Of a DNA stretch of 64,000 nucleotides, positions 1 through 64,000 are shown in pieces (position 1 is the stretch's first letter; the number at the start of each line of letters is the position of its first letter). Below the pieces are notes generated by a model. The model was not told where the DNA came from. It saw nothing but the letters and a program-made list of their open reading frames with translations, and searched no databases. The stretch lies in the IMG/VR virus record IMGVR_UViG_3300009177_000032, positions 1-64,000 of that record; one strand, written 5' to 3'. The position numbers and the translations under genes are program-made. The DNA comes from a virus.

Positions 1-1
1 G

Positions 2-1099
2 TTCCTTTTTCGAGAGAAACTCGAATATGAGGTTGTGCGCCGGATTGTTTTTCGGGCTCAACCGGTAGCCGAGCTCCGGGACGGTCGTCTTTTCGAGCTC
101 AAAAAGCAGCGGCTCGAGCTGGTTTTTCACAACGTCATCCATGACCTCCTTGGCAATGGGGTTTGCCGCGTCGATTTTCTCGACGTTTTCAGCGGTCAAT
201 ATCGGGTTGCCTTTGGCGTCTTTCACGTGCGCGGCCAGCTCCGGGCTTACGGACTCGACGAACCTCAGGATCTTCCGGTCGATCTGCTGCACGATCGTGC
301 TACCGGCCTTCTCGAGCGCCTTTTCCTGGCGTTCCTTGCGCCGTTCCTCCTCGATCGGCTTTAAGCGCTCTTGGACCTTTGCCTCCGCGGCCATGTCGAT
401 ACGCCCCTGCTCGATCTCGGCGGGGTCAATGTTCGGCTGGTTCGCGGCATACCATGCGGCGTGCTCGTCATCCTCGGGGTTAAACTCCTTATCAGGGTTC
501 TTTTCCATCCAGTCGTTGACGTACGCATAGTGTTTTTGAACGTAATCGGTGTACGCCTGAGACATTCCCTTGTAACGGGGGTTGGTCAGCTCGAGGTATT
601 TGATGACTTCGAGGTCGCGCTTGTCGTCGTCGTTCATGTCCGGTACGGCCGCTGGCGGAGGAGCCGCCGGAGCTGCTGGTTGTGCCGGCTGCAAAACCTT
701 GGCTACCTCTCGAGCAGTTTCGCGCGCCGTCAAAGAGGCAATCTCCTGAGGGGTGAGTTCCGCCGGCTCGGGGATCTCCGGCTCTGCCGGCGGTTCCGCT
801 GGTGCCGCAGGTGCACCGGAAGCCGGCGCCTCCGGAGCGGCCGGGGCAGCGGTCATATCCTCGACACGCTTCCTCGGGGCCTCGCCCCATCCCATCGCCC
901 GGTAAAGTCCTTTGGTTTGCTCCGGCGCGTCCTCAAACACGGGCTCCGGCGCAGCTTCCGGCACCGGTTGATCGGCTTGTGGTTGTGCCGGTGCCTCGGC
1001 AGGTTCGGCGGGCTCGCCGGCCGGGGCGGCGCGCAATGGTTTTCCCGTTTTCCAGTCGAGTGCGGGAGGGGGAGGGCTCTTGGTGAATGTTACTTCCAT
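2..1099 (-). CDS. Putative head scaffolding protein (partial, runs off left edge; absent from ORF track)
   Basis: Manual translation from ATG at 1099: MEVTFTKSPPPPALDW..., Pro/Ala/Glu-rich N-terminus then charged helical region, open to the edge; lies downstream of the portal-like gene. Confidence 0.6.
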   Translation of the reverse strand, partial: MEVTFTKSPPPPALDWKTGKPLRAAPAGEPAEPAEAPAQPQADQPVPEAAPEPVFEDAPEQTKGLYRAMGWGEAPRKRVEDMTAAPAAPEAPASGAPAAPAEPPAEPEIPEPAELTPQEIASLTARETAREVAKVLQPAQPAAPAAPPPAAVPDMNDDDKRDLEVIKYLELTNPRYKGMSQAYTDYVQKHYAYVNDWMEKNPDKEFNPEDDEHAAWYAANQPNIDPAEIEQGRIDMAAEAKVQERLKPIEEERRKERQEKALEKAGSTIVQQIDRKILRFVESVSPELAAHVKDAKGNPILTAENVEKIDAANPIAKEVMDDVVKNQLEPLLFELEKTTVPELGYRLSPKNNPAHNLIFEFLSKKE

Positions 1100-1101
1100 G
1101 A

Positions 1102-1407
1102 TTATTTCTCTCTGGTTGTTACCGGTTTTGGCAAAAGCTGAGCGTGCTCCGGAGTGTAGCTACGATCAGCAAACTTGATCATTATCTCCCATGCTGCTTG
1201 AAATTTTCTGGCCTCCGCCGCCTTCTGCTCTGCCTCGAGCTTCGCTGTCTCGCTCCCTTCTACGAGAAGGTTGCCGGCCTCCGCGGTGAGCATAGCGGCC
1301 CTGTTGGACAGCCAACTTACAAAAGTGTCGAATGCTGGATTTGTGAGCCACTCGCGGACAGCCTTAACTTGGGCTTCCGGCAAGGGGAGCGGTTGAAAGT
1401 GAATCAT
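1102..1407 (-). CDS. Hypothetical protein between portal and scaffold
   Basis: 101-aa helical ORF, stop 2 nt before next ATG. Confidence 0.7.
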   Translation of the reverse strand: MIHFQPLPLPEAQVKAVREWLTNPAFDTFVSWLSNRAAMLTAEAGNLLVEGSETAKLEAEQKAAEARKFQAAWEIMIKFADRSYTPEHAQLLPKPVTTREK

Positions 1408-3739
1408 CTGCTGGATGTGGGGCTCCGGATATTACCTGTGCCAGGGTAGCGATATCCGATTGGTTCTTTTGCGTAGCGTCTGCGAGCGGCTTAATCATCT
1501 TTTGGACTTCAGCCATGACGCCTTGTAACTGCTGCTGAGCTGCCGCCTGCTGCTGTTGCGGACTTGCGCCCGCCGGAGTGACGTCCCTGAGCTGGAAGTC
1601 ACGGTCCAAGCCGGCCAGTTGCGCGATCTGGTTGGCCAGGTCAATCGCCTGCTGTGATCCGATGGCCTGAGCAGTCATCGGATTGGCGAGAAGCTGTTGA
1701 ACGAGCTGAGTCATCACCTGAGCTGTGCCGGCATCGTTCATCCGGTCGTCCCCGTCTCGGGTCGCGGCAATTTCCCAAAGGTCGATCGCCGTTTTCTGCT
1801 TTTTGACGCGGACCCGCCGATGATGATCCCTCTCGTGAAACATCGTGTCATGCTCCGCCCAGGTAAATCCCATGTCCTCGAGGACCTTGCTCGAAAGTGG
1901 GATATCCGTAGCGACGTGGACGTACATGTCATCATCGCCGAAAGCCATTAGCCCGTTGTAGAGCTGCCGTTTCCAGGCGTCCCGATAAATATCCACGGGC
2001 GTGCTCGTGAAAAGCAGCCGCGTGCTTGTGCTCGCCGCGATGTTGCGCACCTCCTCGCGCGTCTGCTCATGGCTGGCGGCCTGTGCTACCTCGTGGCTGC
2101 TCATCACCAGCACCCGCTCGAGGACGTCCAGAATGGTTTTGAGCACATTGATAAGCTCGGCCACGTTGCCCCGCGGGAATGTCGCTGAGTGAACCGCCTC
2201 GGGGATTTTGTTCTGCGCCCGGATGGCCTGTTTGCCGCTGAAGGGGACGATGTTAAGCGCGCGGAAAATCTTCTCACCAAGGTTTTTGATGATGCTCTTG
2301 CCCTCGCTCGTGATCTGGTCCTCGTCGACAAAGGTCAGGTTGGCCAGGTTCTGCTTAGCCGTCATCACGATCTGCGTGAGAATGTTCGAAAACTGGTCTT
2401 GGAAGGGCAGAATTTCGAGGCTCAGTGAGGCGTTGTTTGTCCGCGACTCGTCAGCATCGTAGCCCAGGTAAAGGATCGGGCTGTAAGGGAGCGGCTCGGC
2501 ATACAAAAACGTGGAGATATCGCCGCCGACAACGAAACGGAACCAAACCGGCTCGTCATAGTCGCCTAAGCCGTTCTGCGAAGGGATCAGCTTCTCAAAA
2601 TGGTCAACGGTAAGGACACCCTGGTCGAGGTGATCGGTCCCGTAATAAAGGTAGGCAAGCGCCTTCTCCCGGTCCATGTCCCCAATGCCGGCGCCGGTTT
2701 GAGCCAGGAGCGTATTGCCGTCATTGGTCTTTGTCGGCGTCACGGGAATGTTGAGGGTGCACGCGGAGTAAACCGTGGCAAAAAATGTCCGGTGATCCAC
2801 TACCAGGGAGTTGGGACCTACGCTGATTTGGTCCTTGTTCCAGTAGTTGGAGTTTACGATATCCCGGTAGCGTCGAATGCTCCAGTACCCGCCAAACTCA
2901 CAGCCCGTGTCGTAATTGTAGGTGTAAGGGCCATGGTTAAGGTCGCGGTAAAATCTGGTCGGGTGAGGGTGATGATATCGGAGCCCCTCCTTAATCGTGA
3001 CCTTTATCAGGTCGCCGAGCTTGCAATTCTCTCCGCCTGGGGTCTTGGCCTCGGCTGCGACGTCCTTCTCGTCGGCATGCTTCCATTGCTGCTCGTTGTG
3101 CCAGGACTCTTTTGGAAACTGAAAGCACCAGCCGTAATGGAGCATCTTGAGCACGGCCTGCTTCATCACGTCGTAGTAACCGTACTGGTTACTCATCGTC
3201 TGAATGCGGTCCGTAATTGCCCCGCACTTCAGCCGGTTTACCGCAGTGGCCTTGATCGGGTCGAACTTGAAGAACGGGATCAGCCGGCGGTCGTTCATTA
3301 TTTTCGCCCATCGAATGGTCACGTAAGCGCGAACCAGCGGTACGAAAATGTTGAAGAACATCGGCAAATTGAATGTCTTTTTGCCGGTCGGCTTCCCCGT
3401 GCGCGAGTCGAGCTCCTGATCAATCAGGTGCGTGAGCCCCAGGTCCGAAACCATTCGCTGCACCTCGCCATCGTCGAGTGTGTCGCCGCGTTCGATGAAA
3501 TAGGCCAGGAGGGTAGGACTGATCTGTCGGAAAGGGGTTTCCCACGCGAGGTCCAGGGCGTGATAAATCCGGTAATCTTGAAAGTTGCGGTTCATCCCCT
3601 CCTGAATGCGCGAGCGGATGCGCTGCCAAAGCGCTACGCGGCCCTCGTCCGCTTTCCAAGTAAGCGGATTGCCGGAGAGTTTGGCCTTTAGCGTCTCCTC
3701 GGTGACGCCTTTAGCTGCAAGTATCTTGAGGTCGACCAT
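1364..3739 (-). CDS. Putative portal protein
   Basis: 791 aa, next to terL, Gln-rich helical C-terminus as in podovirus-type portals; position upstream of scaffold-like gene. Confidence 0.65.
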   Translation of the reverse strand: MVDLKILAAKGVTEETLKAKLSGNPLTWKADEGRVALWQRIRSRIQEGMNRNFQDYRIYHALDLAWETPFRQISPTLLAYFIERGDTLDDGEVQRMVSDLGLTHLIDQELDSRTGKPTGKKTFNLPMFFNIFVPLVRAYVTIRWAKIMNDRRLIPFFKFDPIKATAVNRLKCGAITDRIQTMSNQYGYYDVMKQAVLKMLHYGWCFQFPKESWHNEQQWKHADEKDVAAEAKTPGGENCKLGDLIKVTIKEGLRYHHPHPTRFYRDLNHGPYTYNYDTGCEFGGYWSIRRYRDIVNSNYWNKDQISVGPNSLVVDHRTFFATVYSACTLNIPVTPTKTNDGNTLLAQTGAGIGDMDREKALAYLYYGTDHLDQGVLTVDHFEKLIPSQNGLGDYDEPVWFRFVVGGDISTFLYAEPLPYSPILYLGYDADESRTNNASLSLEILPFQDQFSNILTQIVMTAKQNLANLTFVDEDQITSEGKSIIKNLGEKIFRALNIVPFSGKQAIRAQNKIPEAVHSATFPRGNVAELINVLKTILDVLERVLVMSSHEVAQAASHEQTREEVRNIAASTSTRLLFTSTPVDIYRDAWKRQLYNGLMAFGDDDMYVHVATDIPLSSKVLEDMGFTWAEHDTMFHERDHHRRVRVKKQKTAIDLWEIAATRDGDDRMNDAGTAQVMTQLVQQLLANPMTAQAIGSQQAIDLANQIAQLAGLDRDFQLRDVTPAGASPQQQQAAAQQQLQGVMAEVQKMIKPLADATQKNQSDIATLAQVISGAPHPADDSLSTAPLAGSPS

Positions 3740-4071
3740 TAGTTGATCGGTTTCGTCTTACCCTCAAAGGCTTCTTTGGTCTGGCGCTCCTTCATATATT
3801 CGAGAGCCCCGCCGCGTTTCGGTCTTGCGGCCTGGCCACCTTTGGCCTTGGTAGCGCGCTCCATGTGCATGACGTCGAACTCCCTGGTCAGTGGCATCGG
3901 TCGCTCGCCGGCAGCTAACGACTCACTTGGCATCTCGTTCATGTTTGGCCCCGCCTTCATCGGCTTGGGAGCTGGCACCGGGCGCGCGTGGATGATCACA
4001 TTATCGTCCTCGTCCATGTCGTTTACGGCTGGATGATGCGCAGGGAGGGATATTCGATGGATTGGCTTCAT
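3739..4071 (-). CDS. Hypothetical protein
   Basis: 110-aa ORF whose stop overlaps the portal ATG. Confidence 0.65.
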   Translation of the reverse strand: MKPIHRISLPAHHPAVNDMDEDDNVIIHARPVPAPKPMKAGPNMNEMPSESLAAGERPMPLTREFDVMHMERATKAKGGQAARPKRGGALEYMKERQTKEAFEGKTKPIN

Positions 4072-4100
4072 GGGTGAACAGGTGTTGGCCGAGCAATCAT
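4068..4100 (-). CDS. Putative leaderless 10-aa leader peptide (MIARPTPVHP)
   Basis: ATG 7 nt after TATAAG; its TGA overlaps the ATG of 3739..4071 (ATGA). Confidence 0.4.
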   Translation of the reverse strand: MIARPTPVHP

Positions 4101-4107
4101 TGCGCGG

Positions 4108-4144
4108 CTTATACTCTTGAGCTTTTGGGCACGCAACGTAAATC
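4108..4144. promoter_or_regulatory. Overlapping divergent promoters for portal operon and terL
   Basis: Minus: TTGCGT-N17-TATAAG-N7-ATG(4100); plus: TTGAGC-N16-TAAATC-N6-ATG(4151). Confidence 0.5.
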
Positions 4145-4150
4145 TGTCGA

Positions 4151-5716
4151 ATGCCGTTAGACTCATCTGGTCATTGGTATCCGAATTTGTTTGGTCGACA
4201 GCTCGAGGTTTTCAACAGTTTCTCACGCTCCCTGCTGGTGTGCGGTCCGCGTAAAAGCGGCAAAACATGGGCCGTCCTGCACAAGATCGTAAGGCACCTT
4301 TGGGAGACAAAAGGCGCTCGGGTCGCGATGTTCTCGCGCACTTTGAAAAACTCCAAGGAGGGCGGGACTTGGTCCGACCTGCACACAATCACGCTCCCCG
4401 AATGGATCCGGGCAAAGATAGGACTCAAATACACAACCAAAAGCCAGGAAGGCCGGCCGGGGCCAAAGACTGACGGCCAAACCCGAACCCCTTACTTTCG
4501 GATCAGCAACGTGCACGGGGGTGAGTCGGAGTTGATGCTTTTCAGCCTGGACCATGACCCGGATATCGAGTCGAAAATAAAAGAGCAGCGCTTCTCGATG
4601 ATCTACTTTTCGGAGCTCTCGAAATTCCGCGATCGTATGGTCCTCTCGGTCGCCCTTCCATCCCTGCGCATGCCGCATCTCACCATGGAGGAGCAGCAAT
4701 GGATCGCCGACACAAACCCTGGCGAGGAAGGGGACTCCTCTTGGATTTATGAGGTCTGGTATATCGAACGAAACCAGAGCTACAAGGAATACACCGAGCG
4801 CAACACCGAGCGGGGCCGGCCCACGATGCCCGAAGCCATCTTTTACAATTTCCAGAGAGGTTTGCAGCTCATCGAAATCAACCCCGAGGAAAACCCGCAC
4901 TTGGATCCGCGCGAGCTCGACGAGCTCAAAGCCACTTACGCCTATGACGAGGGCCTCTACGCCCGTTACGTCTTGGGGAAGTGGGTCTACGGTGAAGGGG
5001 ACGCATCCATCCACTTCAAGGGCAAATTCAACCCCGCTGTCCACGTCATCGGCTCCACGGAAGGCAATGAATCAGAATGGATCTGTGCTAATCCTCACCC
5101 CAGCTCGTTCGAGCTAATCACCGGTTGGGACATTGGCGAAACCAATCACGCCGCGGTTGTGGTCGACCGGGTCGTTGTCGGCGGGCGATCGGTTTTCATC
5201 GCCGTGGATGAGCTCGAGGTCCTCGGGCGAGAGGTAAGCGTTGCAGACTTCACTGTTGAATTCATGGAGCTCATCAAAGCGCTTGAAAATACGGCCGGCA
5301 AGGAATACTCCCTCGACCGGTCATGGTCCGACCGCTCGAGCCTTGAGAAATACTCCGCCACTGCCGACACTTTCCCTTACCTCGAGGTCTACGCAGCCAG
5401 CGCCAAGCGGATTTACCTTCGGGCATGCCCAAAGCCGGCGGGATCGGTAAAGACCAGGGTCCAACTTGTCAAAACATTGCTCCACAATAAGCGCCTGTTC
5501 ATCTCCGCCCACTGCAAGGGGCTAATCCGCATGATGAAAGAGCTTAAGAAGGGATCCGACCGTCTCGAATACGTTTGCCAGGACGAGAACAAGCACCTTT
5601 TCGACGCGCTCACCTACGCTTTGCTCATGGAATGCTCCGAGGAGCTCGAGCTGACGCCGGCAATCACCGAAGGGCAGCGTTTACCGTCCTTCGCGACGAG
5701 TATCCGGATGGCATAG
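4151..5716 (+). CDS. terL: Terminase large subunit
   Basis: Walker A GPRKSGKT, Walker-B-like IYFSE, coupling motif DTNP, RNase H-like nuclease GWDIG...HLFDALTY. Confidence 0.9.
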   Translation: MPLDSSGHWYPNLFGRQLEVFNSFSRSLLVCGPRKSGKTWAVLHKIVRHLWETKGARVAMFSRTLKNSKEGGTWSDLHTITLPEWIRAKIGLKYTTKSQEGRPGPKTDGQTRTPYFRISNVHGGESELMLFSLDHDPDIESKIKEQRFSMIYFSELSKFRDRMVLSVALPSLRMPHLTMEEQQWIADTNPGEEGDSSWIYEVWYIERNQSYKEYTERNTERGRPTMPEAIFYNFQRGLQLIEINPEENPHLDPRELDELKATYAYDEGLYARYVLGKWVYGEGDASIHFKGKFNPAVHVIGSTEGNESEWICANPHPSSFELITGWDIGETNHAAVVVDRVVVGGRSVFIAVDELEVLGREVSVADFTVEFMELIKALENTAGKEYSLDRSWSDRSSLEKYSATADTFPYLEVYAASAKRIYLRACPKPAGSVKTRVQLVKTLLHNKRLFISAHCKGLIRMMKELKKGSDRLEYVCQDENKHLFDALTYALLMECSEELELTPAITEGQRLPSFATSIRMA

Positions 5717-5777
5717 TGTAGAGCGGCCCGGAGAAGTCATTCGACCCCTCAACCCTGCTCAAAGAGCTAGGCTAGAA

Positions 5778-6140
5778 CTATCCCGGCAAGCCGTGAGCGC
5801 CACGGGGGCCGCTCCACAAATCACGTATGAGCCGGCGGTACATCCGCTTTTGGGCGGGCGAACCGCGCTTCATAAACTCCATTTTGCCGTTGTGCACAAG
5901 TCGATTGTCCCGCCTTTTGTGCGGGGCCATGAGGTTGACGCCGCATCCCGCAGCGAAAGCCTCAATCGTTTTGAGCTTAACGCTGTCCCATACCCTCAGC
6001 TTTGAGATTTTGCAGACTGTGGCGCGCGAAAGGCCCGACCTCATCGCGATATCCGAGTTGGATAAAGGACGCCGCCCGCTCCGAGCCATGAGACGGCATC
6101 GGGCGGGCGGAAATCGATTAACGAATTGTGTGAGGGTCAC
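5778..6140 (-). CDS. HTH DNA-binding protein (Cro/CI-like)
   Basis: LSNSDIAMRSGLSRATVCKI...KTIEAFAAGCGV. Confidence 0.65.
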   Translation of the reverse strand: MTLTQFVNRFPPARCRLMARSGRRPLSNSDIAMRSGLSRATVCKISKLRVWDSVKLKTIEAFAAGCGVNLMAPHKRRDNRLVHNGKMEFMKRGSPAQKRMYRRLIRDLWSGPRGAHGLPG

Positions 6141-6385
6141 CCTGGGGGCTGCGTCCCCGGGCCCGTCGGATGGGTGTCAACTGGCTGCGGGTCAGTCGAC
6201 TTATTCCACTCAGGACCCGTAAAGGCCGTTCCGCCAGGGCGGAGGACTTTGACACGGTCGAACAGCTTTTGCTGCATTTCCGCCGGTATCAATCCCTTTT
6301 GGACCGCCTGCTCGATATCGGGGGCTAACTTCTCGATCAGTCCAACAAGACCGTCGGCAACTTCAAGGGCAAGGATGGGGTCCAT
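6137..6385 (-). CDS. Hypothetical protein
   Basis: 82-aa ORF tightly coupled on both sides. Confidence 0.65.
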   Translation of the reverse strand: MDPILALEVADGLVGLIEKLAPDIEQAVQKGLIPAEMQQKLFDRVKVLRPGGTAFTGPEWNKSTDPQPVDTHPTGPGTQPPG

Positions 6386-6823
6386 TTACTTTCCTGGGGT
6401 TGAGAGTGTTTTGACTGACGAAAGCACGTAATAGCGGTTCGCGACAGCAAGCATCGCGTGAATGACATTGAGCCCGGTCTGAAAAGCCGTGCGATTGGCG
6501 TCCGTCGGATTGGCCGTATAGGCATCTCGCAGGCTGAAAGCACTCGCAAACGCGGCTGGCGCCTGAGCTCGGATATCATCCGCGGCCTTGGTGATCTCCG
6601 GCGGAAGCGCTAGGCCGGCCTGGCGCTGCTGGTATTCCCAACTTACGAATCCGTGAATGGCGTCGTAGCTGGTCGCGAGTGCGAGGTCCGAGGAGTATAG
6701 GAACTTGTCCCCCTGGTAGACTCCGGTCTTATCGAGCGATCCGCAGCCTCCAGTAAAATAGAAACCCGCATTGACGAGGAGCAAAGCGGCCAGGATTGGT
6801 AGCTGAATCTTGAGATTTTTCAT
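6386..6823 (-). CDS. Putative lipoprotein
   Basis: Start at ATG 6823 (ATGA overlap): MKNLKIQLPILAALLLVNAGFYFTGGC, signal peptide ending in Cys. Confidence 0.65.
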   Translation of the reverse strand: MKNLKIQLPILAALLLVNAGFYFTGGCGSLDKTGVYQGDKFLYSSDLALATSYDAIHGFVSWEYQQRQAGLALPPEITKAADDIRAQAPAAFASAFSLRDAYTANPTDANRTAFQTGLNVIHAMLAVANRYYVLSSVKTLSTPGK

Positions 6824-7011
6824 GCTGGATTGGTTGGTTGGTTTTTTTGGATTCCGGCCCGCATTGTGACAGTTGCCACTCCGCCGAGGGTCAGGTCGAG
6901 CCAGGTCATGTGCGGCCAAACTCCAAGGCCGACGCCGGCCCCGTAAATTGCTGCCGCGAAGCCGACCATGTAGGTTTTCTTCCCTTTGAGCCAGTTGATC
7001 ACGTTTGTCAT
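6820..7011 (-). CDS. Small two-TM holin-like protein
   Basis: 63 aa, WLKGKKTY then two hydrophobic segments and RAGI. Confidence 0.55.
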   Translation of the reverse strand: MTNVINWLKGKKTYMVGFAAAIYGAGVGLGVWPHMTWLDLTLGGVATVTMRAGIQKNQPTNPA

Positions 7012-7018
7012 GATCCGC

Positions 7019-7048
7019 CTTTTACGCCTAACCCCACTGGACTAGCAA
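7019..7048 (-). promoter_or_regulatory. Putative promoter, leaderless transcript
   Basis: TTGCTA-N18-TAAAAG-N7-ATG(7011). Confidence 0.5.
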
Positions 7049-7078
7049 GTTATTTTTGCCCTGGCAGCTTCGGGAGGG

Positions 7079-7552
7079 TCATCGGCTGGACTGGATTACG
7101 GCGCTCCCCTGGAATGCCGACGAAGGCGGCGGGGTCCCCGCCAATCCGCCGAAAAAACTTTCGCCCGTGAGATTGCTGACGGTTACCGAGTAATAGTTCG
7201 CTGCCGTCGGGATATACGGCGCTGCCGAGAAATGCTGCACCTTTGCCCCGTTTGTCACAGACGCGGGGTTATTGGTCGAGAAGGCAAAAGACCATTGGGT
7301 ATTTGTGCCGAGGAGATTGGTCGCCGAGTAGATCCGGAAAGTGACATTTGTCAGGGCCGGCCAGTTTGCTGGATTGGTGAGCGTCTGACTCATCTGCTGC
7401 TGAACCTGAGTCCAGAAGTTTGAGGGATAATCCCATGCGATAATCATTTGCGACGGAGGACCCGAAGGGACCTGAGCGCTGGCGAGGGTCAATGGCAGAC
7501 CGAGCAGCCCAATTAGGGCTAATTTCCGGAATTGATTGATGATAGTTTGCAT
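7079..7552 (-). CDS. Secreted FN3/Ig-like protein
   Basis: Signal peptide (..LTLASA/Q), IAWD..FRIYSATNL..YYSVTVSN..GES pattern. Confidence 0.6.
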   Translation of the reverse strand: MQTIINQFRKLALIGLLGLPLTLASAQVPSGPPSQMIIAWDYPSNFWTQVQQQMSQTLTNPANWPALTNVTFRIYSATNLLGTNTQWSFAFSTNNPASVTNGAKVQHFSAAPYIPTAANYYSVTVSNLTGESFFGGLAGTPPPSSAFQGSAVIQSSR

Positions 7553-7566
7553 TTAATCGGCATTAA

Positions 7567-7923
7567 TTAGTGTTTTTTCCCCTTAATTACGATCCCAGTG
7601 ACTGGCGGGGGGCGCGCCAGCGGGAGATTTGTGCTGCTGCTGTTAGTCGGCACTAGGTACGAAAGCTCGGCGGAGAAATCGCTTTCCAGCCCTGACGCCG
7701 TGTAGGAGGTCGCCGCGAAAAAGTAGACGGTCCCAGGGACGAGGTTGCTCACCGTAACAAAATTATTCTTCCCCGCGTTTACGAGGTTCGTGTAGGTCCG
7801 TGATTTTACCCCATCATAGACGAAGTAGCCGGCAACGCCGCTTAATGCGTCCCACCCCAGCGTAACATTCTCAGGTCGCGCCGTGGAACAAATCAGGATA
7901 AGAGCTACCAACAGAAATCGCAT
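7567..7923 (-). CDS. Secreted fibronectin type III domain protein
   Basis: VTLGWD..VAGYFVY..VTVSNLVPGTVYFFAATSY..GLESDFS. Confidence 0.85.
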   Translation of the reverse strand: MRFLLVALILICSTARPENVTLGWDALSGVAGYFVYDGVKSRTYTNLVNAGKNNFVTVSNLVPGTVYFFAATSYTASGLESDFSAELSYLVPTNSSSTNLPLARPPPVTGIVIKGKKH

Positions 7924-7932
7924 TCCGGCCGG

Positions 7933-7961
7933 GGTTTACTCCCAAGCCAGCCCGGAAGCAA
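7933..7961 (-). promoter_or_regulatory. Putative promoter, near-leaderless transcript
   Basis: TTGCTT-N17-TAAACC-N9-ATG(7923). Confidence 0.4.
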
Positions 7962-7963
7962 GA

Positions 7964-8419
7964 TCATACGTCTTTCAGCCAACCTCCGCCGTCGGCCTGT
8001 CTCTCGCGTACCTCCATCTGGAGCCTGGCCAGGAGTATTATCGCGCTGGTCGCCTGACAGAGGCACCCGACCTGCACCGGATCGCATTTTCCCTCCGCGG
8101 CGGCCGTTGCGGCTCTCATTAGCGCGTCCGCCAGGTCGCTTGTGGTTTTGATTGGATGCGGGAGCGGGGTGTGGACGACAGCGCCTTTGATGGGCTTTAC
8201 GCCGATCTCGAGTGCTCGCCTCACAATCGCCGCCAGCCCCTTAACCTTGAACAGACTTTCGATCGAGTTTGGGTTAGGCGCGTAAATGTGAAACTCCATC
8301 GTCTTGAGTTTCATCCCGATCGTGTCCGCTATCTCCTTATGCGGGAGCCCGGTGACGAGCCCTTGGAGAATCTGATACTGTGCTTGGGATAGCCCCCCGT
8401 TCAATCTTTCTGAGTTCAC
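7964..8419 (-). CDS. LuxR-type HTH protein
   Basis: LSQAQYQILQGLVTGLPHKEIADTIGMKLKTMEFH. Confidence 0.75.
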   Translation of the reverse strand: MNSERLNGGLSQAQYQILQGLVTGLPHKEIADTIGMKLKTMEFHIYAPNPNSIESLFKVKGLAAIVRRALEIGVKPIKGAVVHTPLPHPIKTTSDLADALMRAATAAAEGKCDPVQVGCLCQATSAIILLARLQMEVRERQADGGGWLKDV

Positions 8420-8726
8420 GTTTTAGTATGAGTTGCGCGCGCTTCAGTCTGACCAGATCGTCCGGCCACGCGCTAGTAGGAATGTCAGATCGCCCCTGGC
8501 TCAGCACCAGGCGGACATACCAATCGGTTAAGTTGTCGCGGAGCCTTTTGCTCGGCCCCTCCTTCGTGGGAGTTTTTTTTCGGGAGACGTATCTCCTCCT
8601 GTAGTAAGCGCCCCTGCACCTCGGGCAATAGAGTGCGGTCCCCTCTCCCTTCTTCCACCTGCGGAGCGGCCATCGGCACTTACTGCACTTTTCTTGCCTT
8701 GAGGTCCCTATTCTCGTCGACGACAC
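8337..8726 (-). CDS. Hypothetical Zn-ribbon protein (start uncertain)
   Basis: CSKC...CPRC pair, basic composition. Confidence 0.5.
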   Translation of the reverse strand: MSSTRIGTSRQEKCSKCRWPLRRWKKGEGTALYCPRCRGAYYRRRYVSRKKTPTKEGPSKRLRDNLTDWYVRLVLSQGRSDIPTSAWPDDLVRLKRAQLILKRELRKIERGAIPSTVSDSPRARHRAPA

Positions 8727-9180
8727 GGTCCCATTGTCTTTGCTCGAGTTTAATGATCTGTTCGCGCGCCAGCCTCAGATCCTCGGTTACAGCCCGAATG
8801 TCGCGCTGGCTCACCTCCGAGCCAAGCGATTGCTCGCGCTGCAGCTTCGAGTCGAGCTTATCAAACGAGACGTCGAGCCGGCTGATCTCTCGGTTCACAC
8901 CGTAGCCAAAGGCCGTGCCGAGGAGGGCAACGAATGAAATAGCAACACCGATCCCCATCCAGATATTCCCCATGTTGGGGCTTGCCGCCCTGCGCACCTG
9001 GTCAAACATGCGCTCGGCCCGTTCCTGGGTCTGCTCGATGGCGCGCCGAAATTCTACGATGACAGCGTCCAGCTTGGTCCCGAGGTTTTGGAGCTGCTCC
9101 GCGTTCTGCCTGGATTGGGCAAAAACTTCGCCGAGCTGTACCTCTGTCTCGGTTGCGTGCTGGTCTTTATTTTGAGTCAT
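8680..9180 (-). CDS. Coiled-coil protein with one TM segment
   Basis: Heptad regions flanking IWMGIGVAISFVALLGTAFG; ATG 9180 just after upstream stop. Confidence 0.7.
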   Translation of the reverse strand: MTQNKDQHATETEVQLGEVFAQSRQNAEQLQNLGTKLDAVIVEFRRAIEQTQERAERMFDQVRRAASPNMGNIWMGIGVAISFVALLGTAFGYGVNREISRLDVSFDKLDSKLQREQSLGSEVSQRDIRAVTEDLRLAREQIIKLEQRQWDRVVDENRDLKARKVQ

Positions 9181-9184
9181 TTTT

Positions 9185-9427
9185 TTAGCGTTTCGAGAAA
9201 TGGTCAGTGTCAAAATCCCTCTTTAGATCCGCTACTACCTTGGCGTCAGCGGCGAAAAAGGAAGTCGCGGCTTTGCCAAGAGCCGTCATGAAGAAGCCGC
9301 CCATTGCCACCATAGCAACCCATTTTGGGCACGACTGAGAAGCCATCCATACAACCGGCGCGCCGACCAAAACCGTGCCGAAAACTCCGATCGCTCCGCC
9401 GAGACTTGTTCGCCAGTTGCGTTTCAT
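9185..9427 (-). CDS. Small two-TM holin-like protein
   Basis: MKRNWRTSLGG start, two TM segments, FAAD motif. Confidence 0.55.
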   Translation of the reverse strand: MKRNWRTSLGGAIGVFGTVLVGAPVVWMASQSCPKWVAMVAMGGFFMTALGKAATSFFAADAKVVADLKRDFDTDHFSKR

Positions 9428-10284
9428 TAGAAAGGCCCACCATGGACCGGAGCGATACCGTTGCGTGAATTGAAAATCCGCCCCAGCTCAGTCACCGAGA
9501 GAGTGCGGTTGGTCCAACAGATACAGACGCCGATAAATCCGTCCGTAGGGATCGAGGTCCCGCAGCTATCAGCATATTTGCCTATCGCAAGGTCGCCAGT
9601 GAAGGCATGCGTGTTAGCTGCTGCGGAGGTGTTCTTTGTTCCGCCGTCCATCGATATCCAGATATGCGAACCGTCCCACCCGCCGGCCATCAGGTGCCAG
9701 GTCCCTGTATCTGTTGAGCCAGATCCCCCGCTAAGCGTGTTATCGTCGACAAACACGGTCGAGTTGTCGCCCTTGTGAAGGCCAAAGGTCCATTTGTTGC
9801 CGCCAGATTGGCCCATGTAAAATCCAGTCGAATCCCAGTCGTCAAAGATGGGGTTATTCGCGGTCGTGTTCGAGAGCTTCACCCAGGCTGTAACACTGAA
9901 CACCTGATTGGCGGATAGGGTCGCGGCTGTGTGACCGGAACCGGCTGCATTGCCGAAGCCTCGTGCGCTGGACGGGTCAAGCGGAGCCGCGGTGTGAAAA
10001 TCAGCGACGTAGGGAATATTACCGAAGCCGGCGGCTTGCGAGACAGCCGTGTTGCACACACTCAGGAGAAAACCGTGTACCGTGTCGGTAACGTCGTTGG
10101 GGTAACCACCGACAGCTCCGCCATCGTCGAGCAGAAATGCCGTGTAGACGCCAGTGTTAAGATCCGCGTTCGGATCGCCGGCAGCCGTAGCTACTGCCGA
10201 GGAAATGTCCCGCCAATCGTTGAAGAATTGGGCGTTGCCTGTCCATGCGCAAAGGCAGAGAAGAACTATGGAGATGAGCTTCAT
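9427..10284 (-). CDS. LamG/concanavalin A-like domain protein
   Basis: FSVTAWVK...TGTWHLMAGGWDG..ISMDG..LAIG..NRTLSVTEL; signal-like N-terminus from ATG 10284. Confidence 0.85.
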   Translation of the reverse strand: MKLISIVLLCLCAWTGNAQFFNDWRDISSAVATAAGDPNADLNTGVYTAFLLDDGGAVGGYPNDVTDTVHGFLLSVCNTAVSQAAGFGNIPYVADFHTAAPLDPSSARGFGNAAGSGHTAATLSANQVFSVTAWVKLSNTTANNPIFDDWDSTGFYMGQSGGNKWTFGLHKGDNSTVFVDDNTLSGGSGSTDTGTWHLMAGGWDGSHIWISMDGGTKNTSAAANTHAFTGDLAIGKYADSCGTSIPTDGFIGVCICWTNRTLSVTELGRIFNSRNGIAPVHGGPF

Positions 10285-11147
10285 GGTCCAAAAGGTGTGA
10301 ACACTGCGCCCGTTATCGTGCCGCCAACACCGCCGCTCACCAGGGTGCCAAACGAGCCATTGGTCACGACCCATGTCCCGGTTGGGATCTTTTTCACATT
10401 TGCCACTGAGTAGGTGACGGTCCTGTCAGCGCCGTTGGCCAGGATATAGAGCACGTTACGGAAGCCGAGGCCCGTCTTGACGTTGGCGATTCCGCTAATG
10501 GTCGGATTAGCGGTGCAGTTGGTTATCTGCTCACCAAGCGAGGCGTCGACATTGGCCCCCGTAACTGGATTAGTTGAAGCGTAAAAGTTGTTGGTTACAT
10601 AAAGGTCATTGACCCCAGGCGTTAGCGTGTAAGCCGGACCCGAGCCATCGTTGCTCAGAAGCCCCGCGCTGTTTGCGATGCTGACAGCACCTTTGTCGGT
10701 GCTTGCCTTAAGCACGGTGTTCGCCGTCCAAGAGCTATTAGTAGCGCCTTCGATACCGACGGGGTGACCGGTTGAGTCCAGCCCGAGAGCAGTAGGTCCG
10801 CTGACCCCGTCGAATATGAACGTCGAGGATGGAAAGTGGACGCTGCTATCGGTCGTTCGAAAGAGGATGGTCGCTCCGCTGCCGTCAATGTGATCGTACT
10901 GGAGCAACATGCCATGGCTACCCTCCTTCTTGATAGTGTCCTCGAAGGTCGCGTCGAGCTGAAACTTGAGCACGGGATTTGTCATGGTCGCCGAGCTCAC
11001 GGTCGCGCTTGCCGTGATGTTGGACAGATTTGAGCCGTCGCCGTAAAACTGACCGACGTATTTGTTAAGGCTCGCCGCCCCGATGAGGGCAACACACCCG
11101 GCTCCGATCAGTAAGCCCAGGCTGAAGAATTTGGGATTCAGTTTCAT
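10281..11147 (-). CDS. Putative tail fibre/virion beta-rich protein
   Basis: Gly/Ser/Thr/Asn-rich, FYGDGSNLSNI motif common in fibre proteins. Confidence 0.5.
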   Translation of the reverse strand: MKLNPKFFSLGLLIGAGCVALIGAASLNKYVGQFYGDGSNLSNITASATVSSATMTNPVLKFQLDATFEDTIKKEGSHGMLLQYDHIDGSGATILFRTTDSSVHFPSSTFIFDGVSGPTALGLDSTGHPVGIEGATNSSWTANTVLKASTDKGAVSIANSAGLLSNDGSGPAYTLTPGVNDLYVTNNFYASTNPVTGANVDASLGEQITNCTANPTISGIANVKTGLGFRNVLYILANGADRTVTYSVANVKKIPTGTWVVTNGSFGTLVSGGVGGTITGAVFTPFGP

Positions 11148-11155
11148 AGGTTTGA

Positions 11156-11350
11156 TTAGTGCCAGGCTCCGCCCCAGTACATCCATTGCTGCCCGTTCAC
11201 GTCGACAATGATGCTCGGGCCGTCGGGGGGCGTGAACGTGGGCGGCCCTGCGTACGAGATCTCGTTGTTTACGCCGTCGCCAAAGTCGGCAGGATCAGGA
11301 TGATGCCCAAGAGGAACGTAGTTCCCGTTTGCGTCTATTAGAGTCGCCAT
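11156..11350 (-). CDS. Hypothetical protein
   Basis: MATLIDANG... ending YWGGAWH; promoter directly upstream. Confidence 0.6.
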   Translation of the reverse strand: MATLIDANGNYVPLGHHPDPADFGDGVNNEISYAGPPTFTPPDGPSIIVDVNGQQWMYWGGAWH

Positions 11351-11357
11351 GCGCGAG

Positions 11358-11387
11358 CTTTTATGGCCCACGCTGCGGCATTGGCAA
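11358..11387 (-). promoter_or_regulatory. Putative promoter, leaderless transcript
   Basis: TTGCCA-N18-TAAAAG-N7-ATG(11350). Confidence 0.5.
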
Positions 11388-11389
11388 GT

Positions 11390-11581
11390 TTAATCGGACC
11401 CCTCGCCTTGCCGGCATCGCGAGCAAAGCGACGTGTCATACTCTCCCTCGGTCGGTAGAAACAGCTCTCCGCAACGATCGCATGCCGTTTCCTCGCCGCT
11501 CGAGACTCCTAAAATATCTTCGAGGGTTGGATGGGGTGAATCCCCAATCTTCACAGGGGCCTCCCGTGCTTTACGCTTCAT
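11390..11581 (-). CDS. Small Zn-finger protein
   Basis: CDRC...CSRC. Confidence 0.55.
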   Translation of the reverse strand: MKRKAREAPVKIGDSPHPTLEDILGVSSGEETACDRCGELFLPTEGEYDTSLCSRCRQGEGSD

Positions 11582-11584
11582 AAC

Positions 11585-11758
11585 ATGACCAGAGGACTAC
11601 TATTTTGGGTTATTATGATCATCCTGTTGATCCTGGGGTTCGCTACGTACTACGGCCACACCGGCGGCCCTTATTGGGGTATGGGCATGAGCATCGTCGA
11701 ATTTGTTTTGCTCGCCCTGCTCGGCTGGCAGGTTTTTGGACCCGTCGTAAAAGGTTGA
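11585..11758 (+). CDS. 57-aa two-TM membrane protein, antisense-overlapping (not in ORF track)
   Basis: MTRGLLFWVIMIILLILGFATYYGHTGGPYWGMGMSIVEFVLLALLGWQVFGPVVKG; TTCACA-N16-TACGCT-N7-ATG upstream. Confidence 0.7.
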   Translation: MTRGLLFWVIMIILLILGFATYYGHTGGPYWGMGMSIVEFVLLALLGWQVFGPVVKG

Positions 11759-12061
11759 ACAGTCGATAACCGCCCCTGGCATTCCGTGCTTTATCCAGTA
11801 GGCGGCCCCGCGGTAGTACGCCGCGTAGAGCTCGATAACCATTTTCCGAAACTTCGGGACGTTTGGGGACCCTTCGTCGGCCATCTCCTCGAGGCGCTTG
11901 GCGAATTCCTCCCAAGCGTAGGCCGCTGCAACCATTGGAAGCGGTTTCATTGCCTGAGACAGGAGAAAAAGGACGTCCTTCCGTGAGTGCGCCTTCGAGA
12001 AATCAACTTTGAACCGGTCTAGCTGCCGCACTAGCGTTTCACCGTCAACCGTGGGTTTCAT
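11600..12061 (-). CDS. Hypothetical protein
   Basis: Start MKPTVDG at 12061; helical N-terminal two thirds. Confidence 0.6.
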   Translation of the reverse strand: MKPTVDGETLVRQLDRFKVDFSKAHSRKDVLFLLSQAMKPLPMVAAAYAWEEFAKRLEEMADEGSPNVPKFRKMVIELYAAYYRGAAYWIKHGMPGAVIDCSTFYDGSKNLPAEQGEQNKFDDAHAHTPIRAAGVAVVRSEPQDQQDDHNNPK

Positions 12062-12251
12062 TCGCAACTTTGATCTGGTTCGCCCGGTGAAAGTCGAGGT
12101 AAGCGTCCGCCGCATCCCATCCGTAGCCTGCTTTTGTGCAGCCAGGGTGATAGCAAAGCACAATCCAGAGCCCTTGAACGTCTTTGTAGCTCGCGAGGGC
12201 CTTGTTGTGCATCGGACACATCGGAGTTGCGAGGATCTCGGGTTTCATCAC
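12045..12251 (-). CDS. Hypothetical Zn-binding protein
   Basis: CPMH...CYHPGC. Confidence 0.55.
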   Translation of the reverse strand: MMKPEILATPMCPMHNKALASYKDVQGLWIVLCYHPGCTKAGYGWDAADAYLDFHRANQIKVANETHG

Positions 12252-12485
12252 TCAAAATACGGGTGTTGGGGGTTGGCAGACAACGATCGGGGGGAGCGTT
12301 CTTCGCCGCTCGCATGGGGCGAGGAGTTTTCTCGACCATGAATCCGCCAAAATTCCGACTGGCGGTTTGCGAGGGACAAAATTTGTAAGTCCGGGCCAGG
12401 AGAGGACCTGTCCGGGCAGTGGCTTGGAAAAATCTGGATCATTACAAGGATATCCGTCTGGTTGTGGGGCTGTTCGGTAGTTCAT
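12252..12485 (-). CDS. Hypothetical protein
   Basis: ATG 12485 in ATGA overlap with upstream gene. Confidence 0.4.
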   Translation of the reverse strand: MNYRTAPQPDGYPCNDPDFSKPLPGQVLSWPGLTNFVPRKPPVGILADSWSRKLLAPCERRRTLPPIVVCQPPTPVF

Positions 12486-12736
12486 ATCGGTCGACCCTGA
12501 GTAACGTAATCGCCTGGCCATGGAAATAGTTTCATCTGTCCGTCCTTCTTCGGCCTCAGCGCCCAGTAAACCCGACCGCAGAAGCAGCGGACCCTCTCCC
12601 AGTGACGGAGGTAAGCCGCGCATTTCTTCCCGCACTCACAATCGATGGCAAGGTAGCGCTGTTCATCGATCGCCCGCTCGAGTTTTGGCTCCGCCGGCGC
12701 CGAACCGCCAATGCCTACAAGAGAACTTTCAGACAT
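12482..12736 (-). CDS. Hypothetical Zn-ribbon protein
   Basis: CECG...CFCG. Confidence 0.55.
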   Translation of the reverse strand: MSESSLVGIGGSAPAEPKLERAIDEQRYLAIDCECGKKCAAYLRHWERVRCFCGRVYWALRPKKDGQMKLFPWPGDYVTQGRPI

Positions 12737-12816
12737 ATCACGATGAAAACGGCCAGGAACAGCACGCCAATGCAGAACAAGACCGCCTCGCGCTCGGGTG
12801 TGCGTTTAAGGCTCAT
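12715..12816 (-). CDS. 33-aa single-TM peptide (not in ORF track)
   Basis: MSLKRTPEREAVLFCIGVLFLAVFIVICLKVLL fills the gap between neighbours. Confidence 0.45.
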   Translation of the reverse strand: MSLKRTPEREAVLFCIGVLFLAVFIVICLKVLL

Positions 12817-13063
12817 AGCTGTCGCGAACGATCCCGATTGAATTCCACGCAGCCGCCAGGAAGCTCATGACGATGAGGCAAACCGCGAATTTAATCGGCA
12901 GAAAAGGCGATGCGATAACAATGCCAAAGTTAAGCCATAAGTTTAGGCGCCATCTCAGCATCCTCACAAGTGGGTTAGTCTCGCGATTGAGCTCGGGATC
13001 CCTGACCCACGTCGAGAACAGGTCCGCTCCGCGCGCCAAAAACATGAGTAGGAATATCGTCAT
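12806..13063 (-). CDS. Small membrane protein (DUF5658-like)
   Basis: ADLFSTW...ETNPLVR plus three hydrophobic segments. Confidence 0.55.
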   Translation of the reverse strand: MTIFLLMFLARGADLFSTWVRDPELNRETNPLVRMLRWRLNLWLNFGIVIASPFLPIKFAVCLIVMSFLAAAWNSIGIVRDSYEP

Positions 13064-13332
13064 GGTCTTATCCTCGGGGCGTTCTCACACACCGCGTGGT
13101 AGCTATCCTGAATCATCGGCCCTATTGCCGGCTGGACCGGTGAACGGCATGGATCCGGGTCGGGCCGGCCTGCCGTCAGCTCGAGCGTGATAGTTTCCTG
13201 CATTGCCAGGAGCCACACCGATCGAGGGATTTTAGCGCGATGAGACGAAAGCCGGCGCCAGACATTGCGCCGTTGCTGTGGTGTGAGAGCAAACCAGCGC
13301 TTCCGCACGTCTACTGACGGGTCGACGTTCAT
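13060..13332 (-). CDS. Hypothetical protein
   Basis: ATGA-coupled chain of ORFs. Confidence 0.55.
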   Translation of the reverse strand: MNVDPSVDVRKRWFALTPQQRRNVWRRLSSHRAKIPRSVWLLAMQETITLELTAGRPDPDPCRSPVQPAIGPMIQDSYHAVCENAPRIRP

Positions 13333-13598
13333 GCGCCGAGTATGGGCTTACCCCATGGGCCACGTCCAAGCGGAAGTATCGGCCCCCTGTTGTCGCGAAT
13401 GACCTCGTTGCGTACGGCCGCAGTGACTTCCGCTCGCTTCACAAACCTACGCACACCGAGGACGATGACGACAAAATCGCCGTTTGGGGCGATATCGACA
13501 ACCTGGGCGTAGTTGTCATTGGGGCACCTCGGCGGGACCCAGTGGATAAAGTCGTACCGCTGGACCTCGTCAACCGTGATATTAATTGAGCCGCTCAT
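13329..13598 (-). CDS. Hypothetical protein
   Basis: ATGA-coupled chain of ORFs. Confidence 0.6.
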   Translation of the reverse strand: MSGSINITVDEVQRYDFIHWVPPRCPNDNYAQVVDIAPNGDFVVIVLGVRRFVKRAEVTAAVRNEVIRDNRGPILPLGRGPWGKPILGA

Positions 13599-13786
13599 TG
13601 CTTTGGGGGATCATCCAACAGCTCAAATCCGATTATGCGGGAGTTCTGGTAAGAGCTGTTATTAACGAGGAATTTCTCGAGCTCCGGGTTACTGATCTGG
13701 AAGGTCTTTGTAATCCGTTCCGCCCTGGCGCCATCGACATTCACCGCCGCGATGCAATCCTGCTTTTCAACCATTAGCACGATCAT
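13595..13786 (-). CDS. Hypothetical protein
   Basis: ATGA-coupled chain of ORFs. Confidence 0.55.
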   Translation of the reverse strand: MIVLMVEKQDCIAAVNVDGARAERITKTFQISNPELEKFLVNNSSYQNSRIIGFELLDDPPKQ

Positions 13787-14103
13787 GGCTTCGGAGTCCC
13801 TTCCACTCCGCGGGCCTTCCGCTCAGCCGTCCGGTTCTCGAGCCACATTAGCGCCTCCTGGCACTTCGTTACTGCAATCGATGTTTGCCGGTTGGGCAGT
13901 TTGGCATTGAGCGACTGCAAACGGTCGATCAGGACCTTGAGGACCTCCTCGTTGGTCGTACCGTCTGTGACGGTGAAAAAGACAGGCGGGTCAACCTCGG
14001 GTCGTTGCTCCTTGTGGATGAATTGAAGCCGCTGGTTGAGCTCGGGTAGATCCTGCTCAAAGTTGGCGAGTTCGTAACAGTGTCCCGGTGTGATGATTTT
14101 CAT
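13783..14103 (-). CDS. Tad1-like (Acb2/Tad1 hairpin) anti-defence signal sponge
   Basis: GTTNEEVLKVLIDRL...NRQTSIAVTKCQEALMWLENRTAERKARGVEGT matches the Tad1 C-terminal consensus. Confidence 0.75.
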   Translation of the reverse strand: MKIITPGHCYELANFEQDLPELNQRLQFIHKEQRPEVDPPVFFTVTDGTTNEEVLKVLIDRLQSLNAKLPNRQTSIAVTKCQEALMWLENRTAERKARGVEGTPKP

Positions 14104-14109
14104 AGTTTT

Positions 14110-15156
14110 CTATCGGTTTACTGACGGCCATTGTCTGACGCACAGCTCAGGGGGCCATTCTTCCATTTTGCCGCCCTTCTTGTCCTTGAGTTCTGCGCAC
14201 GCAGCGGCAGCGCCATCCGTGCAGCCGTTGACTAGCCTGGTACTGTCCGGCCAGTCGTGAAGGTTTGCATTCTCGGTGATTGGGAAGCTGCCGAGCTGCT
14301 TCGCGAAGTAGGCCACGCCAGCGGCCTGACACTGCTTCTGGATTTCGTGCATCCACTGGACGTCCATCGGGCGGGCGCTTGCTCCGCTCTCGCCGCCGGC
14401 AATTACCCAGTCAACTCCCTCACTCTTGAGCAACTTTTCGAAAGGCTTCCGGTAGCCGAGCCGATCGTAACCGTTTAACGATCTCAACAACTCAATCGGC
14501 CCAAGCAGCGGCTCGCAGCTCAGCCCGTGGACCGCGGCCGGGATTTTCAGCAGGTGCGGGATCCGCTTGTCGGCCATCTCCTGATTCTCCGTGCTGGTTA
14601 TCATCCACACGTTTGCCGGCGCCTTGCCCATGAGCCAGTGATGGGCAAAGCCAGATCGCCCGCGATACTCATGCTCCCACGCAAACACATCGGTAATTCG
14701 CTGACTAAAAAATTCCGGCCTTTTGGTCACAAGCAGGAAGTCCAGATCTTTGCAGTCGTTGACGACCTGTAGCGCGTCGGCAAGCCACTCGATTTTGACC
14801 TCTGGATCGAAAATGTCCATCAGGCTACCGAGGAACACGCGCGCGCGGTGAAGGGATCCCATCCTCCTGCAACCTGGGCACGAAGTTGAATTTTTGGCAG
14901 AACTTGGTAGCGCAAACGCTTTACCGCACCCATCGCATATCCATGGCCGCTTGTTCCACTTGTAAGGCGCGTTGCGAGTCGCCTCGCTCGTCCGGTACCG
15001 CGGAGCTCCCTTGCCCCAGTGTTCGACCTTGTCCTGCATGTGCCGCTTGTCGCGCTCCGCGGCGTAGCAGTGGGCGCACCCTGGGGAAACTTTGGTACAG
15101 CCGATCCATGGATTGTACGTGTAGTCACACCACTGGATAAAAGTTCTTCGGTTCAT
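14110..15156 (-). CDS. DUF5131 / phage Gp37-Gp68 family protein
   Basis: IQWCDYTYNPWIGCTKVSPGCAHCYA, LVTKRPE, SCEPLLGP, DWVIAGGESG, KQLG. Confidence 0.92.
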   Translation of the reverse strand: MNRRTFIQWCDYTYNPWIGCTKVSPGCAHCYAAERDKRHMQDKVEHWGKGAPRYRTSEATRNAPYKWNKRPWICDGCGKAFALPSSAKNSTSCPGCRRMGSLHRARVFLGSLMDIFDPEVKIEWLADALQVVNDCKDLDFLLVTKRPEFFSQRITDVFAWEHEYRGRSGFAHHWLMGKAPANVWMITSTENQEMADKRIPHLLKIPAAVHGLSCEPLLGPIELLRSLNGYDRLGYRKPFEKLLKSEGVDWVIAGGESGASARPMDVQWMHEIQKQCQAAGVAYFAKQLGSFPITENANLHDWPDSTRLVNGCTDGAAAACAELKDKKGGKMEEWPPELCVRQWPSVNR

Positions 15157-15159
15157 AAC

Positions 15160-15423
15160 TCAGTTGCCGTGCGCAATCTCCCGAGTCTCTTGAAGGTGCA
15201 GATTATACCCCGCGTTGAAGCCGGCCATGAACATCGCGTAGCGGAATGGATAATCCGGACAGTTATCAGCGTCCCACCTGTTGAGTGATGCCGCTACAAA
15301 CCAGCACTTGAGCGCCATCTTTGTCCGCTCAGCCGGCATCGCAAAATCGTCCATGGCCACTTTGATGACGTCCTCAGGCGGATCGGGCACCTGGCTATGA
15401 TGGATGTTGATGGGGACTCTCAT
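15160..15423 (-). CDS. Hypothetical protein
   Basis: Coupled ORF. Confidence 0.55.
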   Translation of the reverse strand: MRVPINIHHSQVPDPPEDVIKVAMDDFAMPAERTKMALKCWFVAASLNRWDADNCPDYPFRYAMFMAGFNAGYNLHLQETREIAHGN

Positions 15424-15653
15424 TGTCTTAGCATCTCCGCCCGCCGCTCGCCCATGATCTGGTTTTTGACGTGCTGGTCCGCGAGCTCCCGCGCCGTCTG
15501 GTCAAACGCCCTGTAGCTGCTCCGCCAGTTGCGATACTGGTCTGGCGTGTTGTTGAAAAAGGCGTAACGGTCATTTTTCTTTCGGGTTTTTATTTTCATT
15601 GAGGTTGAGCTCCGCTGCCACTGCCTCAGGGCTCTTTGAGGATTTTTCGGCAA
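15420..15653 (-). CDS. Hypothetical protein (start probably internal MKIK)
   Basis: Coupled ORF. Confidence 0.45.
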   Translation of the reverse strand: MPKNPQRALRQWQRSSTSMKIKTRKKNDRYAFFNNTPDQYRNWRSSYRAFDQTARELADQHVKNQIMGERRAEMLRQ

Positions 15654-15990
15654 GCATGTTGCCGCACACGTGCTTCATGTGCTCGGTCGCGTTCCGGTCG
15701 TAGCTGACGTTCCCGATAACCAATGGCTGATACTTGCCAGGGCTGTGCTGAGTCGCTATCCCGATCATTACGACAAGGTTGGACCCAAACAGAATTTTCA
15801 CGCGCTCCCAAAAGGTGAATTCTCGGAACCATTCGAAGGCAAACTCCGACCGCCAGACCGTGGGGACCGGTCGCTCGGTGATCTTCGGCGGAGGCTTGAT
15901 CTTCCCCTCCTCGAATGCCTTGAGCAGGTCCGGCGGTTGATACCCGCTTTTGTCCTCGGTGTACTTCGCGCCTGGGGTTCGCTTAAACAC
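15571..15990 (-). CDS. Hypothetical protein
   Basis: 139-aa ORF, FTFWERVKILFG motif. Confidence 0.6.
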   Translation of the reverse strand: MFKRTPGAKYTEDKSGYQPPDLLKAFEEGKIKPPPKITERPVPTVWRSEFAFEWFREFTFWERVKILFGSNLVVMIGIATQHSPGKYQPLVIGNVSYDRNATEHMKHVCGNMLAEKSSKSPEAVAAELNLNENKNPKEK

Positions 15991-16435
15991 TGCCGTCCTC
16001 CTCCTGATTGGCCTGGACCTTGTCGGAAATCATCGGCAGGTCGTAGACCCCGACCGGCTCGTTCCTGAAACGGGATTGCTCGAGCAGCTTCTTGGCTACT
16101 ACCTCGGTCACGGGCGAAATACAGTAAATCGAGGATGCCCCGTAAAATCGCGTGTATGGCTGCTGGCCGTTCACTGCAGGAACGTCAACACGCAGAAACG
16201 CCCCGCCGGCTATGGTCTGCTCGGTAATTCGCCCGACGATCTGTTGACGGCCCATGATTTCGACCAGCGCCCAAAAGTCGAGCGGAGCGGAAGGCTCTGG
16301 CGCGCTTCCTTCTGGTACCTGCCAAACCCACATGGTTTTACACTTGGGGCATCCTAAATGCCCTGGCCTCACTACCTCTTTTGGCGTCGACTCATCGCCG
16401 CACTCCGGGCATCGCTCTTTGACTAAATCACTCAT
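15983..16435 (-). CDS. Conserved phage hypothetical protein with N-terminal Zn ribbon
   Basis: CPEC..CPKC; WALVEIMGRQQIVG..FLRVDVP..RFYGASSIYCISP. Confidence 0.7.
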   Translation of the reverse strand: MSDLVKERCPECGDESTPKEVVRPGHLGCPKCKTMWVWQVPEGSAPEPSAPLDFWALVEIMGRQQIVGRITEQTIAGGAFLRVDVPAVNGQQPYTRFYGASSIYCISPVTEVVAKKLLEQSRFRNEPVGVYDLPMISDKVQANQEEDGSV

Positions 16436-16731
16436 AGCACCCCCAAAATGTCATCAACATGGCACAACCTGTAGTACTCGATCCCTTTGTCCGACAGCCG
16501 CTCGAGCGACTCGAAGCCCACGTCCGGCATCAGGATTCTGTCTCCGACGCCTACGGGGATATCCCGCTCGCGCATTGCCATCGCGGATTTGCCATCGCCG
16601 ACAAGCACAACCTGGCCGGTCTGGTGTTCATACTGACGCTGGTCGGGTAGCTCGAGCGTCGACTCAATCGGGTCGAGCTTCACGAGCACCCGCTGCCCGA
16701 ATAACTTCGTTGGAATTGCCTTTAATCTCAT
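16432..16731 (-). CDS. groES: GroES-like co-chaperonin
   Basis: GQRVLVK...TGQVVLVGDG...VGVGDRIL...DDILGVL. Confidence 0.8.
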   Translation of the reverse strand: MRLKAIPTKLFGQRVLVKLDPIESTLELPDQRQYEHQTGQVVLVGDGKSAMAMRERDIPVGVGDRILMPDVGFESLERLSDKGIEYYRLCHVDDILGVL

Positions 16732-17173
16732 GGTGTTTATTCAGTTTGGCCCCTTGCAGTTGCTGACGATGCAGTTCGATATGGCGGGCGCGAGTTACCA
16801 ACTCGAAATTTGATAAGCTGTCATGCAGAGCGTTACCGTCGGCATGGTGAACAATCCAGCCTTTTGGGATAGGTCCGTTTGCCTGCTCCCATAGCCAGGT
16901 TGCGTATGGCTGCCAGTTGAATTGAGCGACTGGACCGTTGGCAACTTTTATCCATCGCCGAAGTATGCCATTCTTGTCCCGCCTAAACGTGGTGTCGCCT
17001 ACGGCTAATGTTCCCTTTCGCCTGTGCCCTCTTTGAAATGAGGTTTTGTTTGCCCTCGACCACCCACGTGTTCCTTTGTTCCAAGGCTCTTGACCGGGCG
17101 CGAATGACGTGCTGTTTGGACCCGCTCCCGCGGCAAATTTGTTTCCCTTGAGGTAGGAGTTATCTCTGTTCAT
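16664..17173 (-). CDS. HNH endonuclease
   Basis: PWNKG repeat; GPIPKGWIVHHADGNALHDSLSNFELVTRARH. Confidence 0.88.
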   Translation of the reverse strand: MNRDNSYLKGNKFAAGAGPNSTSFAPGQEPWNKGTRGWSRANKTSFQRGHRRKGTLAVGDTTFRRDKNGILRRWIKVANGPVAQFNWQPYATWLWEQANGPIPKGWIVHHADGNALHDSLSNFELVTRARHIELHRQQLQGAKLNKHHEIKGNSNEVIRAAGAREARPD

Positions 17174-18486
17174 CGAGCCAAAATGGTTAGAGCGCCCTGC
17201 GCATCGTTTGCATCCGACGCCTTAATGTAATCTTCGCTGATATCGATGGACGTGCATCCTCGTCCGAGCTCAACGCATGCCCTGGCTGTCACCATTGTGC
17301 CGCCAAAGGGATCCAGCACCAAGCAAGGCTTTGACTCCCGGTCGCATGTGCATCCAGGGTCCCACCTGAGCGTTTTTCTCTCGCGCATGCCCGCCAGGAT
17401 CCGCCGCTTCACGTCGCTCGCGTTCTGGACCTTGTTGCCGTCGTAATCCTTCTTTGCCTGGCCCTCGTAATTGCCGAGCATGTCGCCGCCGCATTGGCGT
17501 TGATGCTCAATGTCGGGCTCTCCCAATTCGACGATCCGCCGGCGAGGAGCTCCGCACTCCATACAGCAACCTCCCTCGGAGGTGCACGCCTCGATTAGCG
17601 GCCGTACTATCGATTTTGGGTAGCTCGCGAAATGGTTGATCGTAGTCCCCTTCGGGTTGACTACCAGGGCCAGCGGGTCGCCGTCCTCATCGCCGAGGAG
17701 CCCCTCCCACGACTGCATGAACAAATCCGTATTACGGAAATTACGGCGCGTGACCAGATAATCGCTTGTTGCATCCTGGAAGGAAGGGTTTTGCTTTACC
17801 CCGATTTGAGCCAGGGCGGCCTTGGGATTGGTCCGGCGCCTCCGTCGGTTATTGTCGTGAGTCTGTCGAGTCGGGAAAACTGCCGCGCGTGGGTGAGTGT
17901 TGTCTGACGCCCGGACCGTAACCGCGTCCCGGTCGTAGTAGTAGTATCGGCCTTTTGTGAACATGAAAAAGTACTCGAGCGCGTTGACGGGTCGGTCCTT
18001 AACGCTCTCCGGCATGCAATTTCGTTTGATCCATGGGCACATCGAGCGGAGGATCCACCCGCCTTGCTGCAAATCCATGGCAACCCTCTGCGGCAGTAGG
18101 AGCATTTCCTTAGGCTTCAGTCCAAGGGGGTCGGCTGGCCGGAACACGCCATTTGACGGGTGATCCTCGTCTCGGCCAAGGCGGGATCCCTCGGGATCAT
18201 ACATGCGTCTGGTGCCGGCGGTGTACCGGTCGCCCAGGTTGATCCACAAAACGCCATCGTCACGGAGTACCCGCCACACCTCGGTAAAGACTTCCCGAAT
18301 GTGGAGAATATAAAGCTCGAGGGTTTTCTCAGTTCCGATTTCCTTGCTCTTGTCGGGGTGCCCCGCCGGCAGGTATGAGCGCAAACCCCAGTAGGGCGGG
18401 CTCGTGACGCAAAGGTGAAAGGACTTTTCGGGGAGCGTCTTTAGGACGGCCCTGGCATCGCCCTGAATTTTTTGAGGGATGATCAC
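17170..18486 (-). CDS. DNA N4-cytosine/N6-adenine methyltransferase (beta class)
   Basis: TSPPYW motif IV, VLRDDGVLWINLGD, HFASYP, VLDPFGG motif I near C-terminus. Confidence 0.88.
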   Translation of the reverse strand: MIIPQKIQGDARAVLKTLPEKSFHLCVTSPPYWGLRSYLPAGHPDKSKEIGTEKTLELYILHIREVFTEVWRVLRDDGVLWINLGDRYTAGTRRMYDPEGSRLGRDEDHPSNGVFRPADPLGLKPKEMLLLPQRVAMDLQQGGWILRSMCPWIKRNCMPESVKDRPVNALEYFFMFTKGRYYYYDRDAVTVRASDNTHPRAAVFPTRQTHDNNRRRRRTNPKAALAQIGVKQNPSFQDATSDYLVTRRNFRNTDLFMQSWEGLLGDEDGDPLALVVNPKGTTINHFASYPKSIVRPLIEACTSEGGCCMECGAPRRRIVELGEPDIEHQRQCGGDMLGNYEGQAKKDYDGNKVQNASDVKRRILAGMRERKTLRWDPGCTCDRESKPCLVLDPFGGTMVTARACVELGRGCTSIDISEDYIKASDANDAQGALTILAR

Positions 18487-18492
18487 GATGCT

Positions 18493-18696
18493 TTACGTCA
18501 GTAACCTGCTGTAAAACCTGTGGCGCCGATAATCAGTAGCACAGCGGATCGCGCCACGGGCGCATCGTTGGCCGCAGTCCACACAGATCGGCCTTTTCTT
18601 CAGCCTCTGCTTAATCTGGCTGAGGACTTTGAACAGCTTCCAGTTCCTCCGCTTGTGAGCGACGACCATGGCTTCTTTGACTTGGGCTAGAGTCAT
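18493..18696 (-). CDS. Small basic Zn-finger protein
   Basis: CVDCG...RC. Confidence 0.55.
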   Translation of the reverse strand: MTLAQVKEAMVVAHKRRNWKLFKVLSQIKQRLKKRPICVDCGQRCARGAIRCATDYRRHRFYSRLLT

Positions 18697-19074
18697 TTAG
18701 TCGTCCGTTCCAGGCAGATGCTTGCGAAAACCCTCAGGCGCAAATGAGGTGCCGATATACCGAAAGAATCGAGAGCCATATCCTGGCGCCGTGCCCTGCA
18801 TCTGCATTGGACTGGTACCGAGGTGCACGAAGTTATGCCAGTGGATGAGGTCGTCGCTGTATTGCAAGGTCCACACAGCGGGGGTGTTAGTTGGGTAACG
18901 CAGCTCTGGCAAGTTTTTGTGCACCGGGCCGTTTGTGATGTTGGCAGCGTTGAGCGGGCTGAACAGGAGTTTAGGCACCGGCGGAGGTGCGGCTGGACGT
19001 GACGCGACTGCTGCTGGCTTTTGTCCAGCACACGCAGACAGCAACAGTAGGAGGATGCAATCAAACTTTCTCAT
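18697..19074 (-). CDS. Putative lipoprotein
   Basis: Lipobox LLSAC; C-terminal WTLQYSDDLIHW...SRFFR module. Confidence 0.7.
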   Translation of the reverse strand: MRKFDCILLLLLSACAGQKPAAVASRPAAPPPVPKLLFSPLNAANITNGPVHKNLPELRYPTNTPAVWTLQYSDDLIHWHNFVHLGTSPMQMQGTAPGYGSRFFRYIGTSFAPEGFRKHLPGTDD

Positions 19075-19322
19075 TCTCTGGCCCTAGCGCCTGGCAAGGC
19101 GGGCGGGGATGACTGCAATCGCCACTGCAACACCCCATTGGTGCCGCTGTCAGAGCGTTTGATCAAGGTCAGATTTGTGCACAGCATGACTTCTGCAACG
19201 TAGGTGTTGGTTTCGATGACGGCCCGCATGCGAAAGTAATTGCTGCCATTCTCACGCTTGAAGTCTGACGTGTTAACCCAGTTGGTTACGATCAGGGTGA
19301 TCAGGAAAAGGTTGGTGTTCAT
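19071..19322 (-). CDS. Hypothetical protein
   Basis: Start MNTNLFL in ATGA overlap; TN-rich. Confidence 0.55.
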   Translation of the reverse strand: MNTNLFLITLIVTNWVNTSDFKRENGSNYFRMRAVIETNTYVAEVMLCTNLTLIKRSDSGTNGVLQWRLQSSPPALPGARARE

Positions 19323-19516
19323 TGGTAGCCTCCCGCCTCTTGTTCGAGCGTGGCAATCGTTCGCATCAACTCCATTGTGGTGCATGGATAATTACTGAGC
19401 ATTTGCGACAACTCGACTCGGTGCGCGTTGGCGATGCGCTCCAGGTTGCATTCCTTGATTGGTCGATGAGCGCAGCCAGTTGAGGCAGTGAGGAGGAGTA
19501 TGATTAGTTTGTTCAT
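19319..19516 (-). CDS. Small putative lipoprotein
   Basis: MNKLIILLLTASTGC. Confidence 0.55.
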   Translation of the reverse strand: MNKLIILLLTASTGCAHRPIKECNLERIANAHRVELSQMLSNYPCTTMELMRTIATLEQEAGGYQ

Positions 19517-19526
19517 CGGTTGACGA

Positions 19527-19766
19527 TCAGTCGGTTGGGTTCACTCCGTAAATTATGGAGGGGTTGAATTTACGGGAGCAGCCAAACGGTCTGCCGATCA
19601 GGGTTGAAATGGTTTGGCAGGTGCTGCACGGGCGCTCGCTCCATTGGTGAGGGTCGGCCTCTATCAGTTCTAGCGCGGTTTGGCACATTAAGCGAGCGGC
19701 AGCGCGTATTGTAGATTCAAGGACCTTCTCGCTTTCCAGCGACGGGGAGTGATTCTCGTTTGCCAT
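19527..19766 (-). CDS. Cassette ORF 4 (MANENH start), CxxC protein
   Basis: 79 aa; DPHQWSERPCSTC. Confidence 0.7.
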   Translation of the reverse strand: MANENHSPSLESEKVLESTIRAAARLMCQTALELIEADPHQWSERPCSTCQTISTLIGRPFGCSRKFNPSIIYGVNPTD

Positions 19767-19773
19767 AGGTCAG

Positions 19774-20136
19774 TCAGGTGGCGAGCGCGGTGCAGGCTAT
19801 CTTTCTAACTTCCGTTAATCTCGCTCGCAAATCAACCAGACCAAACACTCGAAACGCTGCATCGTCGTTTCCGAGTTGGTCGCATTGCCTCAGAGCCTCA
19901 GCGAGTCGCTCACAGAACACACAGGAAAATTGTTCGCAGCCTTGCGCCACATGCTCATTGTCAACTGGTGGTGCTTTTGTGGGATCATGGCGTCCTGCGA
20001 TCTTCTGACGTATTTCCTCAATGCCATTCCAGAGGTCTCGCCAGTCCTCAACCGTCCAGTCTTTAGCATCTATCGGGATTTTGGATTTCATCTCTTTGAT
20101 CGTGCAAAATTGGTTGAATTGTTCCGATTCACTCAT
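19774..20136 (-). CDS. Hypothetical protein coupled behind a 15-aa MANENQ peptide
   Basis: ATG overlaps TGA of MANENQPPLRKNCYS (20133..20180). Confidence 0.55.
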   Translation of the reverse strand: MSESEQFNQFCTIKEMKSKIPIDAKDWTVEDWRDLWNGIEEIRQKIAGRHDPTKAPPVDNEHVAQGCEQFSCVFCERLAEALRQCDQLGNDDAAFRVFGLVDLRARLTEVRKIACTALAT

Positions 20137-20188
20137 GAGTAGCAATTCTTTCTTAGAGGGGGTTGATTCTCGTTTGCCATAGGTTTAG

Positions 20189-20443
20189 TCAGTTGATAAT
20201 AACGTAGGCGTCCAGCCATTCGAGCGGTGGATCGCCTTCAAAATTCACCCGGCCATCTATGGAAAGCGTGGCAATTTCAGGACACTGAAGGTCCTTGTTA
20301 TCATCACAGGCGGGGCCGAGTATCGCCTCTCTCGTTGCTTTAGCGCGGTCCGCCAGATTGTCGAACACTCGGATGACGGGACTGCCTCCCGCTTCGGCGT
20401 GTTCAATTAGGACGTATTTCAGGGGGTGATTCTCGTTTGCCAT
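20189..20443 (-). CDS. Cassette ORF 2 (MANENH start), hypothetical
   Basis: 84 aa. Confidence 0.7.
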   Translation of the reverse strand: MANENHPLKYVLIEHAEAGGSPVIRVFDNLADRAKATREAILGPACDDNKDLQCPEIATLSIDGRVNFEGDPPLEWLDAYVIIN

Positions 20444-20450
20444 AGGTCAG

Positions 20451-20705
20451 TCAGTCCTTTCCACCAGCCGCATGAAACTCGTTCCACCATGTATTCAATC
20501 GGCAGCTCAGGTTTCCCACTTCTCCATTGGTGATATCAATACTCTCGCGCAACGGGGCTAGAATTTTTTCCGCTGATCGCAATTCAACGCGCCATGTCTC
20601 TAGGCGTTTTTCAGCGTCTTTTTTTCGGGCAATAAGTTCCTGCAACGTGTCACCGTTACGGCAGGCGAAAGTGTTTTTATTCGGGGGTTTATTCTCGTTT
20701 GCCAT
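20451..20705 (-). CDS. Cassette ORF 1 (MANENK start), coiled-coil hypothetical
   Basis: 84 aa. Confidence 0.7.
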   Translation of the reverse strand: MANENKPPNKNTFACRNGDTLQELIARKKDAEKRLETWRVELRSAEKILAPLRESIDITNGEVGNLSCRLNTWWNEFHAAGGKD

Positions 20706-20707
20706 AA

Positions 20708-21181
20708 TTAAAACGGAGGTGGCCCCGTTACAGTCGCTCTATTGTTATCGTTGCCCCCTCTTGACCGGGAGCGCACAGCTCGCTTTTTACTACCAGTTCC
20801 CGGAAGGAGGTCCAACAATCGTCGCACGGCAGTAACGTAGCAATCCGCGAGCGTGGACAAGCAGCCATCCGGATCTCGACGCCGATAGTCTGAAAAACGG
20901 AGCGTAATTGTGACTCGATAAGGGATATAGCCTTTTTCATCCACTCCATGTGCTCCGGCAGCGTGATCGGCCTGGCCATCGCTTTTAGGCCCCGCTTGCG
21001 ATACCAGATCTCCCCTTTGTAGGCCATCACTGTGGCGCTCTTGCTGTCGATCCACGCAAACGCCCGCTTGCCCGTCTTGAAGGATGGGATCGGGCCGATG
21101 CCCTTTAGCTCGAGGATGATTGGGGGCATAGGGCACTCCGTCGATCCAAACAATTCCGCTTGTGTCTTTGTCATAGGGCAT
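20708..21181 (-). CDS. Overlapping ORF, frame B, carrying RusA-like catalytic segment
   Basis: YRVTITLRFSDYRRRDPDGCLSTLADC; ATG 3 nt after upstream stop, stop 2 nt before next ATG. Confidence 0.5.
   Translation of the reverse strand: MPYDKDTSGIVWIDGVPYAPNHPRAKGHRPDPILQDGQAGVCVDRQQERHSDGLQRGDLVSQAGPKSDGQADHAAGAHGVDEKGYIPYRVTITLRFSDYRRRDPDGCLSTLADCYVTAVRRLLDLLPGTGSKKRAVRSRSRGGNDNNRATVTGPPPF
20728..21174 (-). CDS. RusA-like resolvase, frame A (N-terminus and DD/C-terminal strands)
   Basis: ELKGIGPIPSFK...PCDDCW..ELVVK...GATITIERL. Confidence 0.6.
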   Translation of the reverse strand: MTKTQAELFGSTECPMPPIILELKGIGPIPSFKTGKRAFAWIDSKSATVMAYKGEIWYRKRGLKAMARPITLPEHMEWMKKAISLIESQLRSVFQTIGVEIRMAACPRSRIATLLPCDDCWTSFRELVVKSELCAPGQEGATITIERL

Positions 21182-21184
21182 GGC

Positions 21185-21778
21185 TTAACCTGCGCCCATG
21201 GCCCTCAAGCCGGACTCATAGGCAGTTTTGAGCTTAATGAATTCCTCGTGCGTCCCGCCAGCGTCAGGGTGAAGCCTTTTCGAGAGCTGCCGGTAAGACT
21301 CCTGCAGTGTCGTGATGTTGATCTCGTTTGGGTCCCGAAAGCCGAACACCTTCCACCACTCCCGCACCTCCGGCGCAGTCGCCCCGGCCGGCAACTGCTT
21401 AAACCCGGTGAACATCGCCTTGATCATGTGCTTGGCTCCCCATCGTTCCATCCCGCGCATTGCCTCGACCGTCAACGCTATTGCCTGGATGTTGTGAGCG
21501 ATTCTGTTCCAGCGGTCGCAAGGGATGGCCATTTGCGTATTGTCCCACTCGAAGTAGGCGCAAACGCCCGGATCTTTCGGGTTGTCCTGGCCGAGCGCGG
21601 CATTGCTCGAGAGCACGATGCTTTTCGCGCCCATGCGTGCGAGCTCGCGCTTGAGGTTATTGAGGGCGCCTTGAGTGTCCGTCTTGAAGCTGCCCGATTC
21701 CCTGCGGAACGGGTCAGTCTTTGGCCAGCCCGGAGGCCATGCTAGAGGATAGGCGGTCGGTGTTTGGATCGTGCTCAT
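21185..21778 (-). CDS. Phage J-domain protein
   Basis: YPLAWPPGWP N-terminus; C-terminal WWKVFG..YRQLSKRLHPDAGG. Confidence 0.88.
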   Translation of the reverse strand: MSTIQTPTAYPLAWPPGWPKTDPFRRESGSFKTDTQGALNNLKRELARMGAKSIVLSSNAALGQDNPKDPGVCAYFEWDNTQMAIPCDRWNRIAHNIQAIALTVEAMRGMERWGAKHMIKAMFTGFKQLPAGATAPEVREWWKVFGFRDPNEINITTLQESYRQLSKRLHPDAGGTHEEFIKLKTAYESGLRAMGAG

Positions 21779-22304
21779 TGGGATGGTAGTTAGTTATGCG
21801 AAAACTGAGTTTCCGCCCGTTCCTGTAACCGTAAGGATAGAAGGCCACACCCAACGCCTTTACCAGCGTCAGATCGTTTTGCGGTACGTCGAGGACTACA
21901 TAGAGGTGATCGCCTTTGTCCTCGTAAACGACCTTGATAAGCCGGTCGTAAATGAGATTCAGGAATTCACGTATCATCGTCGTGAGCTCTCCGCCGCCTT
22001 CCCATTGCCGGTTTGGCTGAAATGGTTTTCGCTCTGGCTCTGCCTCGCCGCGGAAACTCTCTCGAATCTCGACCTTGACCTCGATGCCAATTCGCCGGCC
22101 CATGCGCTCGGCTACCTGGCGGATCGCCATGATGGTTTTGCCCTGCTTACCGATCATGATTCTCAGGTCCTGGGTTTCGGGCTCGACTGTGACCTCGAGG
22201 AGGTTCGTCGCGAAACGCTCTTTGAAGTTGATCCTATCGGGAGTCGACGAGTAAGACCGGAACAGGGAGATAAGAACCTTCGTTATCGGGTGTTTTTCGT
22301 GCAT
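21714..22304 (-). CDS. KH-domain RNA-binding protein (KhpA-like)
   Basis: EVTVEP..DLRIMIGKQGKTIMAIR with intact GxxG loop. Confidence 0.75.
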   Translation of the reverse strand: MHEKHPITKVLISLFRSYSSTPDRINFKERFATNLLEVTVEPETQDLRIMIGKQGKTIMAIRQVAERMGRRIGIEVKVEIRESFRGEAEPERKPFQPNRQWEGGGELTTMIREFLNLIYDRLIKVVYEDKGDHLYVVLDVPQNDLTLVKALGVAFYPYGYRNGRKLSFRITNYHPNEHDPNTDRLSSSMASGLAKD

Positions 22305-22318
22305 TGCTGGCCGCGGTT

Positions 22319-23761
22319 TTAGTCGTTGTGCCGGCGGTAGTCAAGATGTTCCTGTTCGGGGACGTCCTCATCGCTGATTTTTGCCGTGGCTTCAAACCGC
22401 GTTACCGACTTCCAGAACGTCAGCCCGATTTTCCCCGTCGGTCCGTTCCTCTGCTTGGCCACATCCAGCGCAATGGGCACCACATTGCCGTCCACTTGAT
22501 CCTCGCTCCCCTCTTTGCGCGATAATAGCATTACCGTGTCAGCGTCCTGCTCAAGACTGCCGCTTTCGCGGAGGTCTGCGAGCTGGGGCATCCCCTTACG
22601 GCCATCGATGCCACGCTTGAGTTGCGAAAGCGCGATCACGGGGATGCGCAGCTCCTTACAAAGTGCCTTTAGACCGGCGGAGATTTCCGAGACTTCGCGC
22701 TCCCGGTTATCAGGTCGCTTCCCGTTGATTGAGGCGCTCAGGAGCTGAATGTAATCCACAACAAGCAGCTTAATATCGTGCTGGATGACCATTCTCCGCG
22801 CTCGAGCTCGCAACTCCATAATGCTGAGCCCCGAGACGTCGTCTACAAACAGATGAGAAGCTGCGATCTTGCCGGCAGCTCCGGTGAGCTTGGGAAAATC
22901 GTTCTGCGCCATGAAGCCATCGCGGATGTTCCTTAGGCTGACTCGCGCTCGAGAGCAAAGCATCCTCAACACCAGCGAATCTACCGTCATTTCGAGCGAA
23001 AAGACTCCCACCGGAAGCTGCTGATCGATCGTAACGTGCTCGACAATGTTCATCGCGAGCGAGGTCTTTCCCATGCTCGGGCGAGCGGCCAAAATGTAGT
23101 ACTCCCCTGGCACAAGCCCGCCGGTTAATTTGTCCAAGTCCTGAAAACCGGTCCCCAGTCCGATTAAGGCTCCGGCGCGCGTCAGAAACTCCTCAATCCT
23201 GTCCATTGATTCATGCACAACCTGCCGGATCGGCCTCAGTTGCTGTGCTGCCCCGATCTGGCGGACGTCCATGATATCGCGCTCGACCAAATCCAACGCA
23301 TTGGACGTGTCCGGTTCGTCGTAGAGGCGCGATACCGCCTCGGTACAAGCCACGATCATTTTGCGCCGACGGTAGTGCTCGAGCATCACATCGAGAAACG
23401 TTTCCAATGCGTCCGCAGTTGGCGCCAGATCGGGAAGCTGCCCTATGTAACTCATCCCGCCGACCTGCTCGAGGAGCTGTTTGTCTTTCAGGTAATTCGC
23501 CAGGGTAACCACGTAGAGCTTTACCCCCGCGTTGACGAGTTCCTCCATAGCCATCCAGATCGACCGGTGCCGCATATCGAAGAAAGCCTCAGTCGCGTTC
23601 CTTCCCAATTTCTCGATCACCAGACTCACGCCCTCCGCCGATCTGGTTTCATCAATGAGAATGCAACCGAGGGCTGATTGCTCAGCCTCAATGCTGTGCG
23701 GGGGCAATCGATCGACGGCGGGGGCTTGCCGGCGCTGTCGCCTAAGATCCGGTTCACTCAT
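22319..23761 (-). CDS. dnaB: Replicative DNA helicase
   Basis: PPHSIEAEQS, AARPSMGKT, VVDYIQL, LSQL, DLRESGSLEQDAD, KQRNGPTG. Confidence 0.97.
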   Translation of the reverse strand: MSEPDLRRQRRQAPAVDRLPPHSIEAEQSALGCILIDETRSAEGVSLVIEKLGRNATEAFFDMRHRSIWMAMEELVNAGVKLYVVTLANYLKDKQLLEQVGGMSYIGQLPDLAPTADALETFLDVMLEHYRRRKMIVACTEAVSRLYDEPDTSNALDLVERDIMDVRQIGAAQQLRPIRQVVHESMDRIEEFLTRAGALIGLGTGFQDLDKLTGGLVPGEYYILAARPSMGKTSLAMNIVEHVTIDQQLPVGVFSLEMTVDSLVLRMLCSRARVSLRNIRDGFMAQNDFPKLTGAAGKIAASHLFVDDVSGLSIMELRARARRMVIQHDIKLLVVDYIQLLSASINGKRPDNREREVSEISAGLKALCKELRIPVIALSQLKRGIDGRKGMPQLADLRESGSLEQDADTVMLLSRKEGSEDQVDGNVVPIALDVAKQRNGPTGKIGLTFWKSVTRFEATAKISDEDVPEQEHLDYRRHND

Positions 23762-25175
23762 TCAATGAAATGCGCCCGGAAAAGAAGCTCAATAAAAGCT
23801 GTCGCGCCCTGGACCGCCACAACTGCGTTGCCGGTGCACCTGAGCTGATCGATTCTGCCCTCGTCCAAAACCATGGCATGCCCATCAGCCAACACGCGAA
23901 AGCCGGGTTTAACCGCGGGCGAGAGCCCTTCGGAGCCTTGGAGGATTTCGGGCCATCGGGGGTCTTTTGGCCCTGGGGCGAAAATAAGAGAACAGCTTCC
24001 GTCAATGGTCGGGAGTTGCCGTAATCTTTTAGCGTCTCGCCGCTCCGGTAATCCCTGCTTTGGCACGTCGGCCAATTCTCCGTCTCCAGGCTGAGGGTCG
24101 TTTTGTTGCGCGCTGCCTTCCTTCCGCGGCCGCCCGCCTGCTCGCCGTCCATCGTGGTGACCGTCGTCCAGTTGGCTACCTGTGCCGGCAGCGCTGCCCC
24201 CGTGTTGCTCCGATCCTCCTTCGCAAAGTCCGGACCGCTCGCCCCGTCCCATCCCTTCGGGGTCGCCCATTGGCTGGCTTGGTCCTGCAGCGTGACCTGC
24301 ATTTTGTTCCCCGTTTCGTGTTGAGCTCTCTCGACCGCCTCCTGGCTCCGCGTCCTGCTCCCGCCTGTCGGGGCATCCGGGGTCGCCCACTTCTCCGCCT
24401 GGCCGGTCAAGCTGTCCCGCTCCATTCCCTCTATCCCGTGATCCCGAGTGAATGCGCCCGCCTCGTGCGATCGAGGGGTTTGCCAATTCGCCGCCTCCTC
24501 CTGCAGTTGGCGTCCAGCCTTGCCGCATCCATGCTGATACCTGTTGTTTCCACCAGAGTCCATCCGGGCCGTTGCGGTAGGCCAACACAAAGACTCTCTC
24601 TCGCTCGTGTGACGCTTTAACGTCGTCCGCAAAGATAAAGACAGGCTCGACGATCTCGTAATCCAGTCGCGATAGTTCTCCTCCAAAAGCCATGAATGGA
24701 TAATTGATTTTTCCTGTTCGCTTGTCCCTAAGCCCTCTAACCCAAGCTGGCACGTTTTCGAGGAGCACCAGGGCGGGGCAACACTCCTCGATGAGTCGAA
24801 GGCAATGCCTAGCAGGTCCTTCTCCGTCACCAAATGCTCGAGCATCTCGATTTCCCTCTCTGTTTCCGGCGCAACTGAAGGGGGTACAAGGGAGCGAAGC
24901 TGTAAAAATGTGAACCAGCCCGCGAATCTGAAGAAGTGAGAGGCCGGCAATATCGCCGATCCAAATAGGGTGTTCCTCCACGCTCTGTTCTTCCATCCGC
25001 GCCAAGTACACGGCGTTGGCGTAGCTTTCCCATTCCGCGCTACATAAGGTTTGTAATCCGGGAAAAACGAGCTTAACGGCTTCATCGAGCATCCCGATGC
25101 CGCGGCATATCGAGACGCAAGTCGGCGCGGGACTAACCACATTGACCCCCCTCGCGGAAACTTTTCCAGTCGCAA
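23754..25175 (-). CDS. Alternative-frame beta chain of the C5-MTase (start uncertain)
   Basis: Six W[PQAT]T repeats and RLNPAFACWLMGMP (motif IX-like). Confidence 0.65.
   Translation of the reverse strand: MRLEKFPRGGSMWLVPRRLASRYAAASGCSMKPLSSFFPDYKPYVARNGKATPTPCTWRGWKNRAWRNTLFGSAILPASHFFRFAGWFTFLQLRSLVPPSVAPETEREIEMLEHLVTEKDLLGIAFDSSRSVAPPWCSSKTCQLGLEGLGTSEQEKSIIHSWLLEENYRDWITRSSSLSLSLRTTLKRHTSERESLCWPTATARMDSGGNNRYQHGCGKAGRQLQEEAANWQTPRSHEAGAFTRDHGIEGMERDSLTGQAEKWATPDAPTGGSRTRSQEAVERAQHETGNKMQVTLQDQASQWATPKGWDGASGPDFAKEDRSNTGAALPAQVANWTTVTTMDGEQAGGRGRKAARNKTTLSLETENWPTCQSRDYRSGETLKDYGNSRPLTEAVLLFSPQGQKTPDGPKSSKAPKGSRPRLNPAFACWLMGMPWFWTRAESISSGAPATQLWRSRARQLLLSFFSGRISLNE
23758..25140 (-). 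CDS. DNA C5-cytosine methyltransferase, alpha chain
   Basis: Motif I CRGIG, IV LPCTPFS, VI LENV, VIII HERERVF, X RCTGNAVV; no motif IX in this frame. Confidence 0.88.
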   Translation of the reverse strand: MVSPAPTCVSICRGIGMLDEAVKLVFPGLQTLCSAEWESYANAVYLARMEEQSVEEHPIWIGDIAGLSLLQIRGLVHIFTASLPCTPFSCAGNREGNRDARAFGDGEGPARHCLRLIEECCPALVLLENVPAWVRGLRDKRTGKINYPFMAFGGELSRLDYEIVEPVFIFADDVKASHERERVFVLAYRNGPDGLWWKQQVSAWMRQGWTPTAGGGGELANPSIARGGRIHSGSRDRGNGAGQLDRPGGEVGDPGCPDRREQDAEPGGGRESSTRNGEQNAGHAAGPSQPMGDPEGMGRGERSGLCEGGSEQHGGSAAGTGSQLDDGHHDGRRAGGRPRKEGSAQQNDPQPGDGELADVPKQGLPERRDAKRLRQLPTIDGSCSLIFAPGPKDPRWPEILQGSEGLSPAVKPGFRVLADGHAMVLDEGRIDQLRCTGNAVVAVQGATAFIELLFRAHFIE

Positions 25176-25720
25176 ACCACCAGCATGCCGCTCTCGTTCA
25201 TGCGCGAAACATTGGCCGGCCCGAGCATCGTCTCGAGCGACTCCTGATTACTGTTGCTGATAAGGATCGTTTCCTTCATCAGCCCATAGCGCTTGTTAAT
25301 TAAATGGTCGAGCAGCCGGTCCTCCCACTGCGTCTCGGCGCGCTTCTCATACTCATCGATGATGAGCAGTATCGGCTTGGCGAAATTCGACAACACCATT
25401 TCCTCCGTGTCGGGGCTGTCCCTGTGGTAGCTCGCCTTGATCAGGAGAAAGAAGTCCATCGCTGTAACGTATCGGCACGGCCAACGGTGATTTTTGATAA
25501 CGCTGTAAATCAGGTTTGCCCCGATCTGAGTTTTACCCACCCCGCTCTTTCCGATCAGCGCAATCAGGCTCCCGCGCCCGAGCCGGTCGTAGATATCCTG
25601 CCCTGCCTGCAGCCAGGGTCCGTCACCCTGGGCCGTCTTGAACCGCTCGCGGTACCTGAGCGGCAGTCTCGATTCTATTAATAGTTCCGTTTGTTTGGTG
25701 TCCATTGTCGCTTGCTCCAT
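25133..25720 (-). CDS. DnaC/IstB-like helicase loader ATPase
   Basis: GKSGVGKT, LLIIDE, INKRY..TILISN, SRM. Confidence 0.88.
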   Translation of the reverse strand: MEQATMDTKQTELLIESRLPLRYRERFKTAQGDGPWLQAGQDIYDRLGRGSLIALIGKSGVGKTQIGANLIYSVIKNHRWPCRYVTAMDFFLLIKASYHRDSPDTEEMVLSNFAKPILLIIDEYEKRAETQWEDRLLDHLINKRYGLMKETILISNSNQESLETMLGPANVSRMNESGMLVVCDWKSFREGGQCG

Positions 25721-26399
25721 AGGTTGCTACTGCTCTGACTGTCAACGGCGATTGTGTGCTGCGGGTAAGCGCCTCCTGGCGCCTTGACTCCGCTGCGCCA
25801 TTCCCGGCGCCGTTTTGTCTCTGACTCGGGAAAAATTTACCCCTCTCCCACGCCCTCACTGTCGCCCGCCAATCGAGTATCGGTTGCCCTCCATTTTTCC
25901 AGCCGTTCCCCTCGCACTTCCAATAAAACCAATCCGCGTCGGACTGCGGCAGCTTCAGACTTATACACAGATCCCTTATTTGTGTGAGGTCCCCGCGGTC
26001 TTTGCGCGGCTTTGGTGGAGGCTCGGGCTTGGGAGGGTCAGGTATAAGCGTCCCTTGGGTTTCCCCCTTACCCCCTTCCTTTTCAGTCTTAACTACAGGA
26101 TCAGGTACTTCCTCACCCGTTTCCGGTGGAGGGGGGTCTGTGATTGGGAGCTGCCACACCCTGCATCCTCCGCCCACGGTCCCAACCTGCTTTATGAACT
26201 TCGAAGCCTCGAGCCGGCGCAACCCGATCCCCACCGTTTTTACATCTAGCTCAGCCGCTACTGCGATCGTGGTTTGAGACGGCCAGGCTTGGTGTTTAGC
26301 GTCCGTGTAGCTGGCCAGTATCGCCAGAATCAGCTTGTCGCTGCCTCTCCCAACTCTCTGGCTCAGCGCCCAAAGAGTCGCATCCGCCCGGTCGCTCAT
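25623..26399 (-). CDS. Replication initiator protein with N-terminal winged HTH
   Basis: KLILAILA..AWPSQTTIA..LRRLE; C-terminal NGWKNG..ILDWRATVRAWE; upstream of loader and helicase. Confidence 0.8.
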   Translation of the reverse strand: MSDRADATLWALSQRVGRGSDKLILAILASYTDAKHQAWPSQTTIAVAAELDVKTVGIGLRRLEASKFIKQVGTVGGGCRVWQLPITDPPPPETGEEVPDPVVKTEKEGGKGETQGTLIPDPPKPEPPPKPRKDRGDLTQIRDLCISLKLPQSDADWFYWKCEGNGWKNGGQPILDWRATVRAWERGKFFPSQRQNGAGNGAAESRRQEALTRSTQSPLTVRAVATYGASDNGHQTNGTINRIETAAQVPRAVQDGPG

Positions 26400-26597
26400 C
26401 GTTCAAAATCGGCTCGAGTGACCCGAAGGGAGAAAAAGGAAGGCGGGAGCCAACCAAACAACGGATCACCGAGCCTAAAATTCAAAGGTTCTTTTTACGG
26501 GCGCTCTCTCCAACGCCTGAAGTCCCGTAGACTGCTCTCTGGTTTGTATCCGCCGCACGGCCAAAGTGGAAGGAAAAGTTACCAAGAAAAAAATCGG

Positions 26598-26631
26598 GGT
26601 TATTGACAGGTTATTAACAAAGCAGTAGAAG
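26598..26631 (+). promoter_or_regulatory. Promoter with tandem 11-bp repeat over the -35
   Basis: GGTTATTGACA GGTTATTAACA; TTGACA-N17-TAGAAG-N7-ATG(26639). Confidence 0.55.
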
Positions 26632-26638
26632 CCCACCC

Positions 26639-26878
26639 ATGTCATCAGCACATCCAGGGTTCAAATCGGTCCAGGCGGGTATCGCCAGGAGACAAGGCAT
26701 CTCTCAAGCACGCGCTGGCGCAATACTGGCCTCGGCCACTCGTCGAGCCGGAGCTGCTGCGAGAAAAAGAAACCCCCGCCTGAACAGAGTCCGCGGGGGC
26801 AAACGTATGAGCGTCGGCGGGCTGGTTAGATACACGCCTCGCTCACTGCGCTACGCAAAGAGACGAGAGGTCACCTAA
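26639..26878 (+). CDS. Small Arg-rich protein
   Basis: HPGFKSVQ..IA..AGAILASATR..NPRL; own promoter; lone plus-strand gene in a minus operon. Confidence 0.7.
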   Translation: MSSAHPGFKSVQAGIARRQGISQARAGAILASATRRAGAAARKRNPRLNRVRGGKRMSVGGLVRYTPRSLRYAKRREVT

Positions 26879-27216
26879 GCCTTATCATCTTCACTCTCGG
26901 CGGTCGCCGGTTCCTGCTCATTCTTCTTTTCCTCCTTGTGGACGCGGCAGCGGGCGCGCTCCACGGTCGCTTTCTCAACAAAGCAATCAAGCTGGATCTC
27001 TTTGCCGGTATCATCGTCGATCGTCTCGAAAATGTATTTTTTGCGGCCGTACCCGTTGCCTTTGAGCACGGCATTGAGCTTCTCGATCGCTTTTTCTTCC
27101 GCCTCGCGGAGCTGCTTTATCTGCTTCTGGATGCGACGGAGCGACAGCCCCGCATTTTCGATCTCGGGGTTTTCTTCGCCGGTGATTTCGCCGCCTAATT
27201 TTCGCTGCTGAGCCAT
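26875..27216 (-). CDS. Hypothetical protein
   Basis: 113 aa, charged. Confidence 0.65.
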   Translation of the reverse strand: MAQQRKLGGEITGEENPEIENAGLSLRRIQKQIKQLREAEEKAIEKLNAVLKGNGYGRKKYIFETIDDDTGKEIQLDCFVEKATVERARCRVHKEEKKNEQEPATAESEDDKA

Positions 27217-27231
27217 TTGGATCCTTTCAGG

Positions 27232-28227
27232 TTATCGGATGAGCCCGTATTTGGTTAGTGTCCACTCCGTAGGAGAGGTTGTGCCAAAGCCGTTGACGAC
27301 CCCCGGGCCGGCATCGTCCCAACTTGGCCAAGCGTTTTCCTTTAGGCATTGGCAATAGCGCTTGAGCGCCATCACATACTTGATCCGACCGATCGCGACG
27401 AAGTTATCGCCTACGGTCCGGCGGGCCTGCTGGAAAGGAAACTCATTTTCCTGAATGACGTGATGAAAAACCCATCTCTCTTGCGGCCGGGATGCGGTGT
27501 AGATATCAATGCTCATTGCCGCCTGGGCGTCGTAGTTCTGCCGGTCGATCACCTTCTGCCACTCATCCGGGCTCGCGTTGCGGGCCGTCTTGAAGTCGGC
27601 CAGGCTGTTTGAAAACTGGCCTTTTATCGACGGGACAATGTCGATCAGGCACTTGAGCGGGACCGCTATCTTTGTCTCGCGGTCGACGTAGGTCGCAATG
27701 CACATGACCTGATATTGCGCATCGGCTGTGAGCGCGCCGATCCAGGCGTCCTCCTTGAGGATTTTAAGGGCCTGGCGCGCGTCCTCGTAATCCGCCCGCC
27801 TGACAATCTGTTTGCCGGCTTTCCTGGCCTCCTTCGTCCACTCCTTCGCCTCTTTGCACAGCGGTTGCCAGGGGACTAAGTCGCCGTCTCGGGCCTCGCC
27901 CTCTTTCACGATCGACATTGTCTTTGTCGCCGTGACCGTCTCAGGCTGAACCGCAAAGTTTCCGTCAAACCGGCCCGAGGGGCACGTAAAGAGAGCGTCC
28001 ATCAGCGTGCCCCATTCGGTCGCGTCGGTATCTTTGAACACGTAGCCGCGGTACCACCGTTGCGGATTTGAGTCGAACAGCATGAGCTCGCTCCGGCTCA
28101 TCACAAAGTTTGGGTCGCCCCGCTTTATGGCGGGGTCCTGGCGGAGGTAAATCTCGGTCGGGACGTCGGTCCCAATGATTTTACCGTCCTCGAGTTTTAC
28201 CGGATCAAAAAAGTCTGAGGCATTCAT
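27232..28227 (-). CDS. PD-(D/E)XK exonuclease, RecE/Exo VIII-like
   Basis: KCLIDIV...LADFKTA...YDAQAAM. Confidence 0.8.
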   Translation of the reverse strand: MNASDFFDPVKLEDGKIIGTDVPTEIYLRQDPAIKRGDPNFVMSRSELMLFDSNPQRWYRGYVFKDTDATEWGTLMDALFTCPSGRFDGNFAVQPETVTATKTMSIVKEGEARDGDLVPWQPLCKEAKEWTKEARKAGKQIVRRADYEDARQALKILKEDAWIGALTADAQYQVMCIATYVDRETKIAVPLKCLIDIVPSIKGQFSNSLADFKTARNASPDEWQKVIDRQNYDAQAAMSIDIYTASRPQERWVFHHVIQENEFPFQQARRTVGDNFVAIGRIKYVMALKRYCQCLKENAWPSWDDAGPGVVNGFGTTSPTEWTLTKYGLIR

Positions 28228-28460
28228 GGGATTTGTTTGAGTGCTTTGTATGCTCTGAGTGTTCCGGCGCAGAAACCAACAGCAAAGGCCGCTCTATGCG
28301 TGTCTTGGATCTCATCCCTTAAAGCAGCCACAATCTCAGGGCTGTCCCCAGGATGCGTTGTGAATTCTACCCATGCCGCCTCGATTTCCGCCGCGAGCTC
28401 CGGCGGGACCTTTTGGGGGCGGGCATTGGCCGAGAGGCTGCGAAAGTATGACTCCATCAT
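28224..28460 (-). CDS. Hypothetical protein
   Basis: MMESYF start in ATGA overlap. Confidence 0.5.
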   Translation of the reverse strand: MMESYFRSLSANARPQKVPPELAAEIEAAWVEFTTHPGDSPEIVAALRDEIQDTHRAAFAVGFCAGTLRAYKALKQIP

Positions 28461-28672
28461 GAGGCTCCTTGCAGGTCGGCAATCCCAATGGTTTTTGCGG
28501 TTTCGAAAGTTCCACCATCGCAAAAGTGAGTCGTAAATAGCGAGTCATCAGCCCTCGGTGAGTTTTCGAATACCGTGAGCTTTATCAGCGCTTTTACCAT
28601 TGCACCCCGATCAATGTCCTCGCCCTCGTAAAAGATCTTCTCACACCGCCGGCACTTGTATCGCAGTCTCAT
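28457..28672 (-). CDS. Small Zn-binding protein
   Basis: YKCRRC...HFC..GIADLQG. Confidence 0.6.
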   Translation of the reverse strand: MRLRYKCRRCEKIFYEGEDIDRGAMVKALIKLTVFENSPRADDSLFTTHFCDGGTFETAKTIGIADLQGAS

Positions 28673-30066
28673 ATCAGCTCGGTTTGTTTGGCGCTCACCT
28701 TCCCTTGCTCCACGACAAACACCCCGACCTCAGCCGGCGCTTTTGCCGGCGCCTCCCCTACAATGGTCGCCAGGATCGTCTTGTGCTCCTCCTTGGCCCG
28801 ATCGACAAACTCGAAAATCGATTTACCCATACTCTCCGCCCGGTCGATCAGTGATATCCCGAAGCCCTCGGGATACATCGCGCTCAGCCGCTCGCTCAAC
28901 CGCATGATCTGGCTCGTGCTCAGCATGCCGGCGCTCGTCCCTTCAAAGGTGAATTCTCCCTCCTCGTTGAACGAGAGCCCGTCGATCGTGCTCGCGCACT
29001 TTGCCAGTCTGGTAACCCGCTCCTTTTTGATATCGCGCTGGCGGGCCTCGAGCATCCGGACTTTCATGTCCTTCTTCTCTTTGTCCGCGGCCTTGACCTT
29101 ATTCTCCTCGTAACGCTGCCGGCGCACCTCGTTCCCTGACGCCTCCATGAGCTGTTTTTCCAAAGCCTGGATCTCCGGAGTCGTACCGACCCACGACATA
29201 ACAGCCTCGCGCGTCTTTACCAAACCCTCGGGTATCGGGGGCTTGGGTTTGAATGTGATCATCGGGTTTGCGCGCAGGACCCCCTCCTCCTCATCCAGCT
29301 TGCGCGAGAGCTCCGCTATCTGCGCCTTTATCCGCGCAACCTCAGCCTTTGCCGAGTTGTGACGGGTGTTCTGCTCACGCGACTGCTCATTTACCAGATC
29401 CACCTCTTTGCATTCGTCGTTGTAGATCGACTCATACTCTTTGAGTGACGCCTGCAGCTTGCGCAGCCCGTCGGCATGCGCTTCCTGAGCCTCGGTCAAC
29501 TTCGCCCGGAGCTCGAGCGCGTTGCTCTCAGGGACAGGTGTCAAATCAATCACCCCATACGCTTTAACCTCCGCCCGGAGCTGCTCGGCTTCGCGCTGCG
29601 CATTGAATGCCTCAGTGTCGAGGTCCTTGGTGTCCACGGGGAACGTGTCCACAAAATACTGTTTGCGCTGAGCCTCCGTCATCTTTTTCAGATACTCGTG
29701 GTCCACCACAAACGGATTAACCAGGCGCGCGAGCTCCGATGCCGGCCGATCTACCGGCCTGCCGTCCCGGATAAACGTCGTTTCCCGGGCCTGAGTCTTG
29801 CCCTTGTTTTTGCCGGACGTGCTCCGGTACCACGAGCGCGACACCACGCCCGTATCGAATTCAAAGTCTATCGACGCCTCATCCGCCCCGTGCCGGATAA
29901 TGTCCTCGGGCCAGGAGCTCGCCCCCAGGACCCAACGCACACAGTTGAGGATCGTCGTTTTACCCTGCCGGATATCCCCGAAGAACAGGAGCAGCGACTT
30001 GTTGATCTCGATCTCCGTATCTTCGATCAGGCCGATGTTTTTAATTTTGAGTCGGATTGGTTTCAT
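28669..30066 (-). CDS. SMC/RecN-like coiled-coil ATPase
   Basis: IKNIG, GDIRQGKTT, long coiled coil, LSTSQ signature, SLIDRAE. Confidence 0.82.
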   Translation of the reverse strand: MKPIRLKIKNIGLIEDTEIEINKSLLLFFGDIRQGKTTILNCVRWVLGASSWPEDIIRHGADEASIDFEFDTGVVSRSWYRSTSGKNKGKTQARETTFIRDGRPVDRPASELARLVNPFVVDHEYLKKMTEAQRKQYFVDTFPVDTKDLDTEAFNAQREAEQLRAEVKAYGVIDLTPVPESNALELRAKLTEAQEAHADGLRKLQASLKEYESIYNDECKEVDLVNEQSREQNTRHNSAKAEVARIKAQIAELSRKLDEEEGVLRANPMITFKPKPPIPEGLVKTREAVMSWVGTTPEIQALEKQLMEASGNEVRRQRYEENKVKAADKEKKDMKVRMLEARQRDIKKERVTRLAKCASTIDGLSFNEEGEFTFEGTSAGMLSTSQIMRLSERLSAMYPEGFGISLIDRAESMGKSIFEFVDRAKEEHKTILATIVGEAPAKAPAEVGVFVVEQGKVSAKQTELI

Positions 30067-31142
30067 GGATTGGTTTGTTGTCTGGCTTTGATTTTGTTGA
30101 CGACCGCCTCGAGCTCACCGTCGGTCAAAGTGTCGATCGCCTGCGTGTCTGAAATTATCGCCTCATCGATTAACCACTGTTGAAGCCTCTGCTTTGCCAG
30201 CGCCCAGGTGCCCGCCTTCCCGTCCCAACCGCTTTGCGTCCGCGTCGAATTCCGCAGCACAAGCAACAGGTTCCCCCTCACGTCCCCCGCCGATTGCGTC
30301 ACCGGTCCGCTTGCCGGCACTAAAGCGGCCGGGGTTTTCCTGCTCGCCCGCCGGCACCACGCCGCTAATGCCTCACCGTGTTTGATCCCGATCTGCTCCT
30401 CCGGCCGGGGCAACAACCCCCGCACGTCTGGATGCGTCCACTTCCTGGCAATGCTAAATCCCCCCTCGTTCCGCCCGTCTACTTCCCGTTGCACCATTTC
30501 ATACGTCACCAAACACTCCCAAACAAAATTCTTGGCCCCTATCGGCGTAGTAAACTGATCGGTTATAACACTCGCCTTCTTCCTCTGCTGCCCCTGCTGC
30601 TGCTCCTCCTCAGTCGCGAAATGCGTTTTCTTTTCCGCCCGGAAACACAGAATCACCGGTTTGGTGGACCGCAGCATCCACTGCAAAAGCGCCTTGTGCG
30701 CCCGCTTCGGTTTTTGCCACGAAAGCAGCTTCATCTTTTCTGCCTTCGCGTAATCACCCCCGCTCAGCTTGTGCAGCTCCTCCTCCTGCCACTCGAGTAT
30801 CCCCCCGGGCCCTTCCCACTCGTGCGACATTGAATCTACCACGATGATATCCACCACCTCCTCGAGCTGACCGATCGCCGCCTGATAACGCATCGGGCTG
30901 AACGGCTCAGGCAAATCGATCACCACAAAACCGCCAGGCACCCGATCTGCAAAGATCGACATGCGCTTGTTCTCGGTGTCTACCCCCCCGATCTTACCCT
31001 TTGGCCCGACTATCCCCCGCGCGTACAACAGCGCGCTTAACGTCTTTCCGGTCGCGCTTTCCCCGAAGAAGCTGACTAGCGGCACCAGGTCCGTTGCGGT
31101 CGCTTCCCTGATCTCGAATTTTGGTTCCTCGTTTGTGCTCAT
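30063..31142 (-). CDS. AAA ATPase (Sak4/AAA_24-like recombination protein)
   Basis: GESATGKT, VDTEN, IVVDSMSHEW. Confidence 0.82.
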   Translation of the reverse strand: MSTNEEPKFEIREATATDLVPLVSFFGESATGKTLSALLYARGIVGPKGKIGGVDTENKRMSIFADRVPGGFVVIDLPEPFSPMRYQAAIGQLEEVVDIIVVDSMSHEWEGPGGILEWQEEELHKLSGGDYAKAEKMKLLSWQKPKRAHKALLQWMLRSTKPVILCFRAEKKTHFATEEEQQQGQQRKKASVITDQFTTPIGAKNFVWECLVTYEMVQREVDGRNEGGFSIARKWTHPDVRGLLPRPEEQIGIKHGEALAAWCRRASRKTPAALVPASGPVTQSAGDVRGNLLLVLRNSTRTQSGWDGKAGTWALAKQRLQQWLIDEAIISDTQAIDTLTDGELEAVVNKIKARQQTNP

Positions 31143-31371
31143 TGAATGGTTGGTTGATTTTTAACTCGAAGAAATCGATAAGCTCCCTCGTCCACCGCCT
31201 GCGCCCAAGCTCAAGGTCGCTCACATACGACACCGACAGATTCATCCTCCTGGCCATCTCCCTCACTGAAATGCCCGCAAGCAACCTCCGTTTCCTCAGG
31301 GATTCCCCCATCGCCACCGGATCCATCACCTGGCCCGTCCCGCCGCAGCGGGGGCATTTCATCGTCGTCAT
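30994..31371 (-). CDS. XRE/Cro-like HTH regulator with N-terminal CPRCGGTG
   Basis: LRKRRLLAGISVREMARRMNLSVSYVSDLELGRR; first gene of leftward operon. Confidence 0.8.
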   Translation of the reverse strand: MTTMKCPRCGGTGQVMDPVAMGESLRKRRLLAGISVREMARRMNLSVSYVSDLELGRRRWTRELIDFFELKINQPFNEHKRGTKIRDQGSDRNGPGAASQLLRGKRDRKDVKRAVVRAGDSRAKG

Positions 31372-31379
31372 GCTCTCCG

Positions 31380-31409
31380 ACTGTAGGCAAATCTTGTGGA
31401 CACAGTCAA
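31380..31409 (-). promoter_or_regulatory. Sigma70-type promoter of leftward replication operon
   Basis: TTGACT-N18-TACAGT-N8-ATG(31371). Confidence 0.6.
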
Positions 31410-31437
31410 AAAGAAAAGTTACAGAACTATCCGTAGT

Positions 31438-32556
31438 ATGTCCGAGCTCTGGAAATTGAAAGGTCGACACCCCGTCCTGTGGACGATCCCAATCTTCGTC
31501 GATTGGATCGAAGCCCACCCCATCCGGGGCCGCTTCTTTCACGCTGTCCCTCTCTCCTCCTTCCAGGAACGCGCCTATCGCGATACCTGCCGGCAGTTCG
31601 CCGATCTCCTCCCTGACCTCCAATGGTCCGTCAAATTAATCGACCTCGAGCGCTACGCCGAAAAATGCGATCCTCAGGACCCCGCCATCCTCTTTTCCTG
31701 GGAACGCCCCCAGCTCGCTCAACAACCGCAATATGCCGACCCCGCCAGGGAGGACCGCGACGAGTTCATCGATGCCCTTTGGCAAACCCCGGGCCACGGC
31801 TGTGTTTCACGCTTCGAGCTCGAGCGCACCTGGCGCCTGTTCTGCGAGCACATGGCCAACTGGCTCATCAACCAAGAGAAGCCCGTCGATTGCTACTTCT
31901 TCAAGCTGCACCTCTCCCCTTACCGCGCCGGCTGGCAAGACCTCCTCCATCACAAGTTTCCGCATCTCGCCGTCAAACTACGCGAGGCTGATTACACCGA
32001 GTTCCGCCGCATCCTCCTGTCTGGCGCCTGGGAAGATCTCGCCTCCCTGGACCTCATCGCCCTGGCCGATGGCACCCTTGTCCGCCGCGTCGAGGTCGAG
32101 CTCAAGGATTCTTGGTACAAACAAGTCAAAAAAGTAGAATACCGCCGCCGCATGATCGACGGCGCCCCCAAATATGCGCAATCCGTCGTGGGCTCAATTC
32201 AACGCTTCATCCTCACTGCCGGCCGTCTCTTGGTTCAATGGTACAAGGACTCTCATCGCCCATCTGGCGCCGATGTTTCGGGCGGGCTACATGGCACTTA
32301 CCGGATGTTGGGCAACCTACCGCGCTATCAACTGCGCCCTAAGCGACGGCTTAAAACCCCTGCTGAAATTGATATCCCTGCCGATATCGCGCCTCCCGCG
32401 CCGGATTTTCTTGGAACGGATGAGCCATTGCCGCCGTTGCCCCTTCTTCAATCCCCACCTCAAGACCTGCGGGACACCGGGCCAACTCCTCCCGACAACC
32501 ACACACCGGGCGGGTTGCTGGTGTTATCTCCCCCTCAAGAACAGAATCCCCTGTAA
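31438..32556 (+). CDS. Hypothetical protein
   Basis: Long ORF with consistent C-ending codons; start MSELWK. Confidence 0.7.
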   Translation: MSELWKLKGRHPVLWTIPIFVDWIEAHPIRGRFFHAVPLSSFQERAYRDTCRQFADLLPDLQWSVKLIDLERYAEKCDPQDPAILFSWERPQLAQQPQYADPAREDRDEFIDALWQTPGHGCVSRFELERTWRLFCEHMANWLINQEKPVDCYFFKLHLSPYRAGWQDLLHHKFPHLAVKLREADYTEFRRILLSGAWEDLASLDLIALADGTLVRRVEVELKDSWYKQVKKVEYRRRMIDGAPKYAQSVVGSIQRFILTAGRLLVQWYKDSHRPSGADVSGGLHGTYRMLGNLPRYQLRPKRRLKTPAEIDIPADIAPPAPDFLGTDEPLPPLPLLQSPPQDLRDTGPTPPDNHTPGGLLVLSPPQEQNPL

Positions 32557-32653
32557 CTGCTGGCTCTACAATTTCACCGATGGAGCCCAAGGCTGGCCCG
32601 ATCATCTCAACTCGACTCCCGTAATCCTCCGCCCTATCAGTATTCTTTTATGA
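32174..32653 (+). CDS. Cys-rich Zn-binding protein overlapping upstream gene (start uncertain)
   Basis: RMSHCRRCP..KTCG..GCWCYLPLK..CNCW; stop overlaps next ATG. Confidence 0.55.
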   Translation: MRNPSWAQFNASSSLPAVSWFNGTRTLIAHLAPMFRAGYMALTGCWATYRAINCALSDGLKPLLKLISLPISRLPRRIFLERMSHCRRCPFFNPHLKTCGTPGQLLPTTTHRAGCWCYLPLKNRIPCNCWLYNFTDGAQGWPDHLNSTPVILRPISILL

Positions 32654-33162
32654 GTGAAATGCCCGTTATCGCCAAACCGCCCACGGTCCCCGTAGCGATC
32701 GAGGAGCCCACTATCACCGATGACGAAGCCTTGGCCGCGATGAAACGCCAGGGATTCGTCGAAATCTCCAATACCGCCCTCCGTGACCTGGCAAACCTCG
32801 GCGCCCACATGCATCAGCTCGGCACTATCCGCATCCAACGCGGTCGCGCGTTAGTCGCCCAAAAGCGGGTCGAGGATGGCATGCGCATTCTCCACGAGGA
32901 ACTCGAGGCCATCTCCAAAGAGGACCGCAAAACCCGGTCCCGCCTGAAAAACATGCTCGCCGTCTCCGAAAAACTCGGCTTTCTTGCCGGCAAACTCACC
33001 GCCGCTCAGGAGCTCATGGTCGTCATGGAGGGAGGCGCCCAACAAATCACAGCCGACGGCATCGCCGATAACGTCGTCCAATCCTTTCGCCCTGGCCAAC
33101 AAGTCAAACCCGCAAACCAGATCGTCGCTCAGGAAGTCCATATCCACCCTAACCCCCGATGA
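32650..33162 (+). CDS. Hypothetical helical protein
   Basis: 170-aa ORF coupled on both sides. Confidence 0.7.
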   Translation: MSEMPVIAKPPTVPVAIEEPTITDDEALAAMKRQGFVEISNTALRDLANLGAHMHQLGTIRIQRGRALVAQKRVEDGMRILHEELEAISKEDRKTRSRLKNMLAVSEKLGFLAGKLTAAQELMVVMEGGAQQITADGIADNVVQSFRPGQQVKPANQIVAQEVHIHPNPR

Positions 33163-33425
33163 CGACCTGCGAACATCCCGACTTCTCCGTCGAGGCCCGC
33201 GTTGCACGCATCGTCGAAACCGAGGACGGCCCCGTCATTGCCTTCCGCCTCGAGCTCTCCGTCCGCTGCCTCCATTGCCAACAACTCTTTGCCTTCCCTG
33301 GTCTGCCTGGCGGACTCACCCCCGATTGCCCTACCGTCTCCGCCGATTGCTGCGAGCTCCGCGCCCCACTCGTCCCCTTCACACCCTTCCTCGAATTCCC
33401 ACGCCCTGCCACAACCCCCCACTAA
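33159..33425 (+). CDS. Hypothetical protein
   Basis: CEHPDF..VRCLHC..FPGLPGG. Confidence 0.65.
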   Translation: MTTCEHPDFSVEARVARIVETEDGPVIAFRLELSVRCLHCQQLFAFPGLPGGLTPDCPTVSADCCELRAPLVPFTPFLEFPRPATTPH

Positions 33426-33428
33426 CCC

Positions 33429-33680
33429 ATGCCCATCACCAAATCCCAATCTCTCCGCGCCCTCAACGAAGTCGTCGCCGAATGCAGAGCCCGCGACGTC
33501 AAAGAAAGCATGGTCCTTAACCGCGGCTGGTTCAGTTTCCTCGACAACAACCCCCATCTCCTCCGCCAGCCCAAACACCGCCACTCCTGCCTCACCGCCT
33601 TCGTCCAAGGCTGGATCAACGGCTCCCTCTCAACACTCATCGACCAAGAACTCACCCGCCAGGAAACCGCCCGCAACTAA
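33429..33680 (+). CDS. Hypothetical protein
   Basis: 83-aa ORF. Confidence 0.55.
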   Translation: MPITKSQSLRALNEVVAECRARDVKESMVLNRGWFSFLDNNPHLLRQPKHRHSCLTAFVQGWINGSLSTLIDQELTRQETARN

Positions 33681-34560
33681 AACTTCTCCCCTCCCCCACC
33701 TTTCTTCGCCTCCTTCAGCGCCACGCCCACCACCACAAAACAAATCCCAACTATCGCTATCGCAAGTGTCATCATAATCCCCGACCCTAGCCATTCCCTC
33801 CCCACCCCCAAATAAGGGATTCACCCCATCAACTTGCGAAATTTCGCATTTTCGAAATCACCCCCTTCAGACTCCAATCAGATTCCAATCAGATTCCACG
33901 TGGAACATCCCCGCTCCCTTCCTGACCCCTCAGGAAACCAACCCAGGAAACCAACACCCCACAACCCCCCCCCGAAAACGGGTTACCCCAAAAACGGGGG
34001 AGGTCACCCTCACCTCACCCAAAAACGGGGGAGGTCTATTTCACCCCCAAAATCACCCCCAAAAATGCTTGCTCCAACTCCCCCAAAAATCATCCATTTT
34101 CCCCAGTAAATCGCGGCTCCCAACACCAGCCCGGCTCCTGCAGATCCCGCCCCAAATTTCACCCCCAAAAATGCTCCCACCTCACCCGTTTTGGGGTGAG
34201 GTCAAAACCCACTTTTTACCCCTTCCCCCCGTACCCCCCTAACCCCCGATACCGTTATTTTGAGTCCCTTCGCACCAAATTTGGGTCCTCCAACCTCCCA
34301 AAAAAACCCTCCAAAAAATACTCAGAGTCCTGCAGAAGGGTATCCCCGGTTTTGGGTCGCGACGGGGGGCCGCCCCGCTCTCCACCCGAGGGGGCTTCGC
34401 CGGCTGGCCAGGTTTCGGCCGGCAAAGTCGCCAGGTTTCGGTCCAGGCTCAACCTCTGGTTGCGACTCAGATCCGGTTTCAGGGTCGAAAATCGATCCGA
34501 GGACAATCGGACGAAGTATCAAACTTGAGCAAATGTGTCCCGTTTCAGGACGGAAACACC
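33681..34560. repeat. C/A-rich non-coding repeat region (candidate origin or genome-end region)
   Basis: cccaaaaacgggggaggtc at 33987 and 34018; several cacccccaaaa; tandem ccaatcagatt and caggaaaccaac; 9-bp inverted repeat 34179..34202; GC skew flips here. Confidence 0.7.
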
Positions 34561-34859
34561 CAAAATGCGCGATCTTGCCTCAGCGCGCGAACCGCATTGA
34601 CGGCTCTTGCGTGAAAGTTTGTTTGGTCGGGACGTGGAGAGATTTGGGCGAACGAGCAAGGGAAGTGGACAGGGAAATACCACCAATAATTTGGGCATCG
34701 GGCGCGCTTTTCGCCTTGGTGGGCGTTGCCAATCGGTCAGCGGTTTGGACTGGCGCGCCTGACGGGCTGTGCTTGCGCTGGTGGCAAAGCGGAGTGCCCT
34801 GACAGGTCAAGGCCGGTGAGCCTTGTAATCGAGCGGTTCAATATTTAACGACCCGTTGC

Positions 34860-35140
34860 AGCCCGTGTGAGAATCTCCGACACGCTGTCAACCCATGGTC
34901 GCGGCTTGTGCCTCGGGAACACGAGCCGGTTTATGTAATCCGAGAGCCAAGCAGTTTCCAGGCTGTTGGCCTATGGGACGGACGGGAAAGGAAATGCCCC
35001 TGGTGTTGCTGCACGAGGGGCGGTGATGAATTGGATGGAACCAACTTCCGGCTTTACGCCAGATTCTGAAGCTCAGTTCCACCCGCGACAGCAATCGCAT
35101 ATATGAGAAAGGCATTACCGCATAACTACGGAGAGGTCAA
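34860..35140 (+). ncRNA. Candidate structured non-coding RNA (unclassified)
   Basis: Hairpins at 34864-34884, 34903-34927, 34946-34970, 34996-35021; G-U pairs favour the plus strand. Confidence 0.4.
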
Positions 35141-35331
35141 GCGCCACATTTCTATTGCCCTTATCCGGGTAAGGGTGTAAGGTCGGCACAGCATGAGTTA
35201 CGAGCGCATTCGAGAGATGGAAGAAAACCCCCGTATTTTCTGGAGTATTCTCGCTTTTGACGTGGTCGTTTTCGTGCTGCTGGCGAGCCGATTGGGCACG
35301 CTGGTTTAACCCTGTAAAAAAAGTGAGAAAA

Positions 35332-35589
35332 ATGAGCACACCGACAAGAGCAGAGGCGAGAGACGCGGCATTCAAGGCCGACATGAGGAAAGGGATTGCG
35401 GAGACGATCCTGAAGTTGAAACGCGGCGGGACGGTGGCAATGGGGGCGGATAACCTGTTTGCGGTGTCTGTGGGCAAATGGTCGAGGAGTCAGCATGCAC
35501 CGAGTGGCGTGAACTGCGGATGGGTGGCAAGGCAGGTGTTCAACGAGGTCATTCGCGAACCGGGTTTCATGCGGTTCATCATCCAGTAA
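35332..35589 (+). CDS. Hypothetical early protein
   Basis: MSTPTRAE; TTGGGC-N17-TAAAAA upstream. Confidence 0.6.
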   Translation: MSTPTRAEARDAAFKADMRKGIAETILKLKRGGTVAMGADNLFAVSVGKWSRSQHAPSGVNCGWVARQVFNEVIREPGFMRFIIQ

Positions 35590-35601
35590 AAGGGGGCGAT
35601 T

Positions 35602-35763
35602 ATGGGAGTCAAGAGGGTTAGCAAATACTGCAAAACGCTTCGGTCTGCGGTTGCTTATCGGAGCATCATCTACCGGGTTTATCATTCAGTGAAGCTGGTC
35701 AGTTTCCCGAGGTTTAGCGAGGCGGGGACCTACGTTTGGGAGGTAAGCAATGACAACAAGTAA
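35602..35763 (+). CDS. 53-aa hypothetical protein (not in ORF track)
   Basis: AGGGGG upstream; MGVKRVSKYCKTLRSAVAY...GTYVWEVSNDNK. Confidence 0.5.
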   Translation: MGVKRVSKYCKTLRSAVAYRSIIYRVYHSVKLVSFPRFSEAGTYVWEVSNDNK

Positions 35764-36070
35764 GGTGAAGCGGGTGACGGCTGGCGCGCTCGATGGGTCT
35801 TTCGGTCCGGATTCAGATAGGCGGATAGTGCTCACATTCATTCCAGGGGATGGGAAGCCGAACGGGATTAAGGATGTGTTGCAGTTGCGTCCATTGCGGA
35901 CACGGAGGGCGGAGACGATAGCGGTGATAGACGTGTATCGGTTCGCTCTGCGGAGTCGGGTTAATCAGGAGGTTTTAGCCAAGGCGAGGGAGAAGAAAGA
36001 GCGTAAGCAGATTCGGCTTGCACGGGCGAGACAAGAGCGGGCGGAGAAACGGCTGTTTAGTAACAAGTGA
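35750..36070 (+). CDS. Hypothetical basic protein
   Basis: GGAGG RBS; 106 aa. Confidence 0.7.
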   Translation: MTTSKVKRVTAGALDGSFGPDSDRRIVLTFIPGDGKPNGIKDVLQLRPLRTRRAETIAVIDVYRFALRSRVNQEVLAKAREKKERKQIRLARARQERAEKRLFSNK

Positions 36071-36078
36071 AAGGACTA

Positions 36079-37077
36079 ATGAAAATGAGCAAAATCAAGA
36101 AGTTAGATATCGAGTACGCAGACGGGGTGAGGCAAGTGGCGCATGTGTCACCGGGAGTAATCCATTGTGAGATGTTCCGCAGTGGGGCGGTGATAAATGC
36201 GGGTGAGATGAGCCCGGAAGATTTCCGGGGGGAGTTGGGGATGGACCTGATCGCGAGTTGCCAGAAGCCGACGCGGGACGAGGTTTTAGCGGCATTCGGT
36301 GAGGCGTTAGAGATGGCCAAGGCTGAGCCCACCGAAGAAACCGATGAGATGATTGACGCGGAAAACCGGGCGATGCGGTTAGCTGAGGCGTTTGGCTGGA
36401 ACTACGCGGCCGACGAAAAGCTGGCGGAGTATTGCCTCAAAGCTACCAACACCGAGCGGTTAGAGGCTGACAGGGATGCGTTCAAAAAATGGTCTGAGCC
36501 AAAGCCGGACCTGAGCGTTGTGTCAGGGTCGGGGATTATGATGATGAGTCCCGAGAACACGATGATCAAGGTTGTGGCGGGGTTGAACCGGCGCGGGGTG
36601 ATGGCGTTTTACGAGTACCCGGGTTATGTGGACGTGCCATTGGACAAGCAAGGGGTTGACGATAGTCGCTGGTCATTGGCGTTTGGTGATGGGGGGGCAA
36701 CATGGGGCGGGAGCATTGTGGAGAGCGAGACGGGCGTGCAAGAGGCGGACGAGTATTGCCTGGAGACGGGTCTGAGCGTTGTGGAGGTCAAAGACGAGCC
36801 TCAGATTGTGGAGGCGATCATGGCGTGGCTGACGAAGATTGAAGGGATGGGAGTTTACACGCGGCGTGCGTGCCAATGGTTTGTTATCAGCCCGGATAAC
36901 CTGCCATTCAATCAGGAGGGATTTAAGAGCGAGGAGGAAGCGGGGGGAGCGCTCTTTGAGTTCTGCGAGCGCTACCGACAGCAAGGCTATTACAAGACGG
37001 ATGCGGGCGAGCGGATCCCGTTCATGTTGATTGCATCGCGTTGTGCTATTCGGACTGGCGTGGAGGGCGTTATATGA
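36079..37077 (+). CDS. Hypothetical acidic multi-module protein
   Basis: Long ORF in early cluster. Confidence 0.7.
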   Translation: MKMSKIKKLDIEYADGVRQVAHVSPGVIHCEMFRSGAVINAGEMSPEDFRGELGMDLIASCQKPTRDEVLAAFGEALEMAKAEPTEETDEMIDAENRAMRLAEAFGWNYAADEKLAEYCLKATNTERLEADRDAFKKWSEPKPDLSVVSGSGIMMMSPENTMIKVVAGLNRRGVMAFYEYPGYVDVPLDKQGVDDSRWSLAFGDGGATWGGSIVESETGVQEADEYCLETGLSVVEVKDEPQIVEAIMAWLTKIEGMGVYTRRACQWFVISPDNLPFNQEGFKSEEEAGGALFEFCERYRQQGYYKTDAGERIPFMLIASRCAIRTGVEGVI

Positions 37078-37310
37078 GCCGGTTTGAGGTCAAAGTGAAG
37101 TTCGACACGGTTTGCGAAGCGGCTGCTTTCGTGAAGCTGGTCGAGAATGCGAGGGTGTTGCACGACGTGTTGTCCCGCGGGATAACGATAATTGAGCATG
37201 CCGATGGGGAGGTCCTCGACGCGAGTGAGCATAAGGAATGGATTGGTGAAGCAAAGGAATTCACCGAGGGAACCGCTTGGATGTTTGAAATTTGGAGGGA
37301 CAAGCGATGA
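37074..37310 (+). CDS. Hypothetical protein
   Basis: GGAGG RBS, ATGA overlap. Confidence 0.6.
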   Translation: MSRFEVKVKFDTVCEAAAFVKLVENARVLHDVLSRGITIIEHADGEVLDASEHKEWIGEAKEFTEGTAWMFEIWRDKR

Positions 37311-37516
37311 GCCGGATTGATCGGATTGCCAGGAACATTAGCAAGCTAAACCTCAGGGTGAAGCCAGCCAAGACTTACAAGCCTAACCCGCATTTACCCG
37401 AGACGTGGGAGGAAGCGAGCGATGGGCAACTGAGGGATATCGCTGAGCATGGCAGCTATATGCAACGGCGGATTGCTGAGGACACGTTAGCCAAGCGGGC
37501 AAAACTCCGGAAGTGA
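37307..37516 (+). CDS. Hypothetical protein
   Basis: ATGA overlap. Confidence 0.55.
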   Translation: MSRIDRIARNISKLNLRVKPAKTYKPNPHLPETWEEASDGQLRDIAEHGSYMQRRIAEDTLAKRAKLRK

Positions 37517-37581
37517 ATTGCGTTCGCCCCTGGTCCGGAAAAGGGAAAGGGGCAACCGCAGTTCAACCAAAAACAAATCAA

Positions 37582-38352
37582 ATGAGCACTATCAAAACGG
37601 AGCATCCCGAGTACGGGACGCATTATTGGAGTTACAATCCCGACGACCAGAAGGGCATGGAAGGGGAGTTTATCAAGGTATTCCCGATCAGTGGCGGGTT
37701 TGCCAAGCGCATCCCCAAAGCGCATGTGAAGGAGTGGGACACGCAGATCCCGAGGGTGTATGAGCGGAGGTTTGTGGGGTTTGCAGATTGGCCGGAGTAT
37801 CGGGCGATTGCGTGTTACGTGAACCCGTTCGACAACTGGAACGGATGGGCCAAGCCTCTGGTTGATGAGAAGGGGAGGAATTTTTTCCTCGCGGAGCAAC
37901 GGCGGCTTTCGGCTGACAATGAGTCGGTTGCCACGGGGAAGGTGTTCAATGACGCGATTATCTGGCACGACCCGAATTGCAGTGATGAGCCGGACTTAAC
38001 GATTATACCGGAGTGGATCACCGTGGACGGCATAGACGTCAAGGTGTGGGATATCAGTCTTGGCTTTTGTTGGGACGTGCAATCGCCGCGGCGTTTCATC
38101 TTCCTCTTACCGTGCAACCGTGAGCAGATCCCGGATTTGCCGGAGCCGAGTGGAGGTCAGCTTGTGCTGTGGGACCGCCAGGAGAAGCGGGAGGTTTTTG
38201 TGCTGTTCGAAAACTACGCGAATGCGATTTGTCTCGAACAAGGGAAGGATAGCCCTTTCACGCAACTAGAGACTTGGTTCAACAATTTGAGCAATGAGGC
38301 GCTAGTGTCCGAGGGGATGACAGCCACAAAGGAGGAGTTTCACCATGCCTAA
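37582..38352 (+). CDS. Hypothetical protein
   Basis: Start MSTIKTE after AGTTCAACCAAAA motif; WNGWAKP motif. Confidence 0.7.
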   Translation: MSTIKTEHPEYGTHYWSYNPDDQKGMEGEFIKVFPISGGFAKRIPKAHVKEWDTQIPRVYERRFVGFADWPEYRAIACYVNPFDNWNGWAKPLVDEKGRNFFLAEQRRLSADNESVATGKVFNDAIIWHDPNCSDEPDLTIIPEWITVDGIDVKVWDISLGFCWDVQSPRRFIFLLPCNREQIPDLPEPSGGQLVLWDRQEKREVFVLFENYANAICLEQGKDSPFTQLETWFNNLSNEALVSEGMTATKEEFHHA

Positions 38353-38731
38353 GAAATTCAGAGATATGCCCGATTGGGCTAAAAATCGTAAGGCGAGAGA
38401 GAACGTGTACCGGGATGAACGGGGCGAGGAGTGGGACAGGATAGAGTCTAATGCCCGTTCTGAGGTTACCAGCGTACCTCCCGAGGAGGAGTTTAGGGAC
38501 CCGAACACTCCAACCAATGAGCAGCGGAGCGGATGGGCGAATGAAGCGTTGCGCGCCTTCGGTCAGGCTGTGGGCGTGGACACTTGCGAGACGAATGTGA
38601 ATGACCTGATTAACGATCTGGCCCATTGGTGCGATCGGCACGGGGTTGATCTGTGGGAGTGTTGGCAGGGTGCAGCCGCGAGCTACCACGAGGAGACGAA
38701 CGGGAAGGGGGTGCAGTTCCATGCAAAGTAG
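38345..38731 (+). CDS. Hypothetical protein
   Basis: GGAGG RBS; DLINDLAHWCD motif. Confidence 0.7.
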   Translation: MPKKFRDMPDWAKNRKARENVYRDERGEEWDRIESNARSEVTSVPPEEEFRDPNTPTNEQRSGWANEALRAFGQAVGVDTCETNVNDLINDLAHWCDRHGVDLWECWQGAAASYHEETNGKGVQFHAK

Positions 38732-39158
38732 AGATTTGCGGACGTGTGAGGCATGCGGGCTAGACGTAGGTCCGCAGCATTTCAAGGCTTACGCGCTCAA
38801 CGTGGCCGATCCAGCCGTGCAGCCGGAGCACATGGGCGAGGCTAGTCCGGACGTGTGGGTTTGTGACGATTGCATGGAGGAGTTCGAGCAAGAGCATAAT
38901 CAGATCGTGTGCGACGTGTTGAGCCTGGAGGAATACCAGCAGCTTCGAGAGTGGGTAAAGGATCAGGCGCAACAGCCTAATACGAGCCTGGACTTGTCCA
39001 CGCAGATTGAGTTGCTGCGCGAACAGCTCGGCGGGTTGCTAGAGCAGCTCGAAGGGATACATGACAAGACCAGCTCCGCTGAGGGCTATTGGGTTGCTGG
39101 CAACGTGAACCTTGAGGGGGCACGTACGGCCATGAACCGGACGGGGGGTGCGCTATGA
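38721..39158 (+). CDS. Hypothetical Zn-finger protein
   Basis: CEAC...VCDDC. Confidence 0.6.
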   Translation: MQSRDLRTCEACGLDVGPQHFKAYALNVADPAVQPEHMGEASPDVWVCDDCMEEFEQEHNQIVCDVLSLEEYQQLREWVKDQAQQPNTSLDLSTQIELLREQLGGLLEQLEGIHDKTSSAEGYWVAGNVNLEGARTAMNRTGGAL

Positions 39159-39430
39159 GCACACTAATCGAGAAGCTACACGCACAGCAGGAAGCCGACG
39201 AGCAGGCGTCAATCCGCAACGAGGCAGTCTACGGGGATCTGATTAGCGGGCTGGCTGAGGCGGAGCGCAAAGCCTGGGACGCACTCGCGCGCTACAAGTT
39301 CCAAATGTTCGGCTATTGGGCTGCGATATGGGTGCACCTTAACCGGATAGGAGGATTCAAGCGGCCAAACCCGTTCAAGCCGGTCGTGATGCAAGCGAGG
39401 ATCTGCAACGTGCCAAACGAAAAGTCTTAG
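39155..39430 (+). CDS. Conserved phage hypothetical protein
   Basis: KAWDALARYKFQMFGYWAAIWVHLN..NPF. Confidence 0.7.
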   Translation: MSTLIEKLHAQQEADEQASIRNEAVYGDLISGLAEAERKAWDALARYKFQMFGYWAAIWVHLNRIGGFKRPNPFKPVVMQARICNVPNEKS

Positions 39431-39525
39431 TACCGTTGCGGCCCTCCTGGCGATGGGTTTGCTCATTTCCGCCCGGAGCTGGGGGAGCCGCACCGGCACA
39501 AAGCCGAAGTTCAACCAAAACCATT

Positions 39526-40248
39526 ATGAAACAAACGACAGAGAGACACAGTGAGCTCAAGGAGTGGCAAGCGGCCATCCCGCAGATCCCCTGGTATTAC
39601 AACCCGTCGAAAGCGACGATTTGCAGCAAGGATGAGGGGACAACAATCGCCAGCGTAGGCGGGGATCTAAAGCTGCAAGAGATAACCGCGGCCGGGGAAT
39701 ATCTGGCGCATTGCGCAAACACATTGCCCGTTCTCATCGAGGCTGCGGACCGCCTGGTCAAGGAAATCGAGGTAATGCCGTCCTGGCAAAGGGATGAGGT
39801 CAGCTTCAACTCGTGGAATGATTTGCATGACGCGATTAAGGAGGCAAGGGCGGAACACCTTGCCGGCCGTTTTCCCGAGCACGTTGTAGAGCAAATGGAG
39901 CAGGAGCTCACCCGCTTGCGGGAGGAAAATAAGAAGCTGACAGCCATGGCCACAAACCAGATTGAGGACAACGAGAAGATCAAGGCTGCGCTTGCTAAAG
40001 AAACGGGCATCGCTGACACCCTGGCAAGCGCGAATGCGCAGCTTACCGGGCAGCTTGAGCAGCTCAAAAAGCAGTTGGCCGCTGAGGCGGGGCTCCCAAC
40101 GATGATCACCGACCCACGGGGCTCAGAATACGGTGAGATGTCCGTGAAACGCGAGGGGAAGCGGATCCATGTAGAGCACACCAGGGAGGGGTACACCCTG
40201 CATTTCGATGATGAAATCTCATTTACCCGGTGGGCGCGCAGCTTGTGA
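39526..40248 (+). CDS. Hypothetical coiled-coil protein
   Basis: Start MKQTTER after AGTTCAACCAAAA motif. Confidence 0.7.
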   Translation: MKQTTERHSELKEWQAAIPQIPWYYNPSKATICSKDEGTTIASVGGDLKLQEITAAGEYLAHCANTLPVLIEAADRLVKEIEVMPSWQRDEVSFNSWNDLHDAIKEARAEHLAGRFPEHVVEQMEQELTRLREENKKLTAMATNQIEDNEKIKAALAKETGIADTLASANAQLTGQLEQLKKQLAAEAGLPTMITDPRGSEYGEMSVKREGKRIHVEHTREGYTLHFDDEISFTRWARSL

Positions 40249-40333
40249 TTCCGGTTAGCCCTTTACGCGGAGGGCTAAGCGGACGGCTGAAGCCGATCCA
40301 AAGTCAGTTCAACCAAAACAAAAGAAACAAAAT

Positions 40334-41698
40334 ATGGAAGTTACACACATGGGGATTACCGGGGACCGACCCGACAAGTTAAACGCTGAGCTCCCCAAAG
40401 AGAAATGGTCAAGCGAAGCCGGTCCGCGCCAGACAAAGGACGTAAACGAAGCATTCCGGGCTATTATAGCCGAGGGCCGCACCTACACCGAGAAAACCGG
40501 TGTGCGCAATGCCGACGGCTCCGGCGGGGATAGCTTCACCTTTACCCAACTCATGGGGCCGATCCGCCAGGAAGCTGCGGACCTGCTCGCCAAACTGGGG
40601 CGGGACTTCGGCTGGAAAGTCACGCGGGAGAATTACCGCAAGATCATCGAAGCGGCCGGCAATGGGATTGCAGAGCTGAAGCTCTCCCGCCCGGTCCACG
40701 ACAAGCGCCAGACCGCGGAGGAGGACGCAGCCGAGCAGGTTGAAATCAATGAACAGCGCGCGGCCTACGAGAAGGCGGCCGAGGACCGAAAAGCGCTGAT
40801 TGAATCGCATTATCAGGAGCACCTGCACGACTTCGACGCTTTCCTCCAAAAGCAACGACCTGGCGAAAGCACCCACGCTTGGACGGGCCGGACGATCCGG
40901 GCTGAGCTCGCCCTGGCTTTCCCTGGCGTTACGTTTCGGGTCAAGACGGATTACAACTCAGTTGACGTCTATTGGTCCCTGGGCCCAACCGAACACCGGA
41001 TAAGGGAGTTGTTGCAGAAGTATGAGCGATGGGAGCACGAGGGGACCGACAGCGAAGAATTGCGAAAGAAGCGCGCCGAGCACGAGGCAATCCTCCGAAT
41101 CGTGGGCGGTTACCGCTTTTGCTTTCCGCACCGGGAGATCCCCTACGAGGTTACTGAGGAGGTTGCAAAACTCATGTGCGCGATGAAAGGCATCGAGTAC
41201 ACGGGCATAAGGCAACCCGGATTTGTCGATGGGGACCATGCGGACCTTGGGGATCATGTTCACCGGCTGACCTACAACACCGATTGGCCGGAGGGTGGCA
41301 AGCCTATCAAGGTCGAGTTTAACCCCGACTATCAGGGCGGGCCACGCTCGACGGAGTGGCGGATTGTCTTTGAGCAAGTGGCGCCAACTGCAACTCCGTG
41401 CCCCAGCTCGACAGCCGGCGGTATTACGATACGCCGCAACCCGGAACACGACGGGGTTGAGATCTCATTCCCGAGCAAACCGGCACCGGATGTATTGGCT
41501 AGGGTGAAAGGGGCGGGCTTTCGCTGGTCTATGCGTGGCAAGGTTTGGTACAAAAAATATACCCCTGAGGCGTGGAGGTCAGCCCATGCCTTGGTGGGCA
41601 TACCCGAAGCGGGTCCCGTACCGGAGACGTCCCCGTCCCCGGATCGGTTCGACATGCGAGTCGAGGATAACATGGCGCGTGCCTGCGGCCTGATCTGA
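40334..41698 (+). CDS. LPD29-like domain protein
   Basis: IRAELALAFPGVTFRVKT..SVDVYWSLGPT; C-terminal GVEISFPSKP..GFRWS..WY. Confidence 0.7.
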   Translation: MEVTHMGITGDRPDKLNAELPKEKWSSEAGPRQTKDVNEAFRAIIAEGRTYTEKTGVRNADGSGGDSFTFTQLMGPIRQEAADLLAKLGRDFGWKVTRENYRKIIEAAGNGIAELKLSRPVHDKRQTAEEDAAEQVEINEQRAAYEKAAEDRKALIESHYQEHLHDFDAFLQKQRPGESTHAWTGRTIRAELALAFPGVTFRVKTDYNSVDVYWSLGPTEHRIRELLQKYERWEHEGTDSEELRKKRAEHEAILRIVGGYRFCFPHREIPYEVTEEVAKLMCAMKGIEYTGIRQPGFVDGDHADLGDHVHRLTYNTDWPEGGKPIKVEFNPDYQGGPRSTEWRIVFEQVAPTATPCPSSTAGGITIRRNPEHDGVEISFPSKPAPDVLARVKGAGFRWSMRGKVWYKKYTPEAWRSAHALVGIPEAGPVPETSPSPDRFDMRVEDNMARACGLI

Positions 41699-41755
41699 GC
41701 CCTTCGGGTCCGCCCCTGGCGTCGGCTTGACTGTGCGCGTCGGGGGCGGAGCTGT

Positions 41756-41956
41756 ATGGCTAGACCAGTAAGTAAAAACAACCGGGTCAGAATCGAATTC
41801 ACCACAACGCAGCAACTGGCGGGTCAGCTCGATGCGCTTGTCACTGCCGGCCTTTTTGGGAATTCGCGCGCCGAGGTTGCTGAGCGATTGATGAGCGAGC
41901 GGATCCGGCTGCTCATTAAGGAGGGTTTTGTGGACAAGGACCCAGTGAAGATATGA
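41756..41956 (+). CDS. Ribbon-helix-helix regulator
   Basis: RIEF..QLDALVTAGLFGNSRAEV. Confidence 0.7.
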   Translation: MARPVSKNNRVRIEFTTTQQLAGQLDALVTAGLFGNSRAEVAERLMSERIRLLIKEGFVDKDPVKI

Positions 41957-42294
41957 GGCGGGGCCATTACAAACACCCGCCGGTCCCTGAGCTCATCCAG
42001 TCACGGAACAGCATCGAGGAGCTCCTCCGCAAGCCGGACCCGAACTTCAGTTATAACGAGCATCCGAGGCGGATGAATCACAAGGAGCGAAGGGCGAAGG
42101 ACGAGTATAAGCTCCGCAACTGGTTGGACACGGACCGAAGGAGCCAGGAGCAACGGGAGCAGGACATTTTTGGCGAGTGGTATCCGTTCGTTGTGGCGAT
42201 GAAAGCCGAGGAACGGAACGCCCGCCGGGTAGCAAAAGCACAAGCAGCACTCAAATATGAAAAGAAAAAAGAAGAAAAAGCAGGCAGTCGCTAA
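41953..42294 (+). CDS. Hypothetical protein
   Basis: ATGA overlap. Confidence 0.55.
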   Translation: MRRGHYKHPPVPELIQSRNSIEELLRKPDPNFSYNEHPRRMNHKERRAKDEYKLRNWLDTDRRSQEQREQDIFGEWYPFVVAMKAEERNARRVAKAQAALKYEKKKEEKAGSR

Positions 42295-42505
42295 ACCGCT
42301 GTTGGAATACAAACCGCCCTTGGTGGCGCTGTTCCAGCCCGCAGAGGTTAGCGGTATCGGTCGGGTCCCGTTTCGCGTCGGTGTCTTGGTGAAGGCAACA
42401 CGCCGTGCGTATGGCCGCGAGGAGTTTCTGGTAGGCCCCCAGGTAGGCAACGGGAGCGCGTGGGTCCGCGGGACGTCCCTGCTATTCATCGACCGCTCGC
42501 CATGA
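42257..42505 (+). CDS. Hypothetical protein
   Basis: Coupled to next gene. Confidence 0.5.
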   Translation: MKRKKKKKQAVAKPLLEYKPPLVALFQPAEVSGIGRVPFRVGVLVKATRRAYGREEFLVGPQVGNGSAWVRGTSLLFIDRSP

Positions 42506-42717
42506 ACGCCAAACTTAACCAGATTGAGGACCAGATCCGCCGGCCAATGGAGGAATTTCCACTACGCCAGCGGGTCAACTCTGATCGGTTCGAAATGCTT
42601 TCGCACTTGCTGGCGGTTGTTATGGCGCTAAAAGAAATCGATGCACGGCTCGAAAAAGTGGAAAAGCGCTTGCCAGGAGAAACTCCGGCGGGTAAAAACC
42701 ACGGCAGCAACCTATGA
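42502..42717 (+). CDS. Hypothetical protein
   Basis: MNAKLNQ start in ATGA overlap. Confidence 0.55.
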   Translation: MNAKLNQIEDQIRRPMEEFPLRQRVNSDRFEMLSHLLAVVMALKEIDARLEKVEKRLPGETPAGKNHGSNL

Positions 42718-42941
42718 GCGCGCTAAGTAAACGATCAGTCGGAGATACCCCTGCCTTTCCAATTCCCGAAGCCCAATGCCCAGGCATGACATACCGCCAG
42801 TGGTTGATAGGACAGATTGCGAACGGTGCAGCCTCTCAAACCCTCCGCACGGGAGACAAGGCGGCTTTCACTGCCCTTGTAATCGGCCAGGCTGACGAGA
42901 TCATCATGCGCCTGAACCGGGAGGGACACTTTCCCCAATGA
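42714..42941 (+). CDS. Conserved small phage protein
   Basis: PAFP..GMTYRQWLIGQ motif. Confidence 0.7.
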   Translation: MSALSKRSVGDTPAFPIPEAQCPGMTYRQWLIGQIANGAASQTLRTGDKAAFTALVIGQADEIIMRLNREGHFPQ

Positions 42942-43732
42942 GACTCTGTTGCTGCGGTTACGTAGCTCCCCCAAAGGTTGGCCATCCGGAGGTATTCCTC
43001 CGCAACATCGCCAAGTTCAAGCCAAAGACCGATCTGATCCTTTACTCTGAGCATCCCTGGCCCGACACGTTCCGGTTGAAGGCGAGCCCGGAGGTGTTCC
43101 GGCCCATGACGTTCCCCGACGGGAAGCCTAACAAGTTCTGCATGCAAAACGGCGCCTTCTTTACCGGTGCCAAGATTGCACGCGATCGAGGTTACACCCA
43201 CATGATTACCCTCGAGGATGACGTCCGTGTAGGGCGGCCGGACTGGGATCAATATATTTGGAACGAGTATTTTTCGCATGGCAAACCCCTGCTTGCGGCC
43301 GGGACACTGGCAACCTACAACCCCTGCAACTGGAGCCCGGAGGCGAGCAAGTTGTGGGCGGAGCTCCTGCGCGTGAACACCCGGAAGAATTTCCCGATTG
43401 CTACCTACGGTTGGCTCGGCGCGGGGATAAAGGGCAAGACCGCGGTGTTCCCTAATGGAGCCCTGGCTATCTACGATCTAAACTGGTTGGGCAAATTCTT
43501 CGACCTGACCAACACCCAAGCGACGGCCACGTCTCACGACGCATGGGACTTTGCGATCGGATTCAAGATTTGGGACACGTTCGAGGAAATGTCCTATGAC
43601 CTTGTGGCCAACCTGCACACAGTCGGCTCATGGTATCGGGACCTGGTGACCGATGAGGAGGAGCGCAAGCGGATGCTGGTAGACGGGGAGGTTTGCGCCG
43701 TGCATCACATAAAGACAGATTGGGAGCCATGA
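42938..43732 (+). CDS. Glycosyltransferase-like protein (GT-A fold)
   Basis: YTHMITLEDDV, NGALAIY, AWD, AVHHIK. Confidence 0.55.
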   Translation: MRLCCCGYVAPPKVGHPEVFLRNIAKFKPKTDLILYSEHPWPDTFRLKASPEVFRPMTFPDGKPNKFCMQNGAFFTGAKIARDRGYTHMITLEDDVRVGRPDWDQYIWNEYFSHGKPLLAAGTLATYNPCNWSPEASKLWAELLRVNTRKNFPIATYGWLGAGIKGKTAVFPNGALAIYDLNWLGKFFDLTNTQATATSHDAWDFAIGFKIWDTFEEMSYDLVANLHTVGSWYRDLVTDEEERKRMLVDGEVCAVHHIKTDWEP

Positions 43733-44715
43733 ACTATTTCGAGCAATACAACCCTGGCGAGTGCAAGGGAATAACGCCGGATATCCGGCTCAAGGAAGCG
43801 GTGGAGCTCGCGCTCGAATTTTTTGAACAGAAGCCGCTAGGCCAGCCCTACAAAGAGGGCCAGAGACGGATCATTGGCGAGCTTGTGAAAGTTTACGGCC
43901 CCAGGAAGCTGGTCAAAGAGATTGACCGCGAAGCGCTGGTCAAGCTGGTGAGGGTGTATCAGGCGCGCAACGTCGAGGTGTATAATCAGCTCATTCACAT
44001 TAAGCGCTTTTTCGAACTCATGCGCCAGGAGGGCGTCATCAACATTAACCCGGTGCAATACCGGCGCCTCCCCTTCACGATCCGGCCCTACGCGGTGAAA
44101 CCGATAATCAGCGAGGAGCAGTACCGCCGATTGTTGAGCGCCAGTATGTCGCCGGATTTTACCGAGGGTTGGCCGATTGTGATTATGGGGGCGTGGGAAA
44201 CCGGGCTCCGCGGCTGCGACATAGCTACGCTCCAATGGGACGCATGCGAGGACGGCAGCTACGTGGACTTCGTCAATGAGATGATTGTGACTCGCCCTTC
44301 CAAAATGCGGAGGAGGAAACAGCGATTGGAAATACCGATCGCTGGCGAGTACCTCGAGGCGTTGTGCGAGCTGCAGCAATCGAGGGGAGACAGCAAGTTT
44401 GTGACACCCTGGCTTGCCCATAAGTTTAATTTCGGGACCCGTCCCTCGCATTTTTGGGATGAGTTCAAAAAGATTGCCGTCCGGTGCGGCATGGACGCCT
44501 ACACGTTCCACTGTTTCCGGCATAGCTTTGTGACACGGTGCCTCCGAGCTGGGGTAAGCCCGGTAGTGATTGGGAGCCTGACGGGCCAGAGCCTGAAGAT
44601 GATCCAGCACTATAGCCGAGTCGATAACAGCGATAAGATTAGCGCGCTGGATGCCATTCGAAAGGCAACCCACGCCGAGCAGGTTAAACGCCTCGGGTAT
44701 CAGCCCCCCGTCTAA
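43729..44715 (+). CDS. Tyrosine recombinase/integrase
   Basis: ETGLRGCDI (R), K, HCFRHSF (HxxR), TGQS, IQHY (Y). Confidence 0.9.
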   Translation: MNYFEQYNPGECKGITPDIRLKEAVELALEFFEQKPLGQPYKEGQRRIIGELVKVYGPRKLVKEIDREALVKLVRVYQARNVEVYNQLIHIKRFFELMRQEGVININPVQYRRLPFTIRPYAVKPIISEEQYRRLLSASMSPDFTEGWPIVIMGAWETGLRGCDIATLQWDACEDGSYVDFVNEMIVTRPSKMRRRKQRLEIPIAGEYLEALCELQQSRGDSKFVTPWLAHKFNFGTRPSHFWDEFKKIAVRCGMDAYTFHCFRHSFVTRCLRAGVSPVVIGSLTGQSLKMIQHYSRVDNSDKISALDAIRKATHAEQVKRLGYQPPV

Positions 44716-45387
44716 ATGCGACTCTATACCTTTTACGATCACGTTCCGGCCCACGACAACGTCAGCGAGCTGCGCATGCTCCAGCTTTGGCGCCGGCACC
44801 ATACCGCGTTTGGCTTTGAGCCGTTCGTACTTCAGGAATGGCACGCACAACTCCACGAGCGCTACGGCCAATTCCTTGCAGCCGTCGAGAAACTGCCGAG
44901 CATCAACCCGAAGATGTACGACCGGGCGTGCTACCTCCGCTGGCTGGCGATGGCTTCGACAGGTGAGCCGTGGGGGATCATGATGGACTACGACACGCTC
45001 TTAACCCCGACGCAGTTGAAGGACCTCGACCCGTTGCTCGAGGTCGAGCAGAAGGACCTTTTGCACGTGTACCAGAATACGACTCCCTGCATCGTGACTG
45101 GCAATCCGAAAGCGTTTGAGCGGGCCTGTATTTGGTTTGCTTCGTTCGCGCACTCCGGGGAGAAGCACCTTTCCGACATGATCGTCTTGGAAAAAGTCGC
45201 TCAGGCTGAGCCCGACGCCTATGTCCGGTCGGATTTTGCGAAGTGTTACGGGGAGGATGGCTGGAAAACCGCGCCTGCTATCCACTTCTCGAACGCTTGC
45301 ATGACGCCGGCAGGGAAAACCCCGCGGTTTGCCTGGATGCCAAAGCTGTTGGAAGAACGCGGTTACACTCCGCCCCCTCCGTTTTGA
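44716..45387 (+). CDS. Glycosyltransferase-like protein
   Basis: ACYLRWLAM, MMDYDT (DxD), SDM, IHFSN. Confidence 0.6.
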   Translation: MRLYTFYDHVPAHDNVSELRMLQLWRRHHTAFGFEPFVLQEWHAQLHERYGQFLAAVEKLPSINPKMYDRACYLRWLAMASTGEPWGIMMDYDTLLTPTQLKDLDPLLEVEQKDLLHVYQNTTPCIVTGNPKAFERACIWFASFAHSGEKHLSDMIVLEKVAQAEPDAYVRSDFAKCYGEDGWKTAPAIHFSNACMTPAGKTPRFAWMPKLLEERGYTPPPPF

Positions 45388-46061
45388 TGAAAACACTCGT
45401 AGCGATACTCGGACACCAGGGCGCTAACGCGACGATTTTGCGGCATTGGCCTTTCTACGAGAGGTCGGGCCGTGACCTGGCGGGAGTAGGGCGTGTCGAT
45501 AAGCCGGTCAGTTGGCCGCAGACAAGCAGCTTTATCGGGTCGTTCAACATTGGCCAGGACGGCGGAGCGGGCGGACCCAATCACCTCGAGCGCCTGTTAA
45601 ACCTCTACAAGCTGTTCCTGACGGACCTGAGCGGACTCGGCTACACAGATATTTGCGTGATCGAATATGACGGGATTTTTCTTCGACCGTTACCCGATCA
45701 CCCTGGCGGACTGGCCACGACTGTGGGCGGGTACGGTGATGGGGTGGGCTTTGCGCCGTGCCCATACTTTCATACTCCGTGGTGGGTGGACGTCGAGACG
45801 GCCGGGGCGATTGTTGAGTATGGGGAACGGATGCTCGGGATGAAAATTTACGAGGGGGGATTTGTTGATCGCTGGCTTGGGCTCATGGTCGAGCTCTACA
45901 AATTGCCGTGGAACTCGTTCCCTTCGTTTTCGGTCAACAGCCTGGATCACCCGGTTTACATGAAGGCCGCCCGCGATGCTATCGCACGTGGGGCAGCTTA
46001 CGTGCACGGAGTAAAGACCGAGCAGCAACTCCGCGAGCTGATTTCGCCGTTTCGAGCGTGA
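45387..46061 (+). CDS. Glycosyltransferase-like protein
   Basis: ICVIEYDGIF, FVDRW, YVHGVKT. Confidence 0.5.
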   Translation: MKTLVAILGHQGANATILRHWPFYERSGRDLAGVGRVDKPVSWPQTSSFIGSFNIGQDGGAGGPNHLERLLNLYKLFLTDLSGLGYTDICVIEYDGIFLRPLPDHPGGLATTVGGYGDGVGFAPCPYFHTPWWVDVETAGAIVEYGERMLGMKIYEGGFVDRWLGLMVELYKLPWNSFPSFSVNSLDHPVYMKAARDAIARGAAYVHGVKTEQQLRELISPFRA

Positions 46062-46065
46062 TTTT

Positions 46066-46127
46066 GGGGCGGGGGTGATGGCACCTGTGTTGTTCTTGGT
46101 TGAACTAAAAGCCGTCGCCTCCGCTCC
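46066..46127 (+). promoter_or_regulatory. 17-bp RNA hairpin with 28-nt loop upstream of DnaA-C gene
   Basis: ggggcgggggtgatggc pairs with gccgtcgcctccgctcc using four G-U pairs. Confidence 0.65.
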
Positions 46128-46164
46128 GTCAGTTAAAAAGCAACCTAATGAGCACACACAAATT

Positions 46165-46680
46165 ATGGATCCAATCGAAATTGAGCTTGATAGCCGCATC
46201 TCAGCCGCGCGCCGGAGACTGGAAAAACTCAGGGAACTGGCTCAGCTCGAGAGAGCGATCGAAAGCCTGAGTATGGAGCGAATCATCCGCAAGTCGGAGT
46301 TAAACACCCTCATCAATGACCTTTGCTTTCTGATCGGTAGAAGGATGGGCGTTGACCCGATGTGCATACGGTCGCCGTTCCGCGGGGAGGAGTCGGTAGC
46401 TAATGCGCGCCAGCTCGTCATGTTCTTTTGCCGGGTCAAACGGTTGGGCGGTGTCGTCGATATCGCCCGAGAATTCAAACGGGATCATGGGACCGTAAGC
46501 CACGCTGTTAAAAAGGTGAAATGGCGCCTGAACTGCGATCCCAAGGTAAGGCAGCTCGTAGACAGTCTCAGCAACGAAGTAGACCTATTAATCGATGAAA
46601 ACAATAATCGCTTACACAAGAGTGGTGAAAACGGCCAGGGAGCAGGGGGCGCCAGCGTCGAGCTACGACGAGAGGACTGA
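46165..46680 (+). CDS. DnaA C-terminal (domain IV) HTH protein
   Basis: ARQLVMFFCR..IAREFKRDHGTVSHAVKKV. Confidence 0.8.
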   Translation: MDPIEIELDSRISAARRRLEKLRELAQLERAIESLSMERIIRKSELNTLINDLCFLIGRRMGVDPMCIRSPFRGEESVANARQLVMFFCRVKRLGGVVDIAREFKRDHGTVSHAVKKVKWRLNCDPKVRQLVDSLSNEVDLLIDENNNRLHKSGENGQGAGGASVELRRED

Positions 46681-47305
46681 GCGCTTTCTCAGTACCTACG
46701 AGAAGTTCAAGCCGACTCAGGAGCATGAGCTGGTCATATTAAACTGCGGGGGTAGACCGATTGCCCAATCCGTGCTGCCACGACAGATCGAGTATTACGG
46801 CCACGGATGGGACAACGGCGCCTATCAGTTTGCGGCAAACGCGCTCGACTGCGATTTGCTGGTGTGCTGCAACGCCGGCGCCTACTTCCATCGTGAGGGC
46901 TGGCTTTATCCGCTGGTGAGCGCGCGGAGGGAATACGGACCAGGGCTCTACGGTGTGTCCGCGTCATACGAGCGCGGGCCTCACCTCCGGACCCCGTTCA
47001 TTGCTTTCTCGCCCGAGCTCCTGCGCGATTACCCGATCGCTGTCAAAGACCGGGAGGCATGCAACCAGTTTGAAGCCGGCCCCAATAGCTTCACCTCCTA
47101 TGCGCTTAGCAAAAACGTCCCGACGTTCTTGATGACGTGGGACGCGGCCTATGAGCTCAAAGACTGGAGACGTCCAGACCTCCAAAACATTTTCCGGAGA
47201 GGGGACCAGAGCAACGTAATGGTGTGGGACCGGCACACCGAAATTTATAACGACTCGACCTCGACTGAGCGCGCCAGGCTTGAGCGCTACGCTGACACCC
47301 GATGA
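46595..47305 (+). CDS. Glycosyltransferase-like protein
   Basis: GWDNGAYQ, VCCNAGAYF..GWL, PHLRT, FEAG. Confidence 0.55.
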   Translation: MKTIIAYTRVVKTAREQGAPASSYDERTERFLSTYEKFKPTQEHELVILNCGGRPIAQSVLPRQIEYYGHGWDNGAYQFAANALDCDLLVCCNAGAYFHREGWLYPLVSARREYGPGLYGVSASYERGPHLRTPFIAFSPELLRDYPIAVKDREACNQFEAGPNSFTSYALSKNVPTFLMTWDAAYELKDWRRPDLQNIFRRGDQSNVMVWDRHTEIYNDSTSTERARLERYADTR

Positions 47306-47438
47306 ATCACCACATTTACATAACAAGGGTTGGAGTCGATAAATTCTATTGCGGGTCCTCGTGCTGGCTCGGCTCTTGGGAGCTAAAACTGGAGTTTTGG
47401 GAGCTGTTCAACAACTCGGTTTGCTTCGGCTTGAACTA

Positions 47439-48083
47439 ATGAGCTCGCTCAAAGAGCAGATACTTGCAGCCGCTCGGGCTGAGTCAATACCGAGTGGTGA
47501 AAGCGGGCTTTGGGTTATCAAAAAGGAGACGGTCCCGGAGCCGCTTCCACACTTTCACCCTCGACTGAAGAAACGCCTTGTGCTGCCGGCAGGAACCTAT
47601 ACGAGGCTGCTTCGCTCTACAGAGTCCACGATGCACATAGGCGGAGAGGTTGTGATGGAGGACACGATTTTCGAGCTGCAAACTCATCTTAGGTTCATGC
47701 TCCGGGCCCGGGGAAGGGTCCTGATAACTGGCCTTGGGTTGGGCTGCGTTGTCCGTGGGTGCCTAGCAAACCCTGCGGTTAAGCACGTTGTCTGCGTCGA
47801 GAAGGACATGCACGTCTTGCGGCTGGTTGCGCAGCACATGCCGAAAGATCGCCGGCTGACAATCGTAGTCGCCGATGCGCTCAAGTGGTGCAAGCATCCG
47901 GAGCTCAAATTCGATTGCGCATGGCACGATCTTTGGACTGATAGCGACAACGGGGAGGAACACCTGCAAGTTGTGCACGCGCACCTGCTCTTGGCAATGA
48001 GCCGAAAGGTTGACTTTCAAGGAGCTTGGGACTTCCCTAGGGACCAAAAGCGCCTATGGGGCAAACTTATTGAAATCGTATGA
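47439..48083 (+). CDS. Class I SAM-dependent methyltransferase-like (spermidine synthase-like)
   Basis: VLITGLGLG, VCVEKD, VADA, AWHDLW. Confidence 0.8.
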   Translation: MSSLKEQILAAARAESIPSGESGLWVIKKETVPEPLPHFHPRLKKRLVLPAGTYTRLLRSTESTMHIGGEVVMEDTIFELQTHLRFMLRARGRVLITGLGLGCVVRGCLANPAVKHVVCVEKDMHVLRLVAQHMPKDRRLTIVVADALKWCKHPELKFDCAWHDLWTDSDNGEEHLQVVHAHLLLAMSRKVDFQGAWDFPRDQKRLWGKLIEIV

Positions 48084-48484
48084 TCGGGAAGCGCCCAAGC
48101 AAAAAGACTGTTGAGGCTGTCAAGCTGGCGGTCAAAGTCGCACAGAGCAAAACGACTGACGCCGAGGTCGCGCTCCAGTTGTGGCGGGACCTGCGCTGGA
48201 AAATGCAAACGACAGTCGGGAGCTACATGGAGATCGACAAGCTGATATCCGAGGCGGAGATCAACGCGCGCACAAACATCGTCTCGAGCGCAGTAAGGGA
48301 TCCCGTGCTAAAGCGCCTGGCGGAGATGCGTGCCAGGGTGAGCGAGTTCACAGTCGAACCGGATCCGCAGCTCCTTTTCTGCTCGAGTTGCGGGCGGGAG
48401 ATTGCGCCAGACGAATACCGGAAAGAGCTCATCGGGAGCATTGCGGACCAATTCGTCTGCGCTATTTGCGCTGCTTTGCAATGA
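48080..48484 (+). CDS. Hypothetical protein with C-terminal Zn finger
   Basis: CSSC...CAIC. Confidence 0.6.
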   Translation: MIGKRPSKKTVEAVKLAVKVAQSKTTDAEVALQLWRDLRWKMQTTVGSYMEIDKLISEAEINARTNIVSSAVRDPVLKRLAEMRARVSEFTVEPDPQLLFCSSCGREIAPDEYRKELIGSIADQFVCAICAALQ

Positions 48485-48807
48485 GCGCCTGCGGAACACC
48501 TTACCGAGAGGGGAAATTCCCAGGACACTGGCGCGATGAAAAAAGCGACTTGCCGGCCTGCGTCGAGGCTTACTTCCATCACATTGTTGATAAGGGACCG
48601 GCGCCGACCCCCCAACAGCTCCAGCGCGTTATCTGGTATATCAAATGGTGGATCGATGCTCCGTGCTGGAACTACAACTTGAACGTGGATTGCCAGCTCG
48701 CAGACCAGTTTAAGAAGCTGCGCGAGGAAGCGCACAAGCTCACCGACGTCAGAAGTATTCGGGCCTGGACACATCACGCGATGGAGATAGCACTCGACCC
48801 ATGGTGA
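48481..48807 (+). CDS. Hypothetical protein
   Basis: PGHWRDE..WIDAPCW..LDPW. Confidence 0.65.
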   Translation: MSACGTPYREGKFPGHWRDEKSDLPACVEAYFHHIVDKGPAPTPQQLQRVIWYIKWWIDAPCWNYNLNVDCQLADQFKKLREEAHKLTDVRSIRAWTHHAMEIALDPW

Positions 48808-48893
48808 AATTTATTGAGGCATTCTGCTTCCTGGCGCTAGTGCTGTGGATTGTCTACTTGTTATTGATGACCCTCTTTGCTCCTCGGAAATGA
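48801..48893 (+). CDS. 30-aa single-TM peptide (not in ORF track)
   Basis: MVKFIEAFCFLALVLWIVYLLLMTLFAPRK, coupled on both sides. Confidence 0.45.
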   Translation: MVKFIEAFCFLALVLWIVYLLLMTLFAPRK

Positions 48894-49147
48894 ATCTCTA
48901 TCTCCCGAAGCGCTCGAGGCCGTTCCGTTGGAAGAAACCTTACAAGGACCCGTTCCCAGTCGTCCGTCTCCAATCATACCAAAGCACCACGCTCGGGATC
49001 TTCAAGCTCATTAATTCGATGCTGGCTCCGATGCCTGAGCCTACCCCGAAGGAGCGAACCCTTTTGGATGAGATCTACCGTATCGCAAGACAACCGCAAC
49101 GCCGCTCAATCAACCTCCCCCTCGGGGCAACCATAAAGGAAGGATGA
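48890..49147 (+). CDS. Hypothetical protein
   Basis: ATGA overlaps on both sides. Confidence 0.5.
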   Translation: MNLYLPKRSRPFRWKKPYKDPFPVVRLQSYQSTTLGIFKLINSMLAPMPEPTPKERTLLDEIYRIARQPQRRSINLPLGATIKEG

Positions 49148-49758
49148 ACAAAACCGCTGAATTCGTGAACATCGCCCGCAAGCTGGATATCGACCCGCTA
49201 GTGATTTATGACCTCGGGTCATTCGATGCCGCTCAGGCGGTGGAGCTCGCCATTGCTTTCCCCAAAGCTCGAGTCGTTGCGCTCGAGGCCGACCCCTACA
49301 ACATCCCGAAGTGCCTGGTCAATGCGAAGGGCCATCGAAATATCACTATCGTCAATGGTGCCCTGGCTCCGCTCGGCACTCGTCCGCTCATCCACTTCAA
49401 CCGCTCAGTCGGCACAAACGACCAATGCGGGAGCCTCTTGGTGCCGACGGACCTCAAGGATATGCCGGTCGAGTGTATTGTGGTGCCGGCCGTGACAGCC
49501 GCGGACCTCGACAGCTTCTTCGGCTTGCCAACTTTGCTCTGGATGGACGTCCAAGGATCCGAATGGAACTATTTCCTGGGTTTTCCCTTCCGTCCGCGGC
49601 TTGTGTGGTTAGAGGTCGCCTATGACCCCTACTACCACGACCAGCCGCATAAGGATGAGCTCGTCCGCAAGATGGCCGATATTGGTTACAAGCCAATCTT
49701 TGAGGAGGTCGGGGTCCCCGGTAGATGGGGAGACGTCTGTTTTTGGCTTGGGTACTAA
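49144..49758 (+). CDS. FkbM family methyltransferase
   Basis: IYDLGS, ALEADP, LLWMDVQGSE, WLEV. Confidence 0.88.
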   Translation: MNKTAEFVNIARKLDIDPLVIYDLGSFDAAQAVELAIAFPKARVVALEADPYNIPKCLVNAKGHRNITIVNGALAPLGTRPLIHFNRSVGTNDQCGSLLVPTDLKDMPVECIVVPAVTAADLDSFFGLPTLLWMDVQGSEWNYFLGFPFRPRLVWLEVAYDPYYHDQPHKDELVRKMADIGYKPIFEEVGVPGRWGDVCFWLGY

Positions 49759-52700
49759 TGCGCTCGCGGCCTGAGTGACCTAATCCCGCCTGCACCAGTC
49801 CTCCGGAGAGCTCCGGCCCTTCCACCTGGGCGCCGAATTGACGGACCTCGTGGACCGCGGAGGCTCCTCGCCGGCAATCGCACCCCGCGCCTGAGATTGG
49901 GAAGCCGAGCAGCTCCACGTAACGGAGCTCCCCCGCCTGCAGCTATGCTCGGCACCTGCGCATTTTGCGGGGTGACATACCTGCTCGCGCTCCCGGTCGG
50001 CACCTGGCCATTTCCCGGCGCCGTTTTGGATAGCGCTTCCATTGCCGAGGTGTCGACCCCGACGCTCTGCAAAGCCGTCTGGTTCGCCTGATTGAAGGCT
50101 GTGCGGATATCGCTGAGGGTTGCGTCCGGTCCGAGGGCCTCGAGCGACTGCTTGAAATTCTGGCCTCGAGCGACTGAGTAGTCAGCAAGCTCCGTCTTGT
50201 TCATCGGGCGGTACTCGCCATCGATTGGATAGCCTTTGGCTGAATCAACCGCGGGCGGCCGATATCCTGAATTGAGCAGCGCCGCATAAGGTGCGAGCGC
50301 CTTAGCTTGTTCGGTGTCCACTATGCCAGGGTAGATCCCCATCACCCCGCCGCCGGCTGTCAGCGTTTGGATCCAGCGCTGGACCGCGTCCGGTGTCCCG
50401 ACAGGGTCGCCGAGGATGTTGACGGCCCGCGCCTGGCTCGTCGGCAGCGGGACGAGGAAGTCCCAAAAGCCCGAGAGCTTGGAGTCCATATTCACACCAG
50501 CTCCGCGCGCAAACTCTTGGTAAGCTGGCAACCCGAGGATGTTGGGCGAGACGTAGGCCGCAGCCATCTTCGAGACGTTGGGGACCCCATATTCAGTCCC
50601 GCTCTGCACCACGCCAGAGAATGCTTTGCCGGAGATAAGCGTCCCCCAAAGGCTTTGAGCTGCGATCGAGGCAATGTCGAGCGCGCCGATGGGCGGGATT
50701 TTACCGGGAGCAATCCCCTTCTTTTCGGCTTCAGCATTCAGCTTCTCTTGCGCCTTCTCGCGCGCCATGACCGCCTCGAGAATTGCCCCAGCTGTCGCCG
50801 CATACGGCGCAAAGGCCGAGGCGAGCCCGACCGTCAAAGACATTGGGATGAACTCGTGATCGTTGAGGACGAGCTCAATCGTCCCCGATCGGTGACCTTG
50901 CGCCTCCCAAAGTTCACGCTCTGCTTTGTTCTTCGGCCCCCTCAGGAATACCCGGATGAGGCCCGCGAACACCATGCCCATGATGAGCGCGCCGAGGATG
51001 CTGCCCACAATGGCCTGCACCCGTCTTTGATACCGGTCCTCCTCACTCCAGAACCATGGGGACTCCTCGTCTCCGCCCATGCCAGGAACCTTGATTGCTC
51101 CCTGGGCGTAGAGCGGCGTGAAAAAGAGCGAGTAATTGATGCCGGTGCCGACTGCGTTGGCAAAGCGTGCGAAGCTGAAAGGCAAGCCGATGTTCGCCGC
51201 AAACCCTGACGCCATCTTGCCGGCGCCAGCGACAAGCCCGCCAAGCCCGTGGGTCACGCGCTCTTGCCAGGCGATCGTACGACGCAGCTTCTCGTTTTTC
51301 GCACGGAAGTCATCCGCCGGAAGCCCAAGCGCCCGGATATCCTCGTAGATATTTGAGCGGACCAAGTTCCAAGCAGCCTCGTTGACCTCGTTGGGGCCGG
51401 CATTCTCGCCCAACACCTGGCGGGCCAGCGCCATGGCCGCATCCCGCTTCTCTTTGAGGTTGCCAAGTATCCGGTCTTTGTTGGCCGCAATCTCGGCTTT
51501 GTCCATGCCGCGCTCCCGCAACTCGCCTTCAATCTGATTGGCGAGCTCCTGAAACTCCGCCGGAACACCCTGGAAATTATCGACGGCTTGAACGAACCGG
51601 AGGCTAAACCGGGCGAGCCCCAGGAGGCGCAACACCGCGGCTTTGCCGTGCTGACCCTTTTCCGAAGCTGCCTTTGCCTCGGCTTCCATTCGTTCGAACA
51701 TCAACACGCCCGTAACCAAACGGTCCACATTTCGACTCTGGCCACGACCAGCCAAGGCCGAGCGGGCGGACGCTATAGCCGGCCTAAGTGCTTTGAGCGC
51801 TCGTCCGTACCCGTCGGCCAAAGCAACATTGAGGTCGCGCCACGCCGACTCTCTGCTCCCCTCGGCTTGCCGCATCCAGGCAACACCGGCCGCCCTGGTA
51901 GGGATGTGCCAAAAGAGTTGGCTGATGATGTGTGTCGGGAGGCGGAGGGCAAACCCGACCTTGAGCAGCATATTGGCTACCTCAAACTCGTTGATGGCGT
52001 CGGCAATGTTCCGCCGGCTGTTCCACGCATTGCGCCAGGATTGCACGCTGAATCCGGGGAACACGATCGGGCGAGTCATCTTCGCCCAAAGCGCGCTTAT
52101 ATCCTTCGAGAGAGTGCCACGTCTCTCCTCGGTGAGAGCGTCTCGAGCAGCCTGGGCCCGCCGAAGCGCTTCCGCGTCGTTTCCGGCCTGAGCCCGTTCC
52201 TCGGGGGTGAGTTCCTGCAGCTTCTGGATCTGAGCCGCCAAGTCCTTGAACCGCTTAACCTGAGCCTCCGTGGGAGGTGTCCATCCTTTTGCGGCCGCAA
52301 TTTGGCGCAAGACGTCGGTCGAGTCGAAAATGCCGGCATTAGCAGCCGCCACAATCTTATGCCAGAGCGGTTTCCCCGGGCGCGCAAACTTTCTTTCCTT
52401 GGGTGTAAGCCCGTCTGTCGCACGCTTAATTGCCTGGACCCGTGCCTTTTCGAACAGGTTTTGATAGGCCGCTTCGAACAAGGCCGCAGCCCGGTCAGCC
52501 ACTTCGGCGGGCACCCCATACCGGTTGATGAGGATTTGGCTGAAGTTTTGGGCAATCTGAGCCTGCCGATAGAAGGGGGTGTCTAGAGCCTGGCGGACCA
52601 GATCCGAGGCTTTCGGCATCACCCTTTGGATAATGCTCTTGTTCGCCACGGTCTGGACGTACTCGACAAGGTCAAGCCGCGGGTCGCGAAAGAGGCCAGC

Positions 52701-55700
52701 ATTGATTTTAGCGCCTAGCCTCGCTTCAGGCGTAAGCGTAGCGCCACGTTCTTGAGGCGGTTGGAACAAAGGGGCGCGAACTCGCTCCCGAGCTCTCTCA
52801 AGCTGTCCTGCTAATTGTGTCTCGATAATGGACAGGACCCTAGCCCTTGTGCCTTCGTCGGCTCTGGACAGGTCCATGTTGGCCTCGAGGTTGGCCCAAT
52901 AGGCGTCCAAGACCCTGGTAACCTCGGCCTCCGGCTCTTGCGCGAGCTTCTCGAGGTCGATACGGGTATCCGCAGGGCGCTGCACCGGTGCCTTGAACCG
53001 GGTTTTGCTGAAATCCTCGCGGATGAGGTCCTGAGCCGTCTTGAGCGTAACCGGGTCATATCCGACGAGGTTGTCTCGGATATCCTTCCAATGCCGATAC
53101 TCCGGCTGGTCGAGCCCGCGCTCGATTTGGTCCCTGGTTGGCTCCTCTCCGGCCTGGAAATTGGCGAGCAGCTCCTGCCGTTCTTCGTCGCTTTGCGCAT
53201 CCAACAGCGCTTGCTTACGGCCGGCATTGAATTCCGCAGCCTCGACCGCAGCCCGCATGATCCCGTTTATCTTGGCCGAGGTCGCGGGCGTCATGAGGTG
53301 GATCAGCCGGTCGACCGCCGTCAGCTTCGTAGGCTTTGGCGTCGGTTTCGGTTCAATCCCCTGCCTTGCAGCCTGCTCGAGGAAGCTATTTACCGCCTCC
53401 TCGGTCCTGGCATCGCTCTGCAGCTTGGCCAGCGTTTTCTTGAACTTCGGCTTGAGCAACCGCTGCACCCATCGATAAGCCGCGTTGCCCTCATCGTGGA
53501 TCCGCAAGGCAATCGTTTTGTCGACCAGGTCTTTGAGCGCGGGCTTTTCCTCGAGCGCCTTCGAGATCTCCTCGTCGGTGAAATAATCCCGCATGTGATC
53601 GGTGATGCGCGCCAGGATCTTGCGGATAAAGTCCCCGCCGAAAGCGTCCGAATAGGTCCGCGCCAGGATCGTATTGACGTTGCGCGCCACGTATTGGGCC
53701 GTTTTCCTGAGCCCCGCCAGCACTCCGAGCATTAAACCACGGTGGGATGCCTCCCCCTGAGTGACCGCGTAGAGCTCGGCCTTGAGTGCCGGACTAAACG
53801 CCGTGACGTCATCCCCGACCATGTTGTTGCGGATTGAGTTGATGAGGAAACCCAATGCCCCTTTTGCCATGGTTTGCCCTGGCTGCTGTTGGGTCGATAT
53901 ATCGTCCTGCACCAGCTTGAGCAGCCGGCGCCCCTCAATCTCAGATTCGAAGTCGGGGTCCACCAGCTCGTAATACCCGTTGTCCTCGGAGGGGATGACC
54001 TGCAGTCCGGCCCTCGTAAAGGTCTGCTCTGCGTGCCTCTTACCGGCCTCGAGCATTTCCGGGCTCATCTGCTCGCGCCCAAGGATCGTGTCGATTACCC
54101 CCATGCGCTGTGTGGTGACCTTCTCGTTGTCGAGCTCGAGGTCGGCCATGTTGAGCCCCTCATCCTCGGGTAGCTCGGTTTTCTCCGGTCCAGGCTCGGC
54201 TTGCCAGCGCTCGAGCTCGGCTCCGGCCTCCGGAGTGTTCCGGTAACGCCCGTTCAAAAGGTCGCTGATAACCCGTTTGATACCCGGTTTGTACCCGATA
54301 ACCCGCCGGAGCGCTTCGAGCAGCCCATTGAGCCATTCCCGGATCCTGGCAAGCAGCCGCTGAAAGAGGGACTCCTCCTTGTGGTAGAACGGATTTGACC
54401 GCGCGTACTCGTTCCCTGCCACGCCGGCAAGGTACTCCTGCGGACTGGACAGATAATACCAGCGATCGAGGAATGCCTTAAGCTCGGGGTGCGCGCCGAC
54501 GATATCGGCCATCGCCCGGAGGAAATCCTCGGAGTGAATGCCATCACGCGCCATCATCCTGCCGAGCAATTCTTGCACCTCCGGCGGAAGCGCCGTTGCG
54601 TCTTTCACCGTGCCTAGCGCCTGCTGAATCTCCTCCTGGCGATATTGCTCGACCTCGGCCCTAACCTCAGGAGGCAGTAGCTCCCAAAGGAAGTGGAATA
54701 TTTCATGTGGAAATGTCCCCGGCCGCGCGCCCTTCGAGAGTTCGATGAGCTGGTTTGCGATGTTTGCCCGCCCTGAAACGTCCCCAGGCAGACGGTCCCG
54801 CACAGAAACCATGAGCTTGGACCAATCCAAATTGCGCATCACCGGCTCGGAAAGGAGTGCCAGGGCAACCCGTCGGGCCTCATCCGATATCTTAAGCTCC
54901 GGATCTTCGAACATCCGCCGGATGCCTTCGATGCCGACGCCACTTGCCGCCTCTCCCGTCGCCGTTTCCCCTGGGGCCTCGATGCTCGAGCGGCTGCGCC
55001 CGGAGCTCCCCCGCGTGTTGGAGTCTGCCACTAACGGGATCAGTGGCGTAGCTTCGCCGATGGCCTTGAAATTCTGGCCGGTGATCTTAACGATGCGATC
55101 GATCGCCGCCGGCATATCCTCCTCGGACACATTGGCAACCATGCGATTGCCGCGCTTGTCAAAGTCCCCGGTGATATCGCGGAGCGGCCCGTCGAGGTAA
55201 ATCGTCCCTCCCGTCGACTTTGCCGCTGGTGTCGAGATCTGGAACGTCCGATCGCCCCAGCTCGGTCTTACAATCCGCACAACCTGGCCGCTCTCAATCG
55301 GTATCCTGTCCGCCCCCGCCTTAGCGTGAGTGACAAGGAAGTGAGTTGCCGCAGTCCCGTTGACGAGCTCGAGCCTCGGATCGCTCACCAGTTGAGCCGG
55401 TCCCCAGTTACGGGGCATCTGCAGCCCGGTGACAACCTGTCCCTCCGAGGACTTGAACCGGACCATTTTGCCACGGCCGCCCGTAGACACATATCCCTGG
55501 ATCGGATTGCCCACGACAAAGAACCGCTCATACCGCGCATTCTTGTCCCCGGGCCCGAGGTCCGATGGCACGGAGTTCGACGGCCCAAGCTCCCATCCCT
55601 CTTGCCCGCGGAACTGAGCGCCGTTGATATAGGCAACCCCGCCCGGAGCGTGGAGCAGGAATTTGAACCGGAAAGCGCCAGGACTAAAGCGATTGGTCGG

Positions 55701-58700
55701 AAATCGAACCTCGGTGAGCATGCCCTGGAATTCATCCCCGGTCGCGTTGTTTTGCAGCTTCACGACTCTGCCGGCATCCTCCATTACCAAGTCGGCCATC
55801 GCCTTTGCCGCGCTCCACCGCCGGCGCGCAGCCTCTACCTGACCGGCCCTAACATTGATGCTGATCCCTTCGGATTCGTGCGCGGTGACCTCCTTCTCGC
55901 TCAACTCAGCCTTTCGGTCCTCGTCGGCTTGCCACGCAGCGCGCTCTTGATTGATGCGCGCCTCCATTTCGTCGAGCTTTGCATCCCCGTTAGCTTTGAC
56001 TTCGTCCCAGTCTTGCAGAAGTTTCTCGCGCCCGCCCGTCTTGCGCTGGAATTCATTGACCATTTCGTCGCCCGTGGGGACGTGCCTCAGGTCCCGGATG
56101 TTCCAGATCTGCAAGCGAGTGCTCGCCGTGAATATGTTGCTCTCGTCGGTGCCGGCCTTGAGCTGCTGATCGTCTTGGAGCCGACCGTCCCAGTCGTCAT
56201 GCACCACAATCTCGAGGTCATACTCACCAGTGGCTTTGAGCTGCTCAATACGCTGCCGGTAAGCAGGGAGGATGTAGTCGTAAGCCTGCTTCTGGCTCGA
56301 GTCCGGCAAAAGCGCCATGCGGCCAGTGAACCGGCGCGCCAGGTCCCGATCGTAATCGAGCGTCCCGTCGTCCTTCTGACTCACGAACAGCCCAAGCATG
56401 CTCTGGATCTCCGGGGTCTGGTCGAGGTACTCCGCCACGATGGCATCCCCGTATTTGTTGAAAATATCCTCAGCATCGATCTTGATCGCGCTGTCGCTGT
56501 CCGCCGTGGTGTTGGCATTCAGTGACTTCATTTTGCGCGCCGTCATCGCCGCGGGCCTCAACTCGGCTTGGATTGGCAGGACCAAATGAGTGTAGCGCGC
56601 GCCGTAGGGGACCTCGCCTTGTGGCGTTTTGTAACGTCCGAGCAGCACCATGCCCGTGCGACGGATTCGGCCAAGGGTCTGCATGAACACATTGATATCA
56701 AGCGCAGGCTGAGCAATGACCATGTGCCGCGGGCGTTTATCCGTGACTTCCTTTTTCTCGGAAGCGTGCGCGCTTAAGCCCGTGCTGCCGCTCGCGTTGA
56801 GGAGCATCCCATCATAGGTCCCGTTGTTGAACCCGTTGACGACCGTGTTTTTGTTCGCCTTCTTGAAATGTTTGTAGGTCGCCTCGCCCGTTTCGAAATT
56901 CGTGTATTCGAGCCCGCTCTCCCGCCCGGTCAACTCCGCTATCTTCACCCCCTCGGCCTTTAGCCGCTGGATGATGTAATCGATCGGGCTGATTGGGAAC
57001 TTGCTCTCAATCGCGTCTGCAGCGCGCTGGATTGACCGGTAGAGATCCCCGAGCCCGTATTCGTCGGGGTTGATAATGATGATGTTGGTTTGGCCCCCAG
57101 GCAGCTTTTCCTTTGCCCGAAGCGTCCGGCTGAGCGCGTGCCTGGTCAGCTCGTTCCAGCGGAGCGTAATGCTTTGCACTGGCTGGATATTGTGATCGGT
57201 AACGAACTGGTCGAGGAAACTCTCCATCGTGTTCATCAAGGCGATCACCGGCTTTTCGCCGGCCTTGATGGCTGCAACACACTCGGCAACTACCTCCTCC
57301 GCCTTGGCCGCGAGCAGGAGCTGACTAACCTGATTGTGGACGATCGCGGCAAAGTCCGTCATGTCGGTCGCGTTTTGCGACATTGCCGTCGACTCGTTCC
57401 CCTCGCCCTCTGCAAGAACCGCGTCCCGTATGCGCTCGCTGAAATCGACGATCTGCGAGAGAACGTCCGTAACTGCGTCGACTTCCTCGGTGAGCTTGGC
57501 CAGGTCCTTGACCTCGACCATTTTCATATCGTAGCGCACACCGGTAAAGTCCCGCTCCCGCCTGACATACTGTCCCGCCTTGGCCAGCGCTTCCGATACC
57601 GCCTGCTGCAGCGCAACCCCGCCCTTCTTCATGGCTTCGACGATCTGCCCAAAGTTTTGCGCGGCCTTGCTCAGCCCGGTCCGGAAGTACACCGGCATGT
57701 TTTCGGGACGTTTCGCGTACGTTGCGCTCAGGTAGGCCACGCCTCCCATGCCAGCCTTTGCCCCGTTGGCATTGAGTATGCCCGGAACGTGGATCGTCAT
57801 GGTCAGCCCCGTAACAGGGTTCTTGCGTTTGACGCCTGGACCGCCGCTAAAGAAAGCGGCCTGCATCGATGACTCGGCATCGCCCGCGGCCTCGTGCGCC
57901 TCGTCCATCACGATCACGACCGGGTTTTGCCGCGAGAGCTGCTCGAGGAATTCCTGGCGCGCATTGCGCACATTGACTTGCGAGTAGGTCGAGAAAATGG
58001 CGTTGAACTTATCGGGGTCCCATCCGTTTTGGAGAATATCGTTGATGATGCGCCGTTGGATCTCCGAGGAAGGAGCCGACACAAGCCGATTGCCGGCAGC
58101 GTCCACGATCGAGGCTTTCGCCGGGTCCCCGAAGATGAGCGGCTTAACGATGGTATGGATATCCTTCAGGTCCCCCCACATATCGGAAAACAGCTTCGGG
58201 TCTTTGGTGAAGAACACCGGGATCATTCCATTGAGCAAAGCGTAACGGATAAAGGCCGCAGCCTGGCGCCCTTTGCCTATGCCAGTCTCGTCGCCGATCA
58301 CCAATGCCCCGCCGGTTTCGAACTGGTAAATACCAAGGGCAACACCGTCGATTTGGTCCGCCGCGAGGATCGTCCGTATCTCCATGACGTCCATGTGTAG
58401 CCGGTCCGCTACATATTCATCGATCGACCCGTGAGCCTTTTTGATGGCATCGAGCGCGTCGAAAACACCTTGCGCGATGTTCTTCGGGATGAGCGTGCCG
58501 AACGGGGAGCCATCTGAGCGAGGCTCGTAAGGGACCTGATACTCGGTCGCGTTTACCTTCGGGGGTTGCTTCGGACTGGTCGTCTCTTTCGGCGGGAGCT
58601 TTTCTTCAGCCTGCTCCTGCTGGACGTCCTGCATGAACCGCTTGAGGTACGGCTTGATGACGTCGCCGACCTTCTGGATCCAATACTTCGCAAAATCGAG

Positions 58701-61700
58701 TAGCGACTTGCCCGCTTTTTTGAACTGCTCCCACGCCTCTTGAAAATGTTTCTTCGCCTCCGCGTAGGTCTTTTCGTTGAAGGGCGGGACACCGAAAACA
58801 CCGCCGAGGTTGCTGCCGCCGAACAGATCGGTAAGTCCCTGGACCGCCTTATCGATACCAGTGATCCCCTGTTTGGCGAGGTCACTGATTATGTCCGCTG
58901 CCGCTTTGGTCGTCGCGCCCGGAGCTCCACCGGCCGGGGGCGGGGTGCCTTCGAGCGTTTCACTAACTGGCGCTTTCGTTGCACCCTTGGTGGATTTCGT
59001 TCCACTTTTGCCCTGTTTCTTTCCAGCCGGCCGGGGCTGCTTAGGCTTCGTGGGCTTCTTGACCTGTTCGCTGGCCGTGTCGAGAAGATTGTCGAGATCC
59101 GCGTCGGTGAGATCGGTAATGTCCGAGCCGGCAGGACGGTCTAAAGCACCCTTGCCAGAAAGCTCTCCAGACTTTCCTCCGCCAGGAGCTGCGCCGCCTC
59201 CGGTTGGGGCATTAGCTGGCGCGCCTTTACCGCCTCCTTTAGCCCCGCCTTCCACTGGTGGAGCGGTCCCCCCTCCGCCGCCGGGTTGTTTAGCAGGTAA
59301 GCCGGCGCCTTTGGATCCTCCAGTAGTTTCCCCGGAAGGAAGTTGAGCGCCTCCTGCGGGAGGTCGTTGTCCAGTTGGCGATTGGCCTGCTCCAGCTCCT
59401 TCTCCGACGCCTCCCTCCTCAGTCGTTGTAACATCCCCACTTGGAGCGCCAGGAGCTCCTCCGCCGACCGCGGGGGGCCTTGAGCCAGGAGGTAATAGGT
59501 TAGGTACTCCGGCTGTTCCGCCGGTGCCCAAGCTATCTCTGTAGGCTGTAACTGCATCTCTGGTTTTCTGCGCTTCGTCCCAAAGCTGCTCCCACGTGTC
59601 GTAACGCGCAACACTTTTTGGGCCCAGGTCGCCGGACTGTCCGATCGGGATGGGCGTTGTTTTGCGCCCCGCAATCACGATGATCTGAACCGGCCACTTG
59701 GCTCCCTGACGTGCGTAGAGGTCGCCGCTAAGCTCGAAATTGGCAACGACATTATAATGCGCGTAGAGCCAATTCTCGAAAACCCAAAGCGCTCCCCTGT
59801 TCTCTCGCCCCGCGTTGGGCTCCATGCCGGCACCGAGGATAATACCCGCCGTCCCTGTATCCTCCATCGAGGTAAGCCCGCGAGCAGCGATGATGTGCTC
59901 AATCTTCTTGAGCCCGTAGCCGTCGACCGCCGTCGGTTGCTTGATCGTACCAAAGGGCGGGTTGAGGTGCACGATCTCGAACTTTCGCGGAGAGCTGTAG
60001 TTGAGCGCGTTCTCTCCCGTTACCGTGCCAATGCCGAGCTTCCTCAGGTTCTCACGCCGCTCCGCGTTGAGCTCGTTGCCCTCACTGCGCGCAAAGTTTC
60101 CGCCGATAAAGAGCATGCCGTTGCCGGCCGTATCGTCGAACAGCGCCGTTTGCGGAGTGACGCCAGTCATGTGCCCCAGGGCAAACGCCATCGGGGCAGG
60201 AGTCGAGTAAGCCTGATTTTCGATGCTCGTGCTCGTCCTGGCCGACAAGTTTGGCTGCTCGTTGTAAGCCTCAACGAGCTGATGGAACTTAAACAATGCC
60301 CCACGGTCTGGCCGGATTGCCAGAGCCTGAGAGGATCGAACGATCTGCAGCTCGACCTGTTCCTGCATCTGCTTCACCGATATCCCGCGCTGAGCTGCGA
60401 GCTTCTTCAAATTGACGGCCATTTGCTGCGAGCTCACGTTCGAGTTGAGGATCCCAAGGATCTCATGATCGTCGGTCTGCGGAGCGGTTTCCTCGCCGGC
60501 GATTTTGAAATCAGGTGCCCCGCCCTGCAGATCCTTCAATCGGGCGTAGATCGTAATCCCGCGGCCCTTGATATACGCATCCCCCGGAGCCGGATAATTG
60601 ACCCCTCCTTCAAACCACGTACCGGTAACGTGCGCGCCGACGTGCGGACTAAAATTGGCAGCCATTTCGCGCAACCGGTCTTGTAGCAGACTGATCACCT
60701 TTTCCCGCGGGGCGTCCGCTGGCGGGCCCAGGAGTCGCTCGCGCATCTCGTCGGACATTGGCGCGCCAGGAGGCGGGACAGCTCCGGGCTTCTGTTTCTT
60801 CTTCGCGTCGGCAATAAGCGTGTTGAGCGTTTTCAGCGTCTCCCGGATGGGAGGCCATTCCGCCATTTCCGACCGCGTGACCCCTGGCTTTTGGTAGGTC
60901 TGATAAGCCTGCTTCACTCCGGCCACGTTGAGCTTGAGCTCGTCCGCTTGGCGCAAGAGACTGCTAATGACCGAGAGGTCCATCCGCTCATCGCTACTGA
61001 GCTTGACTGGCTGTTTAGGGTGCCACTCGCTGTAGGGCGGGACCTCGCCGTCAATGATCGTGTCCCCTTCGTGCAATGTACCGTGACTCCATTTTCCGCT
61101 AGGAGTGAGATAAGCGACGACCGGTTTATTACCTGGCAGTGGCTGGCCTGGGGACTGCTCCCAATACCCTCCGAAAAGGCCAGGAACGATCTGCCCGTCT
61201 GCGGTCTGGATCGCAATCGGTGTGTTGTTGGCCGGGATTGCCGGCAGCTTCTCCCAGTCGATGGACTTTAGCGGAGTGATCGGGGCTTGTGGCGGAGGTA
61301 CGGGAGGAGCCCCCGATGGTAACTGAGGATTGACCGCGGGCGGGACGCCTGGCGCACCAGTCCCCCCCGTCGGAGTGACCGCACCTGTTTCGATTTGTGG
61401 CGCTTGGAGGAGACGCGCTCCGGCAGGTCCTTGAACTCCACCGGGGCCTCCTTCTGGAACCGGCGGAACACCTTCGGTTTGTTGAGCCGGAGTTTCACCC
61501 ATTGGGCCTTGCTGACGATTGGCATAGTTATCTCCTTGTGTTAGCAAAGCCTTTGGCTGCTCCGATCCGTAAAACGCAACCAGCGTTTCCGGGGATAAGC
61601 CAAGGTAGCTCTGCCAGAATTTGCTATCTATTGTCGGTCTGAGAGTCGTGATCCGTGTCGTCGGGTTGCGCGCCACACCGAATGCCTCTTTGGCCGGAAC

Positions 61701-62726
61701 CAGCGCATTTGACACGAACCTGAAAACATCCTGCTCGTGCTGGTTGGCCGTTCCCTCCTGCACCTTCTGGAAAATCTCGCGCATCTCCCGCGGGCTGTAC
61801 TCCGTTGTGATGTGCTCGGTAAGCGCATCTTTCAACCCAGGGATATCATGAGCCAGCCCTGGCTTGCCGGCGTGCGCCCCGCTCAACGCCGAAAACCCTG
61901 TCTCAGTGAGAATGTCGGTGATGTTCTCACCGATCTTTTCGTAGTCCCGGTCGTCAGGGTTTTTGCCGAGCTCCGTCCCGAGCTCCGCGGCCTTATCCTT
62001 CACGTTCTTCCCAAGCGTGTAGGCAAAGCCCGCGGCCACTAGCCTTTGCATCCATGCCGGCAAAGCTGGTATCGCTGCCGTCAGCACACCCTTTGCGCTC
62101 GTGAAAAAGTTGAGCGTGTTCCCGATCGAGTCGATGCCGCCGCCGATGAGCTGCTCCCCTTTGGTAGCCGGGACCTGTGCTGTCGAAATCTGCGGCCCTG
62201 CAACCTGCTCGACCGGTAACCCTGGAATGCTCGAGCCGACAAACTGCCGAGCCGCCTCGCGCTTGGCCTCCTCGCTCAGCTTCGGGAATACCTTAAACTC
62301 CGGTCTGTTCCAGAACGTGTCCCCGAGGATCTGCCCCATCGTTTCCGGGTTCTCGTATTGGTCAGCTCGAGGCTCAGCCCCCGCCTGCTTGTTTGCCTGA
62401 TCTATCTCTTGCGGCATGACCGACCTGGAAGGAGCAGGAGCGGGAAACGACTGCGGCCTCATCGACCTTACCGGCGGAGGATTTGTGCCGGTCGTGCTCT
62501 GGACACTCGTGTCGACTTTGGCGAATGGAACCGGCGGGAGAGCGGACCGGTCTACTTGGTCCATGAAGTCCGGAGCCGGCCCTACATTTCCGGGAGTCGT
62601 CCTGTCCACCTGTTCTGCGAACGAGTCGGGGCTGAACTTTCCGGCCATGCTGCGATCAGGTGTGGCCGGCGGGGTTTGCTTTGGAAACTCTATTGCGTCG
62701 ATCTGGTCCTCAAACGAAAGCGCCAT
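49755..62726 (-). CDS. Giant polyvalent (DarB-like) protein: N6-adenine MTase, strawberry-notch-type SF2 helicase, zincin-like motif
   Basis: YSTP..DDTAGNG..NPPF (~59.9-60.2 kb); GDETGIGKGRQ, DEAHE, SAT, QTLGRIRRTG (~56.6-58.3 kb); HEIFH..EYLA (~54.4-54.7 kb). Confidence 0.88.
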   Translation of the reverse strand: MALSFEDQIDAIEFPKQTPPATPDRSMAGKFSPDSFAEQVDRTTPGNVGPAPDFMDQVDRSALPPVPFAKVDTSVQSTTGTNPPPVRSMRPQSFPAPAPSRSVMPQEIDQANKQAGAEPRADQYENPETMGQILGDTFWNRPEFKVFPKLSEEAKREAARQFVGSSIPGLPVEQVAGPQISTAQVPATKGEQLIGGGIDSIGNTLNFFTSAKGVLTAAIPALPAWMQRLVAAGFAYTLGKNVKDKAAELGTELGKNPDDRDYEKIGENITDILTETGFSALSGAHAGKPGLAHDIPGLKDALTEHITTEYSPREMREIFQKVQEGTANQHEQDVFRFVSNALVPAKEAFGVARNPTTRITTLRPTIDSKFWQSYLGLSPETLVAFYGSEQPKALLTQGDNYANRQQGPMGETPAQQTEGVPPVPEGGPGGVQGPAGARLLQAPQIETGAVTPTGGTGAPGVPPAVNPQLPSGAPPVPPPQAPITPLKSIDWEKLPAIPANNTPIAIQTADGQIVPGLFGGYWEQSPGQPLPGNKPVVAYLTPSGKWSHGTLHEGDTIIDGEVPPYSEWHPKQPVKLSSDERMDLSVISSLLRQADELKLNVAGVKQAYQTYQKPGVTRSEMAEWPPIRETLKTLNTLIADAKKKQKPGAVPPPGAPMSDEMRERLLGPPADAPREKVISLLQDRLREMAANFSPHVGAHVTGTWFEGGVNYPAPGDAYIKGRGITIYARLKDLQGGAPDFKIAGEETAPQTDDHEILGILNSNVSSQQMAVNLKKLAAQRGISVKQMQEQVELQIVRSSQALAIRPDRGALFKFHQLVEAYNEQPNLSARTSTSIENQAYSTPAPMAFALGHMTGVTPQTALFDDTAGNGMLFIGGNFARSEGNELNAERRENLRKLGIGTVTGENALNYSSPRKFEIVHLNPPFGTIKQPTAVDGYGLKKIEHIIAARGLTSMEDTGTAGIILGAGMEPNAGRENRGALWVFENWLYAHYNVVANFELSGDLYARQGAKWPVQIIVIAGRKTTPIPIGQSGDLGPKSVARYDTWEQLWDEAQKTRDAVTAYRDSLGTGGTAGVPNLLPPGSRPPAVGGGAPGAPSGDVTTTEEGGVGEGAGAGQSPTGQRPPAGGAQLPSGETTGGSKGAGLPAKQPGGGGGTAPPVEGGAKGGGKGAPANAPTGGGAAPGGGKSGELSGKGALDRPAGSDITDLTDADLDNLLDTASEQVKKPTKPKQPRPAGKKQGKSGTKSTKGATKAPVSETLEGTPPPAGGAPGATTKAAADIISDLAKQGITGIDKAVQGLTDLFGGSNLGGVFGVPPFNEKTYAEAKKHFQEAWEQFKKAGKSLLDFAKYWIQKVGDVIKPYLKRFMQDVQQEQAEEKLPPKETTSPKQPPKVNATEYQVPYEPRSDGSPFGTLIPKNIAQGVFDALDAIKKAHGSIDEYVADRLHMDVMEIRTILAADQIDGVALGIYQFETGGALVIGDETGIGKGRQAAAFIRYALLNGMIPVFFTKDPKLFSDMWGDLKDIHTIVKPLIFGDPAKASIVDAAGNRLVSAPSSEIQRRIINDILQNGWDPDKFNAIFSTYSQVNVRNARQEFLEQLSRQNPVVIVMDEAHEAAGDAESSMQAAFFSGGPGVKRKNPVTGLTMTIHVPGILNANGAKAGMGGVAYLSATYAKRPENMPVYFRTGLSKAAQNFGQIVEAMKKGGVALQQAVSEALAKAGQYVRRERDFTGVRYDMKMVEVKDLAKLTEEVDAVTDVLSQIVDFSERIRDAVLAEGEGNESTAMSQNATDMTDFAAIVHNQVSQLLLAAKAEEVVAECVAAIKAGEKPVIALMNTMESFLDQFVTDHNIQPVQSITLRWNELTRHALSRTLRAKEKLPGGQTNIIIINPDEYGLGDLYRSIQRAADAIESKFPISPIDYIIQRLKAEGVKIAELTGRESGLEYTNFETGEATYKHFKKANKNTVVNGFNNGTYDGMLLNASGSTGLSAHASEKKEVTDKRPRHMVIAQPALDINVFMQTLGRIRRTGMVLLGRYKTPQGEVPYGARYTHLVLPIQAELRPAAMTARKMKSLNANTTADSDSAIKIDAEDIFNKYGDAIVAEYLDQTPEIQSMLGLFVSQKDDGTLDYDRDLARRFTGRMALLPDSSQKQAYDYILPAYRQRIEQLKATGEYDLEIVVHDDWDGRLQDDQQLKAGTDESNIFTASTRLQIWNIRDLRHVPTGDEMVNEFQRKTGGREKLLQDWDEVKANGDAKLDEMEARINQERAAWQADEDRKAELSEKEVTAHESEGISINVRAGQVEAARRRWSAAKAMADLVMEDAGRVVKLQNNATGDEFQGMLTEVRFPTNRFSPGAFRFKFLLHAPGGVAYINGAQFRGQEGWELGPSNSVPSDLGPGDKNARYERFFVVGNPIQGYVSTGGRGKMVRFKSSEGQVVTGLQMPRNWGPAQLVSDPRLELVNGTAATHFLVTHAKAGADRIPIESGQVVRIVRPSWGDRTFQISTPAAKSTGGTIYLDGPLRDITGDFDKRGNRMVANVSEEDMPAAIDRIVKITGQNFKAIGEATPLIPLVADSNTRGSSGRSRSSIEAPGETATGEAASGVGIEGIRRMFEDPELKISDEARRVALALLSEPVMRNLDWSKLMVSVRDRLPGDVSGRANIANQLIELSKGARPGTFPHEIFHFLWELLPPEVRAEVEQYRQEEIQQALGTVKDATALPPEVQELLGRMMARDGIHSEDFLRAMADIVGAHPELKAFLDRWYYLSSPQEYLAGVAGNEYARSNPFYHKEESLFQRLLARIREWLNGLLEALRRVIGYKPGIKRVISDLLNGRYRNTPEAGAELERWQAEPGPEKTELPEDEGLNMADLELDNEKVTTQRMGVIDTILGREQMSPEMLEAGKRHAEQTFTRAGLQVIPSEDNGYYELVDPDFESEIEGRRLLKLVQDDISTQQQPGQTMAKGALGFLINSIRNNMVGDDVTAFSPALKAELYAVTQGEASHRGLMLGVLAGLRKTAQYVARNVNTILARTYSDAFGGDFIRKILARITDHMRDYFTDEEISKALEEKPALKDLVDKTIALRIHDEGNAAYRWVQRLLKPKFKKTLAKLQSDARTEEAVNSFLEQAARQGIEPKPTPKPTKLTAVDRLIHLMTPATSAKINGIMRAAVEAAEFNAGRKQALLDAQSDEERQELLANFQAGEEPTRDQIERGLDQPEYRHWKDIRDNLVGYDPVTLKTAQDLIREDFSKTRFKAPVQRPADTRIDLEKLAQEPEAEVTRVLDAYWANLEANMDLSRADEGTRARVLSIIETQLAGQLERARERVRAPLFQPPQERGATLTPEARLGAKINAGLFRDPRLDLVEYVQTVANKSIIQRVMPKASDLVRQALDTPFYRQAQIAQNFSQILINRYGVPAEVADRAAALFEAAYQNLFEKARVQAIKRATDGLTPKERKFARPGKPLWHKIVAAANAGIFDSTDVLRQIAAAKGWTPPTEAQVKRFKDLAAQIQKLQELTPEERAQAGNDAEALRRAQAARDALTEERRGTLSKDISALWAKMTRPIVFPGFSVQSWRNAWNSRRNIADAINEFEVANMLLKVGFALRLPTHIISQLFWHIPTRAAGVAWMRQAEGSRESAWRDLNVALADGYGRALKALRPAIASARSALAGRGQSRNVDRLVTGVLMFERMEAEAKAASEKGQHGKAAVLRLLGLARFSLRFVQAVDNFQGVPAEFQELANQIEGELRERGMDKAEIAANKDRILGNLKEKRDAAMALARQVLGENAGPNEVNEAAWNLVRSNIYEDIRALGLPADDFRAKNEKLRRTIAWQERVTHGLGGLVAGAGKMASGFAANIGLPFSFARFANAVGTGINYSLFFTPLYAQGAIKVPGMGGDEESPWFWSEEDRYQRRVQAIVGSILGALIMGMVFAGLIRVFLRGPKNKAERELWEAQGHRSGTIELVLNDHEFIPMSLTVGLASAFAPYAATAGAILEAVMAREKAQEKLNAEAEKKGIAPGKIPPIGALDIASIAAQSLWGTLISGKAFSGVVQSGTEYGVPNVSKMAAAYVSPNILGLPAYQEFARGAGVNMDSKLSGFWDFLVPLPTSQARAVNILGDPVGTPDAVQRWIQTLTAGGGVMGIYPGIVDTEQAKALAPYAALLNSGYRPPAVDSAKGYPIDGEYRPMNKTELADYSVARGQNFKQSLEALGPDATLSDIRTAFNQANQTALQSVGVDTSAMEALSKTAPGNGQVPTGSASRYVTPQNAQVPSIAAGGGAPLRGAARLPNLRRGVRLPARSLRGPRGPSIRRPGGRAGALRRTGAGGIRSLRPRAH
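59141..59557 (-). CDS. Nested out-of-frame ORF in Gly/Pro linker of the giant gene
   Basis: 138 aa from ATG 59557, amphipathic-helical composition. Confidence 0.45.
   Translation of the reverse strand: MQLQPTEIAWAPAEQPEYLTYYLLAQGPPRSAEELLALQVGMLQRLRREASEKELEQANRQLDNDLPQEALNFLPGKLLEDPKAPAYLLNNPAAEGGPLHQWKAGLKEAVKARQLMPQPEAAQLLAEESLESFLARVL
61268..61525 (-). CDS. Nested out-of-frame small basic protein
   Basis: AAGGAG 6 nt before ATG; MPIVSKAQ...LPERV...RSLRRGGLVR. Confidence 0.6.
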   Translation of the reverse strand: MPIVSKAQWVKLRLNKPKVFRRFQKEAPVEFKDLPERVSSKRHKSKQVRSLRRGGLVRQASRPRSILSYHRGLLPYLRHKPRSLR

Positions 62727-62732
62727 GCGCGC

Positions 62733-62760
62733 TTTTTACCATGGGAACTCCTTCAATCAA
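62733..62760 (-). promoter_or_regulatory. Putative promoter, leaderless transcript of giant gene
   Basis: TTGATT-N16-TAAAAA-N6-ATG(62726). Confidence 0.4.
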
Positions 62761-62761
62761 A

Positions 62762-63178
62762 CTAATTCACCGTCGACCGGTCCTCTTTGAAGGCTTTCCA
62801 ACCTCCAAGATTGACCCCCTGATAGATCTCTGTGCGCGTCTTTAGCGGGACGCCCAGGGCAATCATGCAATCGAGAAAAAGCATGTCGCACTCCGATTTT
62901 GTGAGGCCGGCAGGAATGAAATCAGCGCCTGACTTCTTAAGCAGCGTGTTCCGGTAGGCCGCATCGTGGACGACCGCCCCGAGCCAATAGTCTCCGAAAG
63001 GGGATAACCCGGTCGACCAAAGCGCCTCGGGGATGCTGCACCCGTCGCTTTCGGCCCCAGCTGGAACACGGTAAAAATCGCCGTTATCAGAGATGAGGTC
63101 GATCGGCTCCTCGATAACCATGTTTCGACCGTCGCGAGTCCGAAGCAAAACGTCGTTTCGGCTCTTAAAGACGATCAA
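62762..63178 (-). CDS. DUF1353 family protein
   Basis: VPAGAESDGCSIP..AVVHDAAY..CDMLF..YQGV..GG. Confidence 0.85.
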   Translation of the reverse strand: MIVFKSRNDVLLRTRDGRNMVIEEPIDLISDNGDFYRVPAGAESDGCSIPEALWSTGLSPFGDYWLGAVVHDAAYRNTLLKKSGADFIPAGLTKSECDMLFLDCMIALGVPLKTRTEIYQGVNLGGWKAFKEDRSTVN

Positions 63179-63981
63179 GGAAGGTCCTCCGGATTGGCAG
63201 TCGGCGCTCCCTGAACTGATTCGCTTTCCTGCAGCGCACGCGCGAGAGCGTTAGCCATCGGTAATCCCTGCTGAGTCCAGTATTGCGCCCGGTCGTAAAC
63301 CATTGGGGCATACTTCCGTTTGGGAGCGGCCGTACTGGTAACCCCGCCGCCGGCCTGATCCTCGGGAGTTACCGCCGCAGACGGTGTGCCGGTGTTGGCT
63401 CCTGGGGTCGCCCATGACGCTTGTCCGGCCCCTCCGGCTTGGTCCTCGGGTGTCACACCCGCCGGTTGAGCGCCTCCCCTGGCGGATCCACCCCACTGCG
63501 GAGGCGGGACCGCTGGCACATACTTGCCGCTATCCGGATCGAAAGTTACCAACCCCGCGAGCCGCTTATCCGTTTGGATGCGATTGACGCGCCTGTCGAT
63601 CTCACCCTTCTGCAACAGCAAAGGTCCAAGGGCCGAAGTTCTCGCTTTCTCCACTCCGCGGCCCGCGATGTTGCTATACCACGGGATCTCCGGGTGCGGA
63701 TTCTTCTTCTCCTCGGCAATCGCTTTCTCGAGCTCGGCCTGACGGTTGAGCGTGCTGGCTGCATCGTGAGCCGTCTGGAAATCGAAGGTCATCGCCTGGC
63801 GCGCCCGGTTGGACGCATCGGCCAATAGACCGGCCTGAGCCTCGCTCATCTTCGGGTAAACCGCCCGCACGTGGTTGGCATCCTCGAAATAACCAGCATT
63901 GGCTTGCCGCTCGGCCAAAGCGTTTTGATAGTCCTGCTCCTTGAGGGCCGCTGCATTCGGCTGGCCCATCTGCCAATCCAT
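63175..63981 (-). CDS. Hypothetical virion-associated protein (may start beyond right edge)
   Basis: Frame open to the edge; VTPEDQAGG repeated twice. Confidence 0.6.
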   Translation of the reverse strand: MDWQMGQPNAAALKEQDYQNALAERQANAGYFEDANHVRAVYPKMSEAQAGLLADASNRARQAMTFDFQTAHDAASTLNRQAELEKAIAEEKKNPHPEIPWYSNIAGRGVEKARTSALGPLLLQKGEIDRRVNRIQTDKRLAGLVTFDPDSGKYVPAVPPPQWGGSARGGAQPAGVTPEDQAGGAGQASWATPGANTGTPSAAVTPEDQAGGGVTSTAAPKRKYAPMVYDRAQYWTQQGLPMANALARALQESESVQGAPTANPEDLP

Positions 63982-64000
63982 GAATTTCCCGTACTGCTCG

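Follow-up and report, generated by a model that had tools for sequence, protein, structure and literature searches.

A repeated stop/start junction at the head of unrelated small genes in a phage array, and its possible role in cassette exchange

In the genome of the soil phage studied here, a short direct repeat stands at the start of each gene of a tandem array of small genes whose cargo proteins are unrelated to one another, and the same module is present in phages with unrelated backbones. Homologues of two of the cargos are free of the leader peptide (MANEN) that the repeat encodes, and two closely related arrays differ by precisely one cassette. The account that we favor, and that we hold to be rather probable, is that this repeat, referred to below as the adaptor, serves both as a standard stop/start element and as a patch of homology through which cassettes are gained, lost and exchanged by general recombination. 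The translational coupling and the recombination pathway in this account are what we infer from the arrangement of the sequences.

Results

The array and its junctions

The source record is an IMG/VR virus of 78,672 bp with a CheckV rating of 100% complete (G000, here called the window phage); the window is the whole stretch of DNA that was analyzed, 64,000 nucleotides in length. The array genes and their neighbors are all on the minus strand and lie inside a long leftward operon (Table 1). The first part of the operon encodes a C5 methylase, DnaB, a KH-domain protein, a J-domain-like protein and a 148-aa protein and leads into the MANEN array, which is followed by a 65-aa lipoprotein-like gene, an 83-aa gene that we call the anchor gene, two small genes and an N6/N4 methylase. 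For the gene upstream of the array a RusA-like identity was considered and abandoned, as Pfam and PHROGs gave no support for it in either reading frame. The GC content of the array block is 47-53%, compared to 55-60% in its flanks, a dip that is modest but real.

The core of the repeat, the 15-nt sequence ATGGCAAACGAGAAT, occurs in four exact copies on the minus strand, with no further copy anywhere else in the 78.7-kb genome. In a shuffle control that allowed two mismatches the mean number of matches was 0.16, and 0/100 shuffles reached four. A repeat search extended the family to about 33 nt, with spacings of 414, 263 and 262 bp, and the full repeat can be written as (A)CTGAC(TGA)CCT followed by the core and by MAMYCCC. 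Junction copies 2-4 have the 20-mer CCTATGGCAAACGAGAATCA in common, preceded by TGACTGA or by TGACTAAA, and the first TGA there is the stop codon of the upstream ORF. The two TGAs of CTGACTGACC are in different frames and one or the other of them stops every upstream ORF, so that the next ATG follows 3 or 7 nt after each stop. At the head of the array, copy 1 has 15/21 further bases in common with the first junction of the array in a second phage, G001 (described below); in an alignment of eight junctions, these two first junctions form a K-type that remains similar for about 20 bases more. Copy 2 is identical at 29/29 positions to junctions in L018 and L014. At the other end of the array, the end of D79 carries GACTGATCG, which could be a half junction; it recurs at the end of the array in the contigs designated P3, and since this 9-mer occurs three times in G000 it is weak evidence for a shared array end.

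An earlier note on this DNA, made from the letters alone, had described four ORFs with an identical start junction that supplies the stop of the gene upstream, a repeat spacing of 414, 263 and about 262 bp, two ORFs of 84 aa and a 15-aa peptide coupled by ATGA to the next ORF, a block lower in GC than its flanks, and an absence of attC hairpins. This description of the locus was correct in every detail that we checked, the hairpins being considered further below.

Table 1. Positions of the array genes, junctions and other features discussed in the text
Feature	Position	Strand	Description
Anchor gene	19071..19322	-	83 aa (MNTNLF...), 3' of the array
Lipoprotein-like gene	19319..19516	-	65 aa, without MANEN, between array and anchor gene
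Cassette D, D79	19527..19766	-	79-aa ORF, start MANENHSP, family-less
Junction copy 4	19745..19777	-	CTGACTGACCT + core + CACTCCC; first TGA is the C120 stop; core at 19752-19766
Cassette C cargo, C120	19774..20136	-	120 aa, own ATG
Cassette C leader	20133..20180	-	15-codon ORF MANENQPPLRKNCYS; stop overlaps the C120 ATG as ATGA
Junction copy 3	20159..20191	-	CTGACTAAACCT + core + CAACCCC; TGA is the B84 stop; core at 20166-20180
Cassette B, B84	20189..20443	-	84-aa ORF, start MANENHPL, ORFan
Junction copy 2	20422..20454	-	CTGACTGACCT + ATGGCAAACGAGAAT + CACCCCC; first TGA is the A84 stop; core at 20429-20443
Cassette A, A84	20451..20705	-	84-aa ORF, start MANENKPP, predicted helical, family-less
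Junction copy 1	20684..20716	-	array head; upstream half replaced by TTTTAATT; K-type leader MANENKP from the ATG; core at 20691-20705
Hairpin	20712..20729	-	7 bp, with weak T-run, between the 148-aa gene and the first cassette
KhpA-like KH protein	21714-22304		three genes upstream of the array
RecE-like exonuclease	27232-28227		phrog_412
Phage_integrase protein (tyrosine recombinase)	43693-44715		only Phage_integrase match in G000, at 44107-44625

Logan contigs of four further public runs, from soil and roots, were compared with the window over positions 18600-21400 and do not differ from it by a single letter. Single contigs bridge junction copies 1, 3 and 4, and copy 2 is unbridged, the unitigs breaking there. 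As identical contigs from other runs bridge three of the four junctions, misassembly is unlikely. The contigs of these runs, which are blind to rare forms, contain no deletion or circle joints. In run X5 there are short unitigs, of 33 and 61 nt, with breaks at the repeats; as a hint of alternative flanks they are weak at best.

The cargo proteins

With the leader (8 residues) trimmed, the eight cargos of all known arrays show no pairwise similarity, the best BLASTP E-value being 0.14, and a few bases are enough for the identity between cassettes to fall from 100% to the level of random sequence. Pfam yielded no family for any of the eight, and PHROG a family for E83 alone. Among 5.8 billion protein clusters no relative of B84 or G71 was found, which makes both of them ORFans, and for D79 and A84 the ESM Atlas produced nothing usable. 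The ORFs themselves are real and far from chance: in seven of the eight MANEN ORFs the frame that begins at the fixed ATG runs on for 71-98 codons and has its stop exactly within the following adaptor, the chance of a 71-codon frame staying open being about 3%.

Two of the cargos have relatives from which the origin of the leader can be judged. For E83 there are 25 homologue clusters (54-79% identity), each with its start 0-6 residues from the conserved core, and the MANEN-headed extension of 11-16 residues is found in E83 alone and in 0/25 of these clusters. In eight other IMG/VR phages the gene of this family has its own Shine-Dalgarno sequence and start. C120 is one of a widespread family of small helical proteins that carry the motif DWTxEDW (DWTVEDW in the N-terminal helix of C120); the AlphaFold model of C120 consists of simple helices with a pLDDT of 77, and a MANEN start is present in 0/50 representative homologues. 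As the homologues of E83 and C120 have no MANEN, the leader has been grafted onto genes that are normally without it, in frame for E83 and as a separate, coupled mini-ORF for C120.

These comparisons also bear on the idea that the cassettes are tandem paralogues which diverged fast and kept the start of a founder, or else an artefact of assembly. Such an origin would account for the equal length of two of the ORFs (84 aa) and for the similar size of the units, and we nevertheless find it barely credible. E83 and C120 fall in two different widespread families with members that lack MANEN, and neither pairwise nor profile comparison detects similarity between cargos, an HMM of the E83 family giving E 0.6 or worse against every other cargo. 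The drop in identity at the edge of the adaptor is abrupt, and the array is identical in the contigs of other runs, with three of four junctions bridged. Paralogy was rejected on the grounds that the E83 profile matches no other cargo and that homologues without MANEN exist.

Arrays in other genomes

Exact-pattern scans of IMG/VR, JGI metagenomes and GTDB genomes for the junction found junction arrays in two other backbones only. The first is G001 (IMGVR_UViG_3300010401_000040), a 56.5-kb genome with terminal repeats that is rated complete and carries two cassettes, E83 and F98. The second, P3, consists of three identical contigs from one soil project and has the two cassettes G71 and H87. Altogether there are eight different cargos across four array versions. 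A number of other matches (L005, L007, L016, L019, L033-L050) were discarded as arrays because they are single chance or unrelated occurrences; lone matches of this kind lie, for example, inside a DNA polymerase gene or at ordinary starts of large proteins preceded by a Shine-Dalgarno sequence. In each carrier genome the adaptor sequence is unique to these gene starts.

The anchor gene is located 3' of the MANEN array in all three backbones, with 81-98% amino acid identity. Its DNA is 82-88% identical between backbones, compared to 29/29 to 32/33 for the adaptor, and the DNA homology between the arrays consists of the adaptor alone. In a whole-genome comparison G001 and the window phage are otherwise unrelated, having in common three things only: the adaptor, the anchor gene and the C-terminus of a tail-fibre-like protein, the last ~125 residues of which are 88% identical in amino acid sequence. 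When two phages have a tail-fibre end in common, this usually indicates that they bind the same receptor. Co-infection by the two phages is therefore plausible, and the pattern of what they share would fit a common host and mosaic exchange.

With P3 the window has a longer stretch of downstream flank in common, but the DnaB of P3 is only 47% identical and inverted. The 65-aa lipoprotein-like gene is missing in G001 and an unrelated 75-aa gene stands in its place in P3. Two more distant syntenic relatives, L010 and L029, have other small genes, and no MANEN, in the interval that separates the replication genes from the methylase, which identifies this interval as a hyperplastic region. The DnaB of the window phage is less than 40% identical to that of any cultured phage.

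Conservation of the adaptor at the nucleotide level

The 16-nt core TATGGCAAACGAGAAT (T + ATGGCAAACGAGAAT) is invariant in 8/8 copies from the three backbones, within 29-33 nt that are near-identical. The four synonymous sites of MANEN show no change in any of the eight copies, the non-coding CTGAC..CCT is conserved as well, and a scan of IMG/VR that was open to every synonymous spelling of MANEN found the exact spelling alone. Conservation of this kind is informative about what the repeat is for, as the earlier note had offered, as an alternative, that MANEN is a targeting tag. As an N-terminal peptide it might act in packaging, export, processing or degradation, on the model of the T-even capsid targeting sequence, which functions as a peptide and which the prohead protease cleaves off (PMC3012670). 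The likeness is that otherwise unrelated small proteins have just a short N-terminal sequence in common, as do the diverse defence proteins of T-even phages (PMC3012670), and seven of the eight cargos are indeed fused in frame with the leader. We consider a tag very unlikely, however, because the MANEN segment, unlike the capsid targeting sequence, is conserved as nucleotides, synonymous sites and untranslated bases included, and because one cargo is detached from it: cassette C has a leader of just 15 codons and a cargo with an ATG of its own. Five residues would also be very short for a targeting signal, and the array lies in a replication/early operon and not among head genes.

Dependence on homology alone does not explain why the identity extends to every base. 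This is best explained by a different reading, in which the adaptor is mainly a cis-regulatory site in mRNA or DNA that is bound by a factor and co-regulates translation of the array, recombination being a by-product. Comparable factors might be a repressor like RegA of T4 or the KhpA-like KH-domain protein, the gene for which lies three genes upstream. All bases, the non-coding part included, are fixed across diverged phages, the sequence is restricted to these gene starts in each genome, and the SAS repeats of Cluster K mycobacteriophages have been interpreted in this manner (PMC3203893). We regard this reading as somewhat unlikely all the same. G001 shares just the anchor gene and the tail-fibre end, so that a phage-encoded common factor would have to be the anchor protein, or else the factor would come from the host; the junctions contain no conserved RNA structure; and the difference among all cargos is left unexplained by regulation itself. 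Also unlikely, in our estimate, is a more far-reaching reading in which the adaptor is not just a passive patch of homology but a portable standard for the expression and exchange of phage accessory genes: a trans-acting factor, either from the host or the 83-aa anchor protein, would recognize it and license translation or promote exchange, which would amount to a recombinase-independent, integron-like mode of gene capture shared by unrelated phages of one host.

Two arrays that differ by a single cassette

The contig L015 corresponds to L014 minus one 259-bp cassette, E83, and its flanks are 94-98% identical to G001 on both sides. At its junction, the upstream flank of G001 copy 1 is joined to the sequence downstream of copy 2, which locates the crossover within TGACCTATGGCAAACGAGAAT. 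The difference between L015 and L014 records a natural event in which a single cassette was either gained or lost at the repeat. It is no proof that exchange is the selected function of the repeat, as any 30-bp direct repeat can give deletions. Among the four array versions, no cassette was seen in two different arrays or positions; since the evidence thus consists of replacement and one indel, shuffling proper is something that we infer.

The earlier note had envisaged a capture or shuffling platform in which the repeat is both the recombination site and a ready-made stop plus start. The dual role is supported, and so is a cargo that varies between relatives, one of the differences being the indel with its crossover inside the repeat; reordering was not seen, the differences being presence/absence and replacement only. 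It had also pointed to homologues of the cargos, which proved to be without MANEN in both families, and to the variation of cargo and order in viral metagenomes, where the cargo varies but no change of order was found.

Features absent from the adaptor

A repeat search found no inverted repeat or dyad symmetry in or beside the junction, and no predicted RNA structure or conserved hairpin is shared among the eight junctions. Only copy 1 has a hairpin nearby (Table 1), placed upstream and outside the repeat; terminator-like matches of its type are not commoner here than in shuffled sequence, and none falls within the repeat. The predicted accessibility at the adaptor, 0.46-0.69, is nothing special compared to other gene starts (0.58 +/- 0.17). 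A promoter scan of positions 18400-22400 showed no site at any junction, with a model from which the host's promoter type may differ. The adaptor spans the ATG and 5-11 codons and has no GGAG or AGGA, that is, it is without a Shine-Dalgarno sequence. Merely 15/83 ORF starts of the window phage have an SD-like motif, most leaders being A/C-rich, so a coupled start without one is normal for this phage.

What is missing is relevant to whether the array is an integron-like platform served by a site-specific recombinase, either the tyrosine recombinase of the window or an unrecognized enzyme. The cassettes do resemble those of integrons in being tandem, small, promoterless and unrelated genes, bounded by a repeat, with a content that varies between carriers; one cassette indel falls exactly at the repeat, and the window encodes both a Phage_integrase protein and a RecE-like exonuclease. 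The earlier note had named the tyrosine recombinase and a RecE/Sak4-like pair as catalysts, for which we find no support: the complete genome of G001 has neither a Phage_integrase match, nor any tyrosine recombinase, nor a RecE-like gene, and yet it carries the junctions and the indel variant. In contrast to integrons, moreover, the MANEN array is without attC hairpins, an adjacent IntI or attI/Pc, its junctions lack inverted repeats, and its repeat is at the 5' end of the gene and part of the coding sequence. The integrase of the window is located 23 kb away and resembles an ordinary lysogeny integrase. Taken together, we judge a dedicated recombinase to be highly improbable.

Discussion

In the account that we favor, in which the repeat is both a stop/start adaptor and a patch for general recombination, the adaptor would head every gene of a small, hypervariable array of accessory genes and act at two levels. 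At the level of the mRNA it would close the upstream frame, with a TGA in two of the three frames, and permit a restart at an ATG 3-7 nt further on, which lacks a Shine-Dalgarno sequence and is followed by five fixed, A-rich codons (MANEN), a putative termination-reinitiation unit for an SD-poor host. At the level of the DNA, its ~30 identical bases would be a patch for crossovers, since neither the cassettes nor the arrays of different phages have any other homology to one another. Homologous recombination within the adaptor, whether unequal or between phages, or else copy-choice, could then delete, add or replace whole cassettes. Any crossover inside the adaptor would regenerate a correct stop/start junction, and this self-restoration may be the reason why the arrangement persists. 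A new cargo would be accommodated either by in-frame fusion behind the leader, of which E83 would be an example, or by translational coupling to a short leader ORF as in C120. On the other side of the array the 250-bp anchor gene may provide a second patch of homology, so that array and anchor gene could travel together as a mosaic module between phages infecting the same host. General recombination functions of the host or the phage would suffice for this, and no dedicated site-specific enzyme would be involved.

Two other types of repeat at phage gene starts invite comparison. The PeSLs of T4-type phages are ~100 bp in length, contain a sigma-70 promoter, a terminator stem-loop and a Shine-Dalgarno sequence, and end at the start codon (Arbiol et al. 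2010; Comeau et al. 2014; PMC2839356; PMC4122927). They flank ORFans in hyperplastic regions, where indels or replacements between relatives are bounded by the repeats, and have been proposed to be patches for homologous recombination that carry expression signals, with no dedicated recombinase (PMC2839356; PMC4122927). In the same way the MANEN repeats flank ORFans in a hyperplastic region and the L014/L015 indel is bounded by the repeat. The adaptor differs from PeSLs in that it is only ~30 nt, is without promoter, hairpin or Shine-Dalgarno sequence, and would act at translation, by stop and restart, reaching 5-11 codons into the gene; as a consequence of this reach, unrelated proteins share an N-terminus.

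The SAS/ESAS repeats of Cluster K mycobacteriophages are 13 bp in length with an AGGAG Shine-Dalgarno core and are positioned 3-7 bp before the start (Pope et al. 2011; PMC3203893). There are 10-19 sites over half the genome, outside of coding sequence and with no tie to cassette indels (PMC3203893). Like SAS, the adaptor is a short, asymmetric repeat in a single orientation at the starts of genes from different families and is conserved across diverged phages, and SAS, which is associated with non-structural genes, sometimes contains the stop of the upstream gene, as the adaptor does. Unlike SAS, it is without the SD core and spans the ATG and 5-11 codons instead of ending upstream. The tight tandem array of the MANEN cassettes sets them apart from PeSL and SAS alike. 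By this comparison, the adaptor matches the PeSL cassettes in concept and resembles SAS, and it departs from them in its length, its missing signals, its tandem array and its reach into the coding sequence.

Many of the small ORFan genes in hypervariable regions of phages prove to be anti-defence or host-takeover factors. Judged only by cargo size, position in the early/replication operon and ORFan character, host takeover or anti-defence is probably the function of the present cargos too. There is only a partial understanding of how phages acquire ORFans and render them expressible, and the locus is a clean natural example in which both problems are solved, since a crossover in the adaptor would yield a frame that is terminated and restarted in a phage that makes little use of Shine-Dalgarno sequences. 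It extends the idea of PeSL and SAS from signals for transcription and ribosome binding to a stop-restart-leader unit that enters the coding sequence. This unit is shown moving between unrelated phages, and there is an explicit case of its leader grafted onto a gene family that is otherwise without it. Should a trans-acting factor recognize the adaptor after all, new or even de novo ORFs would be expressed simply by landing behind five codons. The 16-nt core is also a practical handle for finding more accessory-gene cassettes in soil viromes.

Genes in and beside the array

Immediately upstream of the MANEN array of small cassette genes, two long same-strand frames of 157 and 148 aa overlap, and the same overlapping pair is found in the homologue from L010, a more distant syntenic relative lacking MANEN. 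A RusA-like identity for this gene found no support: neither frame gave a RusA match in Pfam or PHROGs. Within the array, the cargo gene C120 looks composite from its sequence, residues 13-60 matching a family (DWTxEDW...IAxRH) that is widespread and whose members are 52-118 aa long, and residues 73-120 matching portions of other, longer proteins (P0039 and P0072).

On the downstream side there may be a second, weaker breakpoint, located at gene starts. The context TCAACCGATGAAC precedes both the 65-aa lipoprotein-like gene of the window and, on contig L018, the anchor gene (MNTNLF) of the third MANEN backbone, P3. The 65-aa gene and its 75-aa counterpart in P3, each inserted ahead of the anchor gene, are unrelated, yet both start with ATGAA(C/T)AAA.

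Coordinates of the features discussed
Feature	Location	Detail
Overlapping frames upstream of array	window 20708-21181	
C120	window 19774-20136	
TCAACCGATGAAC context	window 19516	
TCAACCGATGAAC context	L018:8947-8975	
Repeated stop-start junction	L028:2979-3414 (IMGVR_UViG_3300050026_000261)	GGGG(A/G)(T/C)GGAGTAGATG: SD + TAG + ATG
Large tail-fibre-like protein	G000 66139-69789 (beyond window)	
Large tail-fibre-like protein	G001 32376-34940	
Single ORF	window 49755-62726	4,323 aa, minus strand

Host signals

The large tail-fibre-like proteins of the window phage (G000) and of G001, which also carries MANEN cassettes, are 88% identical over their last ~125 residues (C-terminal) in phages otherwise unrelated. 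This likeness suggests that receptor-binding domains have been exchanged and that the two phages have a host in common. Because most well-defined gene starts across the window are without Shine-Dalgarno sequences and have A/C-rich, G-poor leaders (such as ACAAACCAATCC ahead of ATG), their composition suggests that the host initiates translation SD-independently.

A second junction

Phage L028, unrelated to the window phage, has its own junction repeat of distinct sequence, present in four copies and reaching 26 nt in two of them. The junction heads each of a succession of ~68-aa genes (spacing 207 and 202 bp), one of which belongs to the E83 family, homologues of a G001 cassette gene. Small-gene arrays with standard junctions may be a wider habit, the sequence differing from phage to phage.

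Follow-up and report, generated by a model that had tools for sequence, protein, structure and literature searches.

Two reading frames of the same strand, overlapping almost entirely and both open throughout, almost certainly both code for protein at one locus of a phage genome, and this dual-frame coding can be regarded as established by comparative evidence. The locus lies in a window of 64,000 nucleotides (the whole stretch of DNA that was analysed), and the record from which it comes holds a complete phage genome of 78.7 kb. The common view of overlapping genes is that they give rise to new proteins with no relationship to each other; in this locus the pieces of a single ancient fold appear to be divided between the two frames, and the arrangement is stable over deep divergence. 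The best reading of these data, which leans modestly towards the probable, is that the two co-encoded products, chain A and chain B, complement each other into a RusA-like nuclease. A fuller form of the statement, whose chances stand about even, is that a single enzyme domain is frame-interleaved over 470 nt, each chain being disordered where the other is folded, and that it would yield an obligate heteromeric RusA-like Holliday junction resolvase kept by hundreds of phage lineages, no member of which is known in a single-frame form. A preliminary description of the locus had proposed a RusA-like enzyme split over two fully overlapping frames, and this proposal is supported by the joint conservation of A and B in 46 loci.

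Layout of the locus and parts of the two chains

Open reading frame A encodes 148 aa and open reading frame B, which lies in the −1 frame relative to A, encodes 157 aa; the intervals given in Table 1 include the TAA stop in both cases, and the overlap is near total (approximately 445 of 474 nt). As had been described before, both frames are open, their ATGs are 7 nt apart and B abuts both of its neighbours: its ATG is found 3 nt past the TAA of an upstream J-domain-like gene (21185–21187), so that the start of B is coupled to the stop of that gene, and its own TAA (20708–20710) lies 2 nt ahead of the ATG of the next gene (20705). It was also confirmed that frame A contains the motifs PSFKTGK, LPCDD and EGATITIERL and has no DxD, and that the RRRDxDG stretch is found at the collinear position in frame B, where the sequence reads YRVTITLRFSDYRRRDPDG..TLADC.

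Table 1. Coordinates of the features of the locus in the window; residue numbers are preceded by the letter of their chain.
Feature	Position	Strand	Remarks
Gene A	20728..21174	minus	38 full-length homologues at 40–88% identity; 173 with the hybrid profile
A N-domain (A16–A92)	20899..21129	minus	strand β1, P30-S-F-K33-x-x-K36 loop, β-hairpin insertion, helix W78-M79..Q89-L90
A linker (A93–A113)	20836..20898	minus	open but unconstrained in A; low-confidence part of the A model
A C-domain (A114–A148)	20731..20835	minus	L-P116-x-D118-D119, then terminal strands ending G137-x-E-G-A-T-I-T-I-E-R-L
Gene B	20708..21181	minus	B-type ORFs called as genes in at least 403 clusters at 50% identity
B N-terminal motif (B1–B20; ..SGIVWIDGVPY..)	21122..21181	minus	conserved motifs in relatives
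B linker (B21–B85)	20927..21121	minus	unconstrained in B, yet without stops
B core (B86–B122)	20816..20926	minus	strand YRVTITLRF, S97-D98-x-R-R-R-D103-x-D105-G106 loop, helix with T110, D113 and C114
B basic tail (B123–B157)	20711..20815	minus	ends PPF (20711–20719)
Putative metal-binding acidic residues, from both frames	20818..20875	minus	alignment to RusA D70, D72 and D90/D91; B D103 20873–20875, B D105 20867–20869, A D118 20821–20823, A D119 20818–20820

The likelier start of A is the ATG at 21129 (M16), which has a GGAG 8–11 nt upstream, and it is in this M16 version that gene finders call frame A (P0001, 133 aa). The ATG belonging to A itself is conserved and, in the short forms, immediately precedes β1. 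None of the 38 full-length homologues of A carries a Pfam domain. The residues conserved in frame A are G27, P30, F32, K33, N34, K36, W78, M79, Q89 and L90, and, in its C-terminal part, P116, D118, D119, G137, E139, G140 and A141. Frame A is widespread by itself, and this fact, taken alone, would have suggested that B is a by-product.

All 17 members that were inspected among the 403 B-type clusters are indeed of the B type. Relatives carry N-terminal motifs of three types (MPxWTxxEFxxY, FPNASxSFxxRN and DEL..GYV..GxW), and the core follows the consensus [YF]R[VI]x[IV]x[LFW]xxSDxRRRDxDGxL[SE]TxxDC in every fetched locus, down to approximately 30% A identity. The residues conserved in frame B are S97, D98, R100–102, D103, D105, G106, T110, D113 and C114. 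In the subfamily of the window the tail of B ends in (V/I/L)PF-stop, 20–29 nt beyond the stop of A, and among relatives the V, P and F codons and the stop codon vary synonymously. With an ATG of its own, conserved N-terminal motifs and this end outside A, B has the look of a complete gene.

Further upstream of the J-domain-like gene, a KH-domain gene and a DnaB helicase gene are found. In 25 of 56 loci the gene immediately upstream is that of DnaB, and the KH and J-domain genes intervene in some. Phage resolvases are usually found in such replication-gene surroundings. As listed, the KH-domain ORF (21714–22304) and the J-domain-like ORF (21185–21778) share 65 nt (21714–21778, minus strand), and the true start of the J-domain gene may be farther downstream than listed. 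Downstream of the locus (19527–20706, minus strand) there is a run of small consecutive genes, all of which start with MANEN(H/K) and have near-identical start junctions.

Selection and openness in both frames

Related loci were fetched from viral and metagenome contigs, 18 of them (14 distinct sequences) and then 37 more, and 46 non-redundant loci were used. Over A1–92 and A114–148 the most variable codon position of these loci is the third base of A, while over A94–113 it is the second base of A, that is, the wobble base of B. Frame A is therefore the constrained frame in the A N-domain (PSFKxxK, WM..QL), where the wobble is at A position 3, and in the C-terminal part of A (LPxDD, EGATITIERL), and frame B is the constrained frame in the B core. 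The mean pairwise identity of A and B, respectively, is 0.45 and 0.24 in the N-terminal part, 0.32 and 0.61 in the middle (which includes the A linker), and 0.41 and 0.19 in the C-terminal part, and the identity of the third frame is at background throughout. On this comparison of loci, purifying selection on both frames is demonstrated. The constraint on A and on B coincides at junction 1 (A Q89/L90 over the B strand) and again at junction 2 (A P116-DD over B A118-x-R-R), and this overlap at both junctions rules out a single reading path as the source of the constraint. A single-frame member holding all the elements was found neither among the 173 A-type matches (29 inspected and 37 near ones) nor among the 17 inspected of the 403 B-type clusters.

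Another way of looking at the two frames is to ask how often each of them should be closed by chance outside its constrained part. The third frame of the homologues has 4–14 stops. For the other two, the expectation was obtained in 15 loci by shuffling synonymous codons while the protein (or core) of the opposite frame was held fixed. With A fixed, 0.8–3 stops per sequence are expected in B over the N-terminal part and none is observed in any of the 15 loci (product of P(0), 2e-16), the stop-free stretch of B in this part spanning 48–92 codons in all 15; in the same shuffle, the stops of the +1 frame are as chance predicts. With the B core fixed, 0.8–2.5 stops are expected in A over the middle and none is observed in the 15 loci (product of P, 1.4e-12). 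By this measure the openness of both frames is forced, and the locus exhibits what distinguishes a same-strand overlapping pair, namely purifying selection and openness kept in both frames. Codon choice in A points in the same direction. The Phe codon of A F32 is TTC in 39 of 40 cases, which avoids a TAA in B, given that TTT-AAR would create one, and the Asp codon of A D118 is GAC in 45 of 45, which avoids a TGA in B just past junction 2, given that GAT-GAY would create one.

Of 47 distinct sequences, 46 have no stop in the N-terminal part of B. In the exception, L052 (1380–1815), there are two B stops upstream of the core, one of which is made by a TTT Phe codon of A; the core is intact, an in-frame ATG (MDG..) precedes it and the gene directly follows dnaB. 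Translation of the B core of this locus would depend on an internal start (MDG..) or on a frameshift. A second unusual member is P0108 (165 aa, NCBI source, contig of 5,239 nt), in which an N-motif of the FPNATAS type is in frame with the A N-domain, not with B; it is the only member of the family seen with that N-motif in the frame of A, and its arrangement also fits a single-chain product. Apart from the upstream stops of L052, B stays open in the homologues and its RRRDxDG core is kept, the loss of either being what the preliminary description had named as a reason to abandon its proposal.

Likeness to E. coli RusA

The Pfam family RusA (PF05866, gathering score 22.8 bits) matches neither A, nor B, nor three A-B-A read-throughs, and it has no match in the six frames of the whole genome. 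Frame B weakly matches phrog_34, annotated as “RusA-like Holliday junction resolvase”, as do three of six B-type proteins from other samples (E 5e-4 to 2.5e-3); taken together, the weak matches to phrog_34 range from E 5e-4 to 0.035. The B core is the sole match of phrog_34 in the whole 78.7 kb of the phage genome, and a search of the rest of this genome revealed no RusA, RuvC or endonuclease VII. When both frames were compared by tblastn with 50,697 phage records, no match was obtained, and a scan of genome contigs found no relative.

By hhalign, the B core aligns to residues 54–89 of E. coli RusA (probability 82%, E 1e-5) and the A C-domain to residues 90–120, while A alone against RusA reaches a probability of only 0.2%. 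For 12 loci, A-B-A read-through sequences were constructed via four-letter steps, and their profile aligns with the RusA alignment over 69 columns (probability 52%, E 1.5e-4). Among 177,635 PDB sequences the best match of the read-through profile is E. coli RusA (E 0.078), in an alignment that pairs RRRD-x-D and DD with RusA D70, D72 and D90/91; with the A-only profile, RusA is not among the matches. Collinearity of the two frames with RusA is thus demonstrated at the level of alignment. The lack of a PF05866 match and the remoteness of the likeness are the reasons for which the locus is called here a remote relative of RusA and not a member of PF05866.

By alignment only, the equivalents of the RusA triad are spread over the two chains: D70 corresponds to B D103 (97% conserved), D72 to B D105 (84%), and D90/D91 to A D118 (97%) and A D119 (100%). 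The catalytic residues D70, D72 and D91 invoked in the preliminary description consequently have aligned equivalents, with the reservation that the equivalent of D72 is missing in approximately 16% of members. Its observation that the equivalents of N73 and K76 are substituted proved correct, the two positions of the DLDNLQK motif of RusA being taken by G106 (97%) and S/E/A109.

Structural models were also obtained. The AF2 model of A, built with 123 sequences, has a pLDDT of 79, with values of approximately 90 in both flanks, including the A N-domain, and of 52–67 in A91–120. Out of 48,161 chains, the best structural match of this A-only model (rank 1) is RusA 1q8r_A, a weak match whose Z of 3.6 differs by no more than 1 from that of unrelated rows (Z was 3.5 for an earlier model of A), with an rmsd of 3.7 Å over 79 residues, model residues 17–148 falling on residues 1–118 of the chain, collinearly over its whole length. 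Foldseek of the A model against the PDB gave no match at E ≤ 0.001. When A(16–148) was docked with a B core of 42 residues, an ipSAE of 0.59 was obtained (0.59, 0.65 and 0.59 in separate runs, with at least 81% of contacts in common and a partner pLDDT of at least 71), the best of three controls reaching 0.01. The docking mark is attained by 58 of 80 solved complexes and by 2 of 110 mismatched pairs. Only 7 of the 80 solved complexes, together with both mismatches that passed, attain it with a score no higher than 0.60, so that the docking verdict counts as weak support. Furthermore, the RusA fold is already solved, and the docking pass may therefore reflect likeness of fold and not binding. 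Fragments of the ESM Atlas (IMS_C) that reached 0.91–0.93 for the B core alone were taken as noise, the part having only 46 residues.

Seen as a whole, E. coli RusA (PDB 1Q8R; PF05866) and the product of this locus have the same order of elements: a first strand with a P-x-S/K loop, a long helix, a strand, the RRRD-x-D acidic loop, a helix with a conserved Asp, the DD loop and a terminal hairpin. They are similar in size, and both are encoded in a phage replication or nin-type module. The differences, besides the unmatched PF05866 HMM and the substitutions already described, are an extra β-hairpin insertion in A, extra N- and C-terminal motifs on B and the distribution of the fold elements over two reading frames: RusA is a homodimer made from one polypeptide, whereas no examined locus or protein has all the elements in one frame.

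Proposed mechanism, rival explanations and known systems

Of the three mechanisms considered in the preliminary description, a two-chain enzyme from one locus fits best. One stretch of DNA would be translated into two proteins whose reading registers differ by one nucleotide. Chain A would give the first strand, the PSFKxxK loop and the long helix and, past an unconstrained linker of 21 residues, the LPxDD loop and the C-terminal strands. Chain B would begin a few codons upstream with a short conserved motif, continue with approximately 65 unconstrained residues, then give the central strand, the SDxRRRDxDG acidic loop and the following helix, and close with a basic tail and the (V/I/L)PF tip. 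The B core would slot between the two halves of A and complete a RusA-like α/β fold, with a putative active site formed by B D103 and D105 together with A D118 and D119. If the RusA homodimer is taken as a model, the heteromer would be A2B2, and it would cut Holliday junctions or branched DNA in a phage replication/recombination module beside DnaB. We infer that A and B are both produced, that the two chains associate and that together they form a junction nuclease. It would be unusual for a fold to be completed by an insert of 37 residues whose chain has approximately 65 disordered residues on one flank and 35 on the other.

The notion that A and B are two overlapping genes with separate functions and no joint fold appears unlikely, although it deserves serious consideration. 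According to it, A would be derived from RusA and have a degenerate centre, and B, small and basic, would bind DNA or act in regulation and would have preserved an old motif. Alternating constraint of this sort is usual in overlapping viral gene pairs, B has terminal motifs and a basic tail of its own, and the support from docking is weak. Nevertheless, the piece of RusA that A lacks is precisely the one to which the B core is homologous, at the collinear place and spacing; this piece consists of a buried strand and an active-site loop, which are unlikely to fold alone; the model of A is confident only outside the gap; and acidic residues are conserved in both chains. An assembly artefact, or a defunct RusA gene carrying two frameshifts that compensate each other, its former frame being still uneroded, would be conceivable if one sequence were viewed alone. 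In the set of relatives its probability becomes negligible, given that an identical architecture is found in 46 non-redundant loci from many metagenomes, down to approximately 30% identity, that the substitutions of the middle segment are synonymous in B, and that B D113 (100%) and B D103, G106 and T110 (95–97%) are conserved. This pattern of conservation across the 46 loci excludes both a sequencing artefact and a decaying relic; independent assemblies rule out indel errors, and the relic of compensating frameshifts suggested in the preliminary description is rejected, the middle evolving with the wobble of frame B.

A single-chain RusA-like enzyme produced by recoding, with programmed shifts from A to B (−1) near A85–93 and from B to A (+1) near A114–116, and perhaps with an extra initial shift from B to A after the B N-motif, is decidedly improbable. 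It would account for the narrow junctions at which the constrained segments, complementary to one another and in the order of RusA, adjoin, for the N-motif of P0108 in frame with the A N-domain, and for the core kept by L052 although B is closed upstream; the cases of P0108 and L052 keep this rival in consideration. Against this, a canonical X_XXY_YYZ heptamer near junction 1 occurs in no more than 3 of 46 loci, a frequency equal to the background, junction 2 has neither a stop nor a conserved shift-prone motif, and the window contains no tRNA gene that could serve as a frameshift suppressor. In addition, A and B are kept open far from the junctions and past both of them, TGA is avoided in B just past junction 2, the VPF end of B is under protein-level selection, and the constraint of the two frames overlaps at both junctions. 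The double programmed frameshift that had been put forward earlier is thus disfavoured. As particular sites, a slip at ATG-AAA-AAG (A79–81) and one at GTT-TTT-CAG (A93–95) of the window were considered and discarded, neither run being conserved.

No description of such a frame-split fold was found in the literature that was searched in full text, where the nearest concepts are overprinting (PMC8227390) and out-of-frame remodelling (PMC8788219). In overprinted virus genes, such as those of Microviridae or lambda Rz/Rz1, the second protein is a de novo, unrelated product (PMC8227390). The present locus resembles them in having two same-strand frames under purifying selection, with the strong constraint of one frame lying over the weak part of the other, and differs from them in that its two products carry complementary pieces of one known fold. 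Programmed ribosomal frameshifting, as in dnaX, lambda G/GT and the IS3 transposases, involves one shift and a conserved slippery site, after which the zero frame ends (PMC10885494); there, as here, the information for one functional unit is held in two frames of one locus, but this locus has no conserved site, it would require two or three shifts and its frames are open throughout. In genes remodelled out of frame, the segment concerned has given up its ancestral frame (Watson et al., 2021; PMC8788219). These genes also have an internal segment read in a non-ancestral frame, short and disordered like the A linker, whereas in the present case the ancestral frame is under strong selection and open from its own start codon.

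Under either mechanism, fold complementation by co-encoded chains or multiple frameshifts without signals, the locus would represent a new way of encoding a protein. The size of the family is at least 403 clusters at 50% identity. Standard annotation calls one frame and labels it “hypothetical protein”, which makes a whole family of resolvases invisible to HMM-based annotation, and the wobble-phase test used here could reveal further cases.

Two minor observations concern chain B. The near-invariant W78-M79 of A (TGG ATG) imposes xTG-GAT on frame B (20927–20938 and the equivalent positions), and this xTG is usually GTG or ATG, that is, a potential internal start 5–6 codons ahead of the B strand in most loci. 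The C-terminal tip of bacterial SSB (..DDDIPF) recruits many genome-maintenance proteins. The (V/I/L)PF-COOH end of chain B, often preceded by acidic residues and also present in L001–L007, P0263, P0361, P0377 and P0400, resembles this tip and could be a docking peptide.

Follow-up and report, generated by a model that had tools for sequence, protein, structure and literature searches.

Two open reading frames occupy the same DNA on the minus strand of the window, by which we mean the entire 64,000-nucleotide viral stretch analyzed here. As delimited by the ORF finder they span 23758-25140 (460 aa, frame B) and 23754-25175 (473 aa, frame A), and neither contains an internal stop codon. Frame A corresponds to frame B shifted by +1, so that the two ORFs, whose products we refer to as alpha (frame B) and beta (frame A), are co-extensive and read from the same strand. 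The window has 23 other open frames of 300 codons or more, and in these the longest alternative-frame run covers 4-48% of the length; in this methyltransferase gene it covers 100%.

Features of the overlapping methyltransferase locus (positions within the window)
Feature	Position	Strand	Frame	Remarks
Alpha chain ORF	23758..25140	-	B	460 aa + TGA; large domain, low-complexity linker, motif X end
Beta chain ORF	23754..25142	-	A	462 aa + TGA, from the conserved ATG; N-part, six W-x-T modules, motif IX, C-terminal helix
Shine-Dalgarno-like sequence	25146..25153	-		GAGGGGGG; 3 nt upstream of ATG
Dual-start hexamer	25137..25142	-		ATGTGG
Alpha catalytic domain	24556..25140	-	B	motifs I, IV, VI and VIII; same DNA encodes beta N-part
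Motif I	25090-25107	-	B	CRGIGM
Motif IV	24874-24894	-	B	LPCTPFS
Motif VI	24751-24759	-	B	ENV
Motif VIII	24589-24603	-	B	RERVF
Alpha linker	23989..24555	-	B	residues 196-384; Gly/Arg-rich, predicted disordered
W-x-T module array	24003..24584	-	A	six modules: WPTA, WQTP, WATP, WATP, WTTV, WPTC
Putative motif IX	23874..23915	-	A	RLNPAFACWLMGMP; beta residues 410-423
Putative motif X core	23818..23832	-	B	GNAVV

The two frames open within the dual-start hexamer, where the frame A ATG (25142-25140) and the frame B GTG (25140-25138) lie 2 nt apart with overlapping codons. The TTG at 25175 is only the first start reported by the ORF finder; frame A most likely begins at the conserved ATG 25142. In the same register, [A/G]TGTGG is found at all 12 viral loci and at 19 of 25 full-length homologue loci; at L002, L007 and L014 the hexamer GTG is the sole possible frame B start, and residues W2 and P5 of beta are nearly invariant among 59 family members. 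Other sub-families place the starts 4 nt apart, as in the GTGAATG of phi1026b and the ATGAATG of L018. The Shine-Dalgarno-like element GAGGGGGG, read like the hexamer directly from the sequence, falls within the 3' end of a DnaC-like gene, whose TAG occupies 25135-25133, and probably serves as the ribosome-binding site common to both frames. An internal ATG of beta in L046, a Paenibacillus prophage, is preceded by an AGAGAGG of its own. At the opposite end, the frame B TGA (23760-23758) overlaps the dnaB ATG (23761-23759) as ATGA, while the frame A TGA lies at 23756-23754, leaving 4 nt between the two stops. The initial annotation of this DNA had both frames stopping beside the dnaB start, as is the case, and described a gene within a gene, a description that we replace with two co-extensive ORFs whose ATG and GTG starts are 2 nt apart and whose stops are 4 nt apart.

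Frame B carries the catalytic half of a C5-methyltransferase. Residues 8-191 match the Pfam DNA_methylase family PF00145 with 61.4 bits (cut-off 22), the match ending at profile position 164 of 324, and include all of its large-domain motifs, namely motifs I, IV (Pro-Cys), VI (ENV) and VIII. Alpha matches phrog_29583 end to end and has 112 homologues in the search; P84, C85, E128, N129, V130, R180 and R182 are conserved across the family. The alpha profile aligns with residues 12-182 of M.HhaI, and the fold predicted by AF2 matches the large domains of M.HaeIII and M.HhaI in structure comparison. In this model, pLDDT is 79-98 over residues 1-210, below 50 over residues 212-380 (35-45 in the linker) and up to 95 over residues 440-460, with no folded region in the place expected for the recognition domain and motif IX. 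The intervening linker is 22% Gly and 11% Arg, differs in length between homologues and has no conserved columns in the family alignments. The putative motif X stretch DQLRCTGNAVV at the C-terminal end, in which G437 and N438 are invariant across the family, lies inside a helical segment of the model. The motif set I, IV, VI, VIII and X in one frame, interrupted by a Gly/Arg stretch, was already recognized in the initial annotation and is borne out by the frame B motifs, the PF00145 match and the linker composition.

Frame A contains the elements that the alpha linker lacks. The initial annotation had noticed six units of about 30 aa in this frame, and these are recovered as six W-x-T modules at beta residues 187, 220, 252, 292, 325 and 357 (spacing 32-40 aa), followed by motif IX. 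Module length ranges from 28 to 40 aa, and a single strong consensus runs through all six, with L..(Q/E)A.. ahead of each W-x-T and with the module W and P nearly invariant in the family; no DNA-level tandem repeat was detected beneath them. Homologues carry between two and seven modules, such that the array proposed at the outset to be expandable is so in an evolutionary sense. In motif IX, L411, N412 and F415 are invariant and the pattern LNP.F..WLMG.P is nearly so, while the same DNA also encodes the conserved PGFRVLADGHA of alpha. The motif IX pattern occurs only in frame A and the motif X pattern in frame B, so that IX and X are not both present with motifs I-VIII in a single polypeptide.

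Beta matches phrog_1008, and gene callers have called frame-A-only ORFs elsewhere. A search with the beta profile retrieved 39,325 cluster representatives at E <= 0.001, most of the top matches beginning at profile position 2. Where beta is annotated, it is called hypothetical or a methyltransferase, or is fused to ParB. No Pfam family matched beta in 58 of 59 members, a Pfam search with C-terminal pieces of alpha and beta returned zero matches, and the beta profile gave only a chance match (E = 0.6) against PDB sequences. The AF2 model of beta alone, built from 39 sequences, was poor (mean pLDDT 52.8), and a structure search with it returned only a single long helix with Z below 5. Because beta has no Pfam or solved-structure match and a poor model, motifs IX and X are assigned from short conserved patterns and from weakly scoring BLAST matches with single-chain relatives.

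Homologue loci were collected from viral contigs and from Verrucomicrobia, Chromobacterium, Hyphomicrobiales, Acidobacteria and other genomes, covering several bacterial phyla. At 23 of the 25 full-length loci, which are 27-69% identical, neither of the two frames is interrupted anywhere along its length, motif IX is read in frame A and motif X in frame B, and the third frame is full of stops; in these comparisons, the two-frame layout is conserved across a very large phage gene family. When the window locus was shuffled synonymously, 0.1% of trials left frame A open over its 188 N-terminal codons, and the same fraction left frame B open over its 222 middle codons (P0 = 0.001), and the 11 other loci in the test also have zero stops. 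Chance is thus excluded as the source of the double open frame. Between the window and its homologue L001, substitutions fall mostly at the third (wobble) position of frame B over nt 0-540, peak at the third position of frame A over nt 540-1170 and are mixed beyond 1170, and every indel is a multiple of three. Amino-acid selection therefore switches from frame B to frame A and is mixed near the 3' end, and selection keeps both frames open. The conservation of the second frame, on which the initial annotation had made its reading depend, is hence observed at 23 of 25 loci and is maintained by selection.

A different picture emerges for the N-terminal part of beta. The same-codon excess there (0.475 versus 0.361 expected) resembles that of a control region (0.471 versus 0.385), as does the alternative-frame identity (0.295 versus 0.215 shuffled in the beta N region; 0.229 versus 0.172 in the control). 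Since the two regions behave alike, we claim only selection to stay open, together with selection on local motifs. Once the constraint coming from alpha is accounted for, the beta N-part is no better conserved in amino-acid sequence than the alpha linker, and beta may therefore begin with ~185 residues that are no more than a translated leader.

The B-A-B distribution of motifs, taken alone, resembles a single-chain gene broken by two frameshift mutations, whether in a pseudogene or through an assembly error. We assign this explanation a negligible probability. The same layout recurs at 23 of 25 independent homologue loci, including some with as little as 27% identity, the start codons are conserved and neither frame is interrupted, and the indels relative to L001 are all multiples of three; this conservation rules out a sequencing error or a pseudogene.

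Natural single-chain relatives place the motifs of both frames within one protein. L022 and L048 align with the locus in the order B, A, B: motif IX of beta aligns with their motif IX regions by BLAST (E = 8e-5 for L022; E = 0.011 for L048), and motif X of alpha aligns with residues 260-284 of L022 (E = 4e-4). A single frame of L048 (2489-3745 of a Pelosinus MAG) encodes W-P-T-P modules, three W-x-T modules in all, together with the motif IX sequence LNP..VE.LMGFP.GWT and a motif X. The motif order of the split locus, as aligned, is collinear with that of its single-chain relatives, and the single-chain L048, M.HhaI and M.HaeIII share both this order and the large-domain fold. Unlike the locus described here, however, the single-chain relatives use one reading frame only, their +1 frame being closed (38 codons in L048).

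This collinearity is equally expected if the ribosome were to shift frame twice, +1 after motif VIII and -1 after motif IX, to yield a single polypeptide of canonical order (motifs I-VIII, modules, IX, X), with or without unshifted products. The composite order would then be that of L022 and L048, P0021 apparently has motifs IX and X in one frame, and in the window only 5 nt separate the frame A motif IX from the conserved frame B stretch just before motif X. However, a -1 slippery heptamer (X XXY YYZ, read in frame A between motifs IX and X) is absent from all 23 loci, and frame B has neither a stop nor an obvious pause after motif VIII. Double frameshifting would also leave unaccounted for the ~190 open frame A codons upstream of the first shift, the ~220 open frame B codons between the shifts and the conserved frame A start codon. 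In genes with programmed frameshifts, such as dnaX, prfB and the phage tail chaperone G/GT, the zero frame stops soon after the shift and the alternative frame is dispensable upstream of it, whereas here both frames run full length. We therefore regard a doubly frameshifted product as improbable.

Most likely, the overlapping 1.4-kb frames of this phage-like region encode the catalytic and DNA-recognition chains of one cytosine methyltransferase. In the arrangement that we consider probable, two co-extensive overlapping genes encode a single C5-methyltransferase, alpha contributing the complete large domain and beta the modules and motif IX. A ribosome loading at the one Shine-Dalgarno site would start either at the ATG of frame A or at the GTG of frame B 2 nt downstream. 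Alpha would provide the entire large domain with the AdoMet-binding and catalytic motifs I-VIII, and its long disordered linker, free in sequence so long as it contains no stops, would tie motif X back to that domain. Beta would consist of a loosely constrained N-terminal leader, the six W-x-T modules in the position of target recognition, and motif IX, together forming the counterpart of the small domain. The two chains would associate on DNA to give the active enzyme, which would shield the phage genome from restriction. That both frames are translated, that the chains associate and that beta is needed are points we infer. A heterodimer in the manner of M.EcoHK31I, as first put forward in the initial annotation, is the best reading of the locus.

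Both frames might also be translated without beta being obligatory, either because alpha methylates by itself with little or no sequence specificity or because beta has a separate or merely modulating role. Every catalytic and cofactor motif resides in alpha, which AF2 folds confidently and which databases annotate as a methyltransferase by itself, and similarity of beta to solved methyltransferases is undetectable. Against this, alpha has no folded recognition domain or motif IX region, L048 carries W-x-T-P modules and motif IX inside a single-chain enzyme, alpha and beta are linked at 23 of 25 homologue loci, and the alpha chain of M.EcoHK31I needs its beta chain (PMC2836561). We judge a dispensable beta chain to be unlikely, to about the same degree as double frameshifting.

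Should both chains be produced and the enzyme depend on both, 1.4 kb of DNA coding in two frames throughout would have been kept across tens of thousands of sequence clusters, and few same-strand overlaps in prokaryotic viruses would be larger or more widespread. Overlapping start codons would offer a simple means of fixing the alpha:beta ratio, and the locus would show a C5-methyltransferase that is cleanly divided in nature between a large-domain chain and a small-domain chain. Annotation would then be systematically half-blind, with either alpha called a methyltransferase without a recognition domain or beta alone called, and prediction of phage methylation motifs and anti-restriction would require the second frame to be read. 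A more speculative proposal, which we hold to be doubtful, is that the W-x-T modules are a modular read-out array whose number and order set which sites, or how many, are methylated. In alpha, the DNA of the array specifies no more than a linker free of stops; modules could therefore come and go, or be exchanged, without harm to that chain, and if modular read-out holds, dual coding would have enabled an evolvable specificity cassette.

Tandem units between motifs VIII and IX have a precedent in the multispecific C5-methyltransferases of Bacillus phages SPR, phi3T and rho11s, which are single chains in which genetic evidence has proven every unit to be a recognition domain for a target of its own. 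The W-x-T modules likewise number several and lie in tandem between motif VIII and motif IX, but they are shorter, share one strong consensus and are found in a second chain. Our literature search on the present family returned only papers related to M.EcoHK31I, a remark on streptococcal phages and an unrelated paper on an out-of-frame HNH insertion. The remark concerns totally overlapping C5-methyltransferase ORFs in Streptococcus thermophilus 5093-group phages, S. pneumoniae phage MM1 and Tn5252, described as a striking annotation feature only, without functional or evolutionary analysis (PMC5601072). Those loci resemble ours in that two products are read in different frames from the same DNA of a phage C5-methyltransferase locus, but by their description they are set apart as a different, shorter sub-family. 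M.EcoHK31I from E. coli HK31 (YGGCCR) is a natural alpha/beta C5-methyltransferase in which both chains are needed and the beta chain, read in another frame of the alpha gene, carries motif IX (PMC2836561). As in that enzyme as described, the second chain at our locus lies in the other frame of the alpha gene, where it is open, conserved and under selection, and supplies a motif IX, here at the level of sequence. In M.EcoHK31I, however, the target-recognition domain remains in alpha and a small nested ORF encodes beta, whereas here the modules reside in beta, the corresponding region of alpha is a disordered linker, and beta is as long as alpha, with co-extensive frames and overlapping starts.

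Frames A and B overlap almost completely on the minus strand, within a phage-type replication module whose other genes are the replication initiator, the DnaC-like loader, DnaB and the exonuclease VIII-like gene, and are listed with their neighbours in the table. Frame B (the alpha chain) ends in a TGA that overlaps the dnaB ATG as ATGA, and the TGA of frame A (the beta chain) lies 4 nt beyond it. The initial annotation described both frames accurately. The giant ORF listed last carries AAA_34 and Helicase_C_4 at residues 1473-2173 as its core, outside which no Pfam match was found at E <= 1e-5.

Features of the dual-frame methyltransferase locus and its surroundings
Feature	Position	Strand	Remarks
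Frame B ORF	23758-25140	minus	460 aa
Frame A ORF	23754-25175	minus	473 aa as listed; +1 relative to frame B
Replication initiator	25623-26399		
DnaC-like loader	25133-25720		
DnaB	22319-23761		
Exonuclease VIII-like gene	27232-28227		
Second methyltransferase, N6/N4 type	17170-18486	minus	PF01555, phrog_67; same phage-like region
Giant 4323-aa ORF	49758-62726	minus	Strawberry-notch-type helicase core

The alternative-frame open run covers 100% of the methyltransferase gene, versus 4-48% of the length in the window's 23 other ORFs with 300 codons or more. When synonymous codons were permuted with protein and codon usage preserved, 0.1% of trials left frame A open across its 188 N-terminal codons (4.3 stops expected, 0 observed), and the same share left frame B open across 222 middle codons (5.3 expected, 0 observed); zero stops were present in both alternative stretches at all 11 further loci subjected to this test. 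Among homologous DNA taken from viral contigs and bacterial genomes, with hosts including Verrucomicrobia, Chromobacterium, Hyphomicrobiales, Acidobacteria and Oxalobacteraceae, 23 of 25 full-length loci keep both frames open across the whole gene at frame B identities of 27-69%; their third frame is closed, and motifs IX and X lie in the +1 and the catalytic frame, respectively. L001 is the closest relative of the window, and every indel separating the two is a multiple of three in length. The shuffle test, the 23 loci and the in-frame indels lead us to reject chance or damage as the origin of the double-open layout. The two exceptional loci are broken differently, L017 having its motifs spread over three frames and L041 being a 1.9-kb match; decay or insertion is a possible cause.

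Frame B matches phrog_29583 end to end, while its match to Pfam DNA_methylase is limited to residues 8-191 (3-164 of the 324 profile positions). Motif VIII (RERVF) is followed by a stretch of about 190 residues, 22% Gly and 11% Arg, and then by a conserved C-terminal part (FAPGP, PGFRVLADG and DQLRCTGNAVV, the last being motif X); across 78 homologues the middle of the frame has no conserved column. In the predicted structure, residues 1-210 form a large domain with high confidence (pLDDT 79-98), residues 212-380 are a disordered linker (pLDDT below 50), and a C-terminal helix is again confident (pLDDT 95); alpha matches M.HaeIII and M.HhaI both by predicted fold and by profile.

Numbered from the ATG at 25142, frame A has W-x-T modules at residues 187, 220, 252, 292, 325 and 357, six in all, with a spacing of 32-40 aa and with L..(Q/E)A.. 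ahead of each one; motif IX, RLNPAFACWLMGMP, follows at residues 410-423. No DNA-level tandem repeat was found under the modules. The array had been proposed to be expandable and the enzyme possibly multispecific; expandability is supported in an evolutionary sense, as homologues have 2 to 7 modules with a period of 28-40 aa; the alpha linker varies in length with module number because the same DNA encodes both. From the last module to motif IX the distance is about 50-64 aa in most loci (full range 27-108 aa). Beta was assigned to no Pfam family, and no solved structure was related to it by sequence; at E <= 0.001 a beta profile matched 39,325 cluster representatives. Modelled alone, beta folds poorly (mean pLDDT 52.8; best in helix 142-181, the motif IX region and the C-terminal helix), and a structure search with this model was uninformative. 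A LAGLIDADG endonuclease domain is present in one of 59 beta-family proteins, suggesting that a homing element was inserted there.

The identity of frame A is addressed by single-chain relatives. In L048, a Pelosinus gene whose +1 frame is closed, motifs I-VIII, three W-P-T-P modules, LNPDWVECLMGFPIGWT and LGNAV all lie in one frame; its residues 5-166 align with frame B of the window (E = 1e-8), and residues 228-297 and 320-354 with frame A (E = 0.001 and 0.011). The L022 single chain likewise aligns with frame B at residues 52-159 (E = 7e-12), with frame A at residues 222-251, its motif IX (E = 8e-5), and with frame B again at residues 260-284, its motif X (E = 4e-4). Judged by these alignments, the frame A modules and motif IX correspond to the variable region and motif IX found in an ordinary C5-methyltransferase. 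L022 (2707-3723) has a variant layout: its catalytic frame holds motifs IX and X in a chain of ~291 aa, and its +1 ORF of 192 codons has beta-type N-terminal modules and an LPTPT module, and no motif IX. The alpha-frame protein P0021, in which RRLNPAFDCWLMGMP is followed directly by MVVDASRQDQLRCVGNGVV, also appears to have motifs IX and X in one frame.

At the starts the minus strand reads GAGGGGGG TCA ATGTGG, where frame A is opened by ATG (25142) and frame B by GTG (25140), with one G common to both. Both start codons lie inside the last codons of the DnaC-like gene, which ends at 25133 (TAG, 25135-25133), and therefore three frames overlap here, within 10 nt (25133-25153, minus strand); a putative common Shine-Dalgarno sequence sits in the DnaC-like coding sequence. 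The [A/G]TGTGG hexamer is found in the same register at 12/12 viral loci and 19/25 full-length homologue loci, and this GTG is the sole possible frame B start in L002, L007 and L014 because frame B is closed just upstream. Residues W2 and P5 of beta are near-invariant among 59 family members, and most best matches to the beta profile start at profile position 2. The two starts lie 4 nt from each other in other sub-families (Burkholderia phage phi1026b, GTGAATG; L018, ATGAATG), and in the Paenibacillus prophage L046 an internal beta ATG is preceded by its own AGAGAGG. The conserved hexamer, the sole GTG, W2 and P5, the sub-family starts and the L046 ATG suggest that the second frame is initiated independently.

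Substitutions between the window and L001 are concentrated at the frame B third codon position over nt 0-540 and at the frame A third position over nt 540-1170; beyond nt 1170 the pattern is mixed, where the alpha FAPGP...PGFRVL.DG block and beta motif IX share the same DNA. The N-part of frame A has conserved motifs (MW.IP at the start, SGK.T.RP.SW.GWK.RAW, PPWCSSKTS and the first WPT). Because two tests for amino-acid selection on it beyond frame B constraint gave a signal no higher than in the alpha linker, our claim is limited to the maintenance of an open frame in this part, which may serve mainly as a translated leader.

The proposed heterodimer is well supported by these sequence comparisons. 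Alpha would comprise the complete large domain and, attached through a linker whose sole requirement is to lack stops, motif X; beta would be the small domain, with the modules and motif IX, and both would be started from one ribosome-binding site through overlapping start codons. A double frameshift, from frame B to A and back, would yield a canonical single chain, but it leaves unexplained the selection holding frame A open upstream, that holding frame B open in the middle, and the conserved frame A start; moreover, a -1 slippery heptamer between motifs IX and X is present at 0 of 23 loci. A minor frameshift product may nevertheless be made.

Public annotation of these genes is inconsistent. 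In phi1026b (L026) frame B is annotated as a methyltransferase, and frame A has no stop before a ParB-like gene, giving a 706-aa run-on beta-ParB ORF (1868-3988); ORFs of this type are annotated as chromosome partitioning protein in related Burkholderia phages. The 'cytosine-specific methyltransferase' CDS of Acidovorax phage Alfacinha1 (L027, 1934-3067, gp46) is a beta-frame protein, with MWLYIPS..., W-x-T-P modules and LNPAFGCWLMGWP, and without catalytic motifs. Total overlap of C5-methyltransferase ORFs has been remarked on, without analysis, for S. thermophilus 5093-group phages, phage MM1 and Tn5252 (PMC5601072). In M.EcoHK31I, beta is encoded in another frame of the alpha gene and supplies motif IX, and the enzyme requires both chains; it differs from the present locus, however, in that its alpha keeps the recognition domain and its beta is small (PMC2836561).
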